A stretch of 64,000 bases of DNA, taken from the IMG/VR virus record IMGVR_UViG_3300025015_000001, one strand, 5' to 3'. This document shows, in pieces, positions 1-64,000 of this stretch. The translations under genes and the position numbers were made by a program. Within the stretch, counting starts at the first letter, position 1. Each line of letters starts with the position of its first letter. The notes beneath the pieces were generated by a model. The model worked only from the letters and a program-made list of their open reading frames with translations, did no database searches and was not told the origin of the DNA. This DNA is from a virus.

Positions 1-93
1 CCAACACTATCCCAATCAAGCACCACAATTTCCCTAATTGTTTTACCTTTAATATCCTGGAACTCGGTTATACATTTCATTTTATTACACCTC

Positions 94-282
94 TTAATTT
101 TCTAATAATGTATCTGGTATATTGTTAAAGCTCTTGATAGCACCATCATTACTAAATGTACCAGAGTCACCAGCCCATCCTTTGTGAGAACCATCACTGC
201 TGTACACATGTATAGTCCCATCAGCATGCTTATCCTTCCACCCAATATGATTGCCACCTGCATCAAAAATATTTTCTCTCAT
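94..282 (-). CDS. hypothetical protein (62 aa, Gly-rich beta-hairpin-like)
   Basis: ORF with an SD-like GGAG upstream (ctcc at about 290) and a palindrome copy at 302. Confidence 0.6.
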   Translation of the reverse strand: MRENIFDAGGNHIGWKDKHADGTIHVYSSDGSHKGWAGDSGTFSNDGAIKSFNNIPDTLLEN

Positions 283-575
283 TTGTTATTCTCCTTTCAT
301 TTTTTAGAATTTCTAAATTTTGGTATTTAAATAGTAGATAATTACATTGCTGTATCAGAATATCTTTATCATTTAATGCAGGATTTTCCATTACCATCTC
401 AAAGCAATCCTTTAATAGACTGCCTATAGTCTTTCCTTGCGGAAGAGCAAACTCTTCCATTATATCATTACCGTTTATAGCGAGATGTTTTAGACTGAAT
501 ACATTTGACTTAGCTTTTATTTCTAGATATCTACGCTTTAATAATGTGCCCTCTATGTCCAGTGCACCCCCCCGC
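263..575 (-). CDS. cca: C-terminal part of CCA-adding enzyme (separated from the N-terminal part by a frameshift)
   Basis: LAINGNDIM...GKTIGSLLKDCFEMVMENPALNDK is the typical C-terminus of class II tRNA nucleotidyltransferases; joined to the upstream ORF by one extra G in the G7 run (C7 at 567-573). Confidence 0.75.
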
Positions 576-1686
576 GTGGTTCTTTTAGACCATTCCCAAT
601 CATGTCCGCCCATTTTAGTATACAAATGTCATCTACATATTCTTCCCCTAACTTATTTACAAATCTTCTTATAGCAGAATCTTTCATTTCCATAGAAGCC
701 ATGAACATATGGTGCTTGACTAGATTACAGACATACTCGATATCATCATTGCTAAACTTCAAACGTGTCATTATCTTTCTAGCTATCTCCTCCGATACGT
801 ACTCATGATTATGAAACGATGCTTCTGGTGTACTATAGTATGTACATGTGTACACTTTGCCTAAATCATGAAACAATGCTGCCCATCTTATTAAGGGATA
901 CTCTTTAGGAACTGCATCTATTGCTTCCATTGTGTGTCTGAACACGTCATGTTTGTGATATTTATTTTGCAGAAACCCGTAACACTTTTCAAGTTCAGGC
1001 AGAATATTATTGAGCAAATGAGATTGGTACAGCATATAAAACATAACAGATGGTTCATCAGACTTGTTAAAACATTTATCTATCTCAGATTTAATTCGTT
1101 CAATTGATATATTTTTAATATTTCCACCTAAGAGATATATAGCTTCTTCTGTAGCCGTATCCAAAGTAAACCCTAGTGTAGCTGCAAATCTAAATGCTCT
1201 AAGCATTCTAAGATAATCCTCTTTAAATCTGTCATGTGGGTTACCCACACATTGTATTATTTTATTATGTATGTCAGCTATACCATTGTAGGGGTCAATA
1301 AATTTATTATTAAATGGATCGTATGCAATTGCATTAATTGTAAAATCCCGTCTGGTTAGATCTTCTATTAGGTCATTAATGAATTCAACTTTAGCATACC
1401 TCCCATCACAACTAACATCTTTCCTGAATACAGTAATCTCATACCCTTTGTTGGGATTAAGATGTTCATGTATCACAGTAACTGTGCCATGTGCTATTCC
1501 AGTGGGTATAGCTTTAAAATGTTCTTTACTAAACATATTCAGTAGCCCATTAGGTGGTGCATCAGTCGCTATATCTATATCAGAGGATGATTTTCCTAAT
1601 ATTAAATCTCTAACAAATCCACCAACTAAATATGATTGGTAGCCATTGTCTTTTAATATCTTGCATATCTCCATTGCAATTATCAT
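553..1686 (-). CDS. cca: tRNA nucleotidyltransferase (CCA-adding enzyme, class II) with HD domain, N-terminal part
   Basis: LVGGFVRD, DIDIAT, EDLTRRDFTINAIA, EDYLRMLRAFRF and HD motif LFHDLGK; start refined to MIIAMEI after the SD at 1691-1695. Confidence 0.92.
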   Translation of the reverse strand: MIIAMEICKILKDNGYQSYLVGGFVRDLILGKSSSDIDIATDAPPNGLLNMFSKEHFKAIPTGIAHGTVTVIHEHLNPNKGYEITVFRKDVSCDGRYAKVEFINDLIEDLTRRDFTINAIAYDPFNNKFIDPYNGIADIHNKIIQCVGNPHDRFKEDYLRMLRAFRFAATLGFTLDTATEEAIYLLGGNIKNISIERIKSEIDKCFNKSDEPSVMFYMLYQSHLLNNILPELEKCYGFLQNKYHKHDVFRHTMEAIDAVPKEYPLIRWAALFHDLGKVYTCTYYSTPEASFHNHEYVSEEIARKIMTRLKFSNDDIEYVCNLVKHHMFMASMEMKDSAIRRFVNKLGEEYVDDICILKWADMIGNGLKEPRGGVHWT

Positions 1687-1898
1687 AGCGCTCCCACTTA
1701 ATTTTAGAATTTCTAAAACCCAATTGACAAGGCATAGCAAAAATCAATGCCAAGATTTTCAAGCACATCCTCTAAGTCATCATTGGAACTACCTGCATTA
1801 TATACAGATTTAGCTACATCTTATTGGGGCCGTCTCTACTCGTATTGGTGTTACATAACTGACTTCAAGAACACCTACTATTATTTTCATTTGAAACT

Positions 1899-2063
1899 TC
1901 ATTTTACCTCCAATACTAATTTTGCTATCGCTATTATTTCTTTTGCCGCAGATACCTTACCATAAAGAAATGCCTTCCCCTCTGATGGCATTTCTTTACT
2001 CAATAACTTCTCATATACTTTTTGCTGCTCTTCCAATATTTCTATTAATTTATTAGCATTCAT
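1899..2063 (-). CDS. hypothetical protein (54 aa, MNANKLIEILEEQQKVYEK...)
   Basis: Manually translated ORF with an SD (GGAGAG) upstream; below the ORF-track cutoff. Confidence 0.5.
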   Translation of the reverse strand: MNANKLIEILEEQQKVYEKLLSKEMPSEGKAFLYGKVSAAKEIIAIAKLVLEVK

Positions 2064-2161
2064 ATAGGCTAACTCTCCTTTGTTATGTCTACAATAAAAC
2101 TGTTACTAAACTCCATATCTCCAATACCATAATCTTACTATATCATTTATATTAATAGTAG

Positions 2162-2434
2162 TCACTTCTTTCCCCCTTTTAAATACCAGTCTAAGCGCTT
2201 AGCTAAAGTATCTTCTCCAATATCCCCAGAGTAAAACCACTCGATATCATGTGCCAGTTTACCAGCTAAATCAATGGTCCTTTGGCAATCCTGAATAAGC
2301 TTAAGTACGTCTGGGCTGACACTAGGAGAGTAACCAAAATCGTCTTTAGTCTCATTCTCATCTATTTTATTTTGTAAGTTCTCTGCAAACTGTGAAATCC
2401 TAAAACACCCGTAATCAAATGAACCGCCTGACAT
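2162..2434 (-). CDS. phage hypothetical protein
   Basis: ORF with a GGAGG SD; palindrome copy at 2453 just upstream. Confidence 0.7.
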   Translation of the reverse strand: MSGGSFDYGCFRISQFAENLQNKIDENETKDDFGYSPSVSPDVLKLIQDCQRTIDLAGKLAHDIEWFYSGDIGEDTLAKRLDWYLKGGKK

Positions 2435-2469
2435 ATTACCCTCCTTATTAGTTTTTAGAAATTCTAAAT

Positions 2470-2796
2470 TTACAATCTGCAGGTTGTAGACTGGCTTAGT
2501 GTAATACCAATAAACTTATAGCATCTCTCAGCACAGGCCACCCATGTACTGGTATTATCTGGGTGTATAATGAATTGCTTATTACCATTGTATATATGAG
2601 AAATACAGTTCAATACATCTTCGTCCCTTTTTAATGTAAGTATAAATAGCATAACATTACCGGTAGTTTTTGTATCAGTAATTCTACTAGCTATGTTATT
2701 AAATACAAACGCGAAAGGTTTAATAATTTCTTCTTCCCTCAATGGCAAGCCTTTTAATATTTTGTCTTCTATTGATAGTTTGCTATCCGCAAGCAT
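2470..2796 (-). CDS. hypothetical protein
   Basis: ORF with an SD; palindrome copy at 2808 just upstream. Confidence 0.65.
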   Translation of the reverse strand: MLADSKLSIEDKILKGLPLREEEIIKPFAFVFNNIASRITDTKTTGNVMLFILTLKRDEDVLNCISHIYNGNKQFIIHPDNTSTWVACAERCYKFIGITLSQSTTCRL

Positions 2797-2885
2797 AATT
2801 TCTCTCCTTTAGAAATTCTAAAAAATAAATGAGTAGCTGGAGTATAATTAGATAGACTAAATAGAATCCTACGACTCATTTATTA

Positions 2886-3290
2886 TTACAGTGTTTCTAC
2901 CATTTTCTTAAGCTCCTCAAGAGACACACCCAAAAGCTTCTCATCTTCCTTCTGTGCAATGATGGATAGAAGCTTCTGCTTCTTCTCCTTAGCAACCATA
3001 GCTAACTCTGCTGTCTCAGCTTCCTTCAATCTTATGTCAATAACATGCTTAACTATATCGAATTTAAGCTGAAGAGCCTCGTCAGTCTTCCTTGCTCTCT
3101 GGACAAAACTCACATCAGTTTCGCTATCCTTCAATTTATGAAAGATATCCTTGGCGATATTATCTAAGCTTACTCCATCAGTCTTTGTGGTGATTAGTGG
3201 CATATCCCACAAATCCTCCACTGTAACTCCACCCTTTGCTGTATCAAACCGTACCTTCTGCCTACTTGCCTGTTCAAACATTGTTTCCAT
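2886..3290 (-). CDS. conserved phage hypothetical protein (MFEQASRQKVRF...VEDLWDMPL), partner of the adjacent 670-aa gene
   Basis: Strong SD (AGGAGG); N-terminus resembles a phage protein family that, from recollection, pairs with the neighbouring gene. Confidence 0.75.
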   Translation of the reverse strand: METMFEQASRQKVRFDTAKGGVTVEDLWDMPLITTKTDGVSLDNIAKDIFHKLKDSETDVSFVQRARKTDEALQLKFDIVKHVIDIRLKEAETAELAMVAKEKKQKLLSIIAQKEDEKLLGVSLEELKKMVETL

Positions 3291-3301
3291 GACTTCCTCC
3301 T

Positions 3302-5314
3302 TTAAAAGTTAATTTTAACTACACGATTGAAACTTCCCTTAACTTTACATAATACACTGTTTCTTTGTGTTGATGAGAAACCAAGACCACTTAACTGATT
3401 GTTAGATTCCTCAGTCTTCATCTTTGCTCCAACTACTTCAAATACCTTTCTATGTGCACTAAGTTCATCGGTTAGAAATTCATTAAAGAATCCTCTTGCC
3501 TTACCATCATTCAAGCAATCATCAAGCATAAAGAAATAGTGCTTATTACCAACGACTTTATCATCCCAGTGATTAGGTGAAAACATTACCATTGAGACTT
3601 TATGAAATGCCTGTGTTGAAATATTCCAAACTTCTTTTGTAGTCTGAGAAGGTGGTAAAGAATTAATAATCTCAAAACCATTCTTATGTGTATACTTAAT
3701 CTCAGCAACAGTTATGGTCTCACCATCTTTAACAGGCTTTGTATAGGAACATGAATGAATTATCCCGTCAAATTCAATCTCTACATCAAAACCAGTGTCA
3801 ACAGTTTCTCTCCTGCTAAAATTATTCACCTGTAGTTTATATATACCTTCTGTAATATGCTTACGGTCTGGATAACAGATATTCTCTACAGGAGTTCTTG
3901 ACCTACCTACACCTACATTCATATCAACATCAAGATTGCCTTTTGTGTGATAAGATACCTTGTGTCCATAGTAAATATGTTCTTTAGGCTCAACCATATG
4001 CAAATCAAGGTCGTCAAAATTAAACCACGATAGAGAGCATCTTAAATCTCCGTCAACCCTACCTCCAGCATTCTTGACTCGTTCCTTGATTGAATCTGCC
4101 AGTTCACCAGCATACGACCATGAAAACTTATTAGGCCATTTAAACATATTCTTGGCATCAGAATCAACAGGTGCTATCAAGCTAACTAAATTTCCTACAT
4201 GCTTGTTTTCAAACATAAGCTCTATAGATTCGGCCTTGGGCAGGATATTGTCGATAAAGGTCTCAATAGTAACTTCTTCAACCTTGTCAAAGTTCTTGAC
4301 AGTCTCTGGTACTTTACTACTAAGCTCATCAAAGATATCAGCATTTAATTTCTTTTTTGTCTCACGATCAGCAAACAAAATATTATTGATTGTTATATCA
4401 TTCATGATAGCATATCTACGTTCAAGTGCAGAGGTAAGCCCAAGTTCCTCAATCTTCTCTTTTGCCTTTTCTATCATAGCTTTTGTAATCAAAGCAGTTG
4501 GACGCTTGTAATTTGTTGGGGCAACTTTTGACTCGAAAGAAGCTACAGATGCTTCAAGCTCACGCCCCTCAGATATGTCAACTAGTAATGTACCAATAGC
4601 AGTATTACGAATACGGGATACTGACTGCGATATAGATTTAATTTGAGACCAGCAAAATATATCTTTCTCTTTAGCAGTCTTCAGTTTGTCAAATTGCTTC
4701 TTAAGCTTCTGAAAACTTTCTATTGCAAATTTATTCTCCTCTCCTCGATACAAAGAATTCTGTGCAATTAGTTCAAGAACAGTATCAATAGCATCAGTAG
4801 TAATCTCTGATAAGCTGCGATACAATACATCTTTTGAACCTTGGAAATCAGCAAGCTTAGTGCCTATACCAGCTTTCCCAACAACTGATTCCCCCGGAAT
4901 CTGCATGAGGAAATGTTCCCAAGTTAAGATTTCTCCTGACTCAAGATTCTGATAATTCTTATCAGTTCCAGCAGTATGTTCGGTGTGTAGAAAAACATTC
5001 TCAATAGATGATTTCTTAATCAATGTAGAGAGAGCATCAGCTACTATCTGATAATGTCCACCAACTTTTACATCCCAAATACTCTCAAGCTTTCCATCAA
5101 TTACAGCAACTACATTTCCTATTGCTCTAATAAACTGCCTGCAACACTGACAGTCATGTTCTGTTCGTTCTCTGAATGTAGTGTTAGTACCCTCTGGAAA
5201 ACTATTGAGATATGTCTGCCAAAGCAAATCTTTATCAACCTGAACCCTGAAAAGACTGTGACTTTTCATTCTATCAAATTGTTTCTGAACTCCTATCTTT
5301 ATATCACTAAACAT
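3302..5314 (-). CDS. conserved phage protein (670 aa) with a C-terminal YfaP/DUF2135-like motif
   Basis: Long ORF with a GGAGG SD; CxCC motif (HDCQCC); LSWFNFDDLDLH and LDVDMN motifs resemble DUF2135. Confidence 0.75.
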   Translation of the reverse strand: MFSDIKIGVQKQFDRMKSHSLFRVQVDKDLLWQTYLNSFPEGTNTTFRERTEHDCQCCRQFIRAIGNVVAVIDGKLESIWDVKVGGHYQIVADALSTLIKKSSIENVFLHTEHTAGTDKNYQNLESGEILTWEHFLMQIPGESVVGKAGIGTKLADFQGSKDVLYRSLSEITTDAIDTVLELIAQNSLYRGEENKFAIESFQKLKKQFDKLKTAKEKDIFCWSQIKSISQSVSRIRNTAIGTLLVDISEGRELEASVASFESKVAPTNYKRPTALITKAMIEKAKEKIEELGLTSALERRYAIMNDITINNILFADRETKKKLNADIFDELSSKVPETVKNFDKVEEVTIETFIDNILPKAESIELMFENKHVGNLVSLIAPVDSDAKNMFKWPNKFSWSYAGELADSIKERVKNAGGRVDGDLRCSLSWFNFDDLDLHMVEPKEHIYYGHKVSYHTKGNLDVDMNVGVGRSRTPVENICYPDRKHITEGIYKLQVNNFSRRETVDTGFDVEIEFDGIIHSCSYTKPVKDGETITVAEIKYTHKNGFEIINSLPPSQTTKEVWNISTQAFHKVSMVMFSPNHWDDKVVGNKHYFFMLDDCLNDGKARGFFNEFLTDELSAHRKVFEVVGAKMKTEESNNQLSGLGFSSTQRNSVLCKVKGSFNRVVKINF

Positions 5315-5440
5315 AAAGCCTCCTTTATTATTTTAGAAATTCTAAAATTAATTTCTTTAATAATGTCAATAACTTATAATTTTATATCTTTCCTTATAAA
5401 TTTAACTAAGAATTTAAAACTTATGAAGTTTTCTTCTCGC

Positions 5441-5803
5441 TTACTCCTGGGCTACAGCCTCTTTTATTTCTATGGTAAAAGGAGGTTTTATATTTTTTGC
5501 AGCAGCATCAAGTAGTAGTTGTAAATCCCTTACTGTATTTCTTAAATTTTCTTCAGAAGGTGAGGTATTACTATTATATTTATGTCCATCGGCATATTTT
5601 AAATATGTAAATTCATGTAGTCGAGTAGAATTAATCTGAATTCTTCTGGGTGCGTAGTAGTCCTTATCAATATTAAACCCTAACCTGCAAGCACCTGTAT
5701 AAAGAATATTAAAGTTACTTCCTACAAAATCATCCAATTGATTTCTTAATTGTAAGAACCCATCCACACCAATAGTACCAACAGTAATTGTAAGCTTTTT
5801 CAT
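5441..5803 (-). CDS. hypothetical protein
   Basis: ORF; start refined to MKKLT after a GGAG SD. Confidence 0.6.
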   Translation of the reverse strand: MKKLTITVGTIGVDGFLQLRNQLDDFVGSNFNILYTGACRLGFNIDKDYYAPRRIQINSTRLHEFTYLKYADGHKYNSNTSPSEENLRNTVRDLQLLLDAAAKNIKPPFTIEIKEAVAQE

Positions 5804-6011
5804 ATCTTTCTCCTTTGTGTAAGAAATTGTAGAGTGATTAATCACTCTTCTTTAAATATATTTTATATAACCTAACATACTTTATATAGATTTGATATTA
5901 TAAATATAAAGTTATTAGTTAATACATATTATTATTTTAGATATTCTAAAATGGTTTGATAAGTAATACATATATAAGAAGGTTTTTACCAACCAAAATT
6001 TTCACATTTTA

Positions 6012-6187
6012 CTATGTAAAACTTACATTCCACTATGCAAACTTTGCATAGCTATACATAACTGTATTATATCATTACAGTTTTTGCTATGAAAACTTTG
6101 CATAGTTATATAAACCCATATAAAATAAGGATTGCATTTATAACTATATAGTTTATTTAATAATTTTACTATGAAAAGTTTGCATAG
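6012..6187. repeat. cluster of 19-bp palindromes CTATGNAAASTTTGCATAG
   Basis: Copies at 6033-6051 (perfect), 6087-6105 and 6169-6187; degenerate copy at 6012-6030. Confidence 0.85.
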
Positions 6188-6196
6188 TATAAAATA

Positions 6197-6499
6197 TTAC
6201 ATATTCCTTATTATAAGATAGCGCAAGAAACCACCAGCCTCATGCGTAGCTGATGCGCCTACTATGACCCATTCAAGAATATCATTATTATCTACAGCAG
6301 CTCTAAGATACTCATCACCAAAGATCATCATATCATATCTATCAACTACAGAACTACTAAAGGTTATCCAATGAGTATCTTCTACTATACGAATATCATT
6401 ACTATTGTCATTTATACTGTTTCCAGTAATACTGATTGTTCTATCTTCTGCATAGGATATACTGCCTATACATAATAGTATAGCTAGTAGCACTCTCAT
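6197..6499 (-). CDS. hypothetical protein with a signal-peptide-like N-terminus
   Basis: MRVLLAILLCIGSISYA; GGAGG SD. Confidence 0.65.
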   Translation of the reverse strand: MRVLLAILLCIGSISYAEDRTISITGNSINDNSNDIRIVEDTHWITFSSSVVDRYDMMIFGDEYLRAAVDNNDILEWVIVGASATHEAGGFLRYLIIRNM

Positions 6500-6527
6500 T
6501 TGTTGTCCTCCTTTTGTAATAAATAAA

Positions 6528-6601
6528 TGGCTTACCCGCCTCGACTCGAACGAGGATATCTGACTTCAAAGGACAGCGACTTGCCATTAGTCCACGGGTA
6601 A
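6528..6601 (-). tRNA. tRNA-Gln(UUG)
   Basis: Cloverleaf: acceptor TTACCCG/CGGGTAA, anticodon loop CTTTGAA, T-loop TTCGAGT, encoded CCA. Confidence 0.92.
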
Positions 6602-6821
6602 CTATGCCCTACCATTAGATGACCCCTTAATATTATTTCTCTATTTTATGCAGATTTCAACAGATTTTAAAAACGCAGCAGCAAAATTGACATGTAATGA
6701 TTTCAATAACTTATGTCAAAATTTACGGGGGTTATATAACCTAAACCATAAATATATTTTATTAGATTTCTCACGTACACTCTCATATGCTTTGATTTTC
6801 TCAAGCATGCTCTTGTATGCT

Positions 6822-7022
6822 TCATTTTAAACTCTTTACTATATTATTAATTGACAAGAATTGTTTAGACTCACATCTAGGACAGATCTTACTGGCATGT
6901 ATAGTTTCACAATTTACACACAGTCTAGCTTGTGATAATGGCATGTGATTAGCCACACTAACCTCTTCTTCTGAGTATATCATTACATCATTAGGAATAA
7001 TATTTTTTAATAACCCTATCAT
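6822..7022 (-). CDS. small zinc-ribbon protein
   Basis: CVNC...CPRC; GGAG SD; palindrome variant at 7031. Confidence 0.6.
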   Translation of the reverse strand: MIGLLKNIIPNDVMIYSEEEVSVANHMPLSQARLCVNCETIHASKICPRCESKQFLSINNIVKSLK

Positions 7023-7501
7023 ATTTCTCCTTTTAGAATTTATAAACAAGTTTTTCTTTGAAGTGAAACGAAAAGCTAAAATAAGTCTTATAGTGAGTAT
7101 AACTAACCTATCTATGTTCGAGATAAATTATACCAGCTATCCCACACCCTATTAGCATGTTTTCATTTAATGAAAAATGAAAATAACTATTAGCTAATTT
7201 AAAAAGTATTACACTCACCACTACTTGCACAACACTACTTAGTATCTTCATTCTCATTTGATACCCCCCTTTATATTTTAGTAAATTATAAAATGTATAT
7301 CAGTACACTTTTCCAAAACCAGTATACGCCTATTGATATAGCAAGCCATGCTACTAAAAATTCCCAATTAATATTTTTCATTTTGCACCTCATTTTTTTG
7401 TTTTAGAAATTCTAAAATTATTTATTTAACATATCATTTTTTTACTTTTTTAAAAATTTTTTAAATTATTCTATGTTATAATATTTATATAACATAAAAG
7501 T

Positions 7502-7731
7502 AAAGGTTCATAATAGATTAACAGAACGCATATGTCGCTGACAAATCTGCTAGTAATTAATCATAAAAGTCTCAGACTATCCTGATTATAATTAATGTTA
7601 TATGTAGATAGTTATAGTACAATCCTAAGGTTAAAGATTATTGAAAGGTTCATACGTCGATGACGTTCTTGCTGCAGGATGCTTCTTGCGAAGCAAGCTT
7701 TAGTAGATAATCATAAAAGTCGCAGACTACC
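7502..7731. repeat. degenerate duplicated non-coding motif (two copies of about 85 nt)
   Basis: AAAGGTTCATA..GTCGNTGAC..TAGTA..TAATCATAAAAGTCNCAGACTANC at 7502-7582 and 7644-7731. Confidence 0.6.
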
Positions 7732-8559
7732 TTGTTGGGGCTTAACTATTGATGAGTAGAATTAAGTAGTAGATTCAAGATGTAAATGTTTTAATATCTT
7801 TATTATTAGAATCAGTATCATACATTATTTATTACACAATCTGAAAGTGAATTTGATACTTGTATCAGAAGACTTCACACTGCTTCCAGTATATCTGGAT
7901 GACATAAGCAGTTCCGTAAAGATGGAATTTGGACCATCCTGATTCGTACCTAATGAATATTATATGTCAATTGATTTGTTTAATAAATGATACTGTCAAT
8001 TTTTTTACTCTTGACAACCAACGCTATATTTGCGTCTAAAATTTGTTTACTTTTTCACCTGTCTTTTTATACTCGGAGTTGATAAAGCAAGCATCACATT
8101 CAGTATTTTTACAAGCTATTGCATCACTGCATGTACAAGCTTTCATAGCAATCGGATTCTCATCTTGATCAAAAGATACAAAATACTCCATCTTATGCTC
8201 ACACATTTTAGCCCCCTATGTAAATTGTTTTAGAAATTCTAAAATATTTTCTTACGTAAATCCTCAATGGCGGTGACCATATCGAGTGATGTATCCGCTT
8301 CCTATAAATCATATAGTATACGATTTGTTTATTTGTCGTAACATAATACATTAAGGATTTAAATAAAAAGACGTTTTTGTTTTGAGTGATAACGTCATAA
8401 CTCACTATTATTTTGTTATGTGGCCTCAATAACACGTATAGTGTTTCTCATATTGGCCACTGATATAATATCATTTCCGTTTCACCGCCCACGGATAAGG
8501 TACAACATTTTCAATTGTAGTGGTGATTTCATTTTGTTCATACTATATAGCATTCCTAT

Positions 8560-9200
8560 AGTATCAGTCTAATCAAACCACCAAAGAACACTGTTTCTTA
8601 TTAGAAGGCTTTTCACGTAGCCTTTAACGTTTTATTATATCTTATTAGAGAGCATTATAACATAGGTTGCTCTTAACCTATTTAGTTGTCTGATTCTTTA
8701 CCCACCGAATCATAGGGGCCACCGTTTACCTTTTTAGTAGGTAGTCGTGGTCACTTGTCACTGACGGATTGCCTTAGCCATTGGATATTCTGTTTAGAAC
8801 ATATTTAAGTGTTCAGACTGATTTGTTTTATTATATACGTTTTAGAAAATCTAAAACGTATATACTCAGTTCGTTATCACAGTTCAACAGAGTATCTCTT
8901 ATCAGTATACTACTAGCAACCTTTACCTTACTAAGGTACAGTGTCTTTATAACACTACCCCCTCATTAGGGTTGTTGTTCACCATTAGTTAAAGTATAGC
9001 TACCACGGTAATATACATACCGCCACATTGTGCGTGACACACAAGCCCACCGGTCACCTTGCCCAGCACTGGTCTTTATCCACTGAGCTTATACAAATCT
9101 TCACACTCAAACTGTAGCTTCTGAGTAGACCTTTCTATCGGTCTAATGGAACCTACTACAGCGTGTATCTATATAAGTTTATTCAGGACATAGATTATCA
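8560..9200 (-). ncRNA. candidate large structured non-coding RNA
   Basis: ORF-poor stretch with several hairpins on the minus strand (AAGGCT/AGCCTT, TAGGTT/AACCTA, TACCTT/AAGGTA, AGACC/GGTCT, GTGAC/GTCAC) and long-range pairs; boundaries approximate. Confidence 0.35.
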
Positions 9201-9665
9201 GTCAGTAGTAATACTTCTTATGAAGTAAACAAGATATTTATTGTCTATCTGATTGACTTTAGCTATTTCATTTTAGAAATTCTAAAATCATTTTACAGGG
9301 TTTCACTTCAAGTACTGATAATCATATTTAATTGTCTTTACGATTTATTTATTTTTATTTCCTGTGAGTAACCCCCATTAATCTTTTTAGTTAATTTCAT
9401 TTTAGAATTTCTAAAATCATTTTTAAATTTTACATTTTAGAATTTCTAAAATCAAATAAATTGGAGTATATTCTAATTGACTTTTAAACAAAAAGATACC
9501 GTTAATTTTAGAATGTTATCTAAAATCTTTCAGTATAATTTGTTTATTTAATTTTTGATTAGATGATACTTTTTTAATATTATAAATTAAGACTAACTTA
9601 TAATATTAAAAAAGTATTGAAGGGGTTAAAATTACCCCTTCAATTTTTGATATTTTGATATGATG

Positions 9666-10268
9666 TTAAATCCTACCTTCACTTATTGGATTAAGTGGAT
9701 TAACAGCCGGCACTTGTAAACCCAGCTTTTCAATAATCTCTTCAGTAGTCAGAGAAGAGAGTAACAGCATTTTTTCTTTCTCCTTTTCCGCCTTTTCCTT
9801 GTCATGCAACTTTGTTTGAATAACACTTATCAATATATTGGTATCACCTATTGACAAGTCTTTTATATGACTATCTATGTACTTTGTAAAAGCTGTTAGA
9901 CAATCTGTTTCTTTCTTTGCTGCTTTTTCTTTGCTTGCGTTTCTTTTCTCAGATGCAGCACTTGAAAAGGCGTTTGCAAGAGGTAAATCACCGTTAGCAA
10001 GATAAGCAAGTAAAGTGCCCTTCCCACTTACAATCTTCAAATCACCTTCTTTCATGTCCTTATATGCGTTTGCTGTTGAGGCAACCTTTACCGTAAAAGA
10101 CTTACCCAAATTTTCCCAGTCGGTTTTTTTCATACCAACAATCTGAGTATTAATCTTAGTGTCAAGATTAAACGCATAGTCGCACTTTCTTGTATGTTCT
10201 AAGCTTGCAATCTCATTAACATCTTTAAAACCGTTAAACTCTTTTTCTAAATCTTGTATACTTATCAT
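9666..10268 (-). CDS. hypothetical protein (Lys-rich), first gene downstream of tandem promoters
   Basis: ORF; start refined to MISIQ after a GGAGG SD. Confidence 0.7.
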   Translation of the reverse strand: MISIQDLEKEFNGFKDVNEIASLEHTRKCDYAFNLDTKINTQIVGMKKTDWENLGKSFTVKVASTANAYKDMKEGDLKIVSGKGTLLAYLANGDLPLANAFSSAASEKRNASKEKAAKKETDCLTAFTKYIDSHIKDLSIGDTNILISVIQTKLHDKEKAEKEKEKMLLLSSLTTEEIIEKLGLQVPAVNPLNPISEGRI

Positions 10269-10512
10269 TTTTAAAACCTCCATTTTAGAATTTCTAAAAT
10301 CCCAGATTATCCTACTTTATATTAAATATTTACCATACTATACTTATGGTAAGATAATCCTATTTTATATCACTTTATAAGAAAGTGATAATTGATTAAA
10401 CTTTATCAGGTGCTAACCTTCACCTTTAAATTGTAGTTTTTAGTTTCCGTTTAACCTCCCTTATTAATTTTTTATAAATCCTTTAAACCTTCATCTCTTA
10501 CTCTTGACTATA

Positions 10513-10642
10513 ATATTAACATAGCTGTAAAATCTTGTCAAGTGGTTTTCTCTAAAACTTAAACTTTTTCTAAAATATCTTTAATAAGTAAAAGACTTTT
10601 TATATTCAAGTCAATTATCTCATATCATTAAAAACTCGTCAA
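10513..10642 (-). promoter_or_regulatory. two tandem sigma70-type promoters
   Basis: TTGACA-N17-TAATAT (10541-10513) and TTGACG-N17-GATAAT with an extended -10 TG (10642-10614). Confidence 0.55.
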
Positions 10643-10670
10643 GTAGTTTTTTACATATTTGAAAGTTTAT

Positions 10671-10794
10671 TAAGTAGGACTATCTTACATAGTCATATTG
10701 TAATATAGTGCTATATATAAGTAGGACTATCTTACATAGTCATATTGTAATATAGTGCTATATATAAGTAGGACTATCTTACATAGTCATATTG
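10671..10794. repeat. 47-bp perfect tandem repeat (2.6 copies)
   Basis: Unit TAAGTAGGACTATCTTACATAGTCATATTGTAATATAGTGCTATATA starts at 10671, 10718 and 10765. Confidence 0.95.
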
Positions 10795-11093
10795 GAAGAT
10801 AATCCTAGAAAGGGGGGTATTCGAGCTGGCTGACGGTGGAGCATTTTATTTATATCCATTTCTTATAATTTTCATTTTATCATTGTGACATATTACAACT
10901 TATATAATATCTATTAATACTCATCTCATATTTGCATCATATAAAACCCACCATAACTTCTAAAATTATATGCCTATTACTTAAAATTATTAACAATGTA
11001 GTGCTTATTGATTACTCAATACCCTCAATTCTTATACCAAATTTGACTTCCTTATTATCTCATTAATTTCTTTTAAAGTTTGTATTGCTTACT

Positions 11094-11510
11094 TCATAAG
11101 AAGTATTCTACTGCTTTATCTGGCTCTACTATACAATTTTCTAATGTTCCAAAATATTCTTCTAAACAATTTAAAAGTAACTTCTTTATCCTAGGTTCAT
11201 CTGGGGAGTGGGGGAGCTTACTCTCAATATATAACTTTTCTAAATCTTTTTCCTTACTAAAGAAATATTCTTTAATTTGAGCAAGGGTCCACTCACCTCT
11301 TCTTATTGATTTTAATTGCTCATTGTTACGTTCTAAGTCCAAGTCCCCTTCTATAAGAATCATTTCTATTTCATTTAATAATCGAACTATATGATAAGCA
11401 AATTTCAGATCCATTTGATGTGTCTGGTACGTGAGCTGTCGCTTAATTCCTGCTTTAACTAGCCTTGCATATTCTACTAGTTCTTTATCTGACAAATCAC
11501 AAAGTTGCAT
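11094..11510 (-). CDS. RlaP-like Pol-beta nucleotidyltransferase, C-terminal half
   Basis: DLKFAYHIVRLL...DLDLERNNEQLKSIRRGEW...LPHSPDE matches the C-terminus of phage Pol-beta-superfamily NTases; own ATG with a GGAG SD. Confidence 0.8.
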   Translation of the reverse strand: MQLCDLSDKELVEYARLVKAGIKRQLTYQTHQMDLKFAYHIVRLLNEIEMILIEGDLDLERNNEQLKSIRRGEWTLAQIKEYFFSKEKDLEKLYIESKLPHSPDEPRIKKLLLNCLEEYFGTLENCIVEPDKAVEYFL

Positions 11511-12468
11511 AGTATGCTCCTTTTAAAGCTTTTGTAACTAGTCTTTCCATTAATGCATCATTGTGAATAGCTCTACCAGATAGATACTTATACTGAATGT
11601 GTTGCTTTTTACAGTATTGTTTTAGTCCATTCATTTTATTTTTATTATTTAAAATTTTAATCAAAAGACGTAAAGGCTTAACATCAAAAATAATTTCTTT
11701 CCCATTTAAAAATTTAATATAAAAATCAATACGAGTATATCGTAAATGTCCTTCCAAGTCTAAATATGGCACTACGCTATCTTCTAGTGCATAATAAGTT
11801 ATAGTTTCACACTTTTCTATATAATTAAGAACGTACTCTTCCCAAGAACTTCTATAAAAATATTCTTTACCCGTTTTATTTGAAAAGAAAAATCCAGCTT
11901 TATGATTTTTATGAAAATTACAATTTTTAGTAAACTCAGATTTAGCTAAACTTTTGCTAACTTTTACACTAAATTTGTTGCGCCAAGTAGTATCTCTACC
12001 CTCCCATATAAGCTTGCATCGTACTTTATGATTTTCGCGATTTTGTGGGTCTTGTAGTGACTTTTTAAAAGGATTTTTATCTCCACTAATGTCTGCATGA
12101 TTGAGGGACATTTTCTTTCTTGTTTTCTCAGAGTGTCTGTATCCTTTTGTAGTTAAAAGTTTTTGGTCCTTAACAAATACCTCGACACATTTCTTACTAC
12201 AAAATTCTCTCCAACCAGAACCGAGGGTGTGCAACTCTACTGACTCGCTACAGATTCGACAAGTATGTTCTATATTATCATCCCATAAATATCTAAAAAT
12301 TTTCTCATTAATATTTATTCCTTTATACTTTTCTATATCTGCGAGCCCTGATAGCCTGCTCAGATATAGCTTTTTGTGTGGGTGTAAAACTAAATGACTT
12401 CCGGTCTTTTTATTTCTATATTGAACTATTTTGAATTCTATAAGAAGTTTTAAACGTTCTTGTATCAT
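11497..12468 (-). mobile_element. putative homing endonuclease (NUMOD3-like motif plus TnsA-N-like PD-(D/E)xK nuclease)
   Basis: GYRHSEKTRKKMS (NUMOD3-like); YRSSWE...VPY...RIDFYI...IFDVKP; inserted between the two NTase halves. Confidence 0.75.
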
Positions 12469-12485
12469 AATGCAACCTCTATATT

Positions 12486-13091
12486 TTATACTAATTGTCT
12501 TCTATATATTTCTTTTTCTATATCTTCTAAACTATAAGAGCACTTTAAATTTTTATTTTTCTCAAATTGTCGAACATTTATAATGTATTTTGATTCTTGT
12601 GCATTTCTTAATTTGTGTAAAGAAGAATACGCATATCCTTTAAATTTATGCCATGCTCCTTTGTGAAGAAATACCTTTCTCTCATCTCTTACCATATTAG
12701 CTATCTTAGTCATATATAATACACATCTTGATGGGACAAAGAGGCTATCAATCATATTAGGGTTATTTTCCATGCATAGCATAAAATACTTAACTATATT
12801 ATATACTGATATGTCGTATTCTCTGTTATTATCTTTGTCTATTAAATGATGCTCCTGATATTGCTCGAAGTAATTCTTTTGCCTACCGAATCCTATTATG
12901 TCTCCGGCTAGATGAGGGAATACTATATCCTTATGAGGAATACAAAATCCATAGATATCAATGTCAGATAAATCATCAGATACACCATAAGCTACTGATC
13001 CCACCATTACCTCATACTGAATGCTTTTAGGGAGCCATGGTGGGGCGCTTAGTAAATTTTGCTTATATAATTTCTGAACTACACTTGACAT
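12486..13091 (-). CDS. RlaP-like Pol-beta nucleotidyltransferase, N-terminal (catalytic) half
   Basis: GSVAYGVSDDLSDIDIYG catalytic motif; NNPNMIDSLF; HKFKGYAYS. Confidence 0.85.
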   Translation of the reverse strand: MSSVVQKLYKQNLLSAPPWLPKSIQYEVMVGSVAYGVSDDLSDIDIYGFCIPHKDIVFPHLAGDIIGFGRQKNYFEQYQEHHLIDKDNNREYDISVYNIVKYFMLCMENNPNMIDSLFVPSRCVLYMTKIANMVRDERKVFLHKGAWHKFKGYAYSSLHKLRNAQESKYIINVRQFEKNKNLKCSYSLEDIEKEIYRRQLV

Positions 13092-13164
13092 ACGTACCTT
13101 TCTAATTTTTATTATATATACTATAGCATATCTGTAATGCTAATGCAATATAATATTTTTAGTA

Positions 13165-13193
13165 TTGACAATTAGTATTATTTATACTATATT
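13165..13193 (+). promoter_or_regulatory. sigma70-type promoter
   Basis: TTGACA-N17-TATATT, 8 nt before the HNH start codon. Confidence 0.55.
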
Positions 13194-13200
13194 ACTAAGT

Positions 13201-13557
13201 ATGAAAATAAATAGAGAAGCAGTGCATAGTAAATTTAATGGTCATTGTGCATACTGTGGTTGTGGGATCACTGTTAAAACTATGCAGGTGGACCATATCA
13301 TTCCTAAACTATTATTTAATGCAAAAATAGGATACAATGTGAATGATATTAAAAATCTTAATCCCGCATGCAGAGTGTGTAATAATTGGAAAAGCATATA
13401 CTCTGTAGAGGAATTTAGAAAGCAGATGCAGAAGCAAGTTGCGGCTGCAAGAAAATATAGTAGAAATTTTCGTATGGCAGAAAGATTTGGATTAATTACC
13501 GAAAACAAAATTGACGTAATATTTTATTTTGAATGTAGTGGTCTTACCTATATTTAA
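13201..13557 (+). CDS. HNH endonuclease
   Basis: CAYCG...QVDHIIP...NLNPACRVCN. Confidence 0.9.
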   Translation: MKINREAVHSKFNGHCAYCGCGITVKTMQVDHIIPKLLFNAKIGYNVNDIKNLNPACRVCNNWKSIYSVEEFRKQMQKQVAAARKYSRNFRMAERFGLITENKIDVIFYFECSGLTYI

Positions 13558-13603
13558 TATTTACATTATAAATAAATTGTGGTATAGTATCATTGTGAGA
13601 TTT

Positions 13604-13813
13604 ATGACTACTAAATTTACATTTGGAAAATACAAAGATAAATTAATATATGATGTATCTAATATAGATCCTGATTATATTATGTGGGCATATGAAAATA
13701 TTAAAAATCCTAAACATGGTGGGGTGGATAAAGATTTGTATGAAGCCTGTATAATGGATTCATACTATGATGAAGAGGAATACTACCTCGGTGTTGATAG
13801 GTATGGTAAATAA
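13604..13813 (+). CDS. small protein of the exodeoxyribonuclease X C-terminal-like/DUF3820-like type
   Basis: FTFGKYKDK...DPDYIMWA motif. Confidence 0.6.
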   Translation: MTTKFTFGKYKDKLIYDVSNIDPDYIMWAYENIKNPKHGGVDKDLYEACIMDSYYDEEEYYLGVDRYGK

Positions 13814-13816
13814 TTT

Positions 13817-14944
13817 ATGACTACTCAACCTAAAACCATATATAAAGAGCTAATGTCTTTAGTAGAAAATCCATTATGTAAGGAAGCTTTTTATTACAAG
13901 GACTTTTATATAGAAAATACTTATTATCGTATCTTCAACTATAGACTAGCTTCGTATTCAGACTTCTTACTACCTTCTTCATTAGAGTGTCGTGGTATAA
14001 TGTTTGTGGTAGATGTGGATGGTAAATATACTAATTTAGTATGCCGTCCTATGAAAAAGTTTTTTGGGCTAAACGAAAATCCTTTTACCTCTGATTTAGA
14101 GTTATCTAATAGAACAATAGCTAATATTTATGAAAAAGCCGATGGTAGCCTTATCAGTACATTTTTGCAAAATGGCGAACTAAGATTAAAATCTAAAATG
14201 AGTTTAGACAGTGAGCAGGTCATAGATGCCACCAAGTGGCTTAATTCGCCCCGTAATGAGTTATTTAGGAAATCACTACATAAGCTAGCTTTAGATAATT
14301 ATACTACAAATTTGGAGTGGATCTCGCCGCTCAATAGGATAGTATTATTATATCCTGAACCTAAACTTGTGGTATTAAACATACGACATAATTATACTGG
14401 AGAGTATCTTAATTTTTCTGATGTTGTTAATGAGTATGAAATATCAGAAAAATATTTAATTAGTGAGGTTCATTGTGACAATTTAGAAAAGTTTATTAAT
14501 GATGTTCCTACTATGACTGATATAGAAGGATTTGTTATTTTACTTAAGTCTAGTCAGAGAATTAAGATAAAAACATTAGAATACTTACGTAAGCATAGAT
14601 GCAAAGAATCAGTAGATAATGCTAAAGCCCTTATTGAGAATATACTATATGAAACCATAGATGATGTTAAATCATTATTCATTGATAATGAGTTTATTTT
14701 AAATAGGATACGTAATGTAGAAAATATAGTAATCCCTAAATATAATCATATTGACAGTACTGTTAATTTATTTTATAATTCTAATAAGAACTTAAATAGA
14801 AAAGATTATGCTACTAAGGGTATGGCGGAATTAGGAAATTTATTTCACCTGGCTATGGTATTATATACTCATGGATCTGCTGATGTTAGGGGTTTTTGTA
14901 TGAAGTATTACAAAGATATATTTGATATAAAGGAGGAAAATTAA
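13817..14944 (+). CDS. T4 Rnl1-like RNA ligase
   Basis: ECRGIMF, motif I EKADGS, motif IV EGFV. Confidence 0.88.
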   Translation: MTTQPKTIYKELMSLVENPLCKEAFYYKDFYIENTYYRIFNYRLASYSDFLLPSSLECRGIMFVVDVDGKYTNLVCRPMKKFFGLNENPFTSDLELSNRTIANIYEKADGSLISTFLQNGELRLKSKMSLDSEQVIDATKWLNSPRNELFRKSLHKLALDNYTTNLEWISPLNRIVLLYPEPKLVVLNIRHNYTGEYLNFSDVVNEYEISEKYLISEVHCDNLEKFINDVPTMTDIEGFVILLKSSQRIKIKTLEYLRKHRCKESVDNAKALIENILYETIDDVKSLFIDNEFILNRIRNVENIVIPKYNHIDSTVNLFYNSNKNLNRKDYATKGMAELGNLFHLAMVLYTHGSADVRGFCMKYYKDIFDIKEEN

Positions 14945-14945
14945 A

Positions 14946-15200
14946 GTGCACACACTACCGCCTGATTCAAAAGTTGATAAGTTCTCTAGCCATGTCTTTG
15001 AGGATATAATCAACCAAACCAATATGCATATGCATGACATCAATATGGTCAGAATAAATCTGCCCGAGAACATTTCCGTAGTTATTAACGGGGTACATCT
15101 TAATATTAATTCGCTTAAACTAATTAAACAGCTTATAGCAAAAAATATCATAGACGTAACATTAGAAGAAGCTCTTCAAGTAGAAAAATATATTAAATAA
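14946..15200 (+). CDS. hypothetical protein
   Basis: ORF with a GGAGG SD, co-directional with the operon. Confidence 0.6.
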   Translation: MHTLPPDSKVDKFSSHVFEDIINQTNMHMHDINMVRINLPENISVVINGVHLNINSLKLIKQLIAKNIIDVTLEEALQVEKYIK

Positions 15201-15207
15201 TTAGACT

Positions 15208-15660
15208 ATGCAACAGAAAATAAAAACAATAAAAGACTTTCAAAACATTATTGATAACAAAGCTAATTGGGTATTCTGCCAATATTTTAATGGGCTTGAA
15301 TGGATGCGTCTATGCAGCTCCGCTCGACCTTCTGTAGAGTTTGTAGAGGAATTTATACACAAAATAATTTTTTATTCTATTTCTAAAAATAAATTATTAG
15401 CCAAACCCATCATAGATAAATATTCAGATAAACTAGATTGGCGTCTTATATCACATAATCATGTATTAAATTCTTATTTTGTAAATACTTATTTAGATAG
15501 ATTAAATTTAGAGGTAGTGTTAGATAGAGTGCATAGAATTACTGCTATGAATTTGAAAGAAGATACACTATGTTGCATTAATGAGCATACACTTAAAGTA
15601 GTAAAGTTTACCTTAGAGTTAGACTGGTATTTAAAAGGGGAAAGAAGTGACTACTATTAA
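15208..15660 (+). CDS. hypothetical protein (Trp-repeat-like, KLDWRLIS)
   Basis: ORF; motif resembles tryptophan-repeat family proteins. Confidence 0.6.
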   Translation: MQQKIKTIKDFQNIIDNKANWVFCQYFNGLEWMRLCSSARPSVEFVEEFIHKIIFYSISKNKLLAKPIIDKYSDKLDWRLISHNHVLNSYFVNTYLDRLNLEVVLDRVHRITAMNLKEDTLCCINEHTLKVVKFTLELDWYLKGERSDYY

Positions 15661-15862
15661 TATAAATGATATAGTAAGAGTGAGGTTAACAGAAAAAGGT
15701 AAACATATATATAAATATCATATAGGATTATATAACAGTCTAGATAGAATTAAAGATGGGCTGTTGGAAACTGAATTGTGGGATATTGCCGTTATATTTG
15801 GTGGTGAGTTTTATATGGGCGCAGAGCCTATGTTTGAAAATAATGAAATTATTTTAGTTTAG
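15647..15862 (+). CDS. phage hypothetical protein
   Basis: ORF overlapping the upstream stop codon. Confidence 0.6.
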   Translation: MTTININDIVRVRLTEKGKHIYKYHIGLYNSLDRIKDGLLETELWDIAVIFGGEFYMGAEPMFENNEIILV

Positions 15863-16138
15863 TGGCTTTGCTGATTTAAAATGACGTATTCTCTTTCATG
15901 CCCTACGCTAAGCATCCTACCAACAGAATGGTAGTCTTTTACTTCTTGCTCTCTACTCGCACCATTCATAACCCCATTTCAAATCTTCATTTTTCCTCAA
16001 TAACATTCTCAGGCATTCTGCTGACTATTTTGTTTATATACTGATATTATTTCGTCTGTTCTTTTCATTAATAATGATAACATTTCATCATAATGCTCTA
16101 GATTTTCAAAATCATCTTCTTTTATTTTAAGCATCTAT

Positions 16139-16312
16139 CTACTGCTCCTCCACTACTACCACTGGAATGTCTTCCCAATTAATACCTATGATATCGTTAC
16201 CTTTATCATCTACACCCTTCCATTCAAAAGCTCCTTGTAGAACTGTAGTGTCTTTCTTTTTTAGTAATCGGTATGAGGATGGAGTTAACCTCTTCATTTT
16301 TATATTTTCCAT
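16139..16312 (-). CDS. hypothetical protein
   Basis: ORF in a minus-strand gene run. Confidence 0.5.
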   Translation of the reverse strand: MENIKMKRLTPSSYRLLKKKDTTVLQGAFEWKGVDDKGNDIIGINWEDIPVVVVEEQ

Positions 16313-16316
16313 GTTA

Positions 16317-17108
16317 TTAATCCCATAAACATTCAAAATGATCTATAACCTTCATTAATATCTTTTTTCTTTCTTTGCACTTTTTAGTGTGTTCTACTAT
16401 TACTTTTTTTCTGTCTCTATCAGTTTTACAATTAGCAAAATTTATGTCAGTATTTTCATCCGCGTAGTCTAAGAACGCATCCCCTACTCTGTGTAGTTCG
16501 GCCTGCCACTCTTCAAAAGTTTCAAACTTACTATCAGGCCAACCATGCGTAGTATCGGCTAATTGTTTTAGCCCATTACCGATTATATCAGCTAAGAAAT
16601 AATCGTATGACCAGATATCTCTGTCACTATAACCACGACGACCTCTTTGTACAAAGTATTTAATTTCTCTAGGAAAATCTTTTATTTTATGATAAATCCC
16701 CAAAAATTTTCTACGAAGATATACATAGATATTTCTTGGGAATTTACTATCTTTTATTCTCTGTTTTTCCCATCTTTCTATTATTTCATCCATTGAAAAT
16801 GTTCTAAATGGTTCTGCTGAGACTGCAGTTGTGCCCGTTAGCGTAAATTTAACTGTATCGTCTATAGGAGGAAAAATTGACCGACTCTTAGTCAGACCAT
16901 CGTACATAAAATTCAAATCTGGAAACTTAAGCTTAGATGTATTTACAGCATGATCTCTTAGTATAACAGAGTAATCTTTTTTACTTTTTTCCCTACTAAG
17001 TTTCTTTAAGTTTTCTGCTGGAGTTTCCTCATTAGATTTTATTTTTTTAATAAAATCTTTAGCATCCATATCGGTTAGTATTGGTGTTTCTGCTATTTTC
17101 CTAGCCAT
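16317..17108 (-). CDS. hypothetical protein
   Basis: 263-aa ORF with an SD. Confidence 0.75.
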   Translation of the reverse strand: MARKIAETPILTDMDAKDFIKKIKSNEETPAENLKKLSREKSKKDYSVILRDHAVNTSKLKFPDLNFMYDGLTKSRSIFPPIDDTVKFTLTGTTAVSAEPFRTFSMDEIIERWEKQRIKDSKFPRNIYVYLRRKFLGIYHKIKDFPREIKYFVQRGRRGYSDRDIWSYDYFLADIIGNGLKQLADTTHGWPDSKFETFEEWQAELHRVGDAFLDYADENTDINFANCKTDRDRKKVIVEHTKKCKERKKILMKVIDHFECLWD

Positions 17109-17146
17109 TTATTTATCTCCATTTATTGTTTAGCCTCTGTAGACTA

Positions 17147-17539
17147 CTACTTTTGCCATAGCATATCTATGGTGTTAATAACTTTTTTTAAATCTATTAT
17201 AGCCTCTTTTGGTATGTTATATAATATAGATTTATCAGTATAACACACACTATCATATTTATCTTTTACCATTAAAGCGGGAGCACCGCACATATTACTA
17301 AAAGATATTCGTATATTATTATAGTTTTTATAAGGTATTCCTGTTTTAGATAATGTATAATTTTTAGATACTAGGTACTCTACTATCTTGTATTCCTCTA
17401 CTAAGCCTTCATCATTACATATCCTCTCTATCTCCTCTCTACCTCTAATACATTCTTTGCAGAGAAATGCTTTTTCTCTTGCAAATTTTGGCGGTTCTTC
17501 TTTGGTTTCGCATTTTGTGCAGGTATATAGTTTTGTCAT
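17147..17539 (-). CDS. hypothetical zinc-binding protein
   Basis: CTKC...CKEC at the N-terminus. Confidence 0.7.
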   Translation of the reverse strand: MTKLYTCTKCETKEEPPKFAREKAFLCKECIRGREEIERICNDEGLVEEYKIVEYLVSKNYTLSKTGIPYKNYNNIRISFSNMCGAPALMVKDKYDSVCYTDKSILYNIPKEAIIDLKKVINTIDMLWQK

Positions 17540-17665
17540 TTTATGTAATTCCTTAATTATCTGATTAGTGGATTAACATCGTTTTAATAGTCTCTGTGGC
17601 TAGCCATGATGTACAAACCATTCTCGTGCTTTCTGATTCATTTTCATCTCATCCCAAAACCGTGA

Positions 17666-17896
17666 CTACTCTGCTGGGTTCCTACTGCTGAAGAGGAGAT
17701 ATTTCTTCAAATTGCTGTGTAGCACTAATAGGTGCTTTACAGCCGCAAAAGGGACAAAATTAACTGGGTTTCCTAAGTATCCTTCTTTTCCCTGTACCCA
17801 AAATGTCCCGTTAGATTCTTCAGTACAACTATCAAGTTGCTGTTGATAGTTGTTTACTTCGTAAAATTTAGTATAATCACAACTATGCCTTGTCAT
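17666..17896 (-). CDS. hypothetical protein adjacent to the first attC
   Basis: GGAGG SD immediately next to the attC R'' site at 17914. Confidence 0.6.
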   Translation of the reverse strand: MTRHSCDYTKFYEVNNYQQQLDSCTEESNGTFWVQGKEGYLGNPVNFVPFAAVKHLLVLHSNLKKYLLFSSRNPAE

Positions 17897-17913
17897 ACAA
17901 AAATGTAACCTCC

Positions 17914-17973
17914 TTATAACAGGCGGATGCAATAGATTCCACTTTGCTACACTATTGATCCTTGGCGTTGGGC
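17914..17973 (+). other. attC site 1
   Basis: TTATAAC AGGCG GATGCAAT...ATTGATC CTTGGC GTTGGGC, with an extrahelical G. Confidence 0.8.
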
Positions 17974-17974
17974 G

Positions 17975-18229
17975 TTAGTAGTCATAGAAGCCTTCGATCT
18001 CTTTCCCGTCCGCATAAATGCCACCTTCGTGTGGCTGTAAACTACTCACAGTTTCCTCACCATCTGCGCTTAACTCATGCCGGTAAATGTCATCGCTGTT
18101 ACCACCATAACCGCATGTCAGCCGCTTTCCATCTGGAAGGTCTGCCTCATAAGTGAAAGTGTATTTGTAGTAGCTCGAAAACTTTACTTTCACGCTCCCA
18201 TATTTATGGTAAAATTCTTGCCTTGTCAT
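17975..18229 (-). CDS. cassette-borne hypothetical protein (84 aa)
   Basis: Fills the cassette at 17968-18311. Confidence 0.75.
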   Translation of the reverse strand: MTRQEFYHKYGSVKVKFSSYYKYTFTYEADLPDGKRLTCGYGGNSDDIYRHELSADGEETVSSLQPHEGGIYADGKEIEGFYDY

Positions 18230-18254
18230 AACTCACCTCTTCGATTAAAGTTCA

Positions 18255-18317
18255 GCCCAATCCATCGTTCAACCCGGACTCCGCAAAAGCGCGGAGCCGG
18301 TTAACTCTACGTTATAT
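18255..18317 (+). other. attC site 2
   Basis: GCCCAAT CCATC GTTCAACC...GGTTAAC TCTAC GTTATAT. Confidence 0.85.
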
Positions 18318-18319
18318 TT

Positions 18320-18888
18320 TTAAACCTGCGCTAAAAGCAGACCCCATTGGTCTGCCATTCCAGCGGCTATCCCTTGGAATGTTTTACTGCGTTCTTTCCA
18401 CCTATCAGGACTTGGCGGCATCCTGTGAATCCGACTTTCTCTCCCGTCCACGATATTCGTCGGTTTTAATGGCGGCAAACCTTTCAGCCAAAGACACGTT
18501 GCCTTTGTCTCCCCGTGCCCGAATTGCCACGGCTGTATCAATTGGTCAGGCTTCCGCCACAGTGATGACATAATACATACTGGGTTTTCTATTGCAATCT
18601 TTGGAATATCAGCCGTTGCCAGCATCATAAAAAAGCTGATTGCACTTTGCTGCCGTCCATCCAGTTTCTTGGCGGTAAAATGTTTTGCCCCCGATACAGA
18701 TAAATGGGTACATGGCGGGTGCGCTATCATTATATCCCAACATCCATGTATTACGTCTCTGATATCCCCTGATAATGCGCGCCAGGGGAATCAGTCGGCA
18801 AAATATCACAGGACATTGCGTCATGCCCCCTTTCAATAAACGCATCCCGAACTATTCCGCTGAATTCACACGCGACTAAAACTCTCAA
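18320..18888 (-). CDS. phage DNA cytosine methyltransferase-like protein (frameshifted at the G4 run, 18766-18769)
   Basis: LRVLVACEFSGIVRDAF, AHPPCTHL (catalytic PPC), ENP, IQPWQFGH; one extra G restores QGDIRDVIHGCWDIMIAHPPC. Confidence 0.8.
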
Positions 18889-19026
18889 TCGTAATCTCCT
18901 GGCGGTGGCCCGTCTCCCGATGTCCCCCCGCCAAGGGCTGCAATACATATAAGCAAAAAAATAATCCCAAATATCATCAGTTCCAATTCTAACCCCCTAT
19001 GGCTTCCAGCCAGCGCAGATTTAAAA

Positions 19027-19086
19027 ATATAACCAGTCGCTCAAGAGGGATGCGATAAGGCCGCACCCCTTAGCTTGGCGTTAGGT
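19027..19086 (+). other. attC site 3
   Basis: ATATAAC CAGTC GCTCAAGA...CCTTAGC TTGGC GTTAGGT. Confidence 0.85.
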
Positions 19087-19242
19087 GCGAACCCACACCA
19101 CTTCAGTTCCTAGCCAAAAAATACTGGTACATTTGCCCCAAACAACAATCTTTGGAAAAATCCGGTACTTTGGGTATCCACCCGCAAATAACAATTTGCC
19201 TCCAATTAAAGTTTTTCCGCGAGTCCACTTGTTAATGTTCAT
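19081..19242 (-). CDS. cassette-borne hypothetical protein (53 aa, MNINKWTRGKTL...)
   Basis: Manually translated; its TAA stop is the TTA of the R' site. Confidence 0.55.
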   Translation of the reverse strand: MNINKWTRGKTLIGGKLLFAGGYPKYRIFPKIVVWGKCTSIFWLGTEVVWVRT

Positions 19243-19250
19243 GCAATCGC

Positions 19251-19335
19251 ACCTAACTGTGTGTTCGAGGCGGACGCGGAATTACGCCGCGCCTAGTTTT
19301 ACTTCTTGGCCGCGCCGCTCAACACGGCGTTCTCC
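19251..19335 (+). other. attC site 4
   Basis: ACCTAAC TGTGT GTTCGAGG...GCTCAAC ACGGC GTTCTCC. Confidence 0.8.
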
Positions 19336-19598
19336 CGGTGCTTCGCGCCGTGAGAATGCGGAGCTAAGCCGAACCCGCCACCCATCAGCTCGTCATGCGC
19401 CCCGTGAAACTTGGCTACGCATTCTGGCAGTCGTTGCAGCCATCCATCAACATCATCCAGTGGCACATCTCCGAATAGACGACATACCCCCTCAGTTCCA
19501 AACCTGCGGGCGAACACAAACGGACACATCGAGCCGGGGTAAGACGGCGGTTCGCTGCATGTCGTTTCGCCTGTGTGAAAAATCAAAACCTGCTTCAT
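19299..19598 (-). CDS. cassette-borne hypothetical protein
   Basis: GGAGG SD; reads through a degenerate attC half and into attC 4. Confidence 0.55.
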   Translation of the reverse strand: MKQVLIFHTGETTCSEPPSYPGSMCPFVFARRFGTEGVCRLFGDVPLDDVDGWLQRLPECVAKFHGAHDELMGGGFGLAPHSHGAKHRENAVLSGAAKK

Positions 19599-19622
19599 TG
19601 TTTCCTCCGTAGTTGTTGCAGA

Positions 19623-19678
19623 TCCTAACCGTCAATCAACGCGGACGGCTTCCATCTGCCGTTATTTCGGCGTTAATA
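19623..19678 (+). other. attC site 5
   Basis: TCCTAAC CGTCA ATCAACGC...CGTTATT TCGGC GTTAATA. Confidence 0.8.
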
Positions 19679-19680
19679 TC

Positions 19681-19860
19681 CTACTTTTGTTTTTTTGGAT
19701 AAGCAATATTTAGCGTCCATGATATTGTAGTATTCTTTCCACAATGCCTACATGCCCATTCAACTGAATACCCTTGAGGGACATCAAACTGGAAATTAAG
19801 AGGGGTAATATTTCTTTTTTCACAATGAATACATTTCCAATTAAACTTTGTTTTATCCAT
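19681..19860 (-). CDS. cassette-borne zinc-ribbon protein (59 aa)
   Basis: Manually translated MDKTKFNWKCIHC...ACRHCGK. Confidence 0.6.
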   Translation of the reverse strand: MDKTKFNWKCIHCEKRNITPLNFQFDVPQGYSVEWACRHCGKNTTISWTLNIAYPKKQK

Positions 19861-19876
19861 ATACGTATCTCATCTC

Positions 19877-19925
19877 ACCCAACCAGCCGTTCAAGCCGAT
19901 GAACGACTTAACTCATTCGTTATAT
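19877..19925 (+). other. attC site 6 (short)
   Basis: ACCCAAC CAGCC GTTCAAGC CGATGAACG ACTTAAC TCATTC GTTATAT. Confidence 0.8.
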
Positions 19926-20330
19926 TTTGAAAATCACTATTGCACTCGGAAAAGGCGCACTGTTGGCTTGCCCTCCGAATTTCAGCCGTCCTCTAATAAA
20001 TCTTATTTCACCCTTTACCGCGTAATCGTGCCACCATGCCGTGTCCGTTCTCGCCGGAACAAGACAAACCACCGTTGCACCGGCGCGTGAGCTTTCGTAT
20101 GCCTTACGCATCCAGCGGGCTATTTCCCGGCCATACGGCTGGTTCATCCAGCAGATCCCGCGCCACTCTTGCTTTAAGCCGTCTTGTTCCGGCGAGAAGA
20201 AGCGCGGACACTTTGCGTTTTCCGGTATCGCGCATACGTCAAGAGCAAAACCAAATTCCTCGTGCAATTTGTCGAACGTGGCCTGTGGTGTGCTCCATAA
20301 ATCTGTCTCTGACGAAAAATGTACGTTCAT
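19920..20330 (-). CDS. phage DNA N6-adenine methyltransferase (Dam-like, PF05869 type)
   Basis: DLWSTPQ..F..L..EFGFALDVCA; WMNQPY (NPPY variant); LVPARTDTAWW; GRLKF; APFPS. Confidence 0.88.
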   Translation of the reverse strand: MNVHFSSETDLWSTPQATFDKLHEEFGFALDVCAIPENAKCPRFFSPEQDGLKQEWRGICWMNQPYGREIARWMRKAYESSRAGATVVCLVPARTDTAWWHDYAVKGEIRFIRGRLKFGGQANSAPFPSAIVIFKI

Positions 20331-20342
20331 AAAAACCTCAAA

Positions 20343-20401
20343 ATATAACCAGTCATTCGAGCCGACTCCGCTTCGCTGCGCGGCTCAATTCTTTGTTATG
20401 T
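20343..20401 (+). other. attC site 7 (aadA-like 59-be)
   Basis: ATATAAC CAGTC ATTCGAGC CGACTCCGCTTCGCTGCGCG GCTCAAT TCTTT GTTATGT, close to the classical aadA attC top strand. Confidence 0.92.
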
Positions 20402-20956
20402 GCTCTTTTTGTCCGTTGTTTCATACTCCGCTGCGGATTCCTTGTAGTAGGCATCCATCTGCTTCATTGTCACTTTCTTCCAGTCTTGGAACGTCCGAGG
20501 GTTCCGGTAGTCGCTGAACTGGAAGCGGTTACGGACATCCAATGTCACGGAACCGTCATCGTGAAAAACGGGCTGGCATCCCAGGACAATGTAAGCGTCA
20601 TTCTTGCGGCAGACCTTGTGCCAGCGGTCGTTAAACTCGAACTGCTTGTCATCCCATTTCCACTGTGGGCGATTTGCTACCCGTTCGCGGTCATAGAAGT
20701 TGAGCCCGACATTTTCCCACCAGCAAAGTTCCCCATCCTCGATACTTTCCAGCAGGTACTTCGGCCATCCATTGTTCTGGTCATATTCCCGGAACCAAGA
20801 CAGATACCACTTTGACGGCGGTGCAGAGGTCAGCGAAACGAGGTCGCCGACTTGTGGCTTATCGTTACCAAAATCCGACCGCCAATCCTTATTGTTGATC
20901 GTCGGAAACGACATCAACTCACTCAGTATCATCAATCTCGCTCTATTTTTTGCCAC
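20396..20956 (-). CDS. cassette-borne hypothetical protein (Trp-rich)
   Basis: GTG start after a GGGG SD; TAA stop within R'. Confidence 0.7.
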   Translation of the reverse strand: MAKNRARLMILSELMSFPTINNKDWRSDFGNDKPQVGDLVSLTSAPPSKWYLSWFREYDQNNGWPKYLLESIEDGELCWWENVGLNFYDRERVANRPQWKWDDKQFEFNDRWHKVCRKNDAYIVLGCQPVFHDDGSVTLDVRNRFQFSDYRNPRTFQDWKKVTMKQMDAYYKESAAEYETTDKKST

Positions 20957-20976
20957 GTAATCCCCCTTGAATCCGC

Positions 20977-21037
20977 ACATAACAAGCCGCAGCAGACAGA
21001 CTGCGCTCCGCTTGCTGCTGTGCTAAATACGTTAGGA
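20977..21037 (+). other. attC site 8
   Basis: ACATAAC AAGCC GCAGCAG...CTGTGC TAAATAC GTTAGGA. Confidence 0.8.
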
Positions 21038-21262
21038 TTTCACTTTGAGAATATCGGCCATTTCTTCGTCGGATAATTTATCATGCACTTTAATATGCTC
21101 CGCTCCGTGGACGATGAGCTGTTCGAGGTCGTAGGTGATAAAACCAAAAGACACCCACCCAAGACAAACGCGGTACAAGAATCCTGCCGCAATTTCGATC
21201 CTGAAACCGCCGTATGTTTTCCCGATACAAAAATATCCGCTGAATCCGCGTGGTATATTCAA
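21032..21262 (-). CDS. cassette-borne hypothetical protein
   Basis: GGAGGAG SD with a TTG start; TAA stop within R'. Confidence 0.6.
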   Translation of the reverse strand: MNIPRGFSGYFCIGKTYGGFRIEIAAGFLYRVCLGWVSFGFITYDLEQLIVHGAEHIKVHDKLSDEEMADILKVKS

Positions 21263-21273
21263 AGCTCCTCCAA

Positions 21274-21331
21274 TCCTAACCATAAAATCGACGGCGACGC
21301 GCTTCGCTTGCGCGTCATTTTGGTGTTAATC
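21274..21331 (+). other. attC site 9
   Basis: TCCTAAC CATAA AATCGACG...CGTCATT TTGGT GTTAATC. Confidence 0.85.
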
Positions 21332-21589
21332 TATGCAATGCTTTTCTAACTCTCTGATCTGTGATAATAAGTCTGTCACTATCATTTTCTCAGTAGCAAG
21401 CTCTTCTTTGAGATGCTTATTCTCATTTTCGAGATATCGTAACTTGCAAAAAGGACAAATACCATCATGCAATACAGTCTTATCACAATCACAAGTCTCA
21501 AGACTAACGCCAGCATCCAGCGGACTCACTATCTCCCGGCCTGTGCTTTTCTCGTATGTCTTGCCGTCTTTAAACTCTATATTGTCCAT
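21326..21589 (-). CDS. cassette-borne hypothetical protein with Zn-finger and coiled-coil features
   Basis: GGAG SD; CDC...CPFC; TAA stop within R'. Confidence 0.6.
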   Translation of the reverse strand: MDNIEFKDGKTYEKSTGREIVSPLDAGVSLETCDCDKTVLHDGICPFCKLRYLENENKHLKEELATEKMIVTDLLSQIRELEKHCID

Positions 21590-21621
21590 ATATCTCCTGC
21601 CGCTGGATGCTGGCGTTAGGC
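21502..21621 (+). other. attC-like site 10 with perfect 20-bp arms
   Basis: CTAACGCCAGCATCCAGCGG (21504-21523) is the exact reverse complement of 21600-21619. Confidence 0.65.
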
Positions 21622-21800
21622 TCCAACAACTCAACCCCGACCACGTTGGCATGTGAATATGCCCCGTAGGCATCGCGCAGGTACTTTTCTACTTCTGGAA
21701 TATCCAGATCAAATGTTTTGTGCTTTGTTTCCACGCTAACGCTACCACCAACATTTGCAGCCATACTTGCATCATCTACTCGAACTATTATGCGAATCAT
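21570..21800 (-). CDS. cassette-borne hypothetical protein
   Basis: GGAGAGG SD; first gene downstream of the array promoter. Confidence 0.6.
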   Translation of the reverse strand: MIRIIVRVDDASMAANVGGSVSVETKHKTFDLDIPEVEKYLRDAYGAYSHANVVGVELLEPNASIQRQEIYGQYRV

Positions 21801-21823
21801 TGCATCCTCTCCATTTCTTTTGC

Positions 21824-21882
21824 GCCTAACTGGCGCTTCAACCGGACGCCCGAACTGCCTTGTTATAATCTAGGCGTTACAT
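21824..21882 (+). other. terminal attC site 11 (degenerate right arm)
   Basis: GCCTAAC TGGCG CTTCAACC...GGC GTTACAT. Confidence 0.6.
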
Positions 21883-21909
21883 TGTATATCATTTATCTTA
21901 AAAAGTCAA
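21881..21909 (-). promoter_or_regulatory. sigma70-type promoter pointing into the cassette array
   Basis: TTGACT (21909-21904)-N17-TACAAT (21886-21881). Confidence 0.7.
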
Positions 21910-21911
21910 TA

Positions 21912-22568
21912 TTAACATTTTCTGTTTAATCTTGTATTTATAATGCTTAATTGATTACTATAAATATGCAGCCCATCCGAGGCGTAATATATTTTACCAT
22001 TTTCTAAATTTGCCTCGGAGGATACTAGTTGTTTTAATAATTCTAACCCCGCCAAATTTGTTGGAAAGCCTCCGTAAAGATCGTTTGATCTAAAGAATAT
22101 AGACATGTTTAATTTATTGTCTACTACTTTGAAAGTAAGCGTTCTGAGGCATGGTGGGTCAGTCTTAAATATATCACCAGAAGAAGCTATCTCAAGCGCA
22201 GCTTGATTCGTATATGGAGTAGCTTTTAACATCTCTATCAGTGTGTTTATATATGGTTTTATACGAGAACCATACGTGTAAATTTCATTTTCTTTTAACT
22301 CATCATTCATTAAATACATAGCAAAATAATCTTCTACATATGACATAGTAGTGGGGGCCAATGATTCCATTCCCTGCGGCATAATAGGAATCATATCTAT
22401 ACTTGGGTGCTCTATTTCTATTGCGACAAAAGGGTATTGTATTCTATAGTTTTCCTCACCAGAAAAAGACCCTCTTTGTATGATCTGTTTGTATCCATAC
22501 TCTTGTATGTTGTATAACAGTCCAAACCATGCATCCGAGATACTGTAATATTTATTTGAATAAATCAT
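21912..22568 (-). CDS. thyA: thymidylate synthase family protein (short type)
   Basis: YTYGSR, DPPCL (catalytic Cys), FRSNDLYGGFPTN (Asn implies a dUMP substrate), LHIY. Confidence 0.8.
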   Translation of the reverse strand: MIYSNKYYSISDAWFGLLYNIQEYGYKQIIQRGSFSGEENYRIQYPFVAIEIEHPSIDMIPIMPQGMESLAPTTMSYVEDYFAMYLMNDELKENEIYTYGSRIKPYINTLIEMLKATPYTNQAALEIASSGDIFKTDPPCLRTLTFKVVDNKLNMSIFFRSNDLYGGFPTNLAGLELLKQLVSSEANLENGKIYYASDGLHIYSNQLSIINTRLNRKC

Positions 22569-23085
22569 TATGTACCCCCCATGTATCTATCTCATTATAT
22601 AAATTTATGATAGAGCTATTGTTATATATAACTGAATCAAATGAAAAGTTATCTAAGGCGGTCTCACTCACATCCCCTTGGCCGAAAAAAGATTTGCGAA
22701 AAATACTGTTTCGTTCTAGTCTAATGATTTTTCCTCCGTAAGCGGACACCGCCTTATATTCATTTGGAAATCTTATGTCAGAAATAACGTAGTTTTTATT
22801 AGGTAAAACTTTATCGATACATCTGTCTACCCAAAAATTAGCATATATTCCTCGGTAAAATTGACCAGTGATCTGTAATATTTCTCTTGGTGTTTTATTA
22901 TATCTTTTGTCTACCGCATTTTTTAATTCACCATACATCTGTTCTTTAGACAAATCAAAATCTATGGAACATTTTATCTTTAGTTCATCTGCAAATGCCA
23001 ATTTTATAAAATTGTACTTGTCTACTAAGTAACTAGCTAAACAATCCTTCCCAGAACCAGCTTTTCCTGAAACCCCGATTATCAT
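22552..23085 (-). CDS. deoxynucleoside monophosphate kinase
   Basis: GKAGSGKD, AFADELK, PREILQ, ISDIRFPNE, SETALD. Confidence 0.88.
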   Translation of the reverse strand: MIIGVSGKAGSGKDCLASYLVDKYNFIKLAFADELKIKCSIDFDLSKEQMYGELKNAVDKRYNKTPREILQITGQFYRGIYANFWVDRCIDKVLPNKNYVISDIRFPNEYKAVSAYGGKIIRLERNSIFRKSFFGQGDVSETALDNFSFDSVIYNNSSIINLYNEIDTWGVHNDLFK

Positions 23086-23171
23086 AATTCAACTCTACCT
23101 TTTTTTCTTCTTGTTGTGCTATTAATATATTTATTTGTTATTTGTAATTGATCCTCAAAACTAGCTATATC

Positions 23172-23390
23172 TCAATCACAATTTTTGTAGCCGCAAATAC
23201 TACAATCAGTAATACAGTCTAACATTTTTACTATAAAATGTCTAGTACAATTTTTACTATTTACTTTTGCACACTTTAAGCACATATATGAGTGCTCCTC
23301 AACAGTATCTAATAATAAAATCGCATACTGACAGTCCTTACATAATTCATTCCCAGGGGAATTATTTATTATTTTGTGTTTGCTGCTCAA
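23172..23390 (-). CDS. Cys-rich hypothetical protein
   Basis: Several CxxC pairs. Confidence 0.5.
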   Translation of the reverse strand: MSSKHKIINNSPGNELCKDCQYAILLLDTVEEHSYMCLKCAKVNSKNCTRHFIVKMLDCITDCSICGYKNCD

Positions 23391-23610
23391 GCTTTATAAT
23401 TTCCTTATACAGTAATTTGTGACATAATTTTGATAGTCTTTCGTAGCATTCTTCTGTAGTCTCTACTTCCTTCTCCCCCAATGAGGAGATAGTCTTAGTC
23501 TTAATCTTGAATTGTGGATCGTCTTCTACTTCCACAGAAGGACGCACATTCTCAAAATTTCCTATATTAATAGTCTGACTCAGTCCCACTCTTATTTTCA
23601 CTACATTCAT
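23362..23610 (-). CDS. hypothetical protein
   Basis: ORF with an SD. Confidence 0.65.
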   Translation of the reverse strand: MNVVKIRVGLSQTINIGNFENVRPSVEVEDDPQFKIKTKTISSLGEKEVETTEECYERLSKLCHKLLYKEIIKLEQQTQNNK

Positions 23611-23896
23611 CTCCTTTATCTTTTAATGTATTTAAAATACAAATAGTATGCCGTAGTTTACCTACTCTAAAGTAACTAAATCCCCATGGTATTTCTTTTC
23701 CTGTTTTAGTCCAATTTTTACGAGCATCTCCTTTGCTCTTGAAAATATTTGTCATAACCAGGATGTCATACATATCTTTATCTGGGGTTATTTCAATTGT
23801 TATATCATCGTGTAAATTACCTTCGTGATCTCCAAAAAATAATTCTGCATCTCCTGACTGATTACTATCGTTTAATATTATAAAATTAAAATCCAT
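23567..23896 (-). CDS. hypothetical protein
   Basis: ORF in the operon. Confidence 0.65.
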   Translation of the reverse strand: MDFNFIILNDSNQSGDAELFFGDHEGNLHDDITIEITPDKDMYDILVMTNIFKSKGDARKNWTKTGKEIPWGFSYFRVGKLRHTICILNTLKDKGDECSENKSGTESDY

Positions 23897-24035
23897 TGCT
23901 TTTACTTAGCACTCCATACATTTATTATAGATGCTATGAGATACTTAGGGTCAATCATATCCCAAGCACAAGATCCCATCCCTATCTCATATTCTATCTT
24001 AGCAATAAGTTCTTCTGTTATGTCTGTATCTCTAA

Positions 24036-24389
24036 TCATAGCTCAATTTTCTTTATATTATTTAATGCATTTGCTGGAGCTAATATTATCCCGGAACACT
24101 TTGCCATAATTCCTTCATAATTTTTGTATAATTGCATTGTATCAGTAATCTCTGATATTGCTCCAATATGAACGTGAATATCCGATGGCTTGTCTACCCC
24201 ATGAATAATTGGCTGTAACATAGCACCAACTTGCATTATTACTCCTTCTGGAGTAAGCGCATTTACATCTCTTATTTTAAAAGCATCATATAGGCTAAGC
24301 CCAAAATCACCATCATAATTTTTTATCTTACCAATATATGATGAACCACCTGTGTCCACCAAAACTAATGTATCATTTTGATATTTCAT
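24036..24389 (-). CDS. hypothetical protein
   Basis: ORF abutting the recA stop codon. Confidence 0.7.
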
Positions 24390-26680
24390 TTAATCTCCTT
24401 TAACTTACTCTCAATTTCTTTTTTAATATTATCGTTAGCTTCTAAATACTCTATAGTCTTATCTCTGCCATGTCCAATGTTTTCTCCGTTATATTTATAC
24501 CAGGCTCCTGACTTTTCTATTATACCATAATTTTCAGATAAGTCAACAATTTCTCCTATACGATCAATACCTTTTCCATAAATTAAATCAAAATCACACT
24601 CACTGAACGGTGGTGCTACCTTATTTTTAACAACCTTTACATGAACCTTTTGCCCAAGTATCTTATCGCCCTCTTTTATAGTTTCCCTTTTCTTTGTCTC
24701 CAACCTAACAGAAGAATAAAATTTGAGAGCATTTCCTGATGTAGTAACATTCGGGTCACCATACGAAATAAGTTTTTGCCTTATTTGATTGATGAATATT
24801 GCTATTGTATTTGTTTTTGATATAGTAGCTGTGAGCTTTCTACAGTTGTGTACAACCATATTATCTATAATGAAATTAGGAGAATCGTTTACAGATATAT
24901 CATATACTTTAGACATGCCACATTCTGTTACTGATTCCACCTTTGACCAACATAATTCTCCGTTAGATAAATCAAATAGTTCCTCATTTTTTATAAATTT
25001 AGATATTTTAAATAAAATATCACGTGAAATTTTTAATCTATTTGGCCTAAATTCTGGGAAGGAGGTTCTGTTTGTATAACCAATCAAATGTGATATGTCT
25101 TTCCCAGTAAAACCAGCAGCATATGTATATTTTTTTATCTTTTCAAAAACTGAGTAAGGCAACATCTCTTCTCTAGAAATTTGATCTGATTTATACTCCT
25201 TATTTTTAAATAAGGCTCTAAGTTTAGCGTCCTTACAACCAACCAAACCTATGCTATCCAAAAATATTTTAGTATTTTTTCGTCCTAAAATATTTAATTT
25301 ATACAAATTATGGTAAGGTTCTCTAGTTGACATTATTATTTTACTATGAATCCCAAAGCGTAGTAATAAATGTTTTAGTTGCTTAATCATTTTCTGTGAC
25401 GTTGAGCTGTACACAATGTTACCATTAACAACATGCCCGTCTGTAGACCATAATCTAGAGATAAATAAAGCCAGCTCAGTATTATTTAGCGTAAAGATTT
25501 CGCTTGGTATGTATTTTTGTGGAGATTTTTTGCCATGCATCCCTAATTTCTTTAATAGTTCTTTTACTGGTGACTTAAAAGACCCTAAAGGTAGACTCTC
25601 GTCTTTTATTATACGGTAACTTTTATGGTCTATTGCTTTTAACTTACAATTAAAACTTTTTAGTGCATCAGCTAAGTCACTAATTACTACTGGGTCCATC
25701 TTAGTAAAGCTAAGGCCATAGTTAGGTGTTGTAAAATTACCATCTCCTAAAATATAAGCTATTATTTTTATGGCGTCCGAACTCAGCGTTGTCTTGTAAT
25801 TTTTTATTTCTGGTATTCTGTATGGGGTTGCTATATAGTCCGTTGGTGTTAAATCCTTAACATCTTTCCAGCCGATAAATGTTAATACTTTATGATCCCC
25901 GGTTAATTTCAGTACACTACTATTATCTAATTTTACTTTATATACTGTCCTACTTCCTTGGTCAAACCAATCGCCTATACTAGAGATAATAAATTTCTTA
26001 GTGCCTTCATTGTATGTTGTGGTATTCCAATCTAATTTGTTATTAACAATATTTTTGATAGTCTCAATATTTCCGGTCAAAGGGTCAAATAATTCTGTAT
26101 CTTCCGCCAAGCATGCTTGACTGAGCAAGCGGGCTTGGAGCCCCATATGACTCTGCCCCATCTCCCCCTCTAACTCAGCTTTTGGTACTAAGGCTGCAAC
26201 AGAATCGATCACCACCACCCCTATTGAACCGCTGCTTATCAATGTATCCGCTATCTCAAGTGCTTCTTCTCCCGTTGTCGTCTGGCTTATAAGTAATTCA
26301 TTTACATTAACTCCATATGTTTTAGCTAAATTAATATCCAAAGCATGCTCAGCATCTATGAAAGCACACGTCTCACCCAACTTCTGGGCTTCCCTTATTA
26401 CGTGCAACGCTAACGTCGTCTTGGAAGACCCCTCGAATCCATATATTTCAACTATCCTCCCGCGCGGAAGCCCTCCTACTCCTAAAGCATTATCAAGCCC
26501 CATGGACCCTGTGGATATGGTTTCTGTCTTTTCTATATTAGCACTATTAAATTTCATAATAGCACCATTACCAAACTGTTTCTTTATATCAGCAAGCGCT
26601 TTATCTAGGCTTTCTACTTTACCTTTTTTTTCTATTTCTTGATAAGATGTTTCTTCTTTTACTTTCTTTTCTCTTGCCAT
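24386..26680 (-). CDS. recA: RecA recombinase containing an intein
   Basis: [46 protein letters not shown]; start refined to MAREKK. Confidence 0.95.
24845..26113 (-). mobile_element. LAGLIDADG intein in recA (423 aa)
   Basis: SQA|CLAEDT...VVHN|CRKL; IAYILGDG and [10 protein letters not shown] endonuclease motifs. Confidence 0.92.
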
Positions 26681-26712
26681 GTAATTGCTCCTACTTTGCA
26701 TTTAATATGTTT

Positions 26713-26912
26713 GGGGCGGAGGTATCGGTCAGGAGATTTCACGTCGTTCCATTTCAAATAGGTTGATAGCTTGCAGATTCCGCCTCTGCCGGGGTACGCC
26801 CCTGAACTGTCAGCATCCTATTCTAGTCTGTCTATCCCTTATCACTTCCTCGACCCTCTGCATCGCTGCAGCCGCTCTTTGTGCGTCCACACCTAAATCT
26901 GAGCTACGCCCC
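26713..26912 (-). ncRNA. candidate 200-nt structured RNA (tRNA-like 5' half; SRP- or 6S-like alternatives)
   Basis: GC-rich island; closing stem GGGGCG/CGCCCC, GCTC/GAGC arm, CTGCA-GCGA-TGCAG hairpin, GAGG/CCTC, GGTC/GACC and AGGA/TCCT stems. Confidence 0.6.
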
Positions 26913-26916
26913 AATT

Positions 26917-27447
26917 TTATATATAACTCATCCCATAATATGCTATTAGCAAAGCTTCTGCACAGTTATGCTGATATTTATATTTAAATTTCACATCAAA
27001 TAATTCCTCTGCTAATTTTACTGAGTCTTCCTTTTCTTTTTTAAGAAGCCCCAATGATTTCTTCCACGCTTGCGGTGAAATTAGTTCAACTTTTATCCCC
27101 ATCCCTATTAATAACCCTTCTATCAGCCCGCATGCTTTCATAAATCTACCAGAACTGCTTATACCCTGCTTCTCCCCAGCCGTGTTCATGGCATGCACTT
27201 TTTCGATAATCACTGTTATGGTAGTTATATCATAAGATGCTATTGTGTCTTTTAGTGCATATATATCTAACTCTGCCATTTTTCTATTAACAGACTTCCC
27301 TGTTTTCTTACTAACACGTTTTACTTGTTTATCTGTTGTTGGCAAATTAGCATTGTATAAGATATTTTTATCACTATCTATTATTGCAATTGCACCATTA
27401 GCAATTCCAGGATCTATACCTACATATAAATGCTTGATTTTATTCAA
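26917..27447 (-). CDS. RuvC-like Holliday junction resolvase
   Basis: VGIDPG, IIEKV, SPQAWKK, AEALLIA. Confidence 0.85.
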   Translation of the reverse strand: MNKIKHLYVGIDPGIANGAIAIIDSDKNILYNANLPTTDKQVKRVSKKTGKSVNRKMAELDIYALKDTIASYDITTITVIIEKVHAMNTAGEKQGISSSGRFMKACGLIEGLLIGMGIKVELISPQAWKKSLGLLKKEKEDSVKLAEELFDVKFKYKYQHNCAEALLIAYYGMSYI

Positions 27448-29362
27448 TTATACTTACTCCATTATTTTTCTTAACTGTAATAATATTATTGAATTTTTCT
27501 TTTAAATTATCATTATGGCTTATTACAAATATACTGTCTTTATGCTTTATTTCTTCTTGTAACAATTTCATGATACAATCAATACCTACATCATCTAAAC
27601 TATCAAATATCTCATCGAATATACCCACATTAACACAATTTGATTTGGAAGTCAATAGAGATTGTAGTGCTAGCGAAATACATATATCAATTCTTTTCTT
27701 TTCCCCGCCAGATGTCTTCTCAAATCCATACTCTTTACCGTTCTTATATAGTTTTATACTAAGTTTATCTACTTCTTTATCATTAGACTTATTCACAGTA
27801 GTTGTATCAAATAATATTTTTATTTCGCTATTCGTTAAAAAATCTAAATAATAATTAGCTTTCTCAGTTAAAAATGGGACTATACTATCTAATAAGAATG
27901 ATTTAATTCCTGTATTAGAAAATCCTGTTTCCCAAAATTTATAATATTCTATTTCTTTTAATAAACCATCTTTAGCTACCTCGCAATTAGCAATAGTGAG
28001 CTTAATAATGGATAGCTCCTCAGCATATTCCTTTTTCATTTTTAAATAAGGAGCTTCTTCATCTTGAATTTTATTTATACTCTCAAGCTTTTGTTCTATT
28101 GTTGCTCTAATATGATCTTGAGCATTCTTATTAGCTTCGTGCAAAGCTATATTCTTTTCTATAGAATTTTTATACTCCTCATATTCTTTCCTACTACTAA
28201 GAGTTTCTTGTATTTTAGTTTTTTCTTTTTCCGCCGTCTGCTTTTCAAATATAAAAGCTTCCTTAGCATGAACATGTTGTACCAGCAGCATATTTTCAGT
28301 AGATAATTGTGTAATATATGTTTCTTTAAAATGTTCAGTACTTTCTTTTGTTATAGTTTGGCCACAGCTATCACAGTTGTCTCTACCATCGTTTTCTATA
28401 TTATCTATCTTATTTTTTATTATTTTTATATCCCTATTTAAGGCAGCTATACTATACTCTTCCTTTTTAATTTCTATATCAATTTTATGTATCTTATCAA
28501 GTACGTTTATATAGGCATCTCCGCTCCCCAGTGTCTTATTTAATCTTACTTTTATCTTTTCTAATAGAAGAGCTTGCTTTTCTATTTCAGAATTGTTTTG
28601 AGCATTTAATTTAGCTTGTAATTCTGTTATTTCATTCTGTATATTTTTTATCTTTTCTTTTTTAGTTTTATCATAATTTTCTGTAGAATTATCTATATTC
28701 GCTAATTTATTTGTAATATTTTTATAAGATAATTCATTATCGTTTAGTACACGGTTTATATTAGACATTTGTGTATTAAAATTCTTAATTGTTTCTTTAG
28801 TTTTAGCTTGCCACTGTTGTAAGACATCTAATGACAGTATTTTATCAAGTAATTCTTTACGCTCCTTATCAGTAAGCTCAGAGAATCTTTTAATATTACC
28901 TTGACCGAATACAATTGTGTTAGTAAATATATTCCAATCAAGATCAAATAATCTATTTATCTCAGCTTGGGTTTCTGCCATTGATGATTTCGTTAAGTAA
29001 GTAGAATGTTCTGGGTAGTCTTCGTACATAGCTAACTGCAAATTGTTTTTAGCTAAGTCATGTTTACGATTACGTTGTATAAAATATTTTGTATCCTTAT
29101 TTTCTATTACTAGTGTTACAGAACACTTTTTATTTTCTACATCATTTATTACATCATCGGCTTTTAATCCATTTAGTGTCTCTCCGAATAAGCACCATAA
29201 TGGGGCATGCACAAATGCGGTAGTTTTACCTGCAGTATTTGACGTGGCAAATCCACTATCTGTAATTTCGCCCTGAACTAAGCATAGACCTTGTGAAGTA
29301 AAGTCTATATCTAAGTCTTTATATTGCATAAAATTAGTGGCTTGTAGTCTAAGTAATTTCAT
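27440..29362 (-). CDS. SbcC/gp46-like recombination exonuclease ATPase subunit
   Basis: Walker A NTAGKTT, coiled coil with a CDSC zinc hook, SGGEKKR signature, IFDEIFD, ISH. Confidence 0.9.
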   Translation of the reverse strand: MKLLRLQATNFMQYKDLDIDFTSQGLCLVQGEITDSGFATSNTAGKTTAFVHAPLWCLFGETLNGLKADDVINDVENKKCSVTLVIENKDTKYFIQRNRKHDLAKNNLQLAMYEDYPEHSTYLTKSSMAETQAEINRLFDLDWNIFTNTIVFGQGNIKRFSELTDKERKELLDKILSLDVLQQWQAKTKETIKNFNTQMSNINRVLNDNELSYKNITNKLANIDNSTENYDKTKKEKIKNIQNEITELQAKLNAQNNSEIEKQALLLEKIKVRLNKTLGSGDAYINVLDKIHKIDIEIKKEEYSIAALNRDIKIIKNKIDNIENDGRDNCDSCGQTITKESTEHFKETYITQLSTENMLLVQHVHAKEAFIFEKQTAEKEKTKIQETLSSRKEYEEYKNSIEKNIALHEANKNAQDHIRATIEQKLESINKIQDEEAPYLKMKKEYAEELSIIKLTIANCEVAKDGLLKEIEYYKFWETGFSNTGIKSFLLDSIVPFLTEKANYYLDFLTNSEIKILFDTTTVNKSNDKEVDKLSIKLYKNGKEYGFEKTSGGEKKRIDICISLALQSLLTSKSNCVNVGIFDEIFDSLDDVGIDCIMKLLQEEIKHKDSIFVISHNDNLKEKFNNIITVKKNNGVSIIE

Positions 29363-29643
29363 TAGGCGGGCTTCTCATTATAAGAAGAGCATTCTTCTTG
29401 CTCACGAGGATCATATTCCTCCCAATCGTTATATAGTTTGTCTATATCAGGAATTCTACTATCTAAAGAAACAGGATGATCCTTCCAGTATACCTTGGGG
29501 ACAATAGTACCGATTCTATTTTTATTTAATGCAGGAAAAGCACTTTTGGCTAGGTCTTCTTCTGTGTATATTTTCGTTGGATCACCTTTTCTAAATATAG
29601 CAGATCTTACGTGACATGTTTCCTTAGCTTCCTGGTATGTCAT
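29362..29643 (-). CDS. hypothetical protein
   Basis: ORF in the operon. Confidence 0.6.
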   Translation of the reverse strand: MTYQEAKETCHVRSAIFRKGDPTKIYTEEDLAKSAFPALNKNRIGTIVPKVYWKDHPVSLDSRIPDIDKLYNDWEEYDPREQEECSSYNEKPA

Positions 29644-30037
29644 TCATTGCCTCCCAAAATCTTTCGGGTAAATAAACATTTTCTAAGTCTATTGCATCCT
29701 TAAAAAGGGGAGCTATATCTTGCGGTGCATACCCACAAAGCCCACAACCTACTTCCGTAACAAGAAAAATTAAATCTCTACGTTCTTTAGCAACATTTAT
29801 GAATGTATCTACATGCTGTCCTATAGCTGCTACAGATAATGGTGTATATGGGCGTAATTTTTCTATTGTAGGCAATGCGTATGTGCTGCCGCATAAACCT
29901 TCTCCTACTCCTATTTCCGCGCCCCATTGTAATGCAGTTTTGGCAGCCCCTCGTCCATGGATTCCTTGTAAATTTGCACCAAAAATAAACACTTCATTAT
30001 TTTTTAAACTCATAATATTTTCTGGGGTGACTCTCAT
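29624..30037 (-). CDS. conserved phage protein (A1S_2505-like family)
   Basis: EVFIFGANLQGIHGRGAA...GEGL.GSTYALPT...VTEVGCGLCGY. Confidence 0.7.
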   Translation of the reverse strand: MRVTPENIMSLKNNEVFIFGANLQGIHGRGAAKTALQWGAEIGVGEGLCGSTYALPTIEKLRPYTPLSVAAIGQHVDTFINVAKERRDLIFLVTEVGCGLCGYAPQDIAPLFKDAIDLENVYLPERFWEAMNDIPGS

Positions 30038-30252
30038 ACCCAAAACTTCCACCATTTACGCTTATAGTAAGAACAGCCATTAGTATCTTTTTTATTAGGA
30101 TAATCATCCGAATATATGGTTAAATTAATGCACTTTTTATAGTCTCCATATATGTAGTCTGTTACAACTTCTCCTGTTGGAGCTGCACAATAATCCGCCG
30201 TATATTGGTGGCGGCTAAAATATACACAATCTATACAATACACTTTACTCAT
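30034..30252 (-). CDS. hypothetical protein
   Basis: ORF with Cys motifs. Confidence 0.55.
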   Translation of the reverse strand: MSKVYCIDCVYFSRHQYTADYCAAPTGEVVTDYIYGDYKKCINLTIYSDDYPNKKDTNGCSYYKRKWWKFWV

Positions 30253-31289
30253 TTCATTATCCCCATTCCTTTACTAAGCAATACTTTTTTATCTAATTCT
30301 GTTTTACTATTTTTTACGTATGTTTTTAATATCTTATCCCATGACATATCTAAATCAATATTAGTGCGTTTCTTATTTTCATTCTGCAATTTATAATTTA
30401 TTACACAAAATTTAAACTGCTCTTTTATATTTTTTATATCGCTTTCTTTTAGTGCCTTATTAAAATTTATCTTGTAGTAATTATAGCAATCTCCGCTGTA
30501 TTTGTCAACATCATTTTCATCTATTTCCCTAAATTCAGGATATTTTGTTTTTATAAAATCAATTTTTTTAGTTTCGATATCTAATACTAAAAAGCCTTTA
30601 TCCTGCCACTTATCCCCCCAATCCTGGTGTAATAGTGATCCTATATTAAATACATTGTGATGAAATTGTTGATATTTATGTATATGCCCATTAAATACAA
30701 AATCAAAATTATCTGATAATGTTTTGCTATCTAAACCCTCCTCGAATATATATCCTGCTGGGGTCTGCGAGCCTACTATATCGTTATGGGATAATAATAT
30801 ATTTAAATAGTATCTATCTTTAACTTTTTCTAAAATCCCGTCAACTAGTTCAGTATGCTCTAATGATAGTATTTGTATATAATCATTATTTAAAGAGTCA
30901 CTTATATTTTTAGATAGGGTACACCATTTATGCGTATCTAACAATTCTATATTTTCCATACTCTCTAATATTTTTAAAGAATTATACGCAGTATTTTTGG
31001 TATATGAATCGTGATTACCTGGTAGTATTATTAACCTATCTATTTCATTAGATAATTCTATAATCTTTTTTAGCGTAAGATTATGTGTAAGTGTATCTAC
31101 TGCAGGCCGTGTATGAAATAAATCGCCAGCAAAACACACATACTTAATATTATTTTCTATAGCATATATTTTAATTTGGTCGATAATATCAAGGCAGTAT
31201 TGTAGTCTTGAATTTATACCATTATTATTAATATATGCAAATTCAGAAAATTGGTGTGCGTGTAGGTCGGAAAAGAATAATATTTTCAT
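30249..31289 (-). CDS. SbcD/Mre11/gp47-like metallophosphoesterase nuclease subunit
   Basis: FSDLH, AGDLFH, PGNHD, NGHIH. Confidence 0.9.
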   Translation of the reverse strand: MKILFFSDLHAHQFSEFAYINNNGINSRLQYCLDIIDQIKIYAIENNIKYVCFAGDLFHTRPAVDTLTHNLTLKKIIELSNEIDRLIILPGNHDSYTKNTAYNSLKILESMENIELLDTHKWCTLSKNISDSLNNDYIQILSLEHTELVDGILEKVKDRYYLNILLSHNDIVGSQTPAGYIFEEGLDSKTLSDNFDFVFNGHIHKYQQFHHNVFNIGSLLHQDWGDKWQDKGFLVLDIETKKIDFIKTKYPEFREIDENDVDKYSGDCYNYYKINFNKALKESDIKNIKEQFKFCVINYKLQNENKKRTNIDLDMSWDKILKTYVKNSKTELDKKVLLSKGMGIMK

Positions 31290-31569
31290 TTTGATTGGTA
31301 GTGCTTTCTCATGAACAGCATAAAGTCTTCTCCATCCTTTTTAACATTACACACGTAGTCTGCTGAATCGATTGCGCTAATAAGTTGCATAGTTACCTCC
31401 TTAAAAAAATTTGGCATAGAAAGAATATTAAAATAGAAAATATAACAAGCCGTATGGCATATTTACAATTATACAATAATTTTGGGGCAAAGCAGCTCAA
31501 CAACAACGAAAAGTCTGCAACAACCCTAACCAAGTACTATGATATCCATCTAATATTCCTTATCGGCTA

Positions 31570-31640
31570 TAGCTCCCAGTAGGATTCAAACCTACGTCTT
31601 CTCTACTACAAGTAGAGGCTTTGATTAAGCTACAGAAGCC
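31570..31640 (-). tRNA. tRNA-Thr(UGU), no encoded CCA, atypical T-loop
   Basis: Anticodon arm CTCTA-CTTGTAG-TAGAG; T arm GTAGG-TTTGAAT-CCTAC; wobble-rich acceptor stem. Confidence 0.7.
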
Positions 31641-31887
31641 ATTAACCTATCTATGCCAAAACTTAGGTTTAGCACATAACCAGTCATTATTTATTTTCTA
31701 ATGGTGGCCACAAAAAAGAGACTAACAGATCTGGTTTTTCAATGATGTCACATGCTTGACTGCACTTATTACAAATATGATACAAAGTTACAATCCCACT
31801 AATACGAAATGTTGCCTGACAGCAACTAGATACTTTCATAGTACAAATCCCTTGTTATTTATTTCCATAAACCCCCACTGTCTAACG

Positions 31888-32163
31888 TTATTTCAATGCC
31901 TCAAATACATCATCTGTACTTACAATAATATTTAAATTTGTTACAGCATTAGACTGCTTTATAGCAGACTCAAGTGTAAACAATATCTGATTAAGGGCTA
32001 CCAACTTCTTATCTACCTCTAACACATTATACAATGGTTCAGATGTCTTGTTCGTAGCAGAATAATATGTCTCCTTTACAGACACCTGATCCCTGAGCTT
32101 TTCTAGTGAATTTGTCCTTTGCTTGATTGCTTTTACTAACTGTAGTGATTCACTTACTGTCAT
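31888..32163 (-). CDS. hypothetical protein
   Basis: GGAGG SD. Confidence 0.7.
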   Translation of the reverse strand: MTVSESLQLVKAIKQRTNSLEKLRDQVSVKETYYSATNKTSEPLYNVLEVDKKLVALNQILFTLESAIKQSNAVTNLNIIVSTDDVFEALK

Positions 32164-32179
32164 TTGTTTCCTCCTCTCT

Positions 32180-32530
32180 TTATTTTAATATCCCACCACA
32201 TTTTTTACATTTCAACTCTAAACTCTTATGCTTTACTGCATTCCTACTTAGTAAAAATAATTCCTGAGTATGACTACAAGATAAGCATCTCATAACTTTT
32301 TTATACTTAAATACATTCCCACCAGATATTTGTCTAGGAATTTTGTGTGTATTTGCCAGCCTTAGCACAGTAGCGTGACTTTTGTTTCCTATTATATAAT
32401 CTGATATTTCTGTTAGGGATAATCCTTTTTCATTATAAAAATAATTTATGAAATATGCTACGGGGTCCTCCCCTTCCGGAATCTCATCAAAATAATTTTT
32501 AATAAATCTTTTAGCTTCGCAGGGTTTCAT
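32180..32530 (-). CDS. HTH-like plus zinc-ribbon protein
   Basis: GLSLTEIS..IG (HTH-like); CLSC...CKKC. Confidence 0.6.
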   Translation of the reverse strand: MKPCEAKRFIKNYFDEIPEGEDPVAYFINYFYNEKGLSLTEISDYIIGNKSHATVLRLANTHKIPRQISGGNVFKYKKVMRCLSCSHTQELFLLSRNAVKHKSLELKCKKCGGILK

Positions 32531-32549
32531 ACAGCTCCAATAAAATTAT

Positions 32550-33527
32550 TTACTTCTTCAAACTAGCTAATATTTCTTTTTCCTCATCATCCAATTCAGA
32601 AGAATCTTCTGTTGATTTGTTTTCTGAATTTTCTATACAAAGTCCTTCCCATGAACATTTCTCACACAATTCAGATGTTTCATCAAATTCACCAAAACAT
32701 GGAGGCTGCTTCTTGGATTTCTTCTCTTCCTTCTTAATAGGATCGTTCTGTACTAGGGGATCTTCCTTTTTAATGGAAAAGAATTCAGGTATCTCATCTA
32801 TTTTTGTAGGTACCACTATCGGTTGTTCTACTGGGGGAATCTCTTTAGAAAGCATATCCCCCTTCATCATCCTAGACAAATCTTCGTACGATTTAAATGT
32901 AGGCTTAATCATAGCATATGGGTCTATAATCTTATCTAACCATTCTTTATTCTGTATAGGAGAAGGATCGTCTGCTCTTTTACTCTTAAAATATCTAGGC
33001 TCTTTCTGGGAGCCATCCCTAACTATCATAAAATTATAACCTTTTTCAGGGTCAGATAGATCATGCTTCTCATCCCAAACATTCATTATTATTTCGTATA
33101 ACGTCTGAGCGCATGTGAATAATCTTACTCCCTTCTCCGGCTCCTTGAGATCAACTATATTAAATATATATCTAGGAGTAGCTTTTATCCTATTGGACAT
33201 TGCCTTATCTTCCTGCGCAGTAGAATTATATAGCTCATGAGCACTATCACACAGAGGACACGTAGCGTTCCAATCTCTAGATGGTCTTCCCTTCTTTGGA
33301 TCGAATTGCCCATTAGACTTTGGGCACCACACAGACCAGTTATTTGGCCCAACATTATAGTGCTTATACATTGCTGCGATTGTATTAATATCAGAAACAG
33401 GATTATTTATAAATCTTATTTCATTCTCGCCCTGAGATGGTGTCCACCATAATGAATCTGTCTCAGTCTTACCATTATTCTTTTCTGTGGCACTCCACTT
33501 TTTCATACTAGCAATATCAATTTTCAT
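32550..33527 (-). CDS. single-stranded DNA-binding protein (T4 gp32-like)
   Basis: WTPSQGENEIRF, CPLC, LSDPEKGYNF, acidic tail; replication-operon context. Confidence 0.75.
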   Translation of the reverse strand: MKIDIASMKKWSATEKNNGKTETDSLWWTPSQGENEIRFINNPVSDINTIAAMYKHYNVGPNNWSVWCPKSNGQFDPKKGRPSRDWNATCPLCDSAHELYNSTAQEDKAMSNRIKATPRYIFNIVDLKEPEKGVRLFTCAQTLYEIIMNVWDEKHDLSDPEKGYNFMIVRDGSQKEPRYFKSKRADDPSPIQNKEWLDKIIDPYAMIKPTFKSYEDLSRMMKGDMLSKEIPPVEQPIVVPTKIDEIPEFFSIKKEDPLVQNDPIKKEEKKSKKQPPCFGEFDETSELCEKCSWEGLCIENSENKSTEDSSELDDEEKEILASLKK

Positions 33528-33548
33528 TATTCCCCTCCTTTTTATATT

Positions 33549-33884
33549 TTATATTAAATTCATCCTCGCCCTTTCCATTGCCATAGTACTACGGGTCGCC
33601 TCAAATAAATTTTTATAAGCTTCATATTCTATAAAAGCTTCTCTTTCGTTCTTCTTAGCAGCACACATATCTATTATATGCTGCTGATATTCTTGCGATG
33701 CTAATGCTAATCTTTCTAATTTTGACTCTGAAATTTTTGTTCCATTAGATCGTAGTTCTAGATCAGTCTGAACTTTGGCTAATACAGTTTTCTTAAGATC
33801 ATCTAGTCGCTCTGCTACTTGTTTAGCCCCAACCCAGATCTTTCCTTTCTTTTCTATTTCTAATGTAAGTTCTTCTAGATTCAT
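33549..33884 (-). CDS. possible UvsY-like recombination mediator
   Basis: Helical coiled-coil protein between SSB and the polymerase; weak motif resemblance only. Confidence 0.4.
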   Translation of the reverse strand: MNLEELTLEIEKKGKIWVGAKQVAERLDDLKKTVLAKVQTDLELRSNGTKISESKLERLALASQEYQQHIIDMCAAKKNEREAFIEYEAYKNLFEATRSTMAMERARMNLI

Positions 33885-33944
33885 GTTAATTCTCCGATAA
33901 GTAACAATGTACCATATATTCACTGTGAAGTCAAGAAAAATATT

Positions 33945-36515
33945 TTATATTTTTAAGGGCTCTAGCTCACCCCAGTTTCTCCCGTACTCTAGATCAACCT
34001 TAATTGGACAAAGCTTTTCAAATGGTACTGGTACATTTTCCATAATTGTTTTAACTACTTTAGCAGTCCTCATTAGTTCGTCTGGAGGGCATTCTAAAAT
34101 TATGGAGTCATGCACTGTATTTATGATTCTAGATTTCATATTATTAATTTTAAAATACTTATTAATATTATATAGAGCTAACATTAACATATCTGAAGCT
34201 GAAGACTGAACAGGGGCATTGATCCCTTGACGCTCAGCAGATCCTTTTAAATATTTATTATTTGAATTTATATTCTCTATCTTACGTTTTCTGCCAAATA
34301 AATTCTTAACATACCCTGTTTTACGTATACCCGACAAAAGCTTACCATACCATCCAGGTAAGCCCGAATAGAGTTTAAAATACTTATTTCTTATCTCTTC
34401 CGCTTGCTCTAATGTAAAATCAGTATCATACCCTTTTTTCGCATATATTACAAGACCTTGAGCGGACATACCATAAATTAGTCCAAAATTTATTGACTTC
34501 CCAGCCTGCCTTTCTTTTTTTGTGATATCCTCTATTCTTTTATTAAAAATAGTTGCCGGTGTTATTTTATGAATATCTTTGTCTTCAATATAAGCCTGCA
34601 GCATATTTGTCTCATTAGCTATTATAGCAGCTATTCTTAATTCTATCTGAGAATAATCGGCCTGTAATATATACCAATCAGGATGAGAGGGAACAAACAT
34701 TTTCTTAATTTCTTTTCCCATATCCCCCCTAGAGGGTACGTTTTGAAGATTTGGTGTGCTGGATGAGCTGCGGCCTGTAGCTGTTACAGCTTGATTATAA
34801 TTACAATGTATTTTACCATCATTTTTTAAATGATCTTGTGTTAATGGTGTTATATACGTTCCTATAGCCTTCTCGTATTTTCTATATGCCAATAAGTCTG
34901 CTACAAATGAACTTTGATTTTCTAACTTCTTAAGAGAATCAACGTCAACAGATCTTTTACCTGTATCAGTTAATTTTGGGCATTTTAATTTTAACTCATC
35001 ATATATAAAATTAGCTATATCATTACTAGAATTAATATTAAAAAAGTCCTCTGCTTTCATTTTTTCAAATTCAGTTAGTAGCTTAACCGACTTAATAAAA
35101 GAATTCTGCCCATTTATATACTCATTATATGTCCATCTTTGTATTTCATTTTCTTTTTCTGGGTATAGCTCTGCGCCTAATTTTTTAATTGCCCTAAATC
35201 TTCCCGGTTCGTATAAGTTTCCTAGTAGCTGATTTTTACTATCTTCATACTGCTTGAGTAATTTAACACCTTGCGCTACATCTATTTTAGATCCAGTTAA
35301 TTCTATTTCGGTAAGAACTTCATTACCGGGCATAACTACACTAAAAAATAAATCGTATAGTTCTTCTTGCTTAAGTTTTTCCATTAGTATACTATAGACT
35401 AGCATTGTATTGTGCGTGTCTTCACAATTATATCGTGCTAAATCATTTAATGGAATCTTATCATTCTCCACACCGTCTTTTAGTACAGAATAATTTTCTG
35501 TGTATCCTAATAATTCTACTGCTAAACGTTTAAGATTATTAGAGCTACCATCCCCTTGTGCGAGCAGGGAATTGGCTAGCATAGTATCAGCATAAGCATC
35601 TATATTAGACAATCCCAATAATTGCATGGTATTTTTAATATCAAATTTAATATTGTGGCCTAAACGCTTAGAATTATTATGTAATATCTCATCTAAATAT
35701 TTTACTACCATATCTTTTGTATAGTCTGCTATTGTTTCTGGATGATCCACTGGAATACAAAAACTCTCTAATTTATCTGTAGTAAATCCTATCGTCATAA
35801 TCTTATTATGTGGAGAAAAAGCATCTAACCCATAATCTCCTCCTATAGTCTCTATGTCAAATGAATAGTATTCTGCTTCATTTAATTTTTGTTTAGCATA
35901 TTCTAAATCTTCTATAGTTTTACATAGCAAAAATTTAATATCCTGCCCTGATTTTATCTCATTATTAACTATTTTACGTGCTTTTATTAAATCATTATTA
36001 AATATTTCTATTTCATTCTTATTATTAAGAACGTATTCAATATCATATATAGGAAAAATATTCAGATTATTTTTCTTAAATAATTCCCCTCTGGTCTTTT
36101 TGGGCTGAGCTTTTCCTAAGAAAAATTTCTGAGGATAATCTCCTATAGCAATTATAAGTTTAAGATTGGGCATTTGCTCTATTAAAGCTATTAGATTTAT
36201 CCCACAGGATTTAACTTGATCAATGGGGAGTGTGAATGGTAATTTAGGAAGATTGCATAATAACGAATATGTTACTACACAATTTTCTGTTGCTATATTT
36301 GCATCAATTAAGGATTGTTTTAGAAAACGACCTTCTTGGGAGGCGAATGGGCTTTTATACTTTAGTTCCACTAAAGATGGGAAATTTCTTACTATTAGTA
36401 TTTCTGATGTATCTATGTCACCAAATACTGGTATTTTATTCTGATCTAATTTACAGGTACTGCAATCATAAACTTTTTTTCTGCTGGTTTTAACCAACTT
36501 AGGTAATGCCGCCAT
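33945..36515 (-). CDS. polA: family A DNA polymerase with an N-terminal UDG-like domain and 3'-5' exonuclease
   Basis: SFDIET, GHNIKFD, YNCED; QADYSQIELR, RQAGKSINFGLIYG, TVHDSI; N-terminal CSTC UDG-like domain. Confidence 0.93.
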   Translation of the reverse strand: MAALPKLVKTSRKKVYDCSTCKLDQNKIPVFGDIDTSEILIVRNFPSLVELKYKSPFASQEGRFLKQSLIDANIATENCVVTYSLLCNLPKLPFTLPIDQVKSCGINLIALIEQMPNLKLIIAIGDYPQKFFLGKAQPKKTRGELFKKNNLNIFPIYDIEYVLNNKNEIEIFNNDLIKARKIVNNEIKSGQDIKFLLCKTIEDLEYAKQKLNEAEYYSFDIETIGGDYGLDAFSPHNKIMTIGFTTDKLESFCIPVDHPETIADYTKDMVVKYLDEILHNNSKRLGHNIKFDIKNTMQLLGLSNIDAYADTMLANSLLAQGDGSSNNLKRLAVELLGYTENYSVLKDGVENDKIPLNDLARYNCEDTHNTMLVYSILMEKLKQEELYDLFFSVVMPGNEVLTEIELTGSKIDVAQGVKLLKQYEDSKNQLLGNLYEPGRFRAIKKLGAELYPEKENEIQRWTYNEYINGQNSFIKSVKLLTEFEKMKAEDFFNINSSNDIANFIYDELKLKCPKLTDTGKRSVDVDSLKKLENQSSFVADLLAYRKYEKAIGTYITPLTQDHLKNDGKIHCNYNQAVTATGRSSSSTPNLQNVPSRGDMGKEIKKMFVPSHPDWYILQADYSQIELRIAAIIANETNMLQAYIEDKDIHKITPATIFNKRIEDITKKERQAGKSINFGLIYGMSAQGLVIYAKKGYDTDFTLEQAEEIRNKYFKLYSGLPGWYGKLLSGIRKTGYVKNLFGRKRKIENINSNNKYLKGSAERQGINAPVQSSASDMLMLALYNINKYFKINNMKSRIINTVHDSIILECPPDELMRTAKVVKTIMENVPVPFEKLCPIKVDLEYGRNWGELEPLKI

Positions 36516-36689
36516 AGTATTTCTCCTTGATAACCGCCTGTTCGGATTATTCCTACTTATTTTGGTTATTATTTATACGTATTAGGTATACTAAATTTAG
36601 TGTTATTAACTTTTTACTGGAGTAAAGACATTATTATGACAAACATAATCCATGCTCCTAAGAAAAACCCACCGAAAAAATCACGCATA

Positions 36690-37019
36690 TCACGCATTTA
36701 TTATCCTATACAATTGTTTTACGGTTTTTATCTTAACTAATTTCTTATCTGGGGAGGCTTTGGCTTGCATCCCCTTTTTACCAAAGTCATTCTCAAACAC
36801 AAACCAACTTATCCAATTAAAATTATCACCAAATGATTTTTCTAATACGTTAATATAAGCATCTATGAAATAATTACCAAACTCTACTACGCCAGTATTA
36901 GACGGAGAGATCGCTTTTAGGAGCAAATCCAACTTCTTCTGCTCTTCAAAAAAATTCTGTAAGTCTCGTACAGCAATTTCTAGATCTTCACAAGTTAAAT
37001 TTGAGTTATTTTCAGACAT
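36690..37019 (-). CDS. hypothetical protein
   Basis: GGAG SD; WISWFVFENDFGK. Confidence 0.65.
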   Translation of the reverse strand: MSENNSNLTCEDLEIAVRDLQNFFEEQKKLDLLLKAISPSNTGVVEFGNYFIDAYINVLEKSFGDNFNWISWFVFENDFGKKGMQAKASPDKKLVKIKTVKQLYRIINA

Positions 37020-37316
37020 TATGTATCTCCTACATAGCAATCATTATCATAATCCCAATGACAAGTATCATCAATATAAAATATGAAATATATTCCAAAA
37101 AAGAATATTTCCAAAGTGATACCAGCATGGTCTATTTTTCTTGACCAAAAAAGTTTGTTGCTAATAAACTTACTATATTTAGTACAAAATTAAAATAGTG
37201 CTCTGTCGTGAGAATAGAAAAATTTAATTTTAGAAATGTACTAAAGTATGGTTTAGACAAGGCTATAAATATGCGTGTTTGTTGTGGATGTCGCACCCCC
37301 CCATAACTAATATTAC

Positions 37317-37601
37317 TTAGTTAAGTACCTCCGATAATGCTGTTGCTGTCTTAAACTTAACTACTTTCTTTGCTGGGATCTTAAGTGCCTCCCCTGTCTT
37401 AGGGTTCCTGCCATTGCGTGCTGCCTTCTGCTGCACAACCAACTTACCTACACCCTTTATAAGGAATTCATCCCCATTTTCAAGTGTCTCCCTGATTGCA
37501 TTTGAGATTACTTCAAGTGTACCTGCCGCTGCTTTCTTTGAAATATCAAGCTCACTTGCTAGCGTCTCTACTAATTCTGCTGTGTTCATTCTAGTCTCCA
37601 T
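37317..37601 (-). CDS. hup: HU histone-like DNA-binding protein
   Basis: MNTAELVETLA; GVGKL; ARNGRNPKTGEALKIPAKKVVKFK. Confidence 0.93.
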   Translation of the reverse strand: METRMNTAELVETLASELDISKKAAAGTLEVISNAIRETLENGDEFLIKGVGKLVVQQKAARNGRNPKTGEALKIPAKKVVKFKTATALSEVLN

Positions 37602-38072
37602 TTTTTTTAATTTAATTTTTTATTAAAATATAATTTTCTTAATATAAGTACTCTTAATCTGATTAAGAGTCATAGAAGCTACTTCCTTCTCCACAGTGCT
37701 TTTGCGCTTTGCCATTACAGCAAGATCGCTATTCACACATTTTACCAGATTTCCTATCTTATCTACTGCCACAAACCATTCATTCTTTTTTAAGCTGGCC
37801 ATTTTTTTAACCTCCTTTCTTTAATTTTTTTCTGCTCGCTCTCGCTATGTCCCAATGTCTAGTTTTGGTAGAATTACTTTTCTTCTCATGTCTTTCGGCG
37901 AATCACCGACAGTATGTGACACATTAGCAATCTTTATAAATAGATATTACCATGAATTTAGTGCAAAGTCAAGAAAAATCTTATCCGCATTTATTGTAAT
38001 TACAAGATAGACATTTTCTACAGCCTTCTTGAAACACTAAAGCATCGCCGCAATTAGGGCAGGTGTTTTTAT

Positions 38073-41000
38073 TTAAAGTTCACAACTACCAGAAGTACAG
38101 GCTAATTCCTGACTACCAATAGTCTTATCCTCCTGTTCATATATTTTCAGTAAATCCCAATCAATTTTAACAGGCATATCTTCTATTAAAGAAAGATATT
38201 CTTTTTCTGAGATACTTTCATAAGGTTGTTGTTTATATGTATGCTCTGCTAAAGGTAAAAAAGAAACCCCACCTATTGAATCAAAATGCTTGTAAACCCA
38301 TGCTCCCACATCTAACCATTCTTCTTCTTTAACGTATACAGTTATGGAAGGATTATGCTCACACCAACTTTCTCGATAATGTAGCCAATGCTCTAATTGT
38401 TTAATAGCATTAATATCCTCTACACATATAGCAGAATCTGGACTTTTTTGGGGGAAACTAAATATATACAAAGAAGTGTTTAGGAGGTCTTCCTCATATG
38501 GAATTTTATGTTCAATAAGAACAGAAGATATTGGATCTTTTTTATCTAATCTAATCCTTCTTATAAAGAACTTTGAAAACCTTGGATGAATGCCTGACGA
38601 AGAATTAACTAACTGTGAAACTGTACCAGAAGGCTTAACTGCTGTTATAGCCATAGCAGAATTTATTCCCAATATCTCAGCATATTCCTTGTTAGTTGTA
38701 ATAGCTATATTTTTTAGAGAGTCTAGTAGACTTGGAAGTTTTTCCATATTTGATAATATTGAAAAATTTATGTTATCCATAATACCTGTCAAAGAGACAC
38801 CTAGTAATGCCTCTTCTTTTGTATTATCTGTCCATATCTTTCGTAAATATCTAAAATCAGACAGTGTTGCCTGTAGCGTCCCTAAAATAGTTGCTAATTT
38901 TACTTTAGTTTGAATAGCCTCTATAGTATCAAAATCTCGTATAATGACCTCTGAAAGATTACATACTTGATTTGGTCGTAAAATTATCTCAGCGCAGGGG
39001 TTCATTCCAAAATCTCTACCACTATCCCTCCTACCTGTTTTTTCTGCCTGTGCTTGTAGTGCTTTTCTATTAATAATCCCTCGTTCCCCACTTTTACTAT
39101 TATAAAGAGATAACCATTCCTGTATAAAAATACCTGTATCTGGACGCTCTGTATAAACTGCTGAGTTATTGGCAAGCTGTCTTTGTGGATTTTCTATCCA
39201 CCACTGCCCATTTTTTGCAACACGCATTCTATCATCAGAAACATTTGATAAACTTATCAATGATGAATTATGGGTGAGAATCCCACTTACTAAGAAACAG
39301 GCATCATTCTCCACCTGAATATCATAAGTATTTTTTTCTATTTCTGTCTTTTCAACACCTACAACTTTAATTGGTAGGTAAGTAAATTCTTTATTAGTAG
39401 TTTTAATGAATTTATGAAAACTTAAGTATATAGCTGATTTTCTTCTACAACTACAGTAGGAAGATGAAAACAATTTTTTATAAGAGGATTTTTTTAATAG
39501 ATTTTCGGGGACAACATATCCTCGTTCAGCTCTTTTTTCTACAAAAGAAGAGTCTTTTTCCCATTTAGAAGAGTATTTACCTATCTTCTGTCCAAAATCT
39601 TTAACTATGAATTGTCCTATAAGATTTAATCTATATAAACTTTTCCAATTAGGCTTATAATTTTCTTTTCTATCCAATTTTAAACAGGAAGGGATTCCTA
39701 AAGATGCTAATAATCCCTGTACCTGCTTTAGATATTCAGGGTACACTGAAGAAGCAACACAAATGGGTCTATTTCTTAGACTTCCATCAGCATCAAAAAG
39801 TCCTGCTATATATGCAGCCCGTATTTCAGATGTTCCTTCTAATATAAAGGTAGGAATATCAATACTTATTTTAGGTTTTTTAAATTGAGAAAGATATTCC
39901 GCTAATTGTTTAGAGGCAACTTCTGGTTTAGAACAATTTTCAGTAGTCATATGTTTAGGATTTATTTTTATACCAAAGCGTTCTAATTGTCTCATGACTC
40001 TCTTATGCTGCTCTGGTAGAGTATTAGCACATGCTATTGTGACTTTATCTGAACAATCATTTATCTTCCTATCAAATGTTCCTACATAACCATCCCCATG
40101 TAGCTGTCCAAAAAACCAAGCTAATTCTTCATCTAATTCAGGAATGGTAATATCTTTACAAGTTGAGGACATTTTAGGTTTATTGTACAACCATGAAGGT
40201 AATTGAGTTTTAGTGCCCTCAGTGGTTTCTGGAATAAACACTAAAGTATCAGTCTCTGCTAAATCTTTAGCCTCTTTATAAGAAACACCCCCCTCTAAAT
40301 CTGACAATACTGCCCATCTATGCTCATAACTACTCTCAAATACCCCCAACTGTGTTTTAATAGCTATCATATTTTTTAAACCTGTATTCTCAACAGCAAT
40401 AACTTTAGAATATTTATCTTTCCCTGTAGCTACTTCATCATCTATAGTGATATCTTTTATTTTTTTCAATCCTTTTCGTGTACTTATCATAGAATTTTCA
40501 GGTAAACATCTACGAACTCCACCAGATACTACAACTTCAGCTACTTTGCACATCAAATCATGACATTCAATAGAAGTCAACTTTCGACCAGAAGCCCCTT
40601 TAAAAATCTGAACAGCAAATTTAAATAATGCTTCCAAAGGTTCTTTTCCAGAAGCTCGACCACCAAAAGTTTTCAGTTTTGCCCCTTTAGGTCTAATTTT
40701 AGACATATCCCATTTAGGCACTTGTCCATTCCATAGTAAAGAAAGTAACTCCCTAAAAGCAGTTGCCCACCCTATTTTGGAATCCTTAATAATAATAATT
40801 GTATCAGTATCACTAAAAGTTTCAGCTATTTCTGGCAGTTGGTTAATGTACTGTCTTTCTACACTGAACCCAATTCCTGCACCACACATAAGAATATACA
40901 TGGCCTCATCAAAAACTTTAGGTGAGTCAATTGGTGAGTAACTACAGTTAAAGGCAGCGATGTTGTCTTTTTCTAGTGCTTTTCCAGCAGTCATTAAAGC

Positions 41001-41195
41001 CCTCATTGAAGGCATTATTTCTTGCTTATACACAGCATCTCTTAATTCCTGCCAAGGAATATCTTTATCAGAGTATCTATTTTTAAAAAATCCAATATAC
41101 CTATCTACCGTTTCCTCCCAATTCTCTCGCCTACCTTCTGAATCTACCCACTTTGCATATTTTGATTTATAAATAATTTCTTGGTACAAATTCAT
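38073..41195 (-). CDS. nrdJ: class II (adenosylcobalamin-dependent) ribonucleotide reductase containing an intein
   Basis: MPSMRAL, FNCS, NPCAEI, TAVKPSGTVSQL, C-terminal CTSGSC. Confidence 0.93.
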   Translation of the reverse strand: MNLYQEIIYKSKYAKWVDSEGRRENWEETVDRYIGFFKNRYSDKDIPWQELRDAVYKQEIMPSMRALMTAGKALEKDNIAAFNCSYSPIDSPKVFDEAMYILMCGAGIGFSVERQYINQLPEIAETFSDTDTIIIIKDSKIGWATAFRELLSLLWNGQVPKWDMSKIRPKGAKLKTFGGRASGKEPLEALFKFAVQIFKGASGRKLTSIECHDLMCKVAEVVVSGGVRRCLPENSMISTRKGLKKIKDITIDDEVATGKDKYSKVIAVENTGLKNMIAIKTQLGVFESSYEHRWAVLSDLEGGVSYKEAKDLAETDTLVFIPETTEGTKTQLPSWLYNKPKMSSTCKDITIPELDEELAWFFGQLHGDGYVGTFDRKINDCSDKVTIACANTLPEQHKRVMRQLERFGIKINPKHMTTENCSKPEVASKQLAEYLSQFKKPKISIDIPTFILEGTSEIRAAYIAGLFDADGSLRNRPICVASSVYPEYLKQVQGLLASLGIPSCLKLDRKENYKPNWKSLYRLNLIGQFIVKDFGQKIGKYSSKWEKDSSFVEKRAERGYVVPENLLKKSSYKKLFSSSYCSCRRKSAIYLSFHKFIKTTNKEFTYLPIKVVGVEKTEIEKNTYDIQVENDACFLVSGILTHNSSLISLSNVSDDRMRVAKNGQWWIENPQRQLANNSAVYTERPDTGIFIQEWLSLYNSKSGERGIINRKALQAQAEKTGRRDSGRDFGMNPCAEIILRPNQVCNLSEVIIRDFDTIEAIQTKVKLATILGTLQATLSDFRYLRKIWTDNTKEEALLGVSLTGIMDNINFSILSNMEKLPSLLDSLKNIAITTNKEYAEILGINSAMAITAVKPSGTVSQLVNSSSGIHPRFSKFFIRRIRLDKKDPISSVLIEHKIPYEEDLLNTSLYIFSFPQKSPDSAICVEDINAIKQLEHWLHYRESWCEHNPSITVYVKEEEWLDVGAWVYKHFDSIGGVSFLPLAEHTYKQQPYESISEKEYLSLIEDMPVKIDWDLLKIYEQEDKTIGSQELACTSGSCEL
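39267..40508 (-). mobile_element. LAGLIDADG intein in nrdJ (414 aa)
   Basis: GGVRR|CLPEN...ILTHN|SSLISLS; FFGQLHGDG and IAGLFDADG. Confidence 0.92.
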
Positions 41196-41208
41196 CAGAA
41201 TCTCCTCT

Positions 41209-41337
41209 TTAATTATTTTTATAGTATGTATCTAAAATGCGCCTCAATAGCTCTGCTATGGAAATTCCTAATTTTTCAGAATTATTTTTTAATAAAGCAT
41301 ACTGGTTTTCTGTTAAACAGACTTGTGTTCTTTTCAT
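41209..41337 (-). CDS. ribbon-helix-helix (CopG-like) regulator, 42 aa
   Basis: Manually translated MKRTQVCLTENQYALLKNNSEKLGISIAELLRRILDTYYKNN; directly upstream of nrdJ. Confidence 0.7.
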   Translation of the reverse strand: MKRTQVCLTENQYALLKNNSEKLGISIAELLRRILDTYYKNN

Positions 41338-41580
41338 AGTACATCTCCATGACATTAATCTTACATCAATTTTACACCATTTTTATTTTAAAATCCTAAA
41401 ATTCATATAATATTTTTAAGCCTATAATTCCTTACAATAATCACCTTTAGCCAAATGATTGGCTACACGCCTACATAAACCCTCCCAATCCTCAATAACA
41501 TTACCATCTTTATCTTTAAGATAATAAGATTTTTTCAATAAGTTTTTCTGCGTGCGGCGTTAACTGCATGTTGTTCCCCT

Positions 41581-41868
41581 TTATATAAATTTTTTACTTT
41601 CTTCTATAATATCTTTAATATCACTTATCTCATCTTGTGTTAAATGTACTTTTGCGTAATGCTCATTTAATTCTTTAAGTAGTTCCTTAGCAGTTCTACC
41701 TACCCATTCTGTCTTTGATTCATCTTGAGGTACATCATCATGCAATCCATAATGCGCCCTTTCAGCTATTACATGAGCCAATAATTTCATTAGCAATTGT
41801 TTATTATAATGCAATTCATATGCTAAGTCAACATTTATTTTTGCTACCTTTTGCGTAGACTTTTCCAT
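41581..41868 (-). CDS. hypothetical protein
   Basis: GGAGG SD. Confidence 0.65.
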   Translation of the reverse strand: MEKSTQKVAKINVDLAYELHYNKQLLMKLLAHVIAERAHYGLHDDVPQDESKTEWVGRTAKELLKELNEHYAKVHLTQDEISDIKDIIEESKKFI

Positions 41869-41886
41869 ATTTTCCTCCTAAATGCA

Positions 41887-42111
41887 TTAATGTACTGTTG
41901 TATTACCATCTTTGTTAACAATTTTACTTATAGCTTGTTCTAATTCTATTGGTGTGACTATTTTTTTCATAAACAACGTATCCATCATTGCTGTTATTAG
42001 CAGCATAAGTTGATCATTCTGTTTTTCTGCCATTTCTAATCTGTTAGCTAAAGCTTTAATACTATTAATAGATTGCCTAAATATTAATAATTCTTCTTCA
42101 TTATCATACAT
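41887..42111 (-). CDS. hypothetical protein
   Basis: ORF in the operon. Confidence 0.6.
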   Translation of the reverse strand: MYDNEEELLIFRQSINSIKALANRLEMAEKQNDQLMLLITAMMDTLFMKKIVTPIELEQAISKIVNKDGNTTVH

Positions 42112-42113
42112 CT

Positions 42114-42428
42114 TTATACACCATTATCTATCATATTCTTTATCTTAGTTAATTGTAATGCTTCTTCTAATTCACAATTTGGTACGGTTAACATATCATC
42201 TATAGCCTCTCTTAAGGATGGGTATTTTTTAGCAGATGAAATATTACTATATGCACCGACTAAAGTAAAGCCACCAAAAACACAAGGTGGATATATAGCT
42301 GCATGAGTAGAATTATTATAGTATATTTGTAATACCTTAGTTGTACTTGCAGCTTCACATAAAGATTTAGGGCAAAGTATGCAATCTTTTGGTTTATTTT
42401 TTATAATCTTTTCTGCATCTACTATCAC
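42114..42428 (-). CDS. member of the LTK-motif paralog family
   Basis: C-terminal EAIDDML...ELEEALQLTKIKN. Confidence 0.6.
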   Translation of the reverse strand: MIVDAEKIIKNKPKDCILCPKSLCEAASTTKVLQIYYNNSTHAAIYPPCVFGGFTLVGAYSNISSAKKYPSLREAIDDMLTVPNCELEEALQLTKIKNMIDNGV

Positions 42429-42509
42429 AGCATACTCCTAATTTTAGTTATAATTTATATTATAAGAATAGAATATTCCTTAAATAAATTTAAAAAATTT
42501 TTAAAAAAA

Positions 42510-43856
42510 TTAAATAAATAACAATCGATTTGTTTCTATATCATCCATCTCTTCATTTATGTACGCCTTAGATCTATCGAATGTGAGGGAAATTTTATCC
42601 CACTTCTTGCCTTCTTTGTTTTTGGCTGTATAAACTATAAGTTTGTTATTGTCAAGAGCTTCTTTATCTTCGTTCAGAGAAAGTACACCATGTGCTATAT
42701 GAGTTTTCTCCCTGCTCTCACCAGCATTAGTCAAGTCAACAACTTCCTTATTAAATCCTTCTGAATTAGACTGACATGCGGTTATTACTGGTATTTTATA
42801 TATTTGTGCTAACCTTTTTAGATCCCTATATATTTCAGATTGCTGGTCTCTTTTTAATTCATAGTTATCAACCGGTTTCATTATATCAGCGTAATCTATT
42901 ATTATAAAATCAGGAACAAAATTATGATATCCTTCCAATAATGATAAATGGGATATAATGGTATTAACGGATATACTTTTAGCGTGGTACTCTTTTATAA
43001 GCAAATCTGAATTTTTATATTTAATACTGTGGCCTTTCATCTTATTTTCTACTGCCTCAAATGATATATTTACTTCCCTCATTCCTATATTAGTCATTAC
43101 TGCATCTAATCTATTTTCTATAAGTTCCTTTGGATCGTCTATAGAATAGAATATTCCTTTTTTATCCTGCAATAATCCAGATACACCGATATTTAGCAAG
43201 AATGATGTTTTGCCTCTATTAACTGGGGCTAGCACTACCCATAGCTCACCTTTCCCCATTCCACCGTTACACAATTCTGTTAGTGTTGGGCTAAATACAA
43301 ATCTAATCTTATCTGAATTTTCCACTTTATGTAATCTATCTTCTAATCTCTGCCTATAGTCTTTGATATAAAAACTACCTAAATCATTTTTATCAACCCC
43401 TATTTTTAAAGCTTCTTCTAATTTCTTTTTAATAATCTCATAGTTACCCCCTGTATTAAAGACATCTATACCAGCAGTCATAGCCTCAAATACAGCTTGT
43501 CTTTGAGCAAAGAATTTAGCCTCGTCTCTTATGTACTCTAAGTCTTCAACATCCATTGTAAATATCTGCTGAACTAGATCAACAGTATCACTCCAATCAG
43601 CGTTGGGTTTTAGTTTAGTTAGCTTATCAATTTTCTTTTCTAATTCCTGAGTTACTACTGTAAATGTAGGAACTGATTTATACTTATAAAAATAATCCTT
43701 TATAATCTTACATACAGTTTTATGTTCAGCTAGGGTAAAGTATGATAATTGAATTATATCGTCATACCTGACCAAAAAATCCTTATCTCTAACTAAGAGA
43801 GCTAATATCTTAGTTTGAAACTGTGGACTGTATTTATCTGTATATTCATTAGACAT
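42510..43856 (-). CDS. DnaB/gp41-like replicative helicase
   Basis: APVNRGKT Walker A, IIIDYAD Walker B, TACQSN. Confidence 0.88.
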   Translation of the reverse strand: MSNEYTDKYSPQFQTKILALLVRDKDFLVRYDDIIQLSYFTLAEHKTVCKIIKDYFYKYKSVPTFTVVTQELEKKIDKLTKLKPNADWSDTVDLVQQIFTMDVEDLEYIRDEAKFFAQRQAVFEAMTAGIDVFNTGGNYEIIKKKLEEALKIGVDKNDLGSFYIKDYRQRLEDRLHKVENSDKIRFVFSPTLTELCNGGMGKGELWVVLAPVNRGKTSFLLNIGVSGLLQDKKGIFYSIDDPKELIENRLDAVMTNIGMREVNISFEAVENKMKGHSIKYKNSDLLIKEYHAKSISVNTIISHLSLLEGYHNFVPDFIIIDYADIMKPVDNYELKRDQQSEIYRDLKRLAQIYKIPVITACQSNSEGFNKEVVDLTNAGESREKTHIAHGVLSLNEDKEALDNNKLIVYTAKNKEGKKWDKISLTFDRSKAYINEEMDDIETNRLLFI

Positions 43857-43900
43857 TTTTTAGCGCCCTTATTAGGTGTATATTACAATTTTCAATTTTG

Positions 43901-44179
43901 TTATCTATTCTTTCCTATACCTAAACCTAGGTAATCTGGAAAATTATCACAAAAAGTTAAATTATGCGCGGATAAACCATCAGGTATTTGCCCCACGCCT
44001 ATCTGCATATAATCTACATCGTCTATAACCTTACCTGTCTTTAGTAAACGGACTGTACATCGGTTTTGTGATGGGTGTGGGTACTTTTTAATAATCTCCA
44101 GCTCTTCTCCAGAACTTATTAAATAATTTATCGTCCTCATCATAAAAATTACTATATACCAAACATTTAATAAATGCAA
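43901..44179 (-). CDS. hypothetical protein
   Basis: ORF; start uncertain. Confidence 0.45.
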   Translation of the reverse strand: MHLLNVWYIVIFMMRTINYLISSGEELEIIKKYPHPSQNRCTVRLLKTGKVIDDVDYMQIGVGQIPDGLSAHNLTFCDNFPDYLGLGIGKNR

Positions 44180-44294
44180 GTAAAATCTTTCGTTACTTAA
44201 AATTTACTAGATAATGAAATCGAAAATCATTTTCAAAACCACTCACTTTGTTTAAAAATGTAGTCACTGATAAATGATCTGGTGGTGTACAGGT

Positions 44295-45053
44295 TTACAC
44301 ATAAGGGAGGATTGTTTCTTTTTCCTGCGTAGTAAGTTTGATTGTTTTAATTACTTCTTCTTTTTTTAATTGAAGCTTTTCTATATAAGCAGGTCCTCTA
44401 TTATAAAGAGACTTATTCATTTTCTCTATTTTAGGTTTAAATATATTTAATCTTGGATCCTCTCTGTTCAGGTTTTTATTTAGGTACAAATAAGCAGGGC
44501 ATACTGAGTTCTGGTTAATAGTAGGTATTTTTCTCTCTTCAATAGACAAAATAATAGAAGTCAAGTCCTCGGTAGTTAGAGGACTTGTAGTCTTTTGAAC
44601 TCTCTTTAGGTTTTGAACTACAAGATTTATATCATCGCTGAGAGATAATATATTTTCGTCCGGTACTAAGGGTAGGTTTATGTAGTGGTCTAGATATTCT
44701 TCTATTTTAGGTTTTCCTACTTTATATTGTAGGTCTTCTATAAATCTAGTAAATCTATCTATAGATTTTTTATTATAAAAAAGAGTTACTGGTAGTGGTT
44801 TATTCTTCCACTTCTTATATATAGGAGATCTCCAGACAGTTTCATGTTGTATACGCAGATATAGCTTTACTTGATTTAATTCTAGTAGGTTTAATTCTTG
44901 CAGGAATGTACATAAATTCTTAAATTTAGTATAATTAGTCCCTTTTTCTATAGTAGTAAGCTCTGGTAGTGAGTGATTAACTCTCTTTATTATTTGCTCT
45001 GTATAATCGTCATAGATCAACGAAACAGATTTTATAAATTCATTATTCATCAC
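44295..45053 (-). CDS. hypothetical protein
   Basis: 252-aa ORF. Confidence 0.7.
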   Translation of the reverse strand: MMNNEFIKSVSLIYDDYTEQIIKRVNHSLPELTTIEKGTNYTKFKNLCTFLQELNLLELNQVKLYLRIQHETVWRSPIYKKWKNKPLPVTLFYNKKSIDRFTRFIEDLQYKVGKPKIEEYLDHYINLPLVPDENILSLSDDINLVVQNLKRVQKTTSPLTTEDLTSIILSIEERKIPTINQNSVCPAYLYLNKNLNREDPRLNIFKPKIEKMNKSLYNRGPAYIEKLQLKKEEVIKTIKLTTQEKETILPYV

Positions 45054-45130
45054 AGATCCTTTTAGTTAATAAAAACAAACCAAAGTCAAGAGCAAGATCT
45101 TTAGAAACTCAGCTACGCTTCGTTTCGTTA

Positions 45131-45823
45131 CTAATATTTACGTTTACGTACAATCGGACCAGAGGAAAGTATTTGTTCAGTAAAACTTTTTTGTTTAACT
45201 TGTGTAATTACTTTATCTTTTTTTCTTTTCTTCTTTCTCTTTAAGGTCTTACTATCTATAGGCTTCTTATTAAGAGTTTTATTATTATCTATTTCATTTA
45301 AATTTGTAACTAACCCCGACTTGCACCTTATAAGCACGTCAAAAATGTTAAAAAAATCACTCATGATTTCTTCATTTTTTAAGCGTACTACATGTTTAGG
45401 TAAGATATTTAAAAGGCGTTTATATCTAGCTTTATCATAAGCTTGTTGGGCTAAATCAGTATGATAACCCCCGTCAACTTCGATAATTATTTGCTCTTTT
45501 ACTAGATAAAAATCTATTATATAACCCTTCAAAACCAATGCATTATTTTCTTTTTTTCTATAAGCTATAGGTTTTTGAAAATGATACATTATATTTTCTT
45601 TATCTAGTAGTTGCTTGAGTCGAAGCTCAGCTTCTGTAGGAGAAGTACGCATCTTTTTTGCCTTCCTCTCTAGCCAATCAAAAAGTTCTTTCTGCTTTTT
45701 AACTGTTCGATCTGCATCTGCTTCTTTCTTAGCTGCACTAGCTTTTTTAGTCCCTTGCCGATTTGCAATATAACGTTCATACGCAGCTAATGATAGAAAT
45801 TTATGCCCGTCGATACTTAGCAT
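45131..45823 (-). CDS. DUF559/Vsr-like endonuclease
   Basis: TEAELRL, IIDFY, IEVDGGYH, VVRLKNEE. Confidence 0.8.
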   Translation of the reverse strand: MLSIDGHKFLSLAAYERYIANRQGTKKASAAKKEADADRTVKKQKELFDWLERKAKKMRTSPTEAELRLKQLLDKENIMYHFQKPIAYRKKENNALVLKGYIIDFYLVKEQIIIEVDGGYHTDLAQQAYDKARYKRLLNILPKHVVRLKNEEIMSDFFNIFDVLIRCKSGLVTNLNEIDNNKTLNKKPIDSKTLKRKKKRKKDKVITQVKQKSFTEQILSSGPIVRKRKY

Positions 45824-46002
45824 TACTTCTCCTATCCTACCTAATATGTCAACAAAATGCTTTCTTCAGCGTTACAGTAGATATTAGAAGCGCTGGCCGC
45901 TTCCGCTCTACATCCTAGGTAATGGTGTCAACCTGGAACTGAGTCACTCTGTATCCCTCGCCCTATTACAGTATCATAAAGTAGCTGGCCCACTTTCAAC
46001 TG

Positions 46003-46401
46003 TCATAAATTTCCCCGGCAATTTAGGGTATTTGCTTTTCTAACTATTACTTTCTTCGTGCTACTAATATTTTCTTTTTTACTCTGCAACCAAGGATGAA
46101 TTTCTGAATGACAAGCGTGACACAGAGTTTGCCCATTGTCTAAACTAAATCTTTCTTTTTTATAACTAGCCCATGGTACAATATGATGTACTTCTACACG
46201 AATTTTGGAATTGCATTTTACACAACAATTATTATCCCTAATTAAGCAAAAATCTCTCCAATATTTATACTTACTACAAGACCTCAACTCCTTATTATTC
46301 TTACCTTGTATAGGAGTTTCTATAACAATTTTTTTAGCTTTATAGTATTTTTTCTTTTTATTATATGTAAATCCACACCCACTTAGCCCACCCCAATTCA
46401 T
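46003..46401 (-). CDS. HNH endonuclease
   Basis: RDNNCCVKC, VHHIVPW, DNGQTLCHACH. Confidence 0.88.
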   Translation of the reverse strand: MNWGGLSGCGFTYNKKKKYYKAKKIVIETPIQGKNNKELRSCSKYKYWRDFCLIRDNNCCVKCNSKIRVEVHHIVPWASYKKERFSLDNGQTLCHACHSEIHPWLQSKKENISSTKKVIVRKANTLNCRGNL

Positions 46402-46451
46402 ATTCAGTACCTAGCATGTTTTTACTTATCCAATTAGTTTTCTATTTAAAC

Positions 46452-46573
46452 ACTTTATCAGAAAATATTTCAATTGTCAACAAAGAAATAGTATACCACA
46501 AATATTTTTAAAAAATTTTCAAATTATGAAAATAATTCTTGACTATAGACTAAATATATGTTATTATTATAAT
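46452..46573. promoter_or_regulatory. divergent sigma70 promoter region at the strand switch
   Basis: Plus strand TTGACT (46539)-N17-TATTAT; minus strand TTGACA (46480)-N17-TAAAGT. Confidence 0.55.
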
Positions 46574-46620
46574 ATAAATTTTTAATGCTATAAGCATAGC
46601 ACAGAATAAAGGAGAAGTCA

Positions 46621-46944
46621 ATGATGAAAGTTTCAAGGGATAATTTTACATGTCCTGCTATGGATTTATCTGCACTCAGTATAACAACATCCATATCTAC
46701 ATCTACTATACCATCTAGCGTGGCTAGCCCTTACCATGGTTATTCAACTTATAAGCCACCATTTACAATTTATAAGCCACCATTTACAATTAGTAAAGAT
46801 TCAGACGGAACATGGCAGATTGTTGTTACTACTAAAAATAATAAATTTGCCAGAAGTGTATTACAAGCTTTACTAAATGATTGTGATGACTTAGGATTAG
46901 AAGAATCTATAGAAGTTACCGAACAAATTAATAAGGCCATATGA
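46621..46944 (+). CDS. hypothetical protein with a 21-bp tandem duplication (YKPPFTI x2, 46750-46791)
   Basis: GGAG SD; exact direct repeat. Confidence 0.6.
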   Translation: MMKVSRDNFTCPAMDLSALSITTSISTSTIPSSVASPYHGYSTYKPPFTIYKPPFTISKDSDGTWQIVVTTKNNKFARSVLQALLNDCDDLGLEESIEVTEQINKAI

Positions 46945-47249
46945 TGGAATGGGGAGATTGTAAAGAGTGTCCTAAGTTTGTTTGTGATTCTGGTATTTAT
47001 AACAGAACAAAGGAAATTTTTACACGAGGTAACATACTAAAAACTCCAGAGGTCTCTATCAGACCTATCTGTTTACTTAAAGACCATTTTAGAATCGATT
47101 ATTGGTTTATATCTAAAACAGACAGAGAGCAAAAATTTAATTCTCTACAAGAAGCTCTGATTTATTTAGTAGAAAACGTAGAACTATCCTTTGAAAACTT
47201 ACTATATTATACTAAAATTAAGAATGAGATAAATGAATATAATAGTTAA
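46941..47249 (+). CDS. member of the LTK-motif paralog family
   Basis: EALIYLVENVELSFENLLYYTKIKN. Confidence 0.6.
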   Translation: MMEWGDCKECPKFVCDSGIYNRTKEIFTRGNILKTPEVSIRPICLLKDHFRIDYWFISKTDREQKFNSLQEALIYLVENVELSFENLLYYTKIKNEINEYNS

Positions 47250-48774
47250 CCCAATCTACTCAGAAATAGATGGGGTATTTCCCTCCTCACTAAAAGAGCA
47301 TTTATCATTTTTCTCACCGGGCTATAAATTTAGCCCTAAGTATAAAGGGTTATGTATAGCAAATAGAAAATGTGATAGTTTATTATGTAATTGCATATTT
47401 TATTCTACCTGTGTAGATAAAATAATTAGGTATAAAAATAAAAAAAAGATAACATTATGTAAAGATACCAAATCGTGTAAGCATCAAGTACGAAGATGTA
47501 ATTCTAAAGATGAATGCAAATACAGAAAGAGACAATGGGACGGAAAGATATCCTTATTAACCAAAAATAAATTTCCAACAGGATTACTTTCAAAAGTAAA
47601 GCAGTTTTTTGATCTAAATAATATAAAATATATAATAGAGGATAATAGATCATTTGCTAAGAAAGACACATTTAAACTATCAGAAGATTTTACAGCATGG
47701 GAACATCAGACAAAAGCTCTTAAGATTGGTATAGAAAAAAAGAACGGTATCTTCTCAGTAGCAACATCTGGGGGAAAGACTAATATTGCTGCAATGATAA
47801 TTGCTGATATAGGGCAGCCTACCATATTTTTAACACATCTAAAAGGACTTCTACACCAGACAAAAGAAAGATTTGAGAATTTATTAAATTGCGAGGTTGG
47901 TATTGTTGGTGACAATAAATTTAATGTAAAGCCTATTACAGTTGCTAGTATACAAACTATAATTAGTCATATAGAATCAGAAAAAGATTTAGAATGGCTT
48001 AAACAATTTAAAGTAATGATATGTGACGAAGTTCACCATCTCTCTAGTAATACTTGGGTTAACGTATGCAGACGTTTAGATGCCCCCTATAGATTTGGAT
48101 TAAGCGGGACGGTAGACTTATCAGATAATGGCATGCTATTGGAAGCGTATACTGGCCCTATCTTATATAGTATTAATTTAGATTATCTTGAGAAAAACAA
48201 ACACATATCACCATTCTCAGTTAAAATTATAAATATAGACAAACCTAAAGTATTTAAACAGAATTATAAAGATGTATATGATATCGGTATTATTAATAAT
48301 ACTTATAGAAATGAACAGATTGTAAAATTAGCAAAACTATACTATAAAAAAGATAAACCAACTTTAATATTGTTTCGTTACATAAAACATGGTATACTAT
48401 TATGTAGTATGTTGAAGAAGATGAAGCTTCGGCACGAGTTCATCTATCAGAATACTAAAACAGAGGAGCGTATAAGAATTAAAAATGATGTAGAAAATGG
48501 TAACTGTAAAATTTTAGTAGCATCATCTGTATTTGATGAGGGGGAAAATTTACCATCTGTTAGTGTTTTAGTATTGGCCGGAGGAGAAAAAGGAGGCTTA
48601 TCTGGGCGTAGATTACTTCAAAGAATAGGAAGGGTGCTTAGACTAGCAGAAGGCAAGACAGAAGCCATTATATTTGATTTTAGTGATAATATACATAAGT
48701 ATCTCAAAGACCACTCAGATCAGAGGTTGCGGGTGTATAAAGATAACAAAATTAAGTGGAAGGTTTTGGAATGA
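47233..48774 (+). CDS. superfamily 2 (UvsW-like) DNA helicase with a Cys-rich N-terminal insertion
   Basis: VATSGGKT, ICDEVH, LSGT, QRIGRVLR. Confidence 0.9.
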   Translation: MNIIVNPIYSEIDGVFPSSLKEHLSFFSPGYKFSPKYKGLCIANRKCDSLLCNCIFYSTCVDKIIRYKNKKKITLCKDTKSCKHQVRRCNSKDECKYRKRQWDGKISLLTKNKFPTGLLSKVKQFFDLNNIKYIIEDNRSFAKKDTFKLSEDFTAWEHQTKALKIGIEKKNGIFSVATSGGKTNIAAMIIADIGQPTIFLTHLKGLLHQTKERFENLLNCEVGIVGDNKFNVKPITVASIQTIISHIESEKDLEWLKQFKVMICDEVHHLSSNTWVNVCRRLDAPYRFGLSGTVDLSDNGMLLEAYTGPILYSINLDYLEKNKHISPFSVKIINIDKPKVFKQNYKDVYDIGIINNTYRNEQIVKLAKLYYKKDKPTLILFRYIKHGILLCSMLKKMKLRHEFIYQNTKTEERIRIKNDVENGNCKILVASSVFDEGENLPSVSVLVLAGGEKGGLSGRRLLQRIGRVLRLAEGKTEAIIFDFSDNIHKYLKDHSDQRLRVYKDNKIKWKVLE

Positions 48775-49004
48775 ATAAGTATGTTTTATTTCATACCGGG
48801 AGGTATGAAATAACCGAGCATAGTCGAGCTTTACTAGATAGTAAATATGTCACTTACTATAAAGTAAGAGATAAGTGGTATAATTGGGTAAATGAGTACT
48901 TTAACATATACGAAGCCATCGATTATTTATTCGATTGCCCTATGTCTCTTGAGGATGTTATACAACTTACTAAATTAAAAATTCATTATGATAATAATAG
49001 ATGA
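48756..49004 (+). CDS. member of the LTK-motif paralog family
   Basis: EAIDYLFDCPMSLEDVIQLTKLK. Confidence 0.6.
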   Translation: MEGFGMNKYVLFHTGRYEITEHSRALLDSKYVTYYKVRDKWYNWVNEYFNIYEAIDYLFDCPMSLEDVIQLTKLKIHYDNNR

Positions 49005-49203
49005 TGGTAAGTATAGATTATATTCTTTCCGCGAAGAACTAAAATTTGTAGATTTTTCTACAGTTTTATTAGGAAGGGAGCATAGTATGTATTTTAAGAC
49101 ACCAGAAGACGGTGTAGACTACTTATTAACGTGTAGTGATTTATCTTTAGAAAGTACCCTTAAACTAACCAAAATTAAAAATGAAGGATTCCAAAATGAA
49201 TAG
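48988..49203 (+). CDS. member of the LTK-motif paralog family
   Basis: DGVDYLLTCSDLSLESTLKLTKIKN. Confidence 0.6.
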   Translation: MIIIDDGKYRLYSFREELKFVDFSTVLLGREHSMYFKTPEDGVDYLLTCSDLSLESTLKLTKIKNEGFQNE

Positions 49204-49294
49204 GTTTATATAGAGTTTCATGGATGGTATTTAGATAAAAAAGAAATGGTATTATAAACAAATATAAATTTTTATGAAAATCCTGATTTATTAA

Positions 49295-50236
49295 ATGAAT
49301 AATTACATAATTAACATACAACAGAAATATAAAACAAAATTAGTATCATCTGATAATATTGGTATTAATTGCCCATGTTGTGTAGATAGTGGTCACACCA
49401 CTGATACCGGCTATAACCTATGGGTAAGTATATCAAAGCCAGTGTATCATTGCTGGAGATGTGGTGCCGCTGGTAGAATTAATAAGTTATTAAAATTATT
49501 AGGAATTTCTGTAGAAGACGAGGTACTATACGAAGATTCAGACTATGATTTAGATATTAACCTATACGATGAATTAAGTAAAATAAAAAAAATTAAAAAT
49601 ATTGAGTTACCACAAGATTATATACCACTTCATAGGGGTACTACGTCAATTACGGGTAAACAAGTTTTAGATTACTTATTAAATAGAAATATATCATACG
49701 ACAAAATAGAAAGATACAGATTAGGATTTTGTGTATCTGGCTATTATAGTGGTAGAATAATCATTCCGGTATACGATTATAAAAATGAATTAATATTTTT
49801 TGTGGCCCGTAGCTATTTTGCTAATGTTGATAAGAAAATATTAAATCCATCTAAAGAGTTAACTGGAACAGGAAAATCAGAGATATTATTTAATATAAAC
49901 AATAATATAAACAAAGACGAAGTAATTGTGAATGAAGGACCATTTGATGCTATGTCCACTGATGGTGTAGCTTTATTTGGAAAGATTGCATCTGATGAGC
50001 AGATACATAAAATTAAAAAGTTAAAAGCTAATAGTATAATTATAATGCTAGACAGTGATGCTACTAAATATGCATACGAATTAGCGGATAAGTTATATGG
50101 ATACAAAAAAGTTTATATCTGTGAATTAGTAGAAGGTGATCCTAACACGAATATAGATAAACTAGGCGAAATACTAAAAAACAAGAAGGAGTATAATAAA
50201 ATTAGTGGGTTACTAAATAAGCTAAGAATATGTTAA
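49295..50236 (+). CDS. DNA primase (zinc finger plus Toprim)
   Basis: CPCC...YHCWRC; RIIIP; VNEGPFDA; LDSD. Confidence 0.88.
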   Translation: MNNYIINIQQKYKTKLVSSDNIGINCPCCVDSGHTTDTGYNLWVSISKPVYHCWRCGAAGRINKLLKLLGISVEDEVLYEDSDYDLDINLYDELSKIKKIKNIELPQDYIPLHRGTTSITGKQVLDYLLNRNISYDKIERYRLGFCVSGYYSGRIIIPVYDYKNELIFFVARSYFANVDKKILNPSKELTGTGKSEILFNINNNINKDEVIVNEGPFDAMSTDGVALFGKIASDEQIHKIKKLKANSIIIMLDSDATKYAYELADKLYGYKKVYICELVEGDPNTNIDKLGEILKNKKEYNKISGLLNKLRIC

Positions 50237-50271
50237 GACGAAATCAAGAATTATATGTATAGGGTGGTGAG

Positions 50272-50787
50272 ATGATAAGAAAAAAGCACGAACACAGAAA
50301 ATGTCGGTTGACAAACTGCAGTACACCATGGTGTACTAATCAAGTATCAAGCTATACAGATAGTCGAAATAGAAAAAAGAAATATTGTGCAGACTGCCTA
50401 ATAGAGCACGATACTACAGTTTTAGAATTACAAACACAGCATAATAGGCCCATAAAAGAGCTCATCATATTAACTGCACAAATGTTTAATTACAAATCAA
50501 TGTCAGCAATAGCTGATTATTTTGAATCACAAATTCCTATTATTAGATATATGATTAAAAAATACTATGGGCTTGAGTGGGATGATTTTAAGCGTATTAA
50601 TTATTGTAAAGTAGAAGTATGTGAAAAAGTAGACGTATCCCATGTAAAGAATAAATACTATCTTTCGGACAAAATTAAAAGTAAAAAAGTATGTAATTGT
50701 TTAAGTAAAGATGGTATATCACTTAATATATTAATTAAAAATGATAATGATATAGCCGTAGTAGAGAAAATTTTGAGGGAGGCATAA
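50272..50787 (+). CDS. hypothetical Cys-rich protein
   Basis: Several Cys pairs. Confidence 0.65.
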   Translation: MIRKKHEHRKCRLTNCSTPWCTNQVSSYTDSRNRKKKYCADCLIEHDTTVLELQTQHNRPIKELIILTAQMFNYKSMSAIADYFESQIPIIRYMIKKYYGLEWDDFKRINYCKVEVCEKVDVSHVKNKYYLSDKIKSKKVCNCLSKDGISLNILIKNDNDIAVVEKILREA

Positions 50788-50869
50788 TTTTTTTCATTTT
50801 TTAAAAATTTTTTAAAAATATATGTGGTATACTATATGAGTAATTTTATAATTATATAGGAGACACATT

Positions 50870-52564
50870 ATGCTGCATGGAAAAAATCAAACTGTTTATG
50901 GGGACTGTCTAGCACTTTCTGATGAATTTGTTAGTAAATTCTATAAAAAATCAGATAAAGAAATCATAGCCGGAATTCCTACTGGAAAATATCGTGTGAC
51001 AAAGGGTATATTTAAAGGTCATATATTTAATGGGCACGAGATAATCGAATCCAAACCAGCATGGCTTTATCCAGAGGATGAAGGAGAAGTAAGAATTTGG
51101 GATGATGATTCTGTCGGCAGAAGTTACCCTGTAGAGCACACCGAATTATTATCTGAGGCAAATGAAGCTTCTATTAAAATTTCATCCAAACAAGAATTAC
51201 CTAAATTAGGATATACATCTGTAGCCCCGGGAATATACCGCGATGCAAAACATCACCTGTGGCAATTATCACGGGATGGGGAAGGTTATGTCATAGAAAG
51301 AACTGCTGATGAAGAAACTATAAGAAAAGCAAAAGAAACAAAGACTGCTAAATTATCTTTTGAGCAGTTTATTAAAGCTACAAATTTAAGTGCTTTAAGA
51401 TGGTTTATACACAATAAAGTTCCTTATCATGGGACAGAGTCTTTTGATAAAGACTACTATAAAATTAATATTGAGGAAGGCGATATAAGTTTAGCTAGAG
51501 TTGCTGAACTCTACCCAGACATTTATAATGTATATTTTGATGCTATTAAAGAATATTATTATTTTTATAAAGACAAAGGCGTAAAAAATTCATTCAGAAA
51601 ATCAGCTACCATTTTTAAAGTAGAGCAGGAGTTCACCATTCCAGGATTTGAGGATGTGGTTTTTTCTCCCGATGAAGAAATAGAAACTTTCAAAACTTCA
51701 GTATCATCTGATAAATATCAAACATCCATAATTCAGAATATGTTGGGTAGAGAAGTTCCTATTATGGATACCACCCTATCCAATCTTATACAAAGTAGAT
51801 ATATTACAAAAATAGCCAAAATCTCAAGAAAATTTTTAGTTGTGGATTCTGAATTTAATCAAACACATTACCCTGATATTATTGGAGAAACTTTTGATGA
51901 AGCCCCTGGCTATGCTCAAGTTAGAATAATTGATAATGATAAGATCTCCTCTAGGCTTACTACAAAATCAGATATGCCATTAGATGATTTTTCAAATGAT
52001 CTTAATCAAAGTGGAGTATATTATCAAAAAGGAAGCCAAAGAACCGACACAGAATCCGGCAAACTTATTACTGATTTTGAGGTAGAGGATAAAGACTTGG
52101 ATACATTTAAAACTATTGCTAGCGATTATGGTATAATTGTAGAAGCTAATAAGACAGCACTAAATAAATATAAAGTCGGTGACAATGTTGTCTACGACCC
52201 TTTTGATAGAGGAGACCCACACTTTCCAGAATTAATTGGACACAAAGGAATTGTGCTTGAAGTTCAACAGCACTCAGATTATGAAGGGTATGTCCCCCCA
52301 TCATACAAAGTAAAGTTTGACACGGGATTTATTCCACAATATGGGATATCTGGAGAAGATCTAGTTTTATCCAAGTTTAGACAAGCAGAAATAGAAGAAT
52401 CTAAAAAAGTATTCTCAGACGAAGCCATTATTAAAGGTATATCATTACTGATTAATATGGGATTTACTAAAAATGAAGCTATTAAGGAATTCATAGCATC
52501 AAATGAATTAGATAGTGAATATAAGAAAAATATAGAAAATATTCTTGATAAATATAAAATATAA
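50870..52564 (+). CDS. hypothetical protein (possibly virion-associated, multi-module)
   Basis: 564-aa ORF at the start of the late-like cluster. Confidence 0.7.
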   Translation: MLHGKNQTVYGDCLALSDEFVSKFYKKSDKEIIAGIPTGKYRVTKGIFKGHIFNGHEIIESKPAWLYPEDEGEVRIWDDDSVGRSYPVEHTELLSEANEASIKISSKQELPKLGYTSVAPGIYRDAKHHLWQLSRDGEGYVIERTADEETIRKAKETKTAKLSFEQFIKATNLSALRWFIHNKVPYHGTESFDKDYYKINIEEGDISLARVAELYPDIYNVYFDAIKEYYYFYKDKGVKNSFRKSATIFKVEQEFTIPGFEDVVFSPDEEIETFKTSVSSDKYQTSIIQNMLGREVPIMDTTLSNLIQSRYITKIAKISRKFLVVDSEFNQTHYPDIIGETFDEAPGYAQVRIIDNDKISSRLTTKSDMPLDDFSNDLNQSGVYYQKGSQRTDTESGKLITDFEVEDKDLDTFKTIASDYGIIVEANKTALNKYKVGDNVVYDPFDRGDPHFPELIGHKGIVLEVQQHSDYEGYVPPSYKVKFDTGFIPQYGISGEDLVLSKFRQAEIEESKKVFSDEAIIKGISLLINMGFTKNEAIKEFIASNELDSEYKKNIENILDKYKI

Positions 52565-52581
52565 TTTAGAGGATAAATAAA

Positions 52582-52998
52582 ATGGAAAATACTAAGCTAA
52601 CATATCTCAAAGATAAGTCAATAGCAGTTAAGAATGGCCACAAAGTATCTAATGAACTTGATGACTTTTTTATGTGGTGCGCAGCTAATAAGCTTACATT
52701 TAGACATGCGTATATGGAGGATATAGACAATAGGATTGTTTTATCTATGGGGGGGACTTCGATTACATATTTTACCATACCCGAAGAAATAATTCCTACC
52801 AAAGAAGATTTTTTATCGAATAAATCAGCCGCAATTAAAAAAATTAGGGATTACATATTTTCTAAAGCTCAGGCTGTAGAATATGCATACGAATCTTATG
52901 CCAAAGATGGCTCCTATCATACAACAGCTTATGTGGAGTTTAGGCAAGCAGATAAAGATATTGAAAAATATTTAGATAATAAGTATAAAGGAGAATAA
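52582..52998 (+). CDS. hypothetical protein
   Basis: GAGG SD. Confidence 0.7.
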   Translation: MENTKLTYLKDKSIAVKNGHKVSNELDDFFMWCAANKLTFRHAYMEDIDNRIVLSMGGTSITYFTIPEEIIPTKEDFLSNKSAAIKKIRDYIFSKAQAVEYAYESYAKDGSYHTTAYVEFRQADKDIEKYLDNKYKGE

Positions 52999-52999
52999 A

Positions 53000-54001
53000 A
53001 TGAAAATACAAAGTTTATATAAAAATAAAAGTCTATCTAATATGTTTGATAATCTGTTAGATAAATTTGAAGCAAAAGAAGTTACAAAAAAGGAATCATA
53101 TTCTCTAGCAAGAGGGGCTTTTGATAAAGTTAAAAAGCAAGCCTCTACTGTTATGGAATTGGATAAGTCTACTATAGTGGTAGCAACTAAAGATGCTTAT
53201 GAGAAGATAGCAGAGGTAGCCAATGAGCACCCAGAGAATAAAGGAATATTAAATTTAGCCTTTCATTTTAAATCTAAGTATGAGAGTGACCCTAATGGCT
53301 ATCTTACTATGGCACATATAGAAGATATTAGAAAGTATGCCGACAGGATTCTTCCAAAAAGATTATTTGCTAAGTCATCCTCTTTAGTGCATGATGCTAT
53401 TAGTGATATGATTACATCATCTATAAAAAATAGATTTGATTTTAGAAAGCTCGATAAAATAGCATCAGAGATCACTTCTCAGGATCAATTTGATATTGCT
53501 ATGGAAGCAAATGGTTTTTCATTAGATAGGCCTGATATGGAACAAATAAGAGAGTACATAGCATATAAGGTCAATACCAATTCAGGAAGCGAACTTACTA
53601 CAAATAATTTCAAATCATCTGAGAAAGTTAAACGCACAATAGAATCTCTTAAAGGCAAAGGAGAATTTAATACAGATACTATTAAGGCTGTTTTTAACGA
53701 GGATTGGAAAACAATAATACAAGAAAAGAAAGCTAATAGTGCACAATTTGAGGGGGCTATGTTAGATTATCAGGATAACTCTAAATTATCATTAGAAGAT
53801 GCTTTAGCTCAGAATGATATAGTGCATTTGTTTGATACCAAAACAAGCAATACTTATATAGTAAGAAAAGATATGTTTGGTGGATTTAATTTATATTCAT
53901 CTAAGCATGGTTCTTCTGATGCTATACTGTTGGATAAGTATACTACAATTGAGGGTCTTAAGAACGATGTTAATGTACTCCCTGATATGTGGGCTATCTA
54001 A
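53000..54001 (+). CDS. hypothetical protein
   Basis: GGAG SD. Confidence 0.75.
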   Translation: MKIQSLYKNKSLSNMFDNLLDKFEAKEVTKKESYSLARGAFDKVKKQASTVMELDKSTIVVATKDAYEKIAEVANEHPENKGILNLAFHFKSKYESDPNGYLTMAHIEDIRKYADRILPKRLFAKSSSLVHDAISDMITSSIKNRFDFRKLDKIASEITSQDQFDIAMEANGFSLDRPDMEQIREYIAYKVNTNSGSELTTNNFKSSEKVKRTIESLKGKGEFNTDTIKAVFNEDWKTIIQEKKANSAQFEGAMLDYQDNSKLSLEDALAQNDIVHLFDTKTSNTYIVRKDMFGGFNLYSSKHGSSDAILLDKYTTIEGLKNDVNVLPDMWAI

Positions 54002-54023
54002 TTAATAATTTAAGGGGTTAAAA

Positions 54024-55421
54024 ATGATAAATAAAAAATCTTTATTTGATAGAGTAGCAGAAAGTCTTATTACAAAAAAATCTGGCACTGGCATATCTAT
54101 AGAAAAAACAGCAGAAGACAAAACTGAACGTAAGAATAAATTCAAAGGTTTAGATGATTATGAAAAAATGATACTAGCAATATGCAATACACCAAGAACT
54201 GATTCACATATCAAGCAGTTTTTCAAATCACGTAATGAGCAAGGTCAGACTATTAATTTTGATAGCAAGATACAGAAGCTTACAAAAGAGGGCTATTTAG
54301 ATCATGGTTATAATAAGTATGTAGTAAATCCTAAATTTAGAGAATTTATAACAGTTATACCTATGACAGCCTCTAAAAAGGAAGCAATGAATTACGAAGT
54401 AAACACACCAGAGGATTATATAAGCAAAGCAGTTGCATACGGTTTAGATGACCCCACTATAATAAATAAATTATCAGATAGTTATGGGATAGAGCATAAC
54501 CAAGCATATAACATGCTTCAGGATGCTAAGTCAGGTAAAACAAGTTATACAGATACATCAAGGGGTGATTTAGGTGGCGGATTAATAGATAGAACCGAAA
54601 GGGAGGAATACAGAGAGTCTATTATCGCGACCAAGTCTTTTAAGTTGAGTGTCGAAGAAAAGGTGGCTATAGTAGAGGTAGAGGCGGCACGTTATGAATG
54701 GAACGGTTCGGATTTAGTAAACTATGAAACTCAGGAAAAGGTAGATGTTAGTTCTCTAAAATTAAATGACAAAATATTAGATAATCCAGATACAGAAGAA
54801 AATTCATTTTTAGATAGAGCAGTATTTATGCTACCATCACATCTTTATATAGATGAAGTTGGTTATCATAAAGATTTAGCTGCACCTATTCTAATGGTTT
54901 ATAAAGAATCTAGCAGAGAAGCTAAAAATCTAAAACAAAAGAAAGCTAACAAAACTGCAGCATCTTTTGTTAACACAATCGGGAGTAGCAATTATAAGCT
55001 TAACCCAAATAATGTTTCTCAACGGGCAGTTACATTTGCACGTAAATTTTTATCAAATTATAGATTCCCATTAGCACCAACTATTAAATTTAATGCTATG
55101 AAAAATGCATCCACAAGTAATAATATGCTAAATGGGGAAGTACATTTGACATTGGGATTCAAGACACTATCAAATGTGCACAAGTATATTGATATATCAA
55201 TGCCTATTAAAGAGGGTAGTTTCATAGAGCCCTCCACTATGACTGTAGATGGCAAATCTTATATCATATCCCAATCCGCAATAGACGATCTAACCAAAAG
55301 TGGGACATTTTACACCACAGTTAATCCCAGGGCATCTTCCCAGCCGATGGACAGGAAAATTTTGGATACATTCAAAGATAGAGTCGTTCCTAAAATAAAA
55401 AGAAATTTGTTTTCAATCTGA
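54024..55421 (+). CDS. hypothetical protein
   Basis: 465-aa ORF. Confidence 0.75.
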   Translation: MINKKSLFDRVAESLITKKSGTGISIEKTAEDKTERKNKFKGLDDYEKMILAICNTPRTDSHIKQFFKSRNEQGQTINFDSKIQKLTKEGYLDHGYNKYVVNPKFREFITVIPMTASKKEAMNYEVNTPEDYISKAVAYGLDDPTIINKLSDSYGIEHNQAYNMLQDAKSGKTSYTDTSRGDLGGGLIDRTEREEYRESIIATKSFKLSVEEKVAIVEVEAARYEWNGSDLVNYETQEKVDVSSLKLNDKILDNPDTEENSFLDRAVFMLPSHLYIDEVGYHKDLAAPILMVYKESSREAKNLKQKKANKTAASFVNTIGSSNYKLNPNNVSQRAVTFARKFLSNYRFPLAPTIKFNAMKNASTSNNMLNGEVHLTLGFKTLSNVHKYIDISMPIKEGSFIEPSTMTVDGKSYIISQSAIDDLTKSGTFYTTVNPRASSQPMDRKILDTFKDRVVPKIKRNLFSI

Positions 55422-55474
55422 GAGTTGTAATTGTGGGGTAAAAAATAAAACAGTATTTTGATAAAAATGATGAT

Positions 55475-58400
55475 TTGGTCTTATTGTTAGATAAGTACAA
55501 GGAACAACTAGATTTTAAATCAAAAAATTATGAGGAGATAGAGGCTTTTGTTGGTGATAAGCCTCTTGTCGTTTCAACTAAAATAGATGGGATTTTGCAT
55601 ATAGCAAAATATCTTGATGGTAAGACTTACCTTGCTACTCGCGAGGGGCGTATTACAGAAGAACTACCTGTATTGACTGAGATTTCTAAGATGTTAAATG
55701 ATAAACAAGAAACAATTTTATTTGGTGAATTGTATGGTATAGATGCTGACGGTAGAGAACTACCGTTAAATGAGACAATATCAATCACAAGAAAACCAAA
55801 ATCACCAGAAGATGAGCATAGAATTAAATTTGGCATATTTGATATTTATAAATATGATGGAAAATTAGTAGAGGAGAACGACTACTGGAAGAGATTGCTG
55901 TTAGTACAAGAATTATTTGAAGACGGTAAGTATGTTCATCCTGTATATGCAAAAAATGAAGACGGATCTTCTGCTATTAAAAAAATGTGGGAAGAGGAAG
56001 TTTTAAGAGAAGGGCACGAAGGTGTAGTTTTACATATAGAAGGTAATACTATTAAGATTAAGCCTACCAAAACTATAGATTGTTTAGTTATTGCGGTTAA
56101 GCCTAATTTAGAAAAAGGCTTTGCTAGTTCTTTATTTTTAGCATTGATGGATAAGGACGGCATATTCAGAAGTACTTCATTTGTTGGTACAGGATTGACA
56201 GACGAAGACAGAGTGGAGTGGTTAAATTATGCAAACGAAAATAAAGCCCTAGCTCCTAATCATGATGAGCTTTTATGGATTGATATAAATAAAAATCCAA
56301 GAATTGTAGAAGTAGACTATGAACGCCCTATTGTAAAAGAAACAGAAAGTTTTAAATTCATTAATGGCGAATGGGGACAATTAGAAGAAGAAAGATTAGC
56401 TGCTACACTAATCAAACCCAGATTTATTAGATTACGCGAGGATAAAAAAGTAACAGAGACCGATCTCAGACTTATTCAGATTCCTGATTTAGAAAAAGAA
56501 TTGACTAAAAAAAGTTTTAAAATAAATGCTGATCTTAAATCTTATGATGATTGGTTTTTGTCAGAGTATGGTGAACTACCTAAGTATGAGTATGTGTATA
56601 TGCAAAGATTTTACGAAGGTCAGCCACTAGATATAGCATTCAATGATACAAAAATACATTCTACTAGATTAGATAGATTTGATTTTAATTTAAATAAGTA
56701 CTCCGATAGAATTACTAACTTGTCTCAATTAATTGCTGACATGGATAAAGTTAAGGCTATAGGGTATGATAAGATAAGTATTATCAAGCCATCTGGAGAA
56801 ATAAAATTATTTGATAAAAAATCATTTAAACTAGAAGCTTATTACCCAAATCACCCTAATACAGTAATTTTTTCTAAAGGAGAATTTTTAAGATATGATC
56901 TTAGAGAAAAAGATGTGTGGGAATTTTATGATAAAGTAAAAGACAAAATATTACAACAAACTCGCGGTAAGAATGTTTTATTATATCTCAGAGTTAATGG
57001 TGATATATTAAAACGTAAACATGATGGTATAGTCAAGGTAGATAATTATAATGATTTTAACCGTATTAATAATGGTAGAATGATTGAGATACACTCTGAA
57101 ATATGTCAAGAAAAAAGGGATACTTGTCTTACTGATATTATTTTTTGTGATGTAGACCCCAAAGAAAATTTCCCTTGGAAAGATACAAAAGAAATAACTA
57201 AAAAGATATATAATATTTTTAACAAGGACTCCAATGTAAAGCATGTAAAAATCCACTATAGCGGGAACAGAGGATTCCACTGTATAGCAAAACTTAGGGA
57301 ATTATGGGAAGTTGATAGAGCAAGAGAGTATACAAAACGCTTGCTTAAATCATTAGAATCTGATAAAATAAAGTTGGGTATAGTGCGAGAAAATGATATG
57401 TTACGTTTAGATACCACTTTATTAAAAAGACGAGGCTCTTTGCGCACAGCGTATTCTTTAAATAAGACCACAGGATTAGTAGCAGTTCCTGTGGATATTA
57501 AATCTTTAGACACTTTTGAAAAGAAAGATGCTACTATAAAAAAAGTTTTAGAGAAGTTGAGTGCAAGTAAAAAATCATTTAAAATTAATGCCGAAGATAT
57601 TATATATGGTCCTTGGGCTATATATGATGATATAGTAGATGCCGCTACTGGAGATATTACTCACATAGAATGGTTTACCAATATAGGATTTCCAGTATCC
57701 CCAAATATTTTTGATAAGATTACCAGAGGTTCGTACATTATAAGAGATGGTATACTTAATATAATGATTTATCCTGAAGCTGGGTATGTAGAAGAAGCCC
57801 TAGATAAATCAAATAGGTTAATGGATAAGATAGGTTATCATGATAAGTATAAAGAAGTTAGGTTTTTTAAAAGCCATAAAATTGGAATCAACAGGATAGC
57901 TAAAAAATCATTTAAAATAAATTCTTCTATATTAGATTATCCTAAGCCTGGATTAGAACCTAAAGTATGGAATTTTGATGGTACCATAAATGAGAATGTA
58001 AAATCACAAATACTCAATAAACTTAACAAATTTATAGAATCGCAAGGATATAGTGCTAAAGAAATTATAACTAAAATTTATGTAGTGGGAAGTTTAACTT
58101 CATACCAGTATAATAGAAATACAGATTTGGACGTTCACTGTTATTTGAATCTCCAAAATATGTTAGGAATATTTCAGGGCAATGAAGCCGACCTCATAGA
58201 ATTAATAGATAAAAGTTGGCGTAAGACATTAAATAAAGCCGAATCAGAGACTATAGAAGGAACGCAGCACCCATTAGAGTTCTATTTTGAAATACCAGAA
58301 GATTTATCCGTAGCACCTTCAGATGGTGTTTACGATTTATTAAATAATACTTGGATAAAAGAACCTAAAGTTATTACTGTGGATTTTGATATAGAGAAAA

Positions 58401-59110
58401 TATATCCTGAAATTATTAATAGAGCTAAAGAGATTGCAAAAGAATTAGACATTCAAATAGGTGAATTAAAACGAGATGTCACAGATGCAGAGATGATTCA
58501 GGATTTGATTGACTACTTATCCGAAGAACAAAAAGGGTTATTTGTAGAGAAGTTAAATACCAAGATAGAAGAAATAGATAATAATATTGTAGATTTACTT
58601 AAAGTAGAGCAAAGTATTAGTGATAAGCGCCACGAAGATTATGCTTGGGATAGTGAAGGAAATATTTTATTTAAATTTTTACAAAGATTCGGCTATGTCG
58701 GGTTGTTAAAATCTATTGAAAAAGCTATAGGCAATGATAAAAAATTTGATACGGATGACATAGAAAATACTCAAAAAGTACTAAACCCAATTAAGAGTTT
58801 TAGATTATATGCAGGATTCTACGATCCCAACAGCCCGATTTTACTCAATCCAGAAGGCGGAGGAGAAGGCAGGCATAGACTTGTAGATCCTAAAGCCTTT
58901 GATAAAGACTCATTTAGGCGCTGGTCAGAGTGGGCTGGAGTAAAAGCCCCAGCTGGGATTACATTCTTAGTCGGAGATTTAATTAAAGAAAAAAATAAAG
59001 CTCTTCAGGCCATACGTTTTGATACTAATATAATATCTGAAAAGGAAGCAGAAAAATTTTGGAATAAAGTAAAAAATAAAAAAGGTTTTGAAAAAACTTG
59101 GAAATGGTAG
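55475..59110 (+). CDS. multidomain protein: ATP-dependent DNA ligase, LigD-like primase-polymerase domain and Pol-beta nucleotidyltransferase
   Basis: STKIDG, LFGE, EGVV ligase motifs; FCDVDP, YSGNRGFH, LRTAYSLN AEP motifs; VVGSLTSY..TDLDVH NTase motif. Confidence 0.85.
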   Translation: MVLLLDKYKEQLDFKSKNYEEIEAFVGDKPLVVSTKIDGILHIAKYLDGKTYLATREGRITEELPVLTEISKMLNDKQETILFGELYGIDADGRELPLNETISITRKPKSPEDEHRIKFGIFDIYKYDGKLVEENDYWKRLLLVQELFEDGKYVHPVYAKNEDGSSAIKKMWEEEVLREGHEGVVLHIEGNTIKIKPTKTIDCLVIAVKPNLEKGFASSLFLALMDKDGIFRSTSFVGTGLTDEDRVEWLNYANENKALAPNHDELLWIDINKNPRIVEVDYERPIVKETESFKFINGEWGQLEEERLAATLIKPRFIRLREDKKVTETDLRLIQIPDLEKELTKKSFKINADLKSYDDWFLSEYGELPKYEYVYMQRFYEGQPLDIAFNDTKIHSTRLDRFDFNLNKYSDRITNLSQLIADMDKVKAIGYDKISIIKPSGEIKLFDKKSFKLEAYYPNHPNTVIFSKGEFLRYDLREKDVWEFYDKVKDKILQQTRGKNVLLYLRVNGDILKRKHDGIVKVDNYNDFNRINNGRMIEIHSEICQEKRDTCLTDIIFCDVDPKENFPWKDTKEITKKIYNIFNKDSNVKHVKIHYSGNRGFHCIAKLRELWEVDRAREYTKRLLKSLESDKIKLGIVRENDMLRLDTTLLKRRGSLRTAYSLNKTTGLVAVPVDIKSLDTFEKKDATIKKVLEKLSASKKSFKINAEDIIYGPWAIYDDIVDAATGDITHIEWFTNIGFPVSPNIFDKITRGSYIIRDGILNIMIYPEAGYVEEALDKSNRLMDKIGYHDKYKEVRFFKSHKIGINRIAKKSFKINSSILDYPKPGLEPKVWNFDGTINENVKSQILNKLNKFIESQGYSAKEIITKIYVVGSLTSYQYNRNTDLDVHCYLNLQNMLGIFQGNEADLIELIDKSWRKTLNKAESETIEGTQHPLEFYFEIPEDLSVAPSDGVYDLLNNTWIKEPKVITVDFDIEKIYPEIINRAKEIAKELDIQIGELKRDVTDAEMIQDLIDYLSEEQKGLFVEKLNTKIEEIDNNIVDLLKVEQSISDKRHEDYAWDSEGNILFKFLQRFGYVGLLKSIEKAIGNDKKFDTDDIENTQKVLNPIKSFRLYAGFYDPNSPILLNPEGGGEGRHRLVDPKAFDKDSFRRWSEWAGVKAPAGITFLVGDLIKEKNKALQAIRFDTNIISEKEAEKFWNKVKNKKGFEKTWKW

Positions 59111-59118
59111 GAGAGATT

Positions 59119-59763
59119 ATGCTAAATAAAGAAGAACTAAAGATGACCTCGTTACTAAAGCTAGCCATAGAGGATACCTTAAAATTATATCTACAGTTTA
59201 AAGGTGTCGAAGTGCCTATAGCGTTCATTTCTATAAAAGACGCCGCTAAGTTCATAGCAGGTGGCCTATCGGAAGAAGGTATAACTACAGTTGATTATTT
59301 GACTAAAGTGGAATGGAGAGAAAAAGGACTTTTTATAAACAATCTATTTTATAAACTTTTTTGGGGCAGCGCTTACGATGACGAAAGTGAGTATTTGACT
59401 ATTAATGAAAGATTACAGATGGACAACTCTATCACAGATAATCTCGACCGACACAAAGAGGAGATAAAAATGGCCTCTTTACTAAAATTAGCTAAACAAG
59501 AAGATATTGCATTCGATGCAAATGCTTTTATACGAGTATGGGTGGATATTACTGATTTAGAATATGAAACTGAGATAGAAAATATTAAGAAGATGAGCAT
59601 CTCAGAAGATGAAAAGATTAAATTAGCTAAGAATTTTGCTAAACAGGTAGCTACTAATAAAATAAGTGAAAACGATGTTCAGATTAAAGGCTATGATGAT
59701 CTGGATCAGACTTTTGATAGAATAAATTGGGCTGCTCTGGTAAGCTCTGAAACAGAAGAATAA
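59119..59763 (+). CDS. hypothetical protein with two KEE(L/I)KM(T/A)SLLKLA-led modules
   Basis: GGAG SD; internal repeat. Confidence 0.7.
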   Translation: MLNKEELKMTSLLKLAIEDTLKLYLQFKGVEVPIAFISIKDAAKFIAGGLSEEGITTVDYLTKVEWREKGLFINNLFYKLFWGSAYDDESEYLTINERLQMDNSITDNLDRHKEEIKMASLLKLAKQEDIAFDANAFIRVWVDITDLEYETEIENIKKMSISEDEKIKLAKNFAKQVATNKISENDVQIKGYDDLDQTFDRINWAALVSSETEE

Positions 59764-59783
59764 AATATTTATAAAGGGTATGT

Positions 59784-60545
59784 ATGTTAGAGCATCGTTG
59801 TAAGTTATGTAAATTAGGATTAGAAGATAAGAGTATATTATTAAAAATACATAATCTTAGATTTAGAGAAGATGTAACATTGCGTTCTATGGAAGAAAAA
59901 GTTAAAGAGATTATAGCCACTAGTGAGAATGAAAAAATAAAGAATATGGACCCACCTTCTTACGTAGCAATATCTTATCATTTTAGAAGACATACTTCTC
60001 CTAGATTAAAAGCTAAATATAAGACGCAAGCTCTTATGCCGGCTTTGATGGAGAATGCAAAAAAAGAATTACTAGACATCCCAGAGGTATCTGCTGATCT
60101 AAAAAAGATAGAAAAAGAAAGATTTAGTTTATATGATGATTTAACTTTACTGTATAATACAATGAAAGCTAGATTCGAAGCTTTTGATGAATCCCAAGGC
60201 AAGATGATTAATTTAGGATTGCCTGGGGAAAAAGGAAATTTAGAAGGTTATACAGCATTATCAAAAGTTCTTAAAGATGTCTTATCAGAATTAAATAAGA
60301 TGAGACAAACAGAGCAGTTAGCTAAGAATATATTTAATTTTGCATTAAAAGAATATACTATGCTAACTATAGAAACTATTATGAGAGAATCAGAAATGAT
60401 GAAAAAGAATTTAGCTACGCATATTAAAGATGGTTTAATTGTAGAAGATTTAATAGAGGAATTGCAATGTAATATAGGAACACATTTGAAAAAAGGATTT
60501 AACGAAGTTATAAAGAAAACAGAAACACAGTTTAACTTAAAATAA
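59784..60545 (+). CDS. possible terminase small subunit
   Basis: Directly upstream of terL; CKLC...HFRRH N-terminus; helical; positional inference. Confidence 0.4.
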   Translation: MLEHRCKLCKLGLEDKSILLKIHNLRFREDVTLRSMEEKVKEIIATSENEKIKNMDPPSYVAISYHFRRHTSPRLKAKYKTQALMPALMENAKKELLDIPEVSADLKKIEKERFSLYDDLTLLYNTMKARFEAFDESQGKMINLGLPGEKGNLEGYTALSKVLKDVLSELNKMRQTEQLAKNIFNFALKEYTMLTIETIMRESEMMKKNLATHIKDGLIVEDLIEELQCNIGTHLKKGFNEVIKKTETQFNLK

Positions 60546-60548
60546 AAT

Positions 60549-63500
60549 ATGGCACGTCCTAAAAAAGATTCTCCCACAGTAGACATGCGGTCAAATATAT
60601 CATTAGATGATATTGGTTCTGAGATATCAGGATTATTTGATAAGCATATTATTGGCGGAGAAAAAATTGATTGGAATAAAGATAGCGTAGGCGAATCTAC
60701 ACAAGCAGTAGACAAATATGCTATAGACTTTTCCATACAAGCTCCTAATATTATAGAATGGAGCACTAGTGAGAAGTTCTTAAATCAACCATCTTTGTTT
60801 GATTATAAAAGACAGTATCAAACAATACGAGATTTGTTTCAATTAAGATGCCCATTATGCAATAAATTAGATAGACAGTCTATAGATTGTTGGGATAAAG
60901 GAAGAGAATATTTAGAATCAGAGAATTTATTAGCATGGTCCCCAAAGCACCATGACGATGTTTGCCCATCTTGCAATACTACAAGAAGAGAATTTGAAAC
61001 AGATGGTATCTTTAAACGTTATAATACTTTTGTGGCATGCGTTGGTATGCGTTCTGGTAAAAGTGTCATGGCAGGGGCTTATTTAGGCACCTACATAGAA
61101 CATTTAATAATAACATTAGGTAACCCCTCATCTTACTTTGATGTTTTTCCTGGGCAGCCATTTGAGGTGGCATTTACAGCAACCACAGAGGTTCAATCGG
61201 AAGGAACCATTTATGCATATTTTAGAGCGGCACGAGAACAGTCCCCTTGGATACAAGCTTATATAGAACATTTGAAACAGGAAGAAACAAGAAGAGGGTT
61301 ATTTAAGCAAACACTATATAACGAAACAAATAAAACCATATATTACAAAGAACTAAATACAGAATTCAATTCCTTGCATTGCTTTACCAAAGGTACACAA
61401 ATTTTATTAAGCAACTACACATATAAGAATATAGAAGACATACAGATTGGTGATCAAGTACTAGATAGAAAAGGCTACACACAAAAAGTAGAGAGTGTTT
61501 GGTGTGAGGGCGCACCCAAAGAAATTTTAGAAATAACAGTTTATGGTGGTACTAAATTTAAATGTACCAATAACCATAGATTTCCAGCATATGTGTGGCC
61601 CAAGAAATGTTACTGTGGATGTGGGGCTGAGCTCGATACAGGGCGCTCTTTTATAAAGGGGCATCAAGGTAATGGTAGAAAATTTAAGATGCGTATAGCA
61701 GAGGGTAGCGGAGGGCACGTAAGAAGACTTCCTCTGGAATATAACCCACTACAAGACGTTATAGCGGAAGATCTCGGTGTAAACGATTACTTATTTATGC
61801 CTAGAAAATTTGAAGAGATCAAGACAGACGTCTCCCCAGAGCAAGCTAGATTATTAGGTTATTACATCGCCGAGGGCTGTAGTAATAGAACTACGTACAA
61901 ATCTGGCTATAAAAGGTTGGGATCGGAGTTCACATTCCATAAAGATGAACTACATACATGGGTTAAAGATATATACTATATTTGTGATAAATATAAAATT
62001 CACTACAATACATATTTAAGAAAAGACGCTAAGGCGTGTGTAACTTTTACATCTGGAAAAAATGCAATTGAGACAGCAGAATGGTTGGAGACAAACGGCG
62101 GCGTCTTTTCAAAAACAAAGAAACTCTCTGAGGATGTGATGAGATGGCCATTAAATCTTAAAATGGAACTTATCAGAGGGCTATTTAGGGGTGATGGTAC
62201 TCATCATTTAAAAAAACAAAGATGCCCTAATATCACATATAACACGGCTTCAAAAATCTTAGCTCAACAGGTACAAATGATTTTATGCCAACTAGGTTAT
62301 TATTCTGGAATTGTAGAGCATAAATATAGAATTACTAAATTTAATAAGAATGGTAAATCTATTGGCTACTATGTTAATATGGGGGGTAATCAAACATTTA
62401 AGTTAGCCGAAGAAATCTGGGGCGCGAATAATAAATTTATTGATGTAAAAATAAGCCCTATTAAAAATTTATGTAAAGTAGACGACGATTATATTTACTT
62501 CCCAATTAAAAGTATTAAAAAGATAATTAATTCTGATCCTGTATATAATCTAACAGTTTCAAATGACCACTCTTATATAGTAGGTAATATAGGTACCTAT
62601 AATTCCAATTCCGGAGGGCTAGCTGGTAGAACACGTGTTTGGGCCGTAGTAGACGAGCTAAGCAGATTTGAAACTTCAGTAGGAGAAAGTCGTAGGGGGG
62701 CAAAAGAAGTTTATAATGTTATTGATAATGGTTTAGCTACTGTAAGAGGAGAAACCGATAGAAGACAATTGCCATATATTTTTGGAATGATGAACGCAGT
62801 AAGTTCACCCATTCATAACAATGATATGACAATGAAACTTCTTAAGACTGCTAAAAAAGATAAAAATGTTTTTGCTGTACATTACCCTACTTGGAAATTT
62901 AATCCTAAGATTACAAGAGAAAGTTTAGAATCAAGATTTCAGAGAGACCCTATTGGAGCAGAGAGAGACTTTGGCGCAAATCCACCCAATGCAGAAATGC
63001 CTCTTATTACAGATGAAGAACGTTTTAGAAAATGTATTAATCCAAATCTAAAACCAAAAGCAACATTTGAAGACACTACTCCTGTGGATGGTATGGGGAG
63101 AATGTATGCAGGTAAAATACTAAAGCATGCTGATTTTGATAGATTAACATCATATTATATAGCTGGTGACGCAGGTAAATCCAAGGATAGTTTTGCTTTA
63201 GCTTGCGGTCATGGTGAGTATAAAGATGTTCACACGCCAAACGGAATAGAAAAGAAATGGTGCACCATAATGGATTGGTGCGTTACGATAAGACCATCTG
63301 TCAAACCACGTAAAACTATTTATTATGATTGTATTGTAGACATATTAAATAGAATTAAGCAAAGACAAAAAATACAATCAGTTGCATTTGACCATTGGCA
63401 ATCAGAAAGTATTTTACAAGATCTAAGCAACATGCAAATCGAGACAGCAACATATAATGTCAAAGCTGAAGATTATATGAGATTTGTTATAGATGCGTAT

Positions 63501-63815
63501 GAAAGTAAAGTTCAGTTAATACCCCCTGTAGCTGAAGATGAATATCTAGACCCGTACGCACCAGTTAAAGGTATGTCAGATTATGGAAGACTTGTGCATG
63601 AATTATTAAATTTAGAAAGAAGTGCAGATTTAAAGACAGTCGATCACAGATCAAATGAGCATAATGACTGCGCTGCAGTGGCTGTAATGGTGCACAAGAA
63701 TGTACAAGAACAGGTATCCACTACAGGCAAGTCTAAGAATTTTAAAAATGCAATGAGTGTAGCAGTACAAAGTGGGCTAATGCCAACCTCAGCTAGAGTA
63801 GGATTCTGGCGATAG
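60549..63815 (+). CDS. terL: terminase large subunit containing an intein
   Basis: Walker A GMRSGKS, Walker B VVDE, nuclease AGDAG...D and FDHWQS; CPLC/CPSC zinc insertion. Confidence 0.88.
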   Translation: MARPKKDSPTVDMRSNISLDDIGSEISGLFDKHIIGGEKIDWNKDSVGESTQAVDKYAIDFSIQAPNIIEWSTSEKFLNQPSLFDYKRQYQTIRDLFQLRCPLCNKLDRQSIDCWDKGREYLESENLLAWSPKHHDDVCPSCNTTRREFETDGIFKRYNTFVACVGMRSGKSVMAGAYLGTYIEHLIITLGNPSSYFDVFPGQPFEVAFTATTEVQSEGTIYAYFRAAREQSPWIQAYIEHLKQEETRRGLFKQTLYNETNKTIYYKELNTEFNSLHCFTKGTQILLSNYTYKNIEDIQIGDQVLDRKGYTQKVESVWCEGAPKEILEITVYGGTKFKCTNNHRFPAYVWPKKCYCGCGAELDTGRSFIKGHQGNGRKFKMRIAEGSGGHVRRLPLEYNPLQDVIAEDLGVNDYLFMPRKFEEIKTDVSPEQARLLGYYIAEGCSNRTTYKSGYKRLGSEFTFHKDELHTWVKDIYYICDKYKIHYNTYLRKDAKACVTFTSGKNAIETAEWLETNGGVFSKTKKLSEDVMRWPLNLKMELIRGLFRGDGTHHLKKQRCPNITYNTASKILAQQVQMILCQLGYYSGIVEHKYRITKFNKNGKSIGYYVNMGGNQTFKLAEEIWGANNKFIDVKISPIKNLCKVDDDYIYFPIKSIKKIINSDPVYNLTVSNDHSYIVGNIGTYNSNSGGLAGRTRVWAVVDELSRFETSVGESRRGAKEVYNVIDNGLATVRGETDRRQLPYIFGMMNAVSSPIHNNDMTMKLLKTAKKDKNVFAVHYPTWKFNPKITRESLESRFQRDPIGAERDFGANPPNAEMPLITDEERFRKCINPNLKPKATFEDTTPVDGMGRMYAGKILKHADFDRLTSYYIAGDAGKSKDSFALACGHGEYKDVHTPNGIEKKWCTIMDWCVTIRPSVKPRKTIYYDCIVDILNRIKQRQKIQSVAFDHWQSESILQDLSNMQIETATYNVKAEDYMRFVIDAYESKVQLIPPVAEDEYLDPYAPVKGMSDYGRLVHELLNLERSADLKTVDHRSNEHNDCAAVAVMVHKNVQEQVSTTGKSKNFKNAMSVAVQSGLMPTSARVGFWR
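61380..62603 (+). mobile_element. LAGLIDADG intein in terL (408 aa)
   Basis: SLH|CFTKGT...IGTYN|SNSGG; LLGYYIAEG and IRGLFRGDG. Confidence 0.9.
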
Positions 63816-64000
63816 CTTGGTAAGATATATGGCACTTTCTAAAGATATGTTACATTCATTTAGTAGATATTTAATCGACTCTGCAAAATTGTTTAGTTTT
63901 TTAGCATCACTTAGTAGAGTATTGCACCTCCCGACTATAAAATATGCACCACTACAAATTTCTTCGAAAAATGTAGTACACGGAGGCACTATGCAATACT
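63789..64000 (-). CDS. member of the LTK-motif paralog family (5' end beyond the window)
   Basis: ESIKYLLNECNISLESAIYLTKL; frame is open to the window edge. Confidence 0.55.
   Translation of the reverse strand, partial: YCIVPPCTTFFEEICSGAYFIVGRCNTLLSDAKKLNNFAESIKYLLNECNISLESAIYLTKLSPESYSS

Follow-up and report, generated by a model that had tools for sequence, protein, structure and literature searches.

In a 194-kb phage, the gene of the nucleotidyltransferase (NTase) RlaP lies in two pieces on either side of a homing-endonuclease gene. The best explanation, which we consider likely, is that the endonuclease gene split it, that its two chains reassemble and that the tails at the break came with the insertion. 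RlaP is an RNA ligase-associated Pol-beta NTase which adds one or two nucleotides (NMP) to damaged RNA 3'-OH ends (PMC12776372). The locus was analysed in a stretch of 64,000 nt, hereafter the window, of the IMG/VR record IMGVR_UViG_3300025015_000001. The three ORFs were verified on the window sequence, all on the minus strand, and together with their surroundings they show the following features:

9208..9233, plus strand: second copy of the hairpin motif, AATACTTCTTATGAAGTAA, inverted, in a non-coding AT-rich stretch
11032..11088, minus strand: displaced native C-terminus, 18 codons and stop in the +2 frame; 15 of the 18 are identical to the last 18 residues of the one-piece relative P0156
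11089..11114, minus strand: 26-nt insert, premature end of the C-half (AVEYFL, then stop at 11094-11096), with the hairpin UACUUC-UUAU-GAAGUA
11115..11444, minus strand: C-half of RlaP, native part, residues 23-132; helical domain, phrog_388 238-342
11445..11510, minus strand: C-head, residues 1-22, which opens the C-half; motif L-x-D-L-S-D-x-E-L
11497..12468, minus strand: free-standing gene of a putative homing endonuclease (323 aa), present once in the genome
12469..12485, minus strand: 17-nt spacer, carrying the GAGG ribosome-binding site of the endonuclease gene
12486..12602, minus strand: N-tail, residues 164-201 and stop, without counterpart in short one-piece alleles; terminal motif SLEDIEKEIYRRQLV
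12603..13091, minus strand: N-half of RlaP, native part, residues 1-163; Pol-beta NTase domain with G31-S32, D43-x-D45 and D93
13165..13557, plus strand: HNH endonuclease ORF between the RlaP and ligase genes, divergent from the N-half; Pfam HNH, E 7.7e-8
13817..14944, plus strand: Rnl1-type RNA ligase gene; Pfam RNA_lig_T4_1, E 2.5e-26, and T4_Rnl1_C, E 6e-13

The N-half stop codon (12486-12488) is followed by the spacer, in which GAGG stands 7 nt 5' of the endonuclease ATG at 12468. At the other end, the C-half ATG at 11510 comes before the endonuclease stop (11497-11499), the two ORFs overlapping by 14 nt. AAGGAG is found 6 nt 5' of this ATG, so that both start signals of the C-half fall within the last part of the endonuclease gene. 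The initial annotation had described a 17-nt gap on one side, an overlap on the other and a C-half with its own Shine-Dalgarno sequence and ATG, and the coordinates bear this out. The two RlaP halves share one frame; the endonuclease ORF is out of frame with both, and stops intervene. No terminators were found between the three ORFs, the promoter match is a match to the consensus only, and neither the 17-nt spacer nor the two junctions show significant RNA structure, their folds being no better than those of shuffled sequences. With its own ORF and start signals, outside any intron or intein, the endonuclease gene is free-standing.

The N-half matches the Pfam RlaP family (PF10127) with an E of 3.8e-15 and 56.7 bits, the cut-off being 23. 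Furthermore, it aligns to positions 37-194 of the 351 of phrog_388 and the C-half to 238-342 (E 1.7e-16). Since successive stretches of phrog_388 are matched, the two halves are collinear pieces of one family, and both align in order to one-piece relatives as well. Hence the NTase is split into a catalytic N-half and a C-half, as first annotated, and the collinearity with intact homologs, for which an alignment had been proposed, is found. The hG[GS] motif (G31-S32) is present in the N-half, as are the three catalytic Asp (D43, D45 and D93) that RlaP requires (PMC12776372). The N-half is identical in 59/59 columns conserved at 85% or more and the C-half in 41/42 conserved columns, and no internal stops or frameshifts occur across the 339 codons of the halves. 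The helical domain belongs to a chain of its own, and in the window copy the 26-nt insert cuts off its last helix. A phmmer search of the PDB gave no sequence match for RlaP, and the best Foldseek match is the kanamycin NTase ANT(4'). Genome-wide, RlaP matches are confined to this one locus. The Rnl1-type ligase gene, the expected functional partner of RlaP, lies 725 nt from the N-half start, so that the association with an RNA ligase claimed at first also holds. The HNH ORF between them matches phrog_2118 at positions 165-268 of 301 only.

The intervening endonuclease is composed of a treble-clef zinc ribbon (residues ~ 69-95), a NUMOD3-like motif (109-134) and a TnsA-like PD-(D/E)xK nuclease (~ 190-300), with the catalytic residues E210, D248, D262 and K264 intact. 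Its NUMOD3 and nuclease domains are only weakly matched in Pfam (E 0.015 and 0.0015, respectively), and matches to both are precomputed for most of its homologs, which share an invariant RSSWE...E...DF...(E/D)xKP motif. Moreover, its AF2 model (pLDDT 85.6) finds Tn7 TnsA (1t0f) in Foldseek with an E of 1e-5 and a probability of 1.00. Based on these homolog matches, the motif and the model, the identification as a NUMOD3 plus PD-(D/E)xK endonuclease stands. All 18 full-length members of this family found in IMG/VR are located within or directly upstream of RlaP genes, the upstream ones being those of loci L091, L092, L097-L105 and L110.

The nearest relatives of the split protein are the one-piece P0156 (295 aa) and P0157 (296 aa). 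Residues 1-162 of P0156 are 81% identical to the N-half and residues 168-280 are 77% identical to the C-half. About 5 linker residues of the one-piece relatives are thus replaced here by the 38-aa N-tail, the endonuclease gene and the 22-aa C-head. The endonuclease gene is missing from the same site in P0156 and P0157 (81% and 76% identical) and in loci L005 and L007. When the split allele L009 is compared with these two loci, DNA homology ends at about residue 162 of the N-half and restarts at about residue 36 of the C-half, with 1.2 kb in place of 62 nt. The tail and head do not occur in ordinary short one-piece RlaP and are conserved among split alleles. Homologous N-tails are found on other split alleles and within long one-piece alleles, and in a few one-piece alleles tail and head are fused in frame. 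One such fused allele, L055, has an AF2 model (pLDDT 93.7) in which the added module forms helices, and the loop of lowest confidence in this module contains the split site. Distant RlaPs also have a short linker, which appears to be the ancestral form. Split and long-linker alleles are dispersed among short ones on an RlaP tree that is weakly resolved at depth (31/74 forks open), two sister pairs having 100% support. No near-identical DNA was found in public phage records, and a metagenome scan gave three one-piece alleles only, all more distant.

That the C-head originated from a copied RlaP N-terminus brought in with the endonuclease is not supported (hhalign probability 2%, P 0.02). This idea assumed that an upstream-located endonuclease had moved inside and taken the RlaP N-terminus along; the two segments have a similar hydrophobic spacing. 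A cassette moving as one rigid block is contradicted by the split alleles L009 and L093, whose tails are 85-87% alike at the nucleotide level while their endonuclease genes are 42-68% alike; its parts can thus be transferred separately.

Besides the window allele, L006, L009, L027, L028, L085, L093 and L096 are split in this way and share the tail motifs, which gives at least 8 IMG/VR loci with this arrangement. The architecture spans alleles that are 46-57% identical to the window N-half. The gene between the halves varies: it can belong to this endonuclease family, be of the HNH type or have been deleted down to a remnant, and in L006 the halves stay split though the endonuclease itself has decayed. 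Tailed free-standing halves form ~ 30-40 protein clusters for each half. Indeed, a motif search finds the C-head on 42 free-standing C-halves, 36 of which are database clusters, and ~ 29 of the best 119 N-half matches are free-standing with a tail. The exact C-half ORF of the window is present on 21 contigs. Across the split alleles every C-half ATG overlaps or abuts the end of the upstream ORF and a purine-rich site precedes most of them; the C-half starts are probably translationally coupled to this ORF. The retention of the split in many diverged phages argues for a working two-chain enzyme.

We propose that the RlaP gene was once in one piece and that a cassette with a homing-endonuclease gene inserted into the short linker between its two domains. 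This would leave three coupled ORFs, most likely on one transcript: one for the NTase domain extended by the 38-aa tail, one for the endonuclease and one for the helical domain preceded by the 22-aa head. The two RlaP chains would then reassemble non-covalently into an active two-domain enzyme with its active-site cleft, the halves complementing each other in trans. The helical extensions brought by the insertion may make up the junction or hold it together, like the tails of NrdA-a and NrdA-b in phage Aeh1. In mixed infections, RlaP alleles that lack the endonuclease gene are presumably cut by its product, and repair would copy it in, dragging the flanking tail and head sequences along. As a bolder and quite tentative extension, tail and head may constitute a portable helical 'assembly adaptor' of ~ 60 aa, which enters RlaP linkers with cassettes, renders the break harmless by keeping the two chains in contact, survives the loss of the endonuclease and, once the endonuclease gene is deleted, turns into an in-frame insertion domain of the enzyme. 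In this extension the 26-nt insert, too, is possibly linked to the cassette, as a spoiler of the target site or as a ribosomal coding gap.

Other explanations have to be weighed against this proposal. Phage genes hit by endonucleases often have introns or inteins, the relative L020 carries a 350-aa in-frame intein in the same gene ~ 30 residues downstream, and both halves in the window are in the same frame, all of which would suit pieces rejoined by splicing, whether by a group I/II intron, by an intein or, like the 'fractured genes' discussed below, by a split intein. The initial annotation had dismissed an intron for want of room. This argument is unsound alone because ~ 115 nt and ~ 66 nt of ORF ends lack a counterpart in ordinary one-piece alleles, but the conclusion stands, as these ends are translated, conserved protein segments. 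In addition, Rfam searched with E up to 10 yielded no intron, only chance snoRNA-type matches, and junction RNA does not fold above shuffles. The absence of intein motifs is confirmed by the lack of any match to Hint or intein Pfam domains, and the different frame of the endonuclease ORF with its intervening stops also speaks against an intein. The intein fold is beta-rich, unlike the tails, which total ~ 60 aa and are predicted to be helical. The residue following the head is Lys23 and not Cys, Ser or Thr, and the tail/head module is retained within mature one-piece proteins. Splicing in any form is therefore highly improbable. It is a more serious possibility, though still the less probable course, that tail and head are an older insertion domain of one RlaP lineage, in the surface loop of which endonucleases landed later. 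Other alleles would then have acquired the module only through co-conversion of the flank, the cassette not being its creator. One-piece alleles with the whole module exist (L055, L016, L073, L084 and L092), L055 is modelled at high confidence, and one site is common to three different intervening genes. Raoultella phage Ro1 has an unrelated ~ 100-aa insert at the same linker site, which points to a permissive site. However, the 77 rows contain few long one-piece alleles, 4 distinct ones, which are dispersed on the tree without forming a clade, and their junctions vary in length, as expected from separate deletions fusing tail to head. Furthermore, the endonuclease start codon lies within the tail coding sequence in three cassettes, a sign that tail and cassette belong together.

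The 3' end of the C-half bears on whether the window copy is functional. The 26-nt insert, which like the tail and head had escaped the initial annotation, removes the last 18 codons; these survive immediately 3' of it in another frame, share 83% identity with P0156 and end at the native stop. The C-terminal helix lost in this way is kept in more than 90% of ~ 260 subfamily members. Given that the last helix of PfRlaP packs back onto the NTase domain (PMC12776372), the window copy may be impaired. Hence inactivating changes in the C-half, which the initial annotation had named as evidence against a split enzyme, give a mixed picture, the conserved columns being kept in 41/42 and the helix being cut off. 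The gene could then be decaying, inactivated by the insertion or by the later 26-nt insert, with the loss tolerated by the phage. Indeed, RlaP is an accessory gene and the genome holds further RNA-repair genes, an AAA_33 kinase ORF and a Rnl2-type ligase; RNA repair would in this case be dispensable in the host or covered by other enzymes. We regard decay as unlikely, though, since 100 of the 101 strongly conserved columns are intact, reading frames and start signals are preserved, and the exact C-half ORF recurs on its 21 contigs. The persistence of the split at 46-57% N-half identity, even with the decayed endonuclease of L006, indicates selection on the halves, and the conservation of the displaced codons suggests that the truncation is recent or harmless. 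The truncation might also be only apparent if the insert were a programmed coding gap over which ribosomes hop as over the 50-nt gap of T4 gene 60, restoring the C-terminal helix; such an insert might also spoil the endonuclease target. The preserved downstream codons with their native stop would fit this, as would the last sense codon, UUA, which is immediately followed by UGA and is situated in a hairpin loop closed by 6 bp. Its counterpart, another UUA in the correct frame, follows 23 nt downstream, and a second matched pair is formed by GCA...GCA. In T4, the bypass insert and mobA are one mobile cassette (10.1101/2022.08.31.505936). Against it, the insert hairpin folds no better than shuffled sequences (z-score -0.9), no GAG-type site stands at the proper distance from the UUA landing codon, and none of the relatives has the insert. 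Moreover, an exact 19-nt copy of the motif lies 1.9 kb away (no match in 100 shuffles). Its position in non-coding DNA (9208-9233) speaks for a small hairpin with a mobile or regulatory role and not for recoding. Overall, bypass seems improbable. A local tandem duplication was discarded as the source of the insert, which has 16/26 matches to the next 26 nt, because the exact distant copy marks it as a discrete motif. An invertible segment that would switch C-termini, with the two copies at its ends, was discarded as well, because the motif itself holds the in-frame stop and inversion would leave the protein unchanged.

The nrdA-a / mobE / nrdA-b arrangement of phage Aeh1 was reportedly described by Friedrich et al. 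in 2007, and together with its tails it means that the principle of a gene in pieces is already known. Aeh1 NrdA is the one biochemically studied enzyme split by a free-standing endonuclease and rescued by insertion-borne tails, of which the authors predicted that they would be general but hard to find (Crona et al. 2010, PMC3045599). As in Aeh1, a free-standing homing-endonuclease gene here appears to divide an enzyme gene into two separately translated ORFs without RNA or protein splicing, unique C- and N-terminal tails would have arisen with the insertion, as they did there (PMC3045599), and the endonuclease family is usually beside its target gene and inside it in some genomes only. In contrast to the tetrameric ribonucleotide reductase of Aeh1, which is cut in its active site by an HNH gene, RlaP is a monomeric two-domain RNA NTase cut at a domain linker by a NUMOD3 and TnsA-like PD-(D/E)xK gene. 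It is no singleton either, being split in dozens of lineages with conserved tail motifs, its intervening gene turns over, and fused one-piece forms retain the tails. The charge complementarity of the Aeh1 tails has no match in RlaP, where it is inconsistent across seven split alleles. The split also resembles that of T4 genes 39 and 60 with mobA, an endonuclease-associated enzyme split with tail-like extensions (PMC2988022; 10.1101/2022.08.31.505936), and T4 gene 60 shares with it a short non-coding insert in the downstream piece; however, the 50-nt bypass of T4 is proven, while the 26-nt insert of RlaP is at the far 3' end and unique to this phage. In the 'fractured genes' (Dassa et al. 2009, PMC2677866), metagenomic phage enzyme genes are likewise broken by an endonuclease gene, but these carry split inteins and a Vsr-like EDxHD endonuclease, whereas split RlaP has no intein blocks, its endonuclease is not of that type, and its extensions are short, helical in the model and retained in one-piece proteins. 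T4 mobD adjoins nrdC.11 (PMC2988022, Table 1), the product of which is an RlaP (PMC12776372). This free-standing endonuclease beside a phage RlaP recalls the upstream-located family members listed above, although mobD is an HNH gene and T4 nrdC.11 is unsplit. Finally, PfRlaP and PaRlaP of Pseudomonas (PMC12776372) have in common with the phage protein the Pfam family, an NTase and a helical domain, which in the phage would likewise form a cleft, and the linkage to an RNA ligase gene, but each is one polypeptide.

A literature search for split RlaP found no paper. The initial annotation had presented a new example of a split, trans-complementing enzyme; the split, the collinearity and the conservation support this, but the parallel to Aeh1 is closer than it had claimed, as the tails are common to both. 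Split RlaP would accordingly represent a second and much broader case of a gene in pieces after the Aeh1 ribonucleotide reductase, with another enzyme and another endonuclease family arriving at the same solution. Its natural variants span the stages of the process, namely RlaP genes that are untouched, have the endonuclease beside or inside them, have it swapped or decayed, or are re-fused with the tails kept, and with this natural series it can be tested directly where the tails come from, what they do and how the life cycle of the element proceeds. For annotation, it means that 'hypothetical' ORFs of ~ 200 aa and ~ 150 aa around an endonuclease gene in large phages should be read as one RlaP. 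Furthermore, the split offers natural halves of an RNA 3'-end-modifying enzyme, which would assemble by themselves.

The virus record is complete (194,269 bp, terminal repeats present) and the window represents its minus strand. In 11094-13091, three ORFs follow one another closely on the minus strand:

12486-13091, minus strand: N-half, the NTase domain of RlaP; 201 aa; matches Pfam RlaP PF10127 beyond the curated threshold (E 3.8e-15); phrog_388 positions 37-194 of 351
11497-12468, minus strand: middle ORF, the endonuclease gene; 323 aa
11094-11510, minus strand: C-half, the helical domain; 138 aa; phrog_388 positions 238-342

The GAGG site of the middle ORF sits in the 17-nt spacer after the N-half, and the C-half ATG lies within the final 14 nt of the middle ORF, with AAGGAG ahead of it. 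The PF10127 and phrog_388 matches in the halves, together with an endonuclease ORF having its own GAGG site, bear out the initial annotation of an RlaP-like gene split by a free-standing endonuclease. No terminator-like sites were seen between the three ORFs, and the RNA at none of the junctions folded better than shuffled sequence. In a genome-wide search a single RlaP locus and a single copy of the middle gene were found. The start of the N-half is 725 nt away from a gene for an Rnl1-type RNA ligase; elsewhere the genome also encodes an Rnl2-type ligase and has an ORF with a kinase domain. Between the N-half and the RNA ligase gene there is a second endonuclease ORF (13165-13557, plus strand, HNH, 130 aa), which may be a shortened form since its match covers just positions 165-268 of the 301-position phrog_2118 profile. 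Upstream of the N-half, two minus-strand sites were noted as consensus matches only: a TATAAATA box at 13179-13186, the T4 late-promoter consensus, and a sigma-70-like ATTACA-16-TATAAT at 13111-13138.

In the database the N-half is matched best by one-piece proteins, P0156 and P0157 (295 and 296 aa). On alignment to P0156, N-half residues 1-163 match residues 1-162 at 81% identity and C-half residues 23-135 match residues 168-280 at 77%, confirming the collinearity expected of a split gene. As both halves match P0156 up to its linker, about 5 linker residues are replaced by the N-tail (N-half residues 164-201), the endonuclease gene and the C-head (C-half residues 1-22). DNA comparison of locus L009 with L005/L007 places the boundaries likewise, with 1.2 kb in place of 62 nt. 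Furthermore, the linker is short in distantly related RlaPs from Bacillus and Mycobacterium phages, and the short form is hence taken as ancestral. The split is best read from these alignments as an insertion into a one-piece gene which brought the tails along. In Raoultella phage Ro1 (L087:1495-2565) a 356-aa RlaP has ~100 unrelated aa inserted at this point of the linker, a site that seems to tolerate insertions across the family.

An intron was rejected, given that an Rfam search at E up to 10 gave no match and that the flanking ORF ends are translated conserved protein. An intein or split intein was likewise rejected on account of the differing frames, the absence of Hint motifs at the locus, the Lys after the head, and a module (tail plus head) that is ~60 aa long, helical and retained in mature one-piece proteins. 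The initial annotation had dismissed both elements and was right to do so. A true in-frame intein of 350 aa was found in the RlaP gene of a relative (L020:4001-5794), at the conserved motif G-F-D|C-K-F-A-Y-H; it begins with Cys, ends in G-N with Cys as the residue after it, and has a LAGLIDADG-like stretch (L-S-G-L-F-V-S-E-G-S). Mobile elements evidently target the RlaP gene in general.

The middle ORF encodes an intact endonuclease whose family is linked to RlaP. Pfam detected its NUMOD3 and TnsA-like domains weakly, and most of its 32 database relatives have precomputed NUMOD3 (PF07460) and TnsA-like (PF08722) matches. The family alignment displays an invariant RSSWE...E...DF...(E/D)xKP signature, retained in the window copy with D at position 262, and the AF2 model (pLDDT 85.6) matches Tn7 TnsA (E 1e-5, probability 1.00, rmsd 3.4 A). 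The N-terminal DNA-binding part differs among members, being a zinc ribbon in the window and helix-turn-helix or C2H2-like modules in others. All 18 full-length family members in IMG/VR lie inside an RlaP gene (L090, on the same contig stretch as L009; L093; L094/L095; L096) or directly upstream of one (L091, L092, L097-L105, L110), often with overlapping stop and start, and the linked RlaPs include ones just 23-30% identical to that of the window. The same neighbourhood is seen in T4, where mobD adjoins nrdC.11 (PMC2988022), the product of which is an RlaP (PMC12776372). At L091, the next gene after the one-piece RlaP is a 426-aa ORF (3890-5170) with a K-L-D-G ligase-type motif, which makes another RlaP-ligase pairing.

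What lies between the RlaP halves in the split alleles retrieved
Window, L009, L093, L096: members of the RlaP-linked endonuclease family, zinc-ribbon type
L027, L085: likewise members of that family, of helix-turn-helix types
L028: ORF of 199 aa, unrelated to that family, whose HNH-like motif was identified by eye only
L006, 4539-4736: gap of 128 nt, with a 65-aa frame that overlaps the end of the N-half and retains the two ends of a P0141-like endonuclease

At L006 the endonuclease gene is internally deleted, within an RlaP gene that is still split. In a set of 5.8 billion proteins the C-half matched 342 proteins of 75-242 aa; of the 42 C-halves with an initial head that a motif search gave, 36 are database clusters. 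By our own count, ~29 of the best 119 N-half matches are 197-209 aa long with the tail, and several of these share contigs with C-halves or endonucleases. In all eight tabulated split alleles the ATG of the C-half either overlaps the ORF before it or directly adjoins it, mostly with a purine-rich site ahead, and in three cassettes the endonuclease ATG is inside the tail coding sequence. At columns conserved at ≥85%, the window N-half keeps 59 of 59 and the C-half 41 of 42. We read the conserved columns and the recurrence as pointing to selection on a working two-chain enzyme, and that the halves assemble, their activity, the site cut by the endonuclease and what the tails do are matters of inference. 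Some free-standing C-halves (P0045, P0073, P0080, P0121, also P0043) have a different head (M-D-I-D-Y-H-I-S... type) or are headless, starting at the H-K-M motif, one headless form sitting on a 117-kb contig; these could represent additional, independently arisen kinds of split, or errors of gene calling. At L046:4001-6220 an RlaP homolog runs on in an open frame of 740 aa, which may reflect fusion of its C-terminus to another domain.

The C-half ends in ...P-D-K-A-V-E-Y-F-L, and >90% of ~260 relatives extend 24-31 residues past the Y-G-x-L motif as a C-terminal helix, which in PfRlaP packs onto the NTase domain (PMC12776372). Here the frame is broken by a 26-nt piece at 11089-11114; behind it, at 11032-11088, the final 18 native codons with their stop are still present in the +2 frame, and 15 of the 18 are identical to P0156. 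An assembly slip does not account for the truncation, since the exact 138-aa ORF is found on 21 contigs. Within the piece is a hairpin of 6 bp whose loop lies at the final sense codon and the stop, and the piece's 19-nt core has exactly one further exact copy in the genome, inverted, 1.9 kb away in non-coding DNA (9208-9233). A small hairpin element may have inserted here recently, perhaps with a damaging effect. A coding gap that ribosomes would bypass, as they do in T4 gene 60, is far less probable: UUA or GCA codons occur as matched pairs, but the hairpin fold is unremarkable and no relative has the insert. The two copies of the hairpin motif flank an ORFan (9666-10283) and AT-rich DNA. The AT-rich stretch 9240-9600 (19-22% GC) has no ORF; its minus-strand translation shows brief patterns that recur, which hints at short direct repeats.

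Tail and head patterns are conserved across split alleles, the tail ending roughly in I-P-x3-S-L-x-D-I-E-x-E-I-x2-R-x-L and the head starting M-x(n)-L-x2-L-S/T-D-x-E-L. In the AF2 model of L055 (pLDDT 93.7), a one-piece allele with the module fused in frame, the module is helical (168-179, 186-195, then 200-203, 206-218), confidence is lowest at residues 181-200, exactly the cut point of split alleles, and the nearest solved fold is the two-domain kanamycin NTase. In a tree of 77 alleles, built with linker columns excluded and poorly resolved in its deep branches, the six split alleles and the four one-piece alleles that bear the module are dispersed among short alleles; the split requires 6 changes, at least four of them forced by well-supported branches, and L009 with L005/L007 and L028 with L055 form sister pairs at 100% support. 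The module may have been created with the endonuclease cassette or, less probably, be older than the endonuclease. The module-bearing one-piece alleles are few and scattered and their junctions differ in length, which favours re-fusion after endonuclease loss, though between L009 and L093 the tails are more alike than the endonuclease genes.

RlaP biochemistry (PMC12776372) and comparative notes (PMC7824862) have been published; in full-text literature searches, neither a split RlaP nor the linkage of this endonuclease family to RlaP turned up. The split RlaP belongs to the same mechanism class as Aeh1 nrdA/mobE, where tails arising with the insertion are essential (PMC3045599), but differs from it in enzyme, endonuclease family and breadth. 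To a mechanism class already known from Aeh1, the split RlaP adds unusually rich natural variation.

Follow-up and report, generated by a model that had tools for sequence, protein, structure and literature searches.

The GC-rich block at 17.6-21.9 kb of the window (the 64,000-nucleotide stretch of viral DNA analysed here) is a genuine cluster of about 11 integron cassettes without an integrase (a CALIN), carried by a 194-kb phage, probably recombined by an IntI acting in trans and expressed by read-through transcription. The host record is a groundwater virus of 194,269 bp with direct terminal repeats (CheckV 100%). A preliminary description of this DNA had proposed a CALIN in a jumbo-phage genome; the CALIN in a complete phage is upheld, but "jumbo" is borderline at this size. 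The window encodes a DNA polymerase, a UvsX-like recombinase, a ribonucleotide reductase, a thymidylate-synthase-like protein and a dNMP kinase, and the array sits in this early and DNA-metabolism region, flanked by two phage genes:

17147 to 17539, - strand: flanking phage gene, 130 aa.
21912 to 22568, - strand: flanking phage gene, thymidylate-synthase-like, 31-35% GC.

From 18 to 22 kb, GC content per kb is 0.47, 0.48, 0.51 and 0.43, against about 0.30 in the flanks, as the preliminary description had observed. It had also reported no IntI in the window, and the whole virus record indeed has no match to PF00589 or TIGR02249 (tyrosine recombinase and integron integrase).

We scanned both strands, without filters, with a covariance model (R1) that was built from eight attC sites of two plasmid class 1 integrons only and is thus small and class 1-biased. 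The ten best R1 matches in the window are all on the + strand and start at ten of the eleven positions where attC-type palindromes had been proposed; the number of sites and the 4-kb extent were therefore right, but the site at 21824 had no R1 match in the unfiltered 64-kb scan. Outside three GC-rich islands, the background across the 194-kb genome reaches at most 10.9 bits. As a control, all three attCs published for phage TJE1 were matched by R1, at 24.6-28.9 bits; Qi et al. 2023 (PMC9892861) assayed two of the three with IntI1. The sites are as follows, with R1 scores in bits:

17914 to 17973, + strand: attC S1; R'' TTATAAC, L'' with an extra G, R' GTTGGGC pairing with the R'' of S2; folds as a bulged stem; 14.3.
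18255 to 18317, + strand: attC S2; R'' GCCCAAT, R' GTTATAT; 31.0; fold z -3.3; core of a widespread attC family.
19027 to 19086, + strand: attC S3; ATATAAC ... GTTAGGT; 28.1; fold z -3.5.
19251 to 19335, + strand: attC S4; ACCTAAC ... GTTCTCC; 19.0; 3' half shares sequence with the end of ORF c4; R' matches the next R'' at 0/4.
19623 to 19678, + strand: attC S5, weak or degenerate; TCCTAAC ... GTTAATA; 12.0, E 0.69; no cassette pairing on either side.
19877 to 19925, + strand: attC S6, short (49 nt); ACCCAAC ... GTTATAT; 28.6; fold z -2.5.
20343 to 20401, + strand: attC S7, aadA/catB10-like; ATATAAC ... GTTATGT; 45.5.
20977 to 21037, + strand: attC S8, own attC of cassette c7; ACATAAC ... GTTAGGA; 11.3.
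21274 to 21331, + strand: attC S9; TCCTAAC ... GTTAATC; 17.1; folds as a bulged stem.
21502 to 21622, + strand: S10, atypical long site; GACTAAC ... GTTAGGC; 10.6; fold z -5.7.
21824 to 21882, + strand: S11, decayed terminal site; R'' GCCTAAC, then a spacer and GTTACAT; no L''/L' pairing; fold z -1.0.

Six or seven sites have complete attC architecture and score like functional attCs, and four or five are weak or decayed; by R1, folding and the pairing of neighbouring boxes, those classed as weak, atypical or undetected are S5, S8, S10 and S11. S10 is a 23-nt perfect inverted repeat; an ORF starts within its 76-nt loop, and the arms of the repeat lie inside the coding sequences of c9 and c10. 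S7, previously likened to the aadA 59-be, has the top score and is 89-92% identical to the attCs of catB10 and qacL, in gene-sense orientation. Judged by sequence, these sites are attCs of the same kind as those of class 1 and environmental integrons.

If the units were integron cassettes, the outer four nucleotides of each R' would be expected to pair with the R'' of the next site, and we used the same comparison inside single sites as a control. From left to right, matches per junction are 4, 4, 4, 0, 0, 4, 4, 4, 3 and 4, the last 4/4 being the pairing of the S11 R'' (GCCTAAC) with the S10 R', whereas R' and R'' of the same site match at 0, 0, 2, 0, 2, 1, 3, 2, 1, 3 and 1 positions. The preliminary claim that this relation holds along the array is borne out by perfect pairing at seven of ten junctions but breaks down at two, 19251 to 19623 (S4 to S5) and 19623 to 19877 (S5 to S6). 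Because complementarity is found between neighbours and not inside sites, only recombination at G/TT (the slash marks the crossover point) accounts for the pattern, and the hybrid R'/R'' signatures show that IntI-type recombination, with exchange at this point, has moved the units. That the palindromes are instead phage regulatory hairpins resembling attC, either terminators or PeSL-like module borders, is hardly credible, even though some array sites score as terminator-like and the phage has a repeated intergenic hairpin of its own elsewhere. The array sites match a model of clinical attCs on one strand only, one of them (20343) shares about 90% identity with the catB10 attC, and the same attC family builds arrays in bacterial genomes; the R1 matches and the neighbour-to-neighbour complementarity refute the hairpin reading. 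The phage's own hairpin family lies around one of the further islands (island B), differs in sequence and is absent from the array block.

On the right, the array ends with the G/TT of an R' box, directly followed by phage DNA; S11 is also the right edge of the GC-rich block, and GC content drops at about 21900. The left end has no clean G/TTATAA junction, and one candidate can be placed where GC content begins to rise:

about 17581: candidate left junction, ...ATCG/TTTTAATAG.

The GC step is sharp, and the same samples are rich in attC repeats, which interrupt assemblies at S2; the phage contig might thus include a misassembled fragment of a bacterial integron array. Such a chimera or contamination is very improbable. 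Logan contigs from a different study bridge both junctions without mismatch (16900-18294 and 21207-22388), and a second run bridges the left one (17366-18295). The block is not a chimera, because independent-study contigs cross from phage flank into array on both sides, which largely refutes that reading and bears out the integrity of the contig. The record is also closed by terminal repeats, and the ORFs of the array run in the direction of the phage genes. Further attC islands exist in the same genome, a second of 6 sites upstream of the window and a third, weakly supported, of about 3 weak sites; both share the orientation of the window array.

The array contains the following ORFs:

17666 to 17896, - strand: c0, 76 aa; Shine-Dalgarno AAGGAGG abuts S1; no family match in PADLOC, the sole library used for it.
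17975 to 18229, - strand: c1, 84 aa; related to a hypothetical protein of the T4-like cyanophage S-PM2.
18320 to 18948, - strand: c2, phage-type DNA methyltransferase (phrog_757), split into ORFs of 65 aa and 136 aa.
19081 to 19242, - strand: c3, 53 aa; the TTA of the S3 R' serves as its stop codon.
19299 to 19598, - strand: c4, 99 aa; Shine-Dalgarno GGAGG.
19681 to 19860, - strand: c5, 59 aa, zinc-ribbon-like (weak zf matches).
19920 to 20330, - strand: c6, Dam-type DNA N6-adenine methyltransferase (PF05869, 1.3e-30); cassette unit bounded by 19920 and the G of the S7 R'.
20396 to 20980, - strand: c7, 186 aa, uncharacterised phage accessory family of 186-194 aa (144 homologues in phage-like contexts); cassette unit bounded by 20396 and the G of the S8 R'.
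21032 to 21283, - strand: c8, 83 aa; the TTA of the S8 R' serves as its stop codon.
21326 to 21589, - strand: c9, 87 aa, coiled-coil and Cys-rich; Shine-Dalgarno AGGAG within the S10 loop.
21570 to 21800, - strand: c10, 76 aa; Shine-Dalgarno GGAGAGG.

The cargo consists of small phage-type genes: the Dam methyltransferase, the phrog_757 methyltransferase with a frameshift (in a G4 run near 18770, with an independent contig in agreement across 18284-19533), a widespread phage accessory protein and a T4-like cyanophage protein. The earlier allusion to anti-phage defence cargo does not hold for this array, as no array gene matched an anti-phage defence system in PADLOC; the DNA methyltransferases may act as counter-restriction.

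Every array ORF is antisense to the canonical attC polarity and has the same direction as the neighbouring phage genes. This coding strand is supported by family or homologue matches, Shine-Dalgarno motifs and stop-codon positions, those of c3, c6, c7, c8 and c9 being the first three bases of their own cassettes. The antisense polarity was not among the claims of the preliminary description. Such inverted cassettes would be silent in a bacterial integron; here expression probably comes from phage read-through transcription and not from a Pc promoter. With respect to transcription, one promoter-like element lies directly upstream of the array:

21881 to 21909, - strand: sigma-70-like promoter match TTGACT-17-TACAAT in phage DNA, a consensus match only, the regional match count being not above that of shuffles.

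Because polarity is inverted, the recombinogenic bottom strand is also the coding strand. If the phage genes run with the replication fork, this strand would be the lagging-strand template too, which would favour folding and exchange.

At least two units, the Dam and c7 cassettes, exist as the same discrete cassettes in unrelated DNA. The c7 cassette is shared with contig L206, in which homology begins at G/TTATGT and ends at CG/TT, and S8 is partly conserved with the attC of that homologous cassette. Antisense cassettes homologous to the Dam cassette were found in three other contigs (L128, L095 and L148). For the Dam cassette, too, homology ends at the G/TT crossover points, and a change at its start is compensated in its own R'' (TTATAT with ATATAAC versus TTATAC with GTATAAC). 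L206 carries an integron integrase (TIGR02249, 307 bits) beside an antisense cassette array, among phage-family genes. It is possible, albeit unlikely, that the recombinase came from such a phage-borne integrase lineage, provided in trans at co-infection and serving a phage-specific pool of antisense cassettes. In line with this, L206 pairs a bona fide integron integrase with an array that includes the c7 homologue, and four IMG/VR contigs have integrases with 74-81% identity. Antisense-to-sense ORF ratios are 19:5 and, by a second measure, 18:12 in IMG/VR arrays versus 0:11 and 0:22 by the same two measures in bacterial-genome arrays, although these counts are based on ORF heuristics. However, L206, at only 8.9 kb, may represent a bacterial integron or the edge of a prophage, R1 detects no attCs next to the four IMG/VR integrases, contigs in IMG/VR are open to misclassification, and the phage studied here itself lacks an integrase.

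Under the preferred reading, that of an integrase-less array served by IntI in trans, cassettes would have been inserted during infection by an integrase from a host integron or a co-resident element. The first insertion may have occurred at a secondary GWT site by the attC x attG route, secondary-site insertion being established (Loot et al., bioRxiv 10.1101/2022.09.11.507474), and later additions through attC x attC. The S2 18-mer occurs in >117 metagenome contigs and in arrays of Gallionella/Betaproteobacteria MAGs, and the depth of the S2 core in groundwater runs is 20-40x that of the phage. A phage of 30% GC fits poorly with the Betaproteobacteria bearing this attC family, which have roughly 55-60% GC.

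Alternatively, IntI insertion may have happened long ago, leaving a fixed, decaying cargo without exchange. We regard this as a real but somewhat doubtful possibility. Neither cassette-content variants nor excision joints were found in contigs from four runs of three other studies, the array being identical across several runs, years and studies; the search for a close relative of the phage for locus comparison found none. The preliminary idea that the phage uses host IntI to build an exchangeable library is supported as regards the movement of units by IntI-type recombination but, with no cassette-loss joints, not as regards current use. Decay is further suggested by the degenerate S11, the atypical S10, two broken junctions, the frameshifted methylase c2 and a genome without an integrase; DNA identity between the shared cassettes and their copies elsewhere is only about 78-82%, and therefore no recent transfer is seen. 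Nevertheless, the six or seven sites with full architecture have functional-like scores, the TJE1 attCs that recombine with IntI1 scoring 24.6-28.9 bits on the same model, and the presence of two or three distinct islands in a single genome speaks for acquisition on more than one occasion. Moreover, the runs probably sample one aquifer population, and absent variation is therefore weak evidence.

The preliminary description treated phage CALINs as unprecedented, but they are not. Qi, Rajabal, Ghaly, Tetu & Gillings (2023, Front Microbiol, PMC9892861) were the first to describe them, in phages both virulent and temperate and with IntI1 assays, the examples including Tetrasphaera phage TJE1, Polaribacter phage P12002L and Pseudoalteromonas phage PH101. 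Like the array described here, those presented there are integrase-less attC clusters in phage genomes with DNA methyltransferase cargo. Their attCs are of bacterial type, and TJE1 scores fall within the range of our better sites. In contrast, the CALINs figured in that paper are small (3 attCs and 4 ORFs in TJE1; stated minimum, 2 attCs), whereas the islands of the present phage contain 11 sites, 6 sites and, in the third case, about 3 weak sites. TJE1 ORFs are sense to their attCs, the canonical arrangement, and all are antisense here; antisense polarity is therefore not a general rule of phage arrays. Two TJE1 attCs have been assayed with IntI1, whereas the present sites are known from metagenomic sequence alone.

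Bacterial CALINs and sedentary chromosomal arrays (Cury et al. 2016, NAR, PMC4889954) were compared through the Gallionella/Betaproteobacteria MAGs. These share the attC family (18-mer identity with S2), the R''/L''/L'/R' layout and hybrid junctions, but their ORFs are sense to attC (11:0 and 22:0 by two heuristics), their surrounding GC content differs, and the cargo here is phage genes. SALINs, formed by attC x attG recombination (Loot et al., bioRxiv 10.1101/2022.09.11.507474), explain integrase-less cassettes outside integrons, although that work used E. coli chromosomes with IntI1-3. The right border here (R' G/TT, then phage DNA) resembles theirs, but the left border is unclean, and additional attC x attC recombination would be required to build up 11 cassettes.

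Inverted cassettes also occur in chromosomal integrons, for example the toxin-antitoxin cassettes with their own promoters in Vibrio superintegrons; PMC9892861 describes one such cassette that has a promoter of its own. The ORFs of inverted cassettes too lie opposite the attC top strand, but these cassettes are a minority scattered among sense cassettes, whereas the array studied here is wholly antisense and compact, its ORFs often end on the TAA of the R' box, and it probably relies on outside transcription. T4-type phages reportedly carry mobile modules flanked by PeSLs, in which small accessory ORFs in hyperplastic regions are bracketed by a repeated hairpin, and the phage studied here has such a hairpin family around island B. 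PeSLs, however, are said to be promoter-stem-loops exchanged by homologous recombination; they are not attCs and lack the G/TT crossover signature. Among phage CALINs, known since 2023, the present array appears from its sequence to be distinguished by its unusually large size and inverted polarity.

The window lies on the minus strand of a 194,269-bp IMG/VR record with direct terminal repeats and a CheckV completeness of 100%. PHROG matches around the array comprise a DNA polymerase, a UvsX-like recombinase, a ribonucleotide reductase, a helicase, a dNMP kinase and a thymidylate-synthase-like gene, and a conserved protein of 670 aa (phrog_1735) is 52% identical to proteins of phiCbK-like and RSL1 jumbo phages. 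The block thus sits in a phage genome and not in a bacterial island. Relatives of the thymidylate-synthase-like neighbour in IMG/VR reach at most 39% identity, and megablast matched the left flank to none of 50,697 phage records. A 6-kb stretch spanning both borders of the array is present in groundwater metagenome runs of several studies, and contigs of a study distinct from the probable source cross the left border (16900-18294) and the right border (21207-22388) free of mismatches, which makes a chimeric join very unlikely. The GC content between 18 and 22 kb is 43-51% against about 30% on either side (also when viewed in 100-nt steps), in agreement with the preliminary description, and the lack of IntI that it noticed in the window extends to the whole 194-kb record, in which neither PF00589 nor TIGR02249 has a match.

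Two of these enzymes match their families only in part. Family matches to the UvsX-like recombinase (771 aa, 24386-26701, (-) strand) fall into three discrete stretches, and its C-terminal segment is unrelated; GC is raised to 0.42 at 26-27 kb, and the protein may contain an intein or an inserted domain. The ribonucleotide reductase (1040 aa, 38073-41195, (-) strand) matches its family over residues 644-1039 only, its N-terminal 640 residues giving faint helicase-like or unknown matches, and it may be a fusion or contain an intein. Rfam has no attC family, and its search of the window reported only two tRNA genes:

6531-6601, (-) strand, tRNA gene (RF00005), 54 bits
31571-31639, (-) strand, tRNA gene (RF00005), 43.5 bits

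Scanning for attC-like sites by regex and pairing gave too much noise in AT-rich DNA to be of use. We used instead a covariance model (R1) built from an alignment (A1) of eight distinct attC sites of two plasmid class 1 integrons, L001 (intI1-blaGES-5-aacA4-catB10-blaOXA-4-aadA8) and L002 (aadA2-cmlA1-aadA1-qacL), in which the R''/R' pairs, the L''/L' pairs and the inner stem were modelled, and searched both strands of the 64-kb window (128 kb) unfiltered. Its top ten matches, all on the (+) strand, have the same start coordinates as the first ten of the roughly 11 attC sites in 4 kb that had been proposed (S1 to S10), with scores, in descending order, of 45.5, 31.0, 28.6, 28.1, 19.0, 17.1, 14.3, 12.0, 11.3 and 10.6 bits; six have E<0.03, and the four others rank next-best across the 128 kb searched. 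The eleventh proposed site, S11 (21824), was not matched by R1, having kept R'' and the spacer plus GTT but lost L''/L' pairing. The highest R1 score outside three GC-rich islands was 10.9 bits in the whole 194-kb genome. As positive controls the model recovered L001, L002 and, as a control from outside the training set, Tetrasphaera phage TJE1, where it matched exactly the three published attCs (24.6-28.9 bits).

All 11 sites end in GTT plus four nucleotides and ten start with xxxxAAC (S2 has AAT), so that they possess the R'' box (consensus RYYYAAC) and the R' box (GTTRRRY). Inner L''/L' repeats, which in attC sites lie 5-6 nt from the R boxes, with an extrahelical base that sets the polarity are evident in S1, S2, S3, S4, S6, S7 and S9, in which the base invariably lies within the 5' arm of the (+) strand. 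This layout is unclear in S5, S8, S10 and S11, and S10 is a 76-nt loop inside a 23-nt perfect inverted repeat. By their boxes, inner repeats and covariance-model matches, the window sites are integron attC sites. Neither attI nor Pc is recognisable from sequence alone. With 10-11 sites in 4 kb on a single strand, spacings of 164-709 nt and an integrase-free genome, the array is a CALIN as defined by Cury et al. 2016, and the absent integrase sets it apart from a complete integron, in which intI, attI and Pc adjoin the array.

IntI acts on the folded bottom strand of attC, and its strand exchange falls between G and TT of R'. Because of this cut (G↓TT), the outer R' bases in an array are those of the following cassette, whose own R'' they complement, whereas plain palindromes should pair within a site and not between neighbours. 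Complementarity of the outer four nucleotides between neighbouring cassettes was 4, 4, 4, 0, 0, 4, 4, 4, 3 and 4 over the ten junctions, and the same test within individual sites gave 0, 0, 2, 0, 2, 1, 3, 2, 1, 3 and 1 for the 11 sites, the opposite of the palindrome pattern. Seven perfect 4-mers at ten junctions (with one further junction at three of four) cannot be due to chance, and the known arrays of L001 and L002 behave alike in this test. The complementarity to the R'' of the next site that had been reported after each GTT therefore holds at these seven junctions but fails at S4 to S5 and S5 to S6, for which a search for the displaced R' partners of S5 and S6 (TTAGGA and TTGGGT) found none. 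The units of the array are gene cassettes, bounded by G↓TT and, at the junctions that pass, with a start complementary to the cassette's own R''.

Individual cassettes recur in other arrays. The ORF of cassette c7 (186-194 aa) belongs to a large uncharacterised family with 144 matches and phage-like neighbourhoods, and ESM Atlas leads on its function were all sub-threshold. A homologue that is 74% identical lies between two attCs on an 8.9-kb contig from JGI metagenome 3300000558 (L206). In the DNA alignment of the two (A2), homology begins precisely at G↓TTATGT and stops at ...CG↓TT, so that the two share the c7 ORF together with its own attC, S8, but nothing beyond. The Dam cassette (c6, PF05869) recurs in the arrays of three further contigs (L128, L095 and L148); its homology with L128 likewise begins at the crossover (alignment A3), and cassette start and own R'' covary, being TTATAT/ATATAAC in the phage and TTATAC/GTATAAC in L128. 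The integrase of L206 is of true integron type (307 bits to TIGR02249, cut-off 265). Within L206:2713-6794 it lies downstream of, and co-directional with, an antisense cassette array set amid phage-family genes (DUF5131 and several PHROGs). Integrases 74-81% identical to it occur on four IMG/VR contigs (L209-L212), where R1, a class-1-biased model, matched no attCs beside them.

The S7 site aligned in gene sense to the catB10 and qacL attCs on the window (+) strand. This alignment, the restriction of R1 matches to (+) and the extra base in the (+) 5' arm identify (+) as the canonical top strand. All ORFs of the array, including Dam, the phrog_757 methylase, the ORF related to a protein of cyanophage S-PM2 and c7, lie on the (-) strand, and the array thus departs from canonical polarity, in which the ORF is on the attC top strand and the attC 3' of its stop. 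They are co-directional with the flanking phage genes, a clear Shine-Dalgarno motif precedes seven of the island's 12 ORF starts, and a sigma-70-like match (weak evidence) is located at 21909-21881, in phage DNA just upstream in the direction of transcription. Sense cassettes often have their stop inside R''. Here the stop TAA of c3, c6, c7, c8 and c9 is the complement of TTA in the preceding R', the triplet with which the cassette begins, and so mirrors the R'' stops of ordinary sense cassettes. The array thus consists of antisense cassettes that are well adapted.

Pfam gave no match for c1, c2, c3, c4, c7, c8 and c9, nor did PHROGs for c1, c3, c4, c7, c8, c9 and c10. Anti-phage defence, named in the preliminary description as encoded by many cassettes in general, was not encountered: PADLOC had no defence-system match for the nine ORFs c0, c1, c3, c4, c5, c7, c8, c9 and c10. 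The methylase of c2 is split:

18751-18948 and 18320-18730, (-) strand, phrog_757 DNA methyltransferase (c2), its frame shifted by one base at a G4 run near 18770

Read across the frames, it continues from ...AHYQG to DIRDV..., and because an independent contig carries the identical sequence, c2 is a pseudogene or has a slippery site.

The array ends are degenerate on both the left and the right. A search for a clean G↓TTATAA junction at the left border found none; if the inferred borders are right, the empty phage site would read ...ATCG↓TTACATTG... Contigs of the metagenome runs contained no joints and no variants in cassette loss or content, the runs with small word shares having low coverage and being uninformative on such variants. 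Given the lack of content variation, the frameshifted methylase and the degenerate ends, we can only infer present-day activity, including the ongoing use of recombination that had been proposed for this phage. That the array is a fossil whose cassettes are no longer exchanged is a serious contender, to which we give a little less than even weight.

A second island of cassettes (L020:7065-8827, genome 105164-106926) precedes the window start by 6.9-8.7 kb. R1 scores its six attC sites at 46.8 to 15.4 bits; they occupy the strand that also bears the window attCs, and one of them is nearly identical to S2. The island has a GC content of 45-55% and small ORFs with Shine-Dalgarno motifs on the strand opposite to its attCs. 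The third GC-rich island (L021:240-1375, genome about 118040-119175) has weak R1 matches of 13.9, 10.5 and 10.0 bits. It contains three copies of a palindrome of about 47 nt, ..AAC-CAATAG-CTGAACGGG-ACAGG-CCCGTTATC-..GTT, with an attC layout and a very short stem. We also observed four copies of an intergenic hairpin specific to the phage, GCTCTAGGC-NNN-GCCTAGAG, after which come ACTACGTAAA and a ribosome-binding site (L020, outside the window):

genome 100639, hairpin GCTCTAGGC-NNN-GCCTAGAG
genome 104943, the same hairpin
genome 106943, the same hairpin
genome 108977, the same hairpin

Two of these copies flank the second island exactly. The hairpin resembles the promoter-stem-loops that border modules in T4-type phages.

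The attC family of S2 is widespread. In two groundwater runs the S2 core (18266-18314) had a depth of 140-233x, compared with a phage depth of 6-8x, and many contigs with the core run on into other cassettes or sequence; it follows from this excess depth and the diverging contigs that a large array of this family is carried by an abundant community member. More than 117 metagenome contigs contain an 18-mer of S2, as do 12 IMG/VR contigs and arrays of Gallionella, Burkholderiales and other Betaproteobacteria MAGs, one such array being in a Gallionellales MAG labelled with a 'RIFCSP' sample. There were 49 genome matches to the 18-mer, many of them probably by chance in GC-rich Actinomycetota, and the model supported attCs at only eight loci, seven with at least two attCs.

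We compared ORF polarity among arrays with two crude ORF heuristics, taking the IMG/VR contig classification as given. Scored in this way, sense:antisense ratios were 11:0 and 22:0 in bacterial-genome arrays of the S2 family, 8:0 in class 1 integrons, 36:13 and 43:17 in unsorted metagenome arrays, and 5:19 and 12:18 in IMG/VR arrays (IMG/VR vs bacterial genomes, Fisher p about 1e-5 to 3e-6). In L128 the Dam cassette is antisense and its neighbours are sense. The TJE1 CALIN is canonical, which rules out antisense polarity as a general phage rule and makes it an enrichment in IMG/VR. Full-text literature searches gave no report of phage cassettes with reversed polarity.

A tentative explanation, which we consider rather unlikely as it stands, is that phages maintain their own pool of 'antisense' integron cassettes that circulates via IntI of hosts or phage-like elements. 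The ORF of such a cassette would face the attC from the other side, often with the R' TAA as its stop, and would be silent in a bacterial integron and expressed within a phage transcription unit. The recombinogenic bottom strand would be the coding strand and probably the lagging-template strand too. These cassettes might pass between phages and occasionally be dropped into bacterial arrays, with host IntI or integron integrases on phage-like elements such as L206 as the source of recombinase. If phages do keep such a pool, this 194-kb phage, whose 17-20 sites lie in two or three islands, would be its richest example so far.

Integrons are commonly viewed as bacterial adaptation devices, and lately cassettes have been cast as anti-phage defence banks. 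Here, a large lytic-type phage can carry many cassettes across several islands, with phage accessory and putative counter-restriction genes as cargo and a polarity systematically reversed relative to bacterial arrays of this attC family. Should the polarity bias of viral contigs survive proper annotation, it would indicate a separate, phage-adapted cassette pool; if true, it would offer a practical means to recognise phage-derived cassettes in bacterial integrons, and it bears on cassette origin and on which side exploits the integron in the arms race between phages and bacteria. Even if the bias fails, this is, to our knowledge, the largest phage CALIN and a good substrate for recombination assays.

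Loot et al. (bioRxiv 10.1101/2022.09.11.507474) showed that IntI can also insert cassettes outside integrons, at GWT sites. A screen of 10,705 phage genomes found 17 CALINs and five methylase cassettes, IntI1 recombined five of six attCs from virulent phages, and the two TJE1 attCs assayed both underwent IntI1-mediated recombination with attI1 (Qi et al. 2023, PMC9892861). The minimum for a CALIN in that paper is two attCs and TJE1 has three; phage attC clusters were first reported in 2023, as small arrays of two to three sites (PMC9892861). The preliminary reading of the block as integron cassettes in a phage was therefore right in kind but not unprecedented (Qi et al. 2023, PMC9892861): the array is a large, polarity-inverted form of already published phage CALINs.

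Follow-up and report, generated by a model that had tools for sequence, protein, structure and literature searches.

Phage genomes have been found to harbour integron cassette arrays without an integrase nearby (CALINs), with DNA methyltransferases among the cargo, and for some of these phage sites, recombination with IntI1 has been demonstrated (Qi et al. 2023, PMC9892861). The arrays described there hold 2-4 sites each and were likened to typical bacterial arrays; the strand of the genes relative to attC was not discussed (PMC9892861). A genome lacking attI can also acquire cassettes: these insert at a bare GTT, where a promoter close by may drive their expression, as described for canonical cassettes in E. 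coli, where neither phage targets nor a mirrored polarity were reported (Loot et al., preprint 10.1101/2022.09.11.507474). In the chromosomal integrons of Vibrio, cassettes with their own promoter, e.g. those encoding toxin-antitoxin systems, are exceptions to expression from Pc; these cassettes are isolated and have internal promoters in otherwise canonical arrays (PMC13108822). Finally, a group with inverted integron integrases (Treponema and others) has been mentioned (Cury et al. 2016, PMC4889954).

Here, we describe a phage whose cassettes share with canonical ones (class 1, chromosomal) the R'' and R' boxes, the L boxes with two extra bases, the organization into single-gene units and the geometry relative to intI. 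In contrast to canonical cassettes, the gene is located on the bottom strand of attC, its stop codon lies at the R' crossover instead of in or before R'', its own attC is positioned upstream, and a Pc adjacent to intI cannot drive its expression. As in the published phage CALINs, attC arrays lacking an integrase occur in a phage genome with DNA methyltransferases among their cargo; however, this phage has three arrays with 18 model-supported sites, and all genes are on the bottom strand. In contrast to the promoter-bearing cassettes of Vibrio, the mirroring extends over whole arrays, whose compact units leave no space outside attC for an internal promoter. We did not find such a mirrored polarity of gene and attC in the published literature.

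Results

An integron cassette array in a groundwater phage

The window (the whole stretch of 64,000 nt that was analysed) contains an island of 47% GC at 17.9-21.9 kb within a phage of 31-34% GC; in the window itself, GC is 0.47 at 18-22 kb compared to 0.29-0.35 elsewhere. Eleven hairpin junctions are located within this island (Table 1). The phage was obtained from groundwater, its genome of 194 kb is complete, and it carries three attC arrays in total. A TIGR02249 profile search of the whole 194-kb phage revealed no integron integrase. With seven model-supported sites on one strand within 3.5 kb and no TIGR02249 match phage-wide, the locus qualifies as a true integron cassette array without an integrase nearby, i.e. 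a CALIN. It does not constitute a complete integron: the phage is devoid of IntI, and the predicted phage promoter is found at the array's opposite end.

The sharp step in GC content and the abundance of attC repeats in the community (in groundwater runs, the S1 attC core reaches a depth of 113-190x compared to ~6x for the phage) could indicate that a bacterial integron fragment was joined to a phage contig during assembly. The chance of such a chimera is negligible, and we rejected it: contigs of a second study bridge both junctions between array and backbone (15650-18294 and 21207-22388), two further assemblies are 100% identical there, and the flanking phage genes lie on the same strand as the cassette genes.

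Table 1 Sites, cassette genes and predicted promoter of the array, in window coordinates
Feature	Position	Strand	Remarks
S0, weak attC-like site	17914..17973	+	R1 14.1 bits, E 0.1; edge of GC island; R' GTTGGGC, then second GTTAG
84-aa cassette ORF, T4-like phage gene family	17975..18229	-	stop = TTA of GTTAG
S1 attC	18255..18316	+	R1 18.6 bits; bulges on 5' arm
DNA methyltransferase cassette, phrog_757	18320..18948	-	split over two reading frames
S3 attC	19027..19086	+	R1 18.8 bits; R'' ATATAAC, R' GTTAGGT
53-aa cassette ORF	19081..19242	-	stop = TTA of GTTAGGT in S3
S4, degenerate attC-like site	19251..19302	+	by eye; R'' ACCTAAC, R' GTTTTAC
99-aa cassette ORF	19299..19598	-	34 homologues
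S5, degenerate attC-like site	19623..19678	+	by eye; R'' TCCTAAC, R' GTTAATA; no model match
59-aa cassette ORF, zinc-ribbon-like	19681..19860	-	weak zf-BED and zinc-ribbon matches
S6 attC, short (49 nt)	19877..19925	+	R1 19.3 bits
Dam-type DNA N6-adenine methyltransferase cassette	19920..20330	-	stop = TTA of GTTATAT in S6
S7 attC, kin of class 1 attC sites	20343..20401	+	R1 58 bits; BLAST 89-92%
186-194-aa cassette ORF	20396..20980	-	stop = TTA of GTTATGT in S7; 144 homologues
S8, attC-like site, ambiguous polarity	20977..21037	+	R1 12.9 bits, E 0.28
83-aa cassette ORF	21032..21283	-	stop = TTA of GTTAGGA in S8
S9 attC	21274..21331	+	R1 16.5 bits
87-aa cassette ORF	21326..21589	-	stop = TTA of GTTAATC in S9
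S10, symmetric palindrome	21502..21621	+	AAC/GTT cores; no model match
76-aa cassette ORF	21570..21800	-	through S10 right arm; 20-nt overlap with next ORF
S11, terminal attC-like site	21824..21882	+	no R1/R2 match
Sigma-70-like promoter TTGACT-17-TACAAT	21881..21909	-	adjoins array, aimed along cassette genes

The + strand corresponds to the attC top strand

A covariance model (R1) was built from the attC top strands of aadA8, catB10 and qacL only (class 1). Within the array, R1 exclusively matched the + strand and detected seven of the 11 junctions at 12.9-58 bits, with S7 far ahead of S6, S3 and S1 and with weaker matches at S9, S0 and S8 (Table 1). Three held-out real attC sites were assigned to the correct strand by R1. 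In the reciprocal test, a model derived from the phage sites (R2) found 8/8 class 1 attC sites, each on the coding strand. The + strand of S7 is 89% identical over 46 nt to the coding (top) strand of the catB10 attC and 92% identical over 39 nt to that of the qacL attC (BLAST). Real attC top strands possess two extra bases in the 5' arm, at about positions 16 and 23, and arm alignments of S1, S3, S6, S7 and S9 placed two matching bulges in the 5' arm of the + strand (in S3, an extra C and an extra A). The first-pass annotation had taken the + strand as the attC top strand based on an extra base and an aadA-like sequence. Both points hold, as all seven R1 matches are on the + strand, the bulges are in its 5' arm, and S7 is a close relative of the attC sites of aadA, catB10 and qacL.

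AAC/GTT cores are present at 11/11 junctions, except for an AAT in R'' of S1, and the full 7-nt consensus (R'' RYYYAAC, R' GTTRRRY) occurs completely or nearly so at most of them. The hairpins further display the architecture of attC, i.e. extrahelical bases in one arm, spacer and loop, as captured by the covariance model, with four sites remaining undetected. These four (S4, S5, S10 and S11) gave no reported match to either R1 or R2, and their likeness to attC was recognized solely by eye; a partial R1 match (11 bits, E 1.4) overlapping S4 is the sole model signal there. S10 consists of 23-nt arms, 96% complementary in a gapless alignment without any bulge, around a 76-nt loop. In S8, alignment of the arms by eye placed the extra bases on the 3' arm. 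Taken together, the comparison of sequences identifies the array's sites as attC with the + strand as top strand.

Cassette genes are located on the - strand and mostly end in or near R'

An independent gene caller placed all cassette genes on the - strand in two contigs of 100% identity. For the 84-aa ORF, the split phrog_757 gene, the Dam gene (PF05869), the 186/194-aa ORF and the 99-aa ORF, these calls are backed by homologues at the protein level. The earlier statement that every cassette ORF is on the - strand is thereby borne out, and the observed polarity (top strand +, genes -) is confirmed. The TAA stop codon coincides exactly with the TTA of GTTA in R' at 19081, 19920, 20396, 21032 and 21326, as first described. 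The stop at 17975, which had been recorded as merely near R', is in fact exact within the second tandem GTTA, which brings the number of exact stops to six, and the stop at 18320, recorded as within 10 nt, sits 10 nt past the G of R'. Two more stops, at 19299 (GTTTTA) and 19681 (TAG), are likewise within 10 nt. The canonical arrangement of a top-strand gene with its 3' end at R'' did not occur in the array, all genes being on the bottom strand. The 53-aa ORF spans 162 of the 164 nt of its gap and the 59-aa ORF 180 of 198 nt, while the start of the 87-aa ORF falls in the S10 loop.

The cargo families are of phage type (PHROG matches). The 84-aa ORF is 61-62% identical over 100% of its length to annotated cyanomyovirus genes of the Synechococcus phages S-PM2, B3 and B23 (tblastn), and the Dam-type cassette matches PF05869 at 1.3e-30 and phrog_111 at 1.7e-55. 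Positions 77-223 of the phrog_757 profile are covered by an ORF at 18320-18730 and positions 12-57 by another at 18751-18948; this methyltransferase cassette is frameshifted or a pseudogene. The 186-194-aa ORF has its closest homologues in cassettes that are also inverted (L027, L030), and the distant ones are plain phage genes. The 99-aa family is otherwise an ordinary phage early gene, and one homologue (P0251) is flanked by the SSB and DNMK genes of a phage early region too tightly packed to accommodate attC sites. Altogether, two cargo families also occur as ordinary genes without attC in the early regions of other phages (L029, L031-L041, L059). Phage genes had been proposed as a source of cassettes, and these two families and the PHROG matches support this notion.

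The mirrored layout recurs in phages and contrasts with bacterial integrons

Scanning the phage genome with R2 yielded 18 matches on one strand only, distributed over the three arrays, whose ORFs are antisense to the attC top strand and have their stops in R'. The mirrored polarity is thus common to 3/3 arrays of the 194-kb phage, while the cargo differs between them. The same layout was found in an unrelated viral contig (L030) and in four phage contigs with an integron integrase of their own, about 387 aa in length (L027, L044, L056 and L058). The L027 integrase scored 307.5 bits on TIGR02249 (cut-off 265). In all four contigs, the attC sites precede the 5' end of intI and occupy the other strand, with the genes aimed at intI. 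In a quick tree, a group of IntI proteins of about 387 aa forms one side of a branch with an SH-aLRT of 97; 8/8 sampled members are located between phage early genes and the terminase gene. By this model, 3-4 of 8 integrase-bearing phage contigs displayed no clear attC array.

In the inverted integron-integrase group, intI precedes the array and shares its strand with the attC sites. The phage integrons resemble this group in that intI and the cassette genes are co-directional, but their array is upstream of intI. The attC top strand and intI are on opposite strands, the usual arrangement in integrons, and the inversion is restricted to the genes.

The S1 core (35 specified bases) was found as an exact match in five bacterial genomes with Gallionella-type chromosomal integrons. 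In these five Gallionella-type or Betaproteobacteria genomes, there were 29 attC matches, with R1 agreeing on the strand. Each genome encodes an IntI of 471-496 bits in canonical geometry, and the bacterial integrons with the S1-type attC core exhibit canonical gene orientation. Gap-filling ORFs were on the top strand in 18 and on the bottom strand in 0 bacterial intervals, compared to 1 top and 22 bottom in phages (Fisher p = 9e-11), in a small set of non-independent intervals that is not a random sample because it was recruited by homology to the phage's own cassettes, attC core and linked integrase. Among the remaining phage intervals, eight had long ORFs on both strands and six had none; the one favouring the top strand is located in L056. 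None of the 28 bacterial intervals was filled on the bottom strand only, and nine were filled by no single ORF on either strand. A comparison of ORF orientation between phage-borne and chromosomal arrays had been proposed earlier, and within this small, homology-recruited set it came out as the inverted arrangement predicted.

These data bear on two other readings. Read along the coding strand, the gene terminates in RYYYAAC and a hairpin comes next, just as in canonical cassettes, and the apparent inversion is marked only by the side of the bulges and by the likeness to known top strands. If the bulges did not decide the strand here and the integrase used the + strand, the cassettes would be ordinary ones. 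We regard such a misassignment as very improbable: Gallionella-type integrons with the same attC family carry their genes on the other strand; the top strand according to the model points away from the intI 5' end in both bacterial and phage integrons, which is what recombination of the bottom strand at attI would lead one to expect; and the GC-rich DNA stops exactly at the G|TT of the last site. The other reading holds that cassettes with bottom-strand genes are a small minority in every integron pool and came to dominate here only because the arrays happened to land antisense to phage transcription, where none but the rare inverted cassettes were of use and retained. Insertion at a genomic GTT is possible in either orientation (preprint 10.1101/2022.09.11.507474), and the nine unfilled bacterial intervals would be compatible with such a minority. 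However, the relative polarity is uniform in 3/3 of the phage's own arrays and in 4/4 arrays beside a phage integrase, no bottom-only interval was found among the 28 bacterial ones, and the cargo is of phage type, unlike the bacterial cassettes sampled, so that we consider this selection scenario decidedly unlikely.

A mirrored cassette class may be fitted to phage transcription

We think it probable that the locus represents a phage-associated class of mirrored cassettes in an array lacking an integrase, which is read from an abutting phage promoter. A distinct inverted class fitted to phage transcription had been suggested at first pass; the three arrays, the L030 contig, the four integrase-encoding contigs, the canonical orientation in bacteria and the promoter argue in its favour. 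The four of 11 junctions without a model match and the ambiguity of S8 by eye are counterpoints.

Why the cassettes are mirrored, where the integrase comes from and whether they are still mobile may be inferred as follows. The gene resides on the attC bottom strand, the strand normally recombined by integron integrases, and the order along the coding strand is therefore C, own attC hairpin, ribosome-binding site, gene and TAA. The crossover TAA|C (the complement of G|TTA in R') would then occur directly after the stop codon, and a mirrored cassette could be fitted without a scar at AA|C behind any phage gene or promoter. One-directional phage transcription would read the inserted cassette, in this case from the promoter abutting the last R'. 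The cargo comprises two DNA methyltransferases, plausibly with anti-restriction function, and small phage orphan genes. Lacking an integrase of its own, the phage would require IntI from the host or from a co-infecting temperate phage for recombination. Gallionella-type Betaproteobacteria, which have both the identical attC core and IntI, might be such hosts; this host assignment is uncertain because Gallionella-type genomes have a much higher GC content than the phage with its 31-34%. The mirrored polarity may have arisen on temperate-phage integrons: there, intI is co-directional with the early genes, and DNA inserted 5' of intI would therefore be expressed only with a bottom-strand gene. 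Because one methyltransferase cassette is broken, the array may be partly decaying.

Taken further, decay could mean that the array is a fossil of old insertions whose hairpins are now used only between phage genes, as terminators, RNA stabilisers or translation spacers; the array would then owe its uniform orientation to a few insertions long ago that selection kept for expression, not to a living mirrored pool. The frameshifted methyltransferase, the lack of an integrase in the phage, the terminator-like scores of some hairpins and the four degenerate or atypical junctions and the symmetric palindrome without bulges are in line with this scenario. On the other hand, three separate arrays with different cargo share one polarity, the 35-base attC core is identical to that of integrase-bearing bacterial integrons from a similar habitat, and the nearest homologue of one cassette resides in an array beside an intact phage IntI. 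We therefore hold the fossil scenario to be unlikely.

A predicted promoter adjoins the terminal site

The mirrored-class reading places the promoter at the last R'. The predicted promoter there agrees with the consensus at 10/12 positions and ranks first among the sites of the region; the region as a whole displayed no excess of promoter-like sites (8 compared to 8.0 expected from shuffles). T4-type mobile regulatory cassettes, reportedly described by Arbiol et al. in 2010, are said to be units of early promoter and stem-loop that flank small genes, with an early promoter in each intergenic unit. Here, no promoter-like site recurs at the junctions, and the array is presumably expressed from the predicted promoter abutting the last R'. 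The G|TTACAT of S11 is the point where GC-rich cassette DNA and AT-rich phage backbone meet, which fits the boundary expected from a G|TT crossover on the + strand. The position of this right junction beside the predicted promoter also fits the insertion of cassettes at genomic attG sites.

Polarity of the attC-like junctions

In the window's array (array 3), every two neighbouring minus-strand ORFs are separated by an imperfect hairpin with ...AAC at one end and GTT... at the other. The first-pass annotation had taken the plus strand to be the attC top strand, a polarity that is borne out by sequence likeness, by the side of the bulges and by covariance models. When compared with a plasmid collection, S7, one of the 11 hairpin junctions (S0-S11, no S2), matched two real class 1 integrons at the attC sites of catB10 (89% over 46 nt) and qacL (92% over 39 nt). 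Both matches lay on the coding strand of the resistance gene, immediately 3' of its stop codon, which identifies the plus strand of the window as the attC top strand.

As minimum-energy folding of the sites was inconsistent, it was replaced by arm-to-arm alignment and covariance models. For the bulge comparison, seven real attC sites were drawn from the catB10 and qacL class 1 loci. In the 5' arm of real attC top strands, one extra base occurs near position 16 and another near position 23, and the arm-to-arm alignment, used in place of the folding that had been proposed for these bases, placed the same two bulges on the plus-strand 5' arm of S1, S3, S6, S7 and S9. A first model, R1, was built from only three real 60-nt top strands, since MAFFT misaligned longer real attC sites. 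In the 64-kb window R1 gave seven matches at E<1 (12.9-58 bits), all inside the array and all on the plus strand, and it assigned the correct strand to three real sites outside its build (cmlA1, aacA4 and blaGES-5). The second model, R2, built from 16 phage-array sites in the orientation set by R1, recovered all eight real attC sites on the coding strand (32-72 bits) and gave no reverse matches. The polarity of S8 is ambiguous, and S4, S5, S10 and S11, with no reported R1 or R2 match, are attC-like by eye only.

S10 is a symmetric palindrome with 23-nt arms and AAC/GTT cores but without a bulge. The upstream ORF crosses its right arm and ends inside the 76-nt loop, in which the next ORF begins, so that the two overlap by 20 nt.

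Cassette genes on the attC bottom strand

All cassette ORFs had been assigned to the minus strand from the sequence alone, which was confirmed in two ways: in two contigs of 100% identity, an independent gene caller placed every gene on the window's minus strand, and protein-level evidence was obtained for five cassette units (see table). Likewise, the R' motif GTTA indeed supplies the TAA stop, through its TTA, at 19081, 19920, 20396, 21032 and 21326, as had been noted; the same holds exactly for the stop at 17975, and three further stops lie within 10 nt. In the coding-strand direction, RYYYAAC closes each gene and the hairpin comes next, and canonical cassettes, with the gene on the attC top strand, look alike here. 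Inversion is marked only by the bulge side, the likeness to real top strands and the crossover position.

The phrog_757 methyltransferase is divided between two reading frames, with the same break in 100%-identical contigs of other assemblies, which makes a read error improbable; judged from the sequence, this cassette is frameshifted or a pseudogene. Within it, a hydrophobic peptide (MIFGIIFLLICIAAL...) is encoded by a 30-codon ORF that overlaps the N-terminal part of the broken gene.

Features of the window (positions are window positions)
Feature	Position	Strand	Observation
S1 core	18266-18314		35 specified bases
S7	20343-20401		attC match to class 1 integrons
S10, bulge-free palindrome	21502-21621		23-nt arms
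84-aa protein		minus	61-62% identical to annotated cyanomyovirus genes
phrog_757 DNA methyltransferase	18320-18948	minus	profile matches, two reading frames
phrog_757, N-terminal part	18751-18948	minus
phrog_757, C-terminal part	18320-18730	minus
30-codon ORF	18885-18977	minus	hydrophobic peptide
Dam-type methyltransferase		minus	family match
186/194-aa protein		minus	144 homologues
99-aa protein		minus	34 homologues
RecA-like protein	24386-26701		interrupted by intein
Family A DNA polymerase	33945-36515		fused to uracil-DNA glycosylase domain
Ribonucleotide reductase	38073-41195		interrupted by intein
ATP-dependent ligase	55475-59110		1211-aa fusion with LigD-type primase-polymerase
Third large protein	60549-63815		interrupted by intein
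UvsW-like helicase			T4-like phage gene
RNA ligase			T4-like phage gene
Thymidylate synthase			T4-like phage gene

The array within a T4-like phage

The window corresponds to the minus strand of positions 34270-98269 in a 194,269-bp virus record that has direct terminal repeats and is rated complete. Its gene content is that of a large T4-like phage. All three inteins in the window contain a LAGLIDADG homing endonuclease. In a search for close relatives of the phage, all matches to the flanking thymidylate synthase were less than 40% identical.

The GC content is 0.47 at 18-22 kb versus 0.29-0.35 in all other parts of the window, and the edges of this island, near 17.9 and 21.88 kb, are sharp. 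An assembly chimera was tested for and rejected: contigs of a separate study bridge 15650-18294 and 21207-22388, so that both junctions between GC-rich array and AT-rich backbone are independently supported, and the two contigs 100% identical to the array region also counted against it. The stretch is contained in groundwater metagenomes of several studies. Contigs from four groundwater runs showed no joints and no cassette-sized gaps, a result uninformative on mobility, as contigs drop rare variants.

Scanning the whole phage with R2 yielded 18 sites on one strand, grouped in three arrays; the five sites of array 1 lie outside the R2 build. The ORFs of arrays 1 and 2 are also on the strand opposite attC, with TAA in the R' GTTA at several junctions. 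A search of the phage genome found no integron integrase.

Mirrored cassettes next to phage-encoded integron integrases

Two further elements, with the gene likewise on the attC bottom strand (the mirrored layout), contain the closest homologues of the 194-aa protein. In the viral contig L030, four attC matches are on the strand opposite to the gene; in L027, five attC matches opposite to the genes are positioned directly 5' of an integron integrase (5634-6794; TIGR02249, 307.5 bits with a cut-off of 265). More distant homologues of the 194-aa and 99-aa proteins are tightly packed phage early-region genes without attC matches. Among 12 viral loci encoding homologues of the 194-aa ORF, 11 gave no attC match, although divergent sites could escape; from their sequences we read these 11 as ordinary genes.

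About 85 clusters of 385-389 residues make up the group that includes the L027 integrase. All eight members looked up (L027, L042-L044, L055-L058) are in phage contigs, each located between the early/replication genes and the terminase gene and oriented in the same direction as those genes. Four of them (L027, L044, L056 and L058) have 2-6 attC matches each; all are 5' of intI on the strand opposite to it, and the genes between the sites are directed toward intI. A single weak match was obtained in L043, and the attC model found none in L042, L055 and L057. In a quick tree, the sole basis of the integrase phylogeny, a branch with SH-aLRT 97 separates the ~387-aa group from shorter integrases and from Gallionella-type integrases. 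Just upstream of the integrase in L057, a reverse transcriptase, a bAvd accessory gene and an Lcl_C-domain gene (2440-4929) form a diversity-generating retroelement.

Bacterial arrays with the same attC core

In the groundwater runs the S1 core occurs at 113-190x depth, versus about 6x for the phage, and with many different flanks, indicating that the community holds many other cassettes with the same site. An exact search with the core identified five genomes named Gallionella, Gallionellales, Betaproteobacteria or Burkholderiales. Their loci contain 29 attC matches with uniform strand per locus, in agreement with R1; each genome encodes an integron integrase (471-496 bits), and integrase and array are arranged 5'-to-5' in the textbook placement. 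The shared core may thus be a lead to the phage's host, an uncertain one given the GC gap.

For the comparison of phage and chromosomal ORF orientation that had been proposed as a check, we scored each inter-attC gap by the strand on which an ORF spans 80% or more of its length. The bacterial intervals, including a class 1 array, had such an ORF on the top strand only in 18 cases, the bottom only in 0, both in 1 and neither in 9. In the phage intervals (the three arrays of the window phage, L027, L030, L044, L056 and L058), the corresponding counts were 1, 22, 8 and 6. The proposed contrast was thus recovered, with 22 bottom-only phage intervals versus 0 bacterial ones in a non-random set of loci; Fisher's exact p = 9e-11 is descriptive only, since intervals are non-independent and the loci were reached via the phage's own sequences.

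A possible phage integron system

We consider it possible, though at somewhat less than an even chance, that phages keep their own parallel integron system, composed of the ~387-aa integrase clade of temperate phages, mirror-polarity cassettes of phage genes and attC sites of host integrons. If so, accessory and anti-restriction genes could pass between unrelated phages that share a host range, with sizes from 40 kb (temperate phages) to 194 kb (the T4-like phage), at junctions precise to the stop codon. Phages and hosts have attC sites in common but apparently separate gene pools, and methyltransferases among the swappable cargo would bear on phage counter-defence. Standard integron surveys, which seek genes on the attC strand, would miss mirrored cargo, and pipelines predicting cassette genes on that strand only would mis-annotate or drop phage cassettes. 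As the same families occur both as plain phage genes and as cassettes, the origin of the cassettes is testable and intermediates can be looked for.

The choice of attC strand is taught as a device that orients promoterless genes correctly behind Pc. A phage-tied class with the gene on the other strand would show that the orientation rule is set by the platform and not by recombination chemistry. Qi et al. (2023) have already published attC clusters in virulent phages, together with IntI1 recognition of the sites and methyltransferase cargo; that study calls the phage arrays bacterial-like and does not address the gene strand. In the literature searched we found no description of mirrored phage cassettes or of a phage-specific integrase clade, nor any published figure for how often genes are inverted in bacterial arrays that could serve as a baseline.

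Insertion boundaries and a proposed mechanism

On its coding strand, a mirrored cassette would consist of C, attC hairpin, ribosome-binding site, gene and TAA, with the crossover between TAA and C. Insertion at any coding-strand AA|C would then disturb neither the stop codon upstream nor the context downstream. On the promoter side, the boundaries read TACAATGTAA|C in array 3 and TGTATAA|C in array 1, in both cases with GC-rich hairpin DNA immediately after, and a predicted promoter (TTGACT-17-TACAAT) is located right at the array 3 junction.

The attC-to-intI geometry of the phage integrons is ordinary. One-directional phage transcription would cross the array and continue into intI, so that only bottom-strand genes would be expressed, which may be why selection favoured the mirrored class. 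The window phage, lacking an integrase, would gain cassettes in cells with a supply of the enzyme; the attC core in common suggests Gallionella-type hosts as candidates, with the GC gap making this uncertain.

A phage hairpin, CTCTAGGCT(A/G)TGCCTAG, occurs in direct copies on either side of array 2, with similar neighbouring sequence (~6942-6960 and ~8940-8958 in locus L005; phage genome ~104.9 and 106.9 kb). Integrase-mediated insertion should not produce a target duplication and would not account for the copies; one of them scores as an intrinsic terminator.

Follow-up and report, generated by a model that had tools for sequence, protein, structure and literature searches.

A ligase-polymerase polyprotein of a groundwater phage with repeated linkers as a probable head cargo

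The question raised by this locus is why an uncultured groundwater phage with a 194-kb genome strings enzymes into a single chain, with nearly the same short peptide at every joint, and where such enzymes would work.

A six-module gene between the replication and head blocks

The 1211-aa polyprotein P0001 is encoded on the + strand at 55475..59110 of the window (the whole stretch of DNA analyzed, 64,000 nucleotides), and the frame is open across its entire length as the first-pass annotation stated; the position of the start may be off by a few codons, with alternative starts TTG 55484 or ATA 55445. The whole protein gave no match in PHROGs or among PDB sequences. Its upstream neighbor (54024..55421, +) encodes a 465-aa protein of no assigned family, with a single weak linker-like site (TKSFKLSV) and IEKTA close to the N-terminus. 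The large terminase gene terL (60549..63815, +), which is split by a LAGLIDADG intein, lies two genes downstream of P0001, as annotated earlier, and this synteny is preserved in L004. The same annotation placed P0001 away from the replication genes, which does not hold: a UvsW-like helicase (47233-48774, +) and a DnaG-type primase (49295-50236, +), a replicative set in the same strand block, are found 5-8 kb upstream. The portal, protease-scaffold and capsid proteins are encoded on the same strand no more than about 25 kb away, and P0001 itself sits where the replication block meets the head block, outside the portal-to-capsid core. Furthermore, the phage encodes a separate stand-alone DNA ligase in addition to the DnaG primase, and the enzymes of P0001 are therefore an extra set.

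P0001 consists of six modules. Module 1 (55475..56506, +) is an ATP-dependent DNA ligase with an adenylation and an OB domain, according to Pfam, NCBIfam and the archaeal DNA ligases in PDB. Pfam DNA_ligase_A_M (PF01068) matches aa 22-186 (2.9e-11) and the OB domain match is weak; the nucleotidyltransferase motifs I-VI required of a LigD ligase are present, and KIDG, EGVVL, IKIKP and RLREDK are conserved in the homologues. Module 3 (56840..57568, +) is an AEP or LigD-type primase-polymerase, identified by Pfam, NCBIfam and invariant columns: LigD_Prim-Pol (PF21686) matches aa 514-699 (5.2e-13, 49.6 bits vs a cut-off of 27.4), and the DxD, sGxGxH and hD motifs required of a LigD polymerase are found as DVD, SGNRGFH and RLD (D559, D561, S596-H602, D646), which are invariant in the homologues. 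Both domains had been proposed before, and both are matched in Pfam. Module 5 (57926..58789, +; NTase at aa 818-1105) shows a Pol-beta-superfamily NTase core with a helical bundle (GS-x10-DLD). Pfam gave only a weak match (NTP_transf_2, E 0.046); the earlier assignment as a Pol-beta NTase is borne out by 1267 homologues in which S, D-x-D and H hardly vary, by an AF2 model of good confidence and by the closest clusters in the Atlas. Foldseek and VIA-align of the model returned only generic NTase-fold or helical-bundle matches, and the NTase subfamily is therefore not assignable. Judged by its homologues, the NTase is a member of a phage-only family.

The three remaining modules obtained no name from Pfam, NCBIfam or Atlas. 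Module 2 (56531..56815, +) is a 95-aa cassette also found in P0009 and absent from P0007, and module 4 (57593..57901, +) is a 103-aa cassette absent from P0004 and P0008. Module 6 (58814..59107, +), recognized by conservation among homologues, is a 98-aa end domain (DPNS...RLxDP...FRRW...) that closes every ligase polyprotein and is internal in other giant polyproteins. The first-pass annotation had distinguished these small and C-terminal domains, and they proved to be real independent units.

Between the six modules there are five linkers of the form K-K-S-F-K-[ILV]-x-[AS]: KKSFKINA (linker 1, 56507..56530, +), KKSFKLEA (linker 2, 56816..56839, +), KKSFKINA (linker 3, 57569..57592, +), KKSFKINS (linker 4, 57902..57925, +) and IKSFRLYA (linker 5, 58790..58813, +). 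The five sites reported earlier (aa 345, 448, 699, 810 and 1107; nucleotides 56507, 56816, 57569, 57902 and 58793) all fall on them. Linkers 1 to 3 were recognized by motif, codons and PSSM, linker 4 abuts the conserved NTase N-terminus SILDYP, and linker 5 is supported by motif, PSSM and the AF2 model, whose confidence is low for this linker and the end domain. With a PSSM built from the linkers of the family, the five score 20-24 bits, against a background of about 0.5 hits at ≥12 bits in shuffled proteomes. Two linkers encode Ser by AGT and the other three by TCA, with further codon variation at Ile and Ala, so the repeat is maintained at the protein level. A DNA-level repeat or a slippery AAAAAA frameshift was ruled out, as linker 5 has no A-run, Ser is not encoded uniformly, and conservation concerns the residues F, [ILV] and [AS], not the bases.

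The end-joining part of the earlier proposal comes down to a resemblance. The ligase and polymerase domains score best against LigD models (TIGR02779 at 1.2e-9 for the ligase, ligD_pol for the polymerase), but far below the NCBIfam cut-offs: P0001 reaches 61.5 bits with the LigD equivalog TIGR02776, vs 373. No 3'-phosphoesterase was matched by Pfam or NCBIfam in the whole of P0001 or in its small modules, which is not decisive because some LigD proteins have no such domain, and no Ku (PF02735) is encoded in the complete phage genome of 194 kb. The case for a role in end joining is weaker than that for a head cargo.

Exchange of cassettes at the linkers

Homologues range over 811-1649 aa with differing cassette sets, and in seven of them every gain or loss of a module coincides with a linker. 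Insertion or deletion of a cassette in P0003-P0008 leaves a single linker per joint, and P0008 retains five tandem empty linkers. P0003 carries an HExxH cassette, which P0001 does not have. Two modules recur in a second linker-jointed polyprotein beside the portal gene, and the two polyprotein families (P0009 belonging to the second) have cassettes E and F in common. The linker also occurs four times in an 860-aa protein (p860) and once in one of 225 aa, immediately upstream of the portal gene; the head module shows four strong linker hits vs 0.1 expected. Furthermore, p860 starts with MKKSFNLNS and P0009 with MIKSFKINA, and both thereby show, as a pattern, the short N-terminal leader ending in a putative protease site that is typical of T4.

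The NTase cassette starts almost everywhere with [A/S] followed by S-[IV]-L-D-Y-P, whether an MKKxA leader or an internal linker precedes it, MKKxAS being the sequence that precedes SILDYP in NTase homologues. In P0198 this cassette is flanked by the different linkers of its own lineage, and only four of 148 NTase homologues show the full KSFK linker. In Catera, whose protease belongs to the same family, three giant head proteins together contain 12 copies of [KR]TA[GA] (0.66 expected) and 13 other proteins none, a motif that, like those in Rctr197k and the giant NTase proteins, was picked by eye and tested afterwards. IMG/VR was scanned for relatives of the polyprotein and of the portal protein and yielded none, and the one metagenome scanned gave two short related contigs and a distant ligase only. 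A match in a huge phage (LR756502) turned out to be a stand-alone NTase with an uninformative context.

The capsid protease and the probable fate of the polyprotein

The protease-scaffold protein of the phage (G000:C1:20272-23571, minus strand) has 1099 residues, of which aa 1-242 form the protease domain, and matches the PHROG "head maturation protease" (phrog_18299, 1.2e-39). The top Foldseek hits of its AF2 model are only herpes assemblins and T4 gp21 (probability 0.98-1.0), and the catalytic residues S167 and H113 are invariant. Directly after the last strand of the protease domain lies I240-N241-A242 (LGINA), a position at which the homologues retain EV-[LMI]-x-[ILA]-x-A. In addition, 118 of 120 capsid-protein homologues show G-x-[ILV]-N-A where their variable N-terminal part (10-122 aa) meets the conserved body. 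Only a three-residue core is common to these two junctions and the linkers, a core for which amino-acid frequencies give an estimate of about 40 chance occurrences in the proteome, and in the capsid protein [ILV]NA may have a structural role instead of being cut. Neither the capsid protein nor the scaffold part nor the portal contains the full KKSFK linker; they show only [ILV]-N-A or weaker variants, and the KSFK linker was found in none of 61 protease-scaffold homologues.

We consider it somewhat probable that the linkers are capsid-protease cut sites, [ILV]-x-[AS] with cleavage after the last residue, and that P0001 is a head cargo of the polyvalent type whose enzymes are freed and delivered. 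The linkers are exact module borders and recur in two proteins adjoining the portal gene, and the [ILV]-N-A core follows the assemblin-fold protease domain and stands at the N-terminal junction of the capsid protein. Against this count the missing full linker in capsid, scaffold and portal proteins, the position of the gene outside the portal-to-capsid core, and a ClpP-like gene elsewhere in the genome (G000:C1:142251-142772). The packaged, protease-processed protein suggested in the first-pass annotation is the best-supported reading, through module borders and motif recurrence, all of them indirect.

The enzymes of P0001 thus probably enter the phage head as cargo and are separated by cleavage inside it. 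Six independently folding cassettes would be strung together by an 8-residue peptide, K-K-S-F-K-[ILV]-x-[AS], whose C-terminal [ILV]-x-[AS] would mimic the recognition site of the assemblin-fold maturation protease, while the basic, aromatic K-K-S-F-K part may also aid recognition or targeting. The polyprotein would enter the procapsid, cleavage after Ala or Ser would set the enzymes free inside the head, and at infection these would exit together with the DNA. Once released, the ligase, prim-pol and NTase may seal, fill or join the ends or breaks of the incoming genome before phage gene expression, which is the most likely role and yet the least certain step. A wider proposal is possible although doubtful: across a large clade of uncultured phages, a lineage-specific "address and scissors" peptide would load any cassette into the capsid for release by the capsid protease, and in this phage a self-sufficient, Ku-independent set for end joining and gap filling (ligase, LigD-type polymerase, NTase) would be injected and would seal or circularize the genome or mend nuclease cuts in it, ahead of any phage gene expression.

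A 140-kDa multi-enzyme that stays uncut, with the linkers as flexible or partner-binding joints and a cytoplasmic, LigD-like task in repair or replication restart instead of a cargo role, appears unlikely. Bacterial LigD acts as an uncut multidomain protein, and the upstream helicase and primase and the capsid and scaffold proteins devoid of the full linker would suit such an enzyme; however, flexible joints require no conserved 8-residue sequence kept despite differing codons, and the same peptide serves as N-terminal leader of p860 and P0009, persists in the empty tandem copies of P0008 and is common to proteins beside the portal gene, in a phage that already has a stand-alone ligase and primase. 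Less probable again is that the chain is cut and packaged as an RNA-repair or anti-defense kit instead of one for DNA end joining, in which the ligase, the NTase and, in relatives, a cREC domain would mend tRNA or mRNA that host ribonucleases have cleaved, with the prim-pol jump-starting replication. The ligase module, whose OB domain carries motif VI, is matched best by DNA ligases, and the polymerase domain scores best against ligD_pol, both of which argue against this kit even though the genome has an RNA ligase elsewhere, the sister polyprotein family contains NUDIX and GNAT domains, and P0006 shows a cyclic-phosphate-processing domain (cREC_REC, 7.8e-24) and a ligase that also passes Pfam RNA_ligase (34.5 bits). 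Cutting in the cytoplasm by a non-capsid protease (host, ClpP-like or a zincin as in P0003), as in the polyproteins of eukaryotic viruses, is the least likely, since the ClpP-like gene and the HExxH cassette of P0003 are set against the facts that ClpP is not site-specific, that P0001 has no peptidase cassette, that the genome has no Prp-type protease, and that [ILV]-N-A coincides with the end of the protease domain and the capsid junction. A Prp-type (L27-leader) protease was also considered for the short leaders and ruled out, as there is no Prp gene and the motif differs.

If the linkers are cut sites of the capsid protease, the enzyme cargo of phage heads would be far more diverse than in T4, phiKZ and N4, it would be assembled from cassettes recombining at a shared joint, and the specificity of a capsid protease would be readable from the genome sequence alone. 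The linker might also be usable as a tool to load foreign proteins into capsids. A virion-borne ligase and polymerase would be a new route to protect or circularize incoming DNA, and such enzymes may counter restriction or CRISPR breaks.

Comparison with known systems

No description of linker-jointed cargo polyproteins was found in the literature. Polyvalent proteins hold many unrelated effectors in one chain beside portal and terminase genes and are predicted to be packaged and delivered with the DNA (PMC5512222). Their processing by embedded zincin peptidases has been proposed, which would favor cutting by a non-capsid protease, and the word "linker" is absent from that paper (Iyer et al. 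2017, PMC5512222). They share with the phage families the domain types PrimPol, Pol-beta NTase, NUDIX and GNAT; as for their two to fifteen effector domains and their late or virion neighborhood, P0001 has six cassettes, in sets that vary among the homologues, and lies near terL and the portal, protease-scaffold and capsid genes. Pfam found no zincin peptidase or MuF/portal anchor in P0001, HExxH being present only in its relative P0003. Unlike in polyvalent proteins, a conserved 8-residue joint resembling a capsid-protease site bounds every cassette of P0001, and its cargo is a DNA ligase and LigD-type polymerase pair.

In T4, gp21 processes head proteins with capsid-targeting leaders that end in the cut site (IPI-III, Alt). 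As in phiKZ and SPN3US with their ejection proteins (PMC5694885, PMC10052503, PMC9026906), an assemblin-fold protease there processes capsid, scaffold and internal or ejected proteins at a short motif. The proteases of these three phages cut after Glu (L/I-x-E; S/A/G-x-E), whereas the putative P1 residue in P0001 is Ala or Ser, and their substrates lose a propeptide or fall into a few pieces, whereas a chain of six exchangeable cassettes is predicted to be cut apart here. The R- and M-sites of herpesvirus assemblins are of the type V/L-x-A cut before Ser, with YLQA-T and VQA-S in PrV (PMC4498786). In herpesvirus assemblin (UL26) and in the phage protein alike, protease and scaffold are fused and a cut site, in the phage a predicted one, comes immediately behind the protease domain. 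The phage protease model has its best PDB matches in assemblins, although with 10-16% identity this is kinship at the level of the fold only; an assemblin-like [ILV]-x-A cut after Ala would tie the proteases of phages and herpesviruses together through their sites in addition to their fold.

Finally, LigD/Ku non-homologous end joining likewise unites an ATP-dependent ligase and an AEP polymerase in one protein, and phages offer a precedent for joining ends as the genome enters the cell, since mycobacteriophages Omega and Corndog reportedly encode Ku and use the host LigD to circularize. P0001 differs from LigD in the order of ligase then polymerase, in the inserted cassettes, in the extra NTase and in having no phosphoesterase or Ku. 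Omega and Corndog reportedly borrow the LigD of their host, whereas the enzymes of P0001 would come with the virion.

Gene and modules of the ligase polyprotein

The virus record that contains the window is complete (194,269 bp, direct terminal repeats, GC 34%). The polyprotein P0001 is encoded at the border of its replication and head blocks, by a frame (window 55475-59110, +) that is uninterrupted over 1211 aa. Its start is uncertain by a few codons, since the copy in the sequence collection begins three codons downstream of 55475 and the homologue P0005 starts (ATG, MKQFFSKEDD...) ten codons upstream. The aligned position in this phage is ATA 55445, with a GGGG box 8 nt before it (both within window 55433-55447); P0001 may use this rare ATA codon, or may have lost its original start and use TTG 55475 or 55484 instead. 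Upstream of P0001, a 138-aa ORF (window 52582-52998) shares the segment DKSIA-KNGHKV-NE-DDF-MWC-ANK with a 219-aa ORF (whole-genome coordinates G000:C1:19610-20269) located between the protease-scaffold and capsid genes, and this paralogy ties unknown genes upstream of P0001 to the head block.

Module 1 (aa 1-344) comprises the adenylation and OB domains of an ATP-dependent DNA ligase, as indicated by Pfam (PF01068), PDB matches to archaeal DNA ligases and conserved motifs. A LigD-type AEP primase-polymerase forms module 3 (aa 456-698; PF21686, 49.6 bits versus a cut-off of 27.4), and its DxD, SGxRGxH and third Asp are invariant in the homologue alignment. For both modules the top named NCBIfam models are LigD models, with scores far under the equivalog cut-offs. 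Module 5 (aa 818-1105) shows a Pol-beta-fold nucleotidyltransferase (NTase) followed by a helical bundle, on the basis of a weak Pfam match, homologue motifs and an AF2 model with pLDDT > 90; S, D-x-D and H are nearly invariant across its 1267 homologues. Comparison with solved structures gave generic NTase-fold matches only (LinB, ANT, CD-NTases), and the matches in BFVD were uncharacterised phage proteins. No named family was found in Pfam, NCBIfam or Atlas for modules 2, 4 and the 98-aa end domain.

Linkers as module borders

The five K-K-S-F-K-[ILV]-x-[AS] linkers reported in the first-pass annotation (aa 345, 448, 699, 810 and 1107) proved to be placed exactly on recheck. Their codons vary (Ser AGT/TCA, Ile ATA/ATT, Ala GCT/GCC), which argues that selection keeps the peptide, not a repeat in the DNA. 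In seven homologues of 811-1649 aa, the ligase, polymerase and end domain are kept, and cassettes are gained or lost exactly at the linkers: P0007 lacks module 2, P0004 lacks module 4, P0003 contains two additional cassettes, one of them with HExxH, and P0006 shows a 105-aa cassette in three copies and a cREC domain. P0008 has lost all sequence between polymerase and end domain and retains five tandem empty linkers at aa 677-715 (KKSFRLVA, HKSFRLVI, RKSFRLVI, PKRFSIQL and KSFKIKG), which may have remained after cassettes were lost or may have arisen by linker slippage. Cassette clustering showed that module 2 and the P0006-type 105-aa cassette recur in a second polyprotein family, formed by P0009 and an 860-aa protein of this phage.

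Past the window, the gene order is terL (with intein), HNH, ParB-like, 604-aa protein, 860-aa polyprotein, 225-aa protein, portal, TnpB-like, 1099-aa protease-scaffold, three small genes and major capsid protein. A PSSM trained on the ligase-family linkers only, and run on the entire proteome with a threshold of 12 bits, gave six matches outside P0001 (0.5 expected for the whole proteome), four of which belong to two head-block proteins, those of 860 aa and 225 aa (expectation for the block, 0.1). Furthermore, the 860-aa protein and P0009 begin with linker-like sequences (MKKSFNLNS and MIKSFKINA), so the linker doubles as an N-terminal leader. No complete linker was found in the capsid, scaffold or portal proteins. 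The portal (head-block locus L001 10803-13031, -) shows a weak linker-like KRGFKVTA/ND at about aa 590, after a Pro/Ala-rich stretch and near the C-terminal region; the last 150 residues might be removed or form a separate module. A TnpB/Cas12f-like gene (Cas12f1-like_TNB, 7e-18) lies between the portal and protease-scaffold genes (L001 9628-10458, -; G000:C1:23897-24727). The terL gene (window 60549-63815) is split by an intein that contains a LAGLIDADG endonuclease (Pfam Intein_splicing, Hom_end_hint and LAGLIDADG_3); the homologous terL of contig L004 (681 aa) has no intein, and inteins are also found in several protease-scaffold homologues.

The NTase cassette opens with S-[IV]-L-D-Y-P almost everywhere. 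Before this start comes MKKxA in stand-alone cassettes and in those at the head of a giant protein (1000-3973 aa), and the linker of the respective lineage in internal ones; in the giant P0198 (3263 aa) the cassette is flanked by LFNKKA/ and LSMRKTS/. These different sequences before a constant start suggest that the scissile bond likely follows the final Ala or Ser of the linker. In the giant NTase-led proteins, K-[KRQT]-x-[AS]-[SN] occurs 56 times versus 17.6 expected, an indicative figure because this motif, like those of P0198 and the two phages below, was chosen by eye before testing. Virus Rctr197k, the nearest GenBank phage by terL, encodes a 2176-aa multi-domain polyprotein between terL and portal (L006 16140-22667; KX853510.1 46139-52666) with [KR]TA at its joints (seven versus 1.6 expected, indicative only); it contains two HExxH motifs and is annotated only as a misc_feature 'similar to hypothetical protein'. 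Mycobacteriophage Catera has the same protease family as this phage, and its giant head proteins gp87, gp93 and gp94 contain 12 copies of [KR]TA[GA] versus 0.66 expected (likewise indicative), one of them directly after the protease domain of the protease-scaffold gp94; none was found in 13 other proteins. This motif is a candidate cut-site code of cluster C mycobacteriophages. In the same locus (L008, NC_008207.1 30602-47450), the RNA ligase gene gp92 is inside the head block.

Capsid protease and predicted cut site

In the 1099-aa protein, residues 1-233 match a PHROG head maturation protease (1e-39), the top PDB matches of its AF2 model (pLDDT 81) are herpesvirus assemblins and T4 gp21 (probability 0.98-1.0), and 49 homologues all keep S167 and H113; together these identify a protease-scaffold fusion, as is herpes UL26. 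V-L-G-I-N-A/K lies directly behind the final strand of this fold, a place equivalent to the herpesvirus release site, YLQA-T (maturation site VQA-S; PMC4498786). Close homologues show LGLQA, MDISA and MKIKA/S at this position, and the [ILV]-x-A matches the core of the linkers FKINA and FKLQA. Among 120 capsid-protein homologues, 118 have G-x-[ILV]-N-A at the boundary between a variable N-terminus (10-122 aa) and the conserved body; basic-x-A motifs are four times denser in the former than in the latter. A further likeness is at the N-termini: MSFFKTAK and MFKKYASV in protease homologues, and NPYRKTAK in capsid proteins, look like the MKKxAS leaders seen in the NTase family. These motifs would tie the C-terminal core of the linker, of which three residues are shared, to the capsid protease. 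Points against cleavage by this enzyme are the shortness of that core, the lack of a complete linker in the capsid, scaffold and portal proteins, the position of P0001 between the replication and head blocks, and a ClpP-like protease gene (G000:C1:142251-142772, -) distant from the head block.

Possible role of the proposed cargo and known systems

This phage encodes a DnaG primase and a UvsW-like helicase of its own and, far from the head block, a stand-alone second ATP-dependent DNA ligase (377-aa frame, G000:C1:131898-132446, +) and an RNA ligase (G000:C1:138537-139040, +). The ligase and prim-pol of P0001 thus come on top of these enzymes, as would suit a special role. The LigD likeness behind the end joining first proposed extends to the ligase and polymerase and not to the system, since a profile search of the complete genome found no Ku and Pfam found no phosphoesterase domain in P0001. 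A cargo for RNA repair, to which the cREC domain and RNA_ligase match of P0006 point, is a less likely alternative.

Both polyvalent proteins and head cargo processed by a protease have been described before (PMC5512222; PMC5694885; PMC10052503). The polyvalent-protein review proposed zincin peptidases as processors and does not use the word 'linker' (PMC5512222), and no paper describing chains of cassettes with a conserved, cut-site-like linker at their joints turned up in our literature search. The present case adds a proposed cargo of ligase, LigD-pol and NTase, a predicted Ala/Ser-P1 site of the assemblin kind, cassettes exchanged between two polyproteins in the same phage, and a single cassette under two different linker codes.
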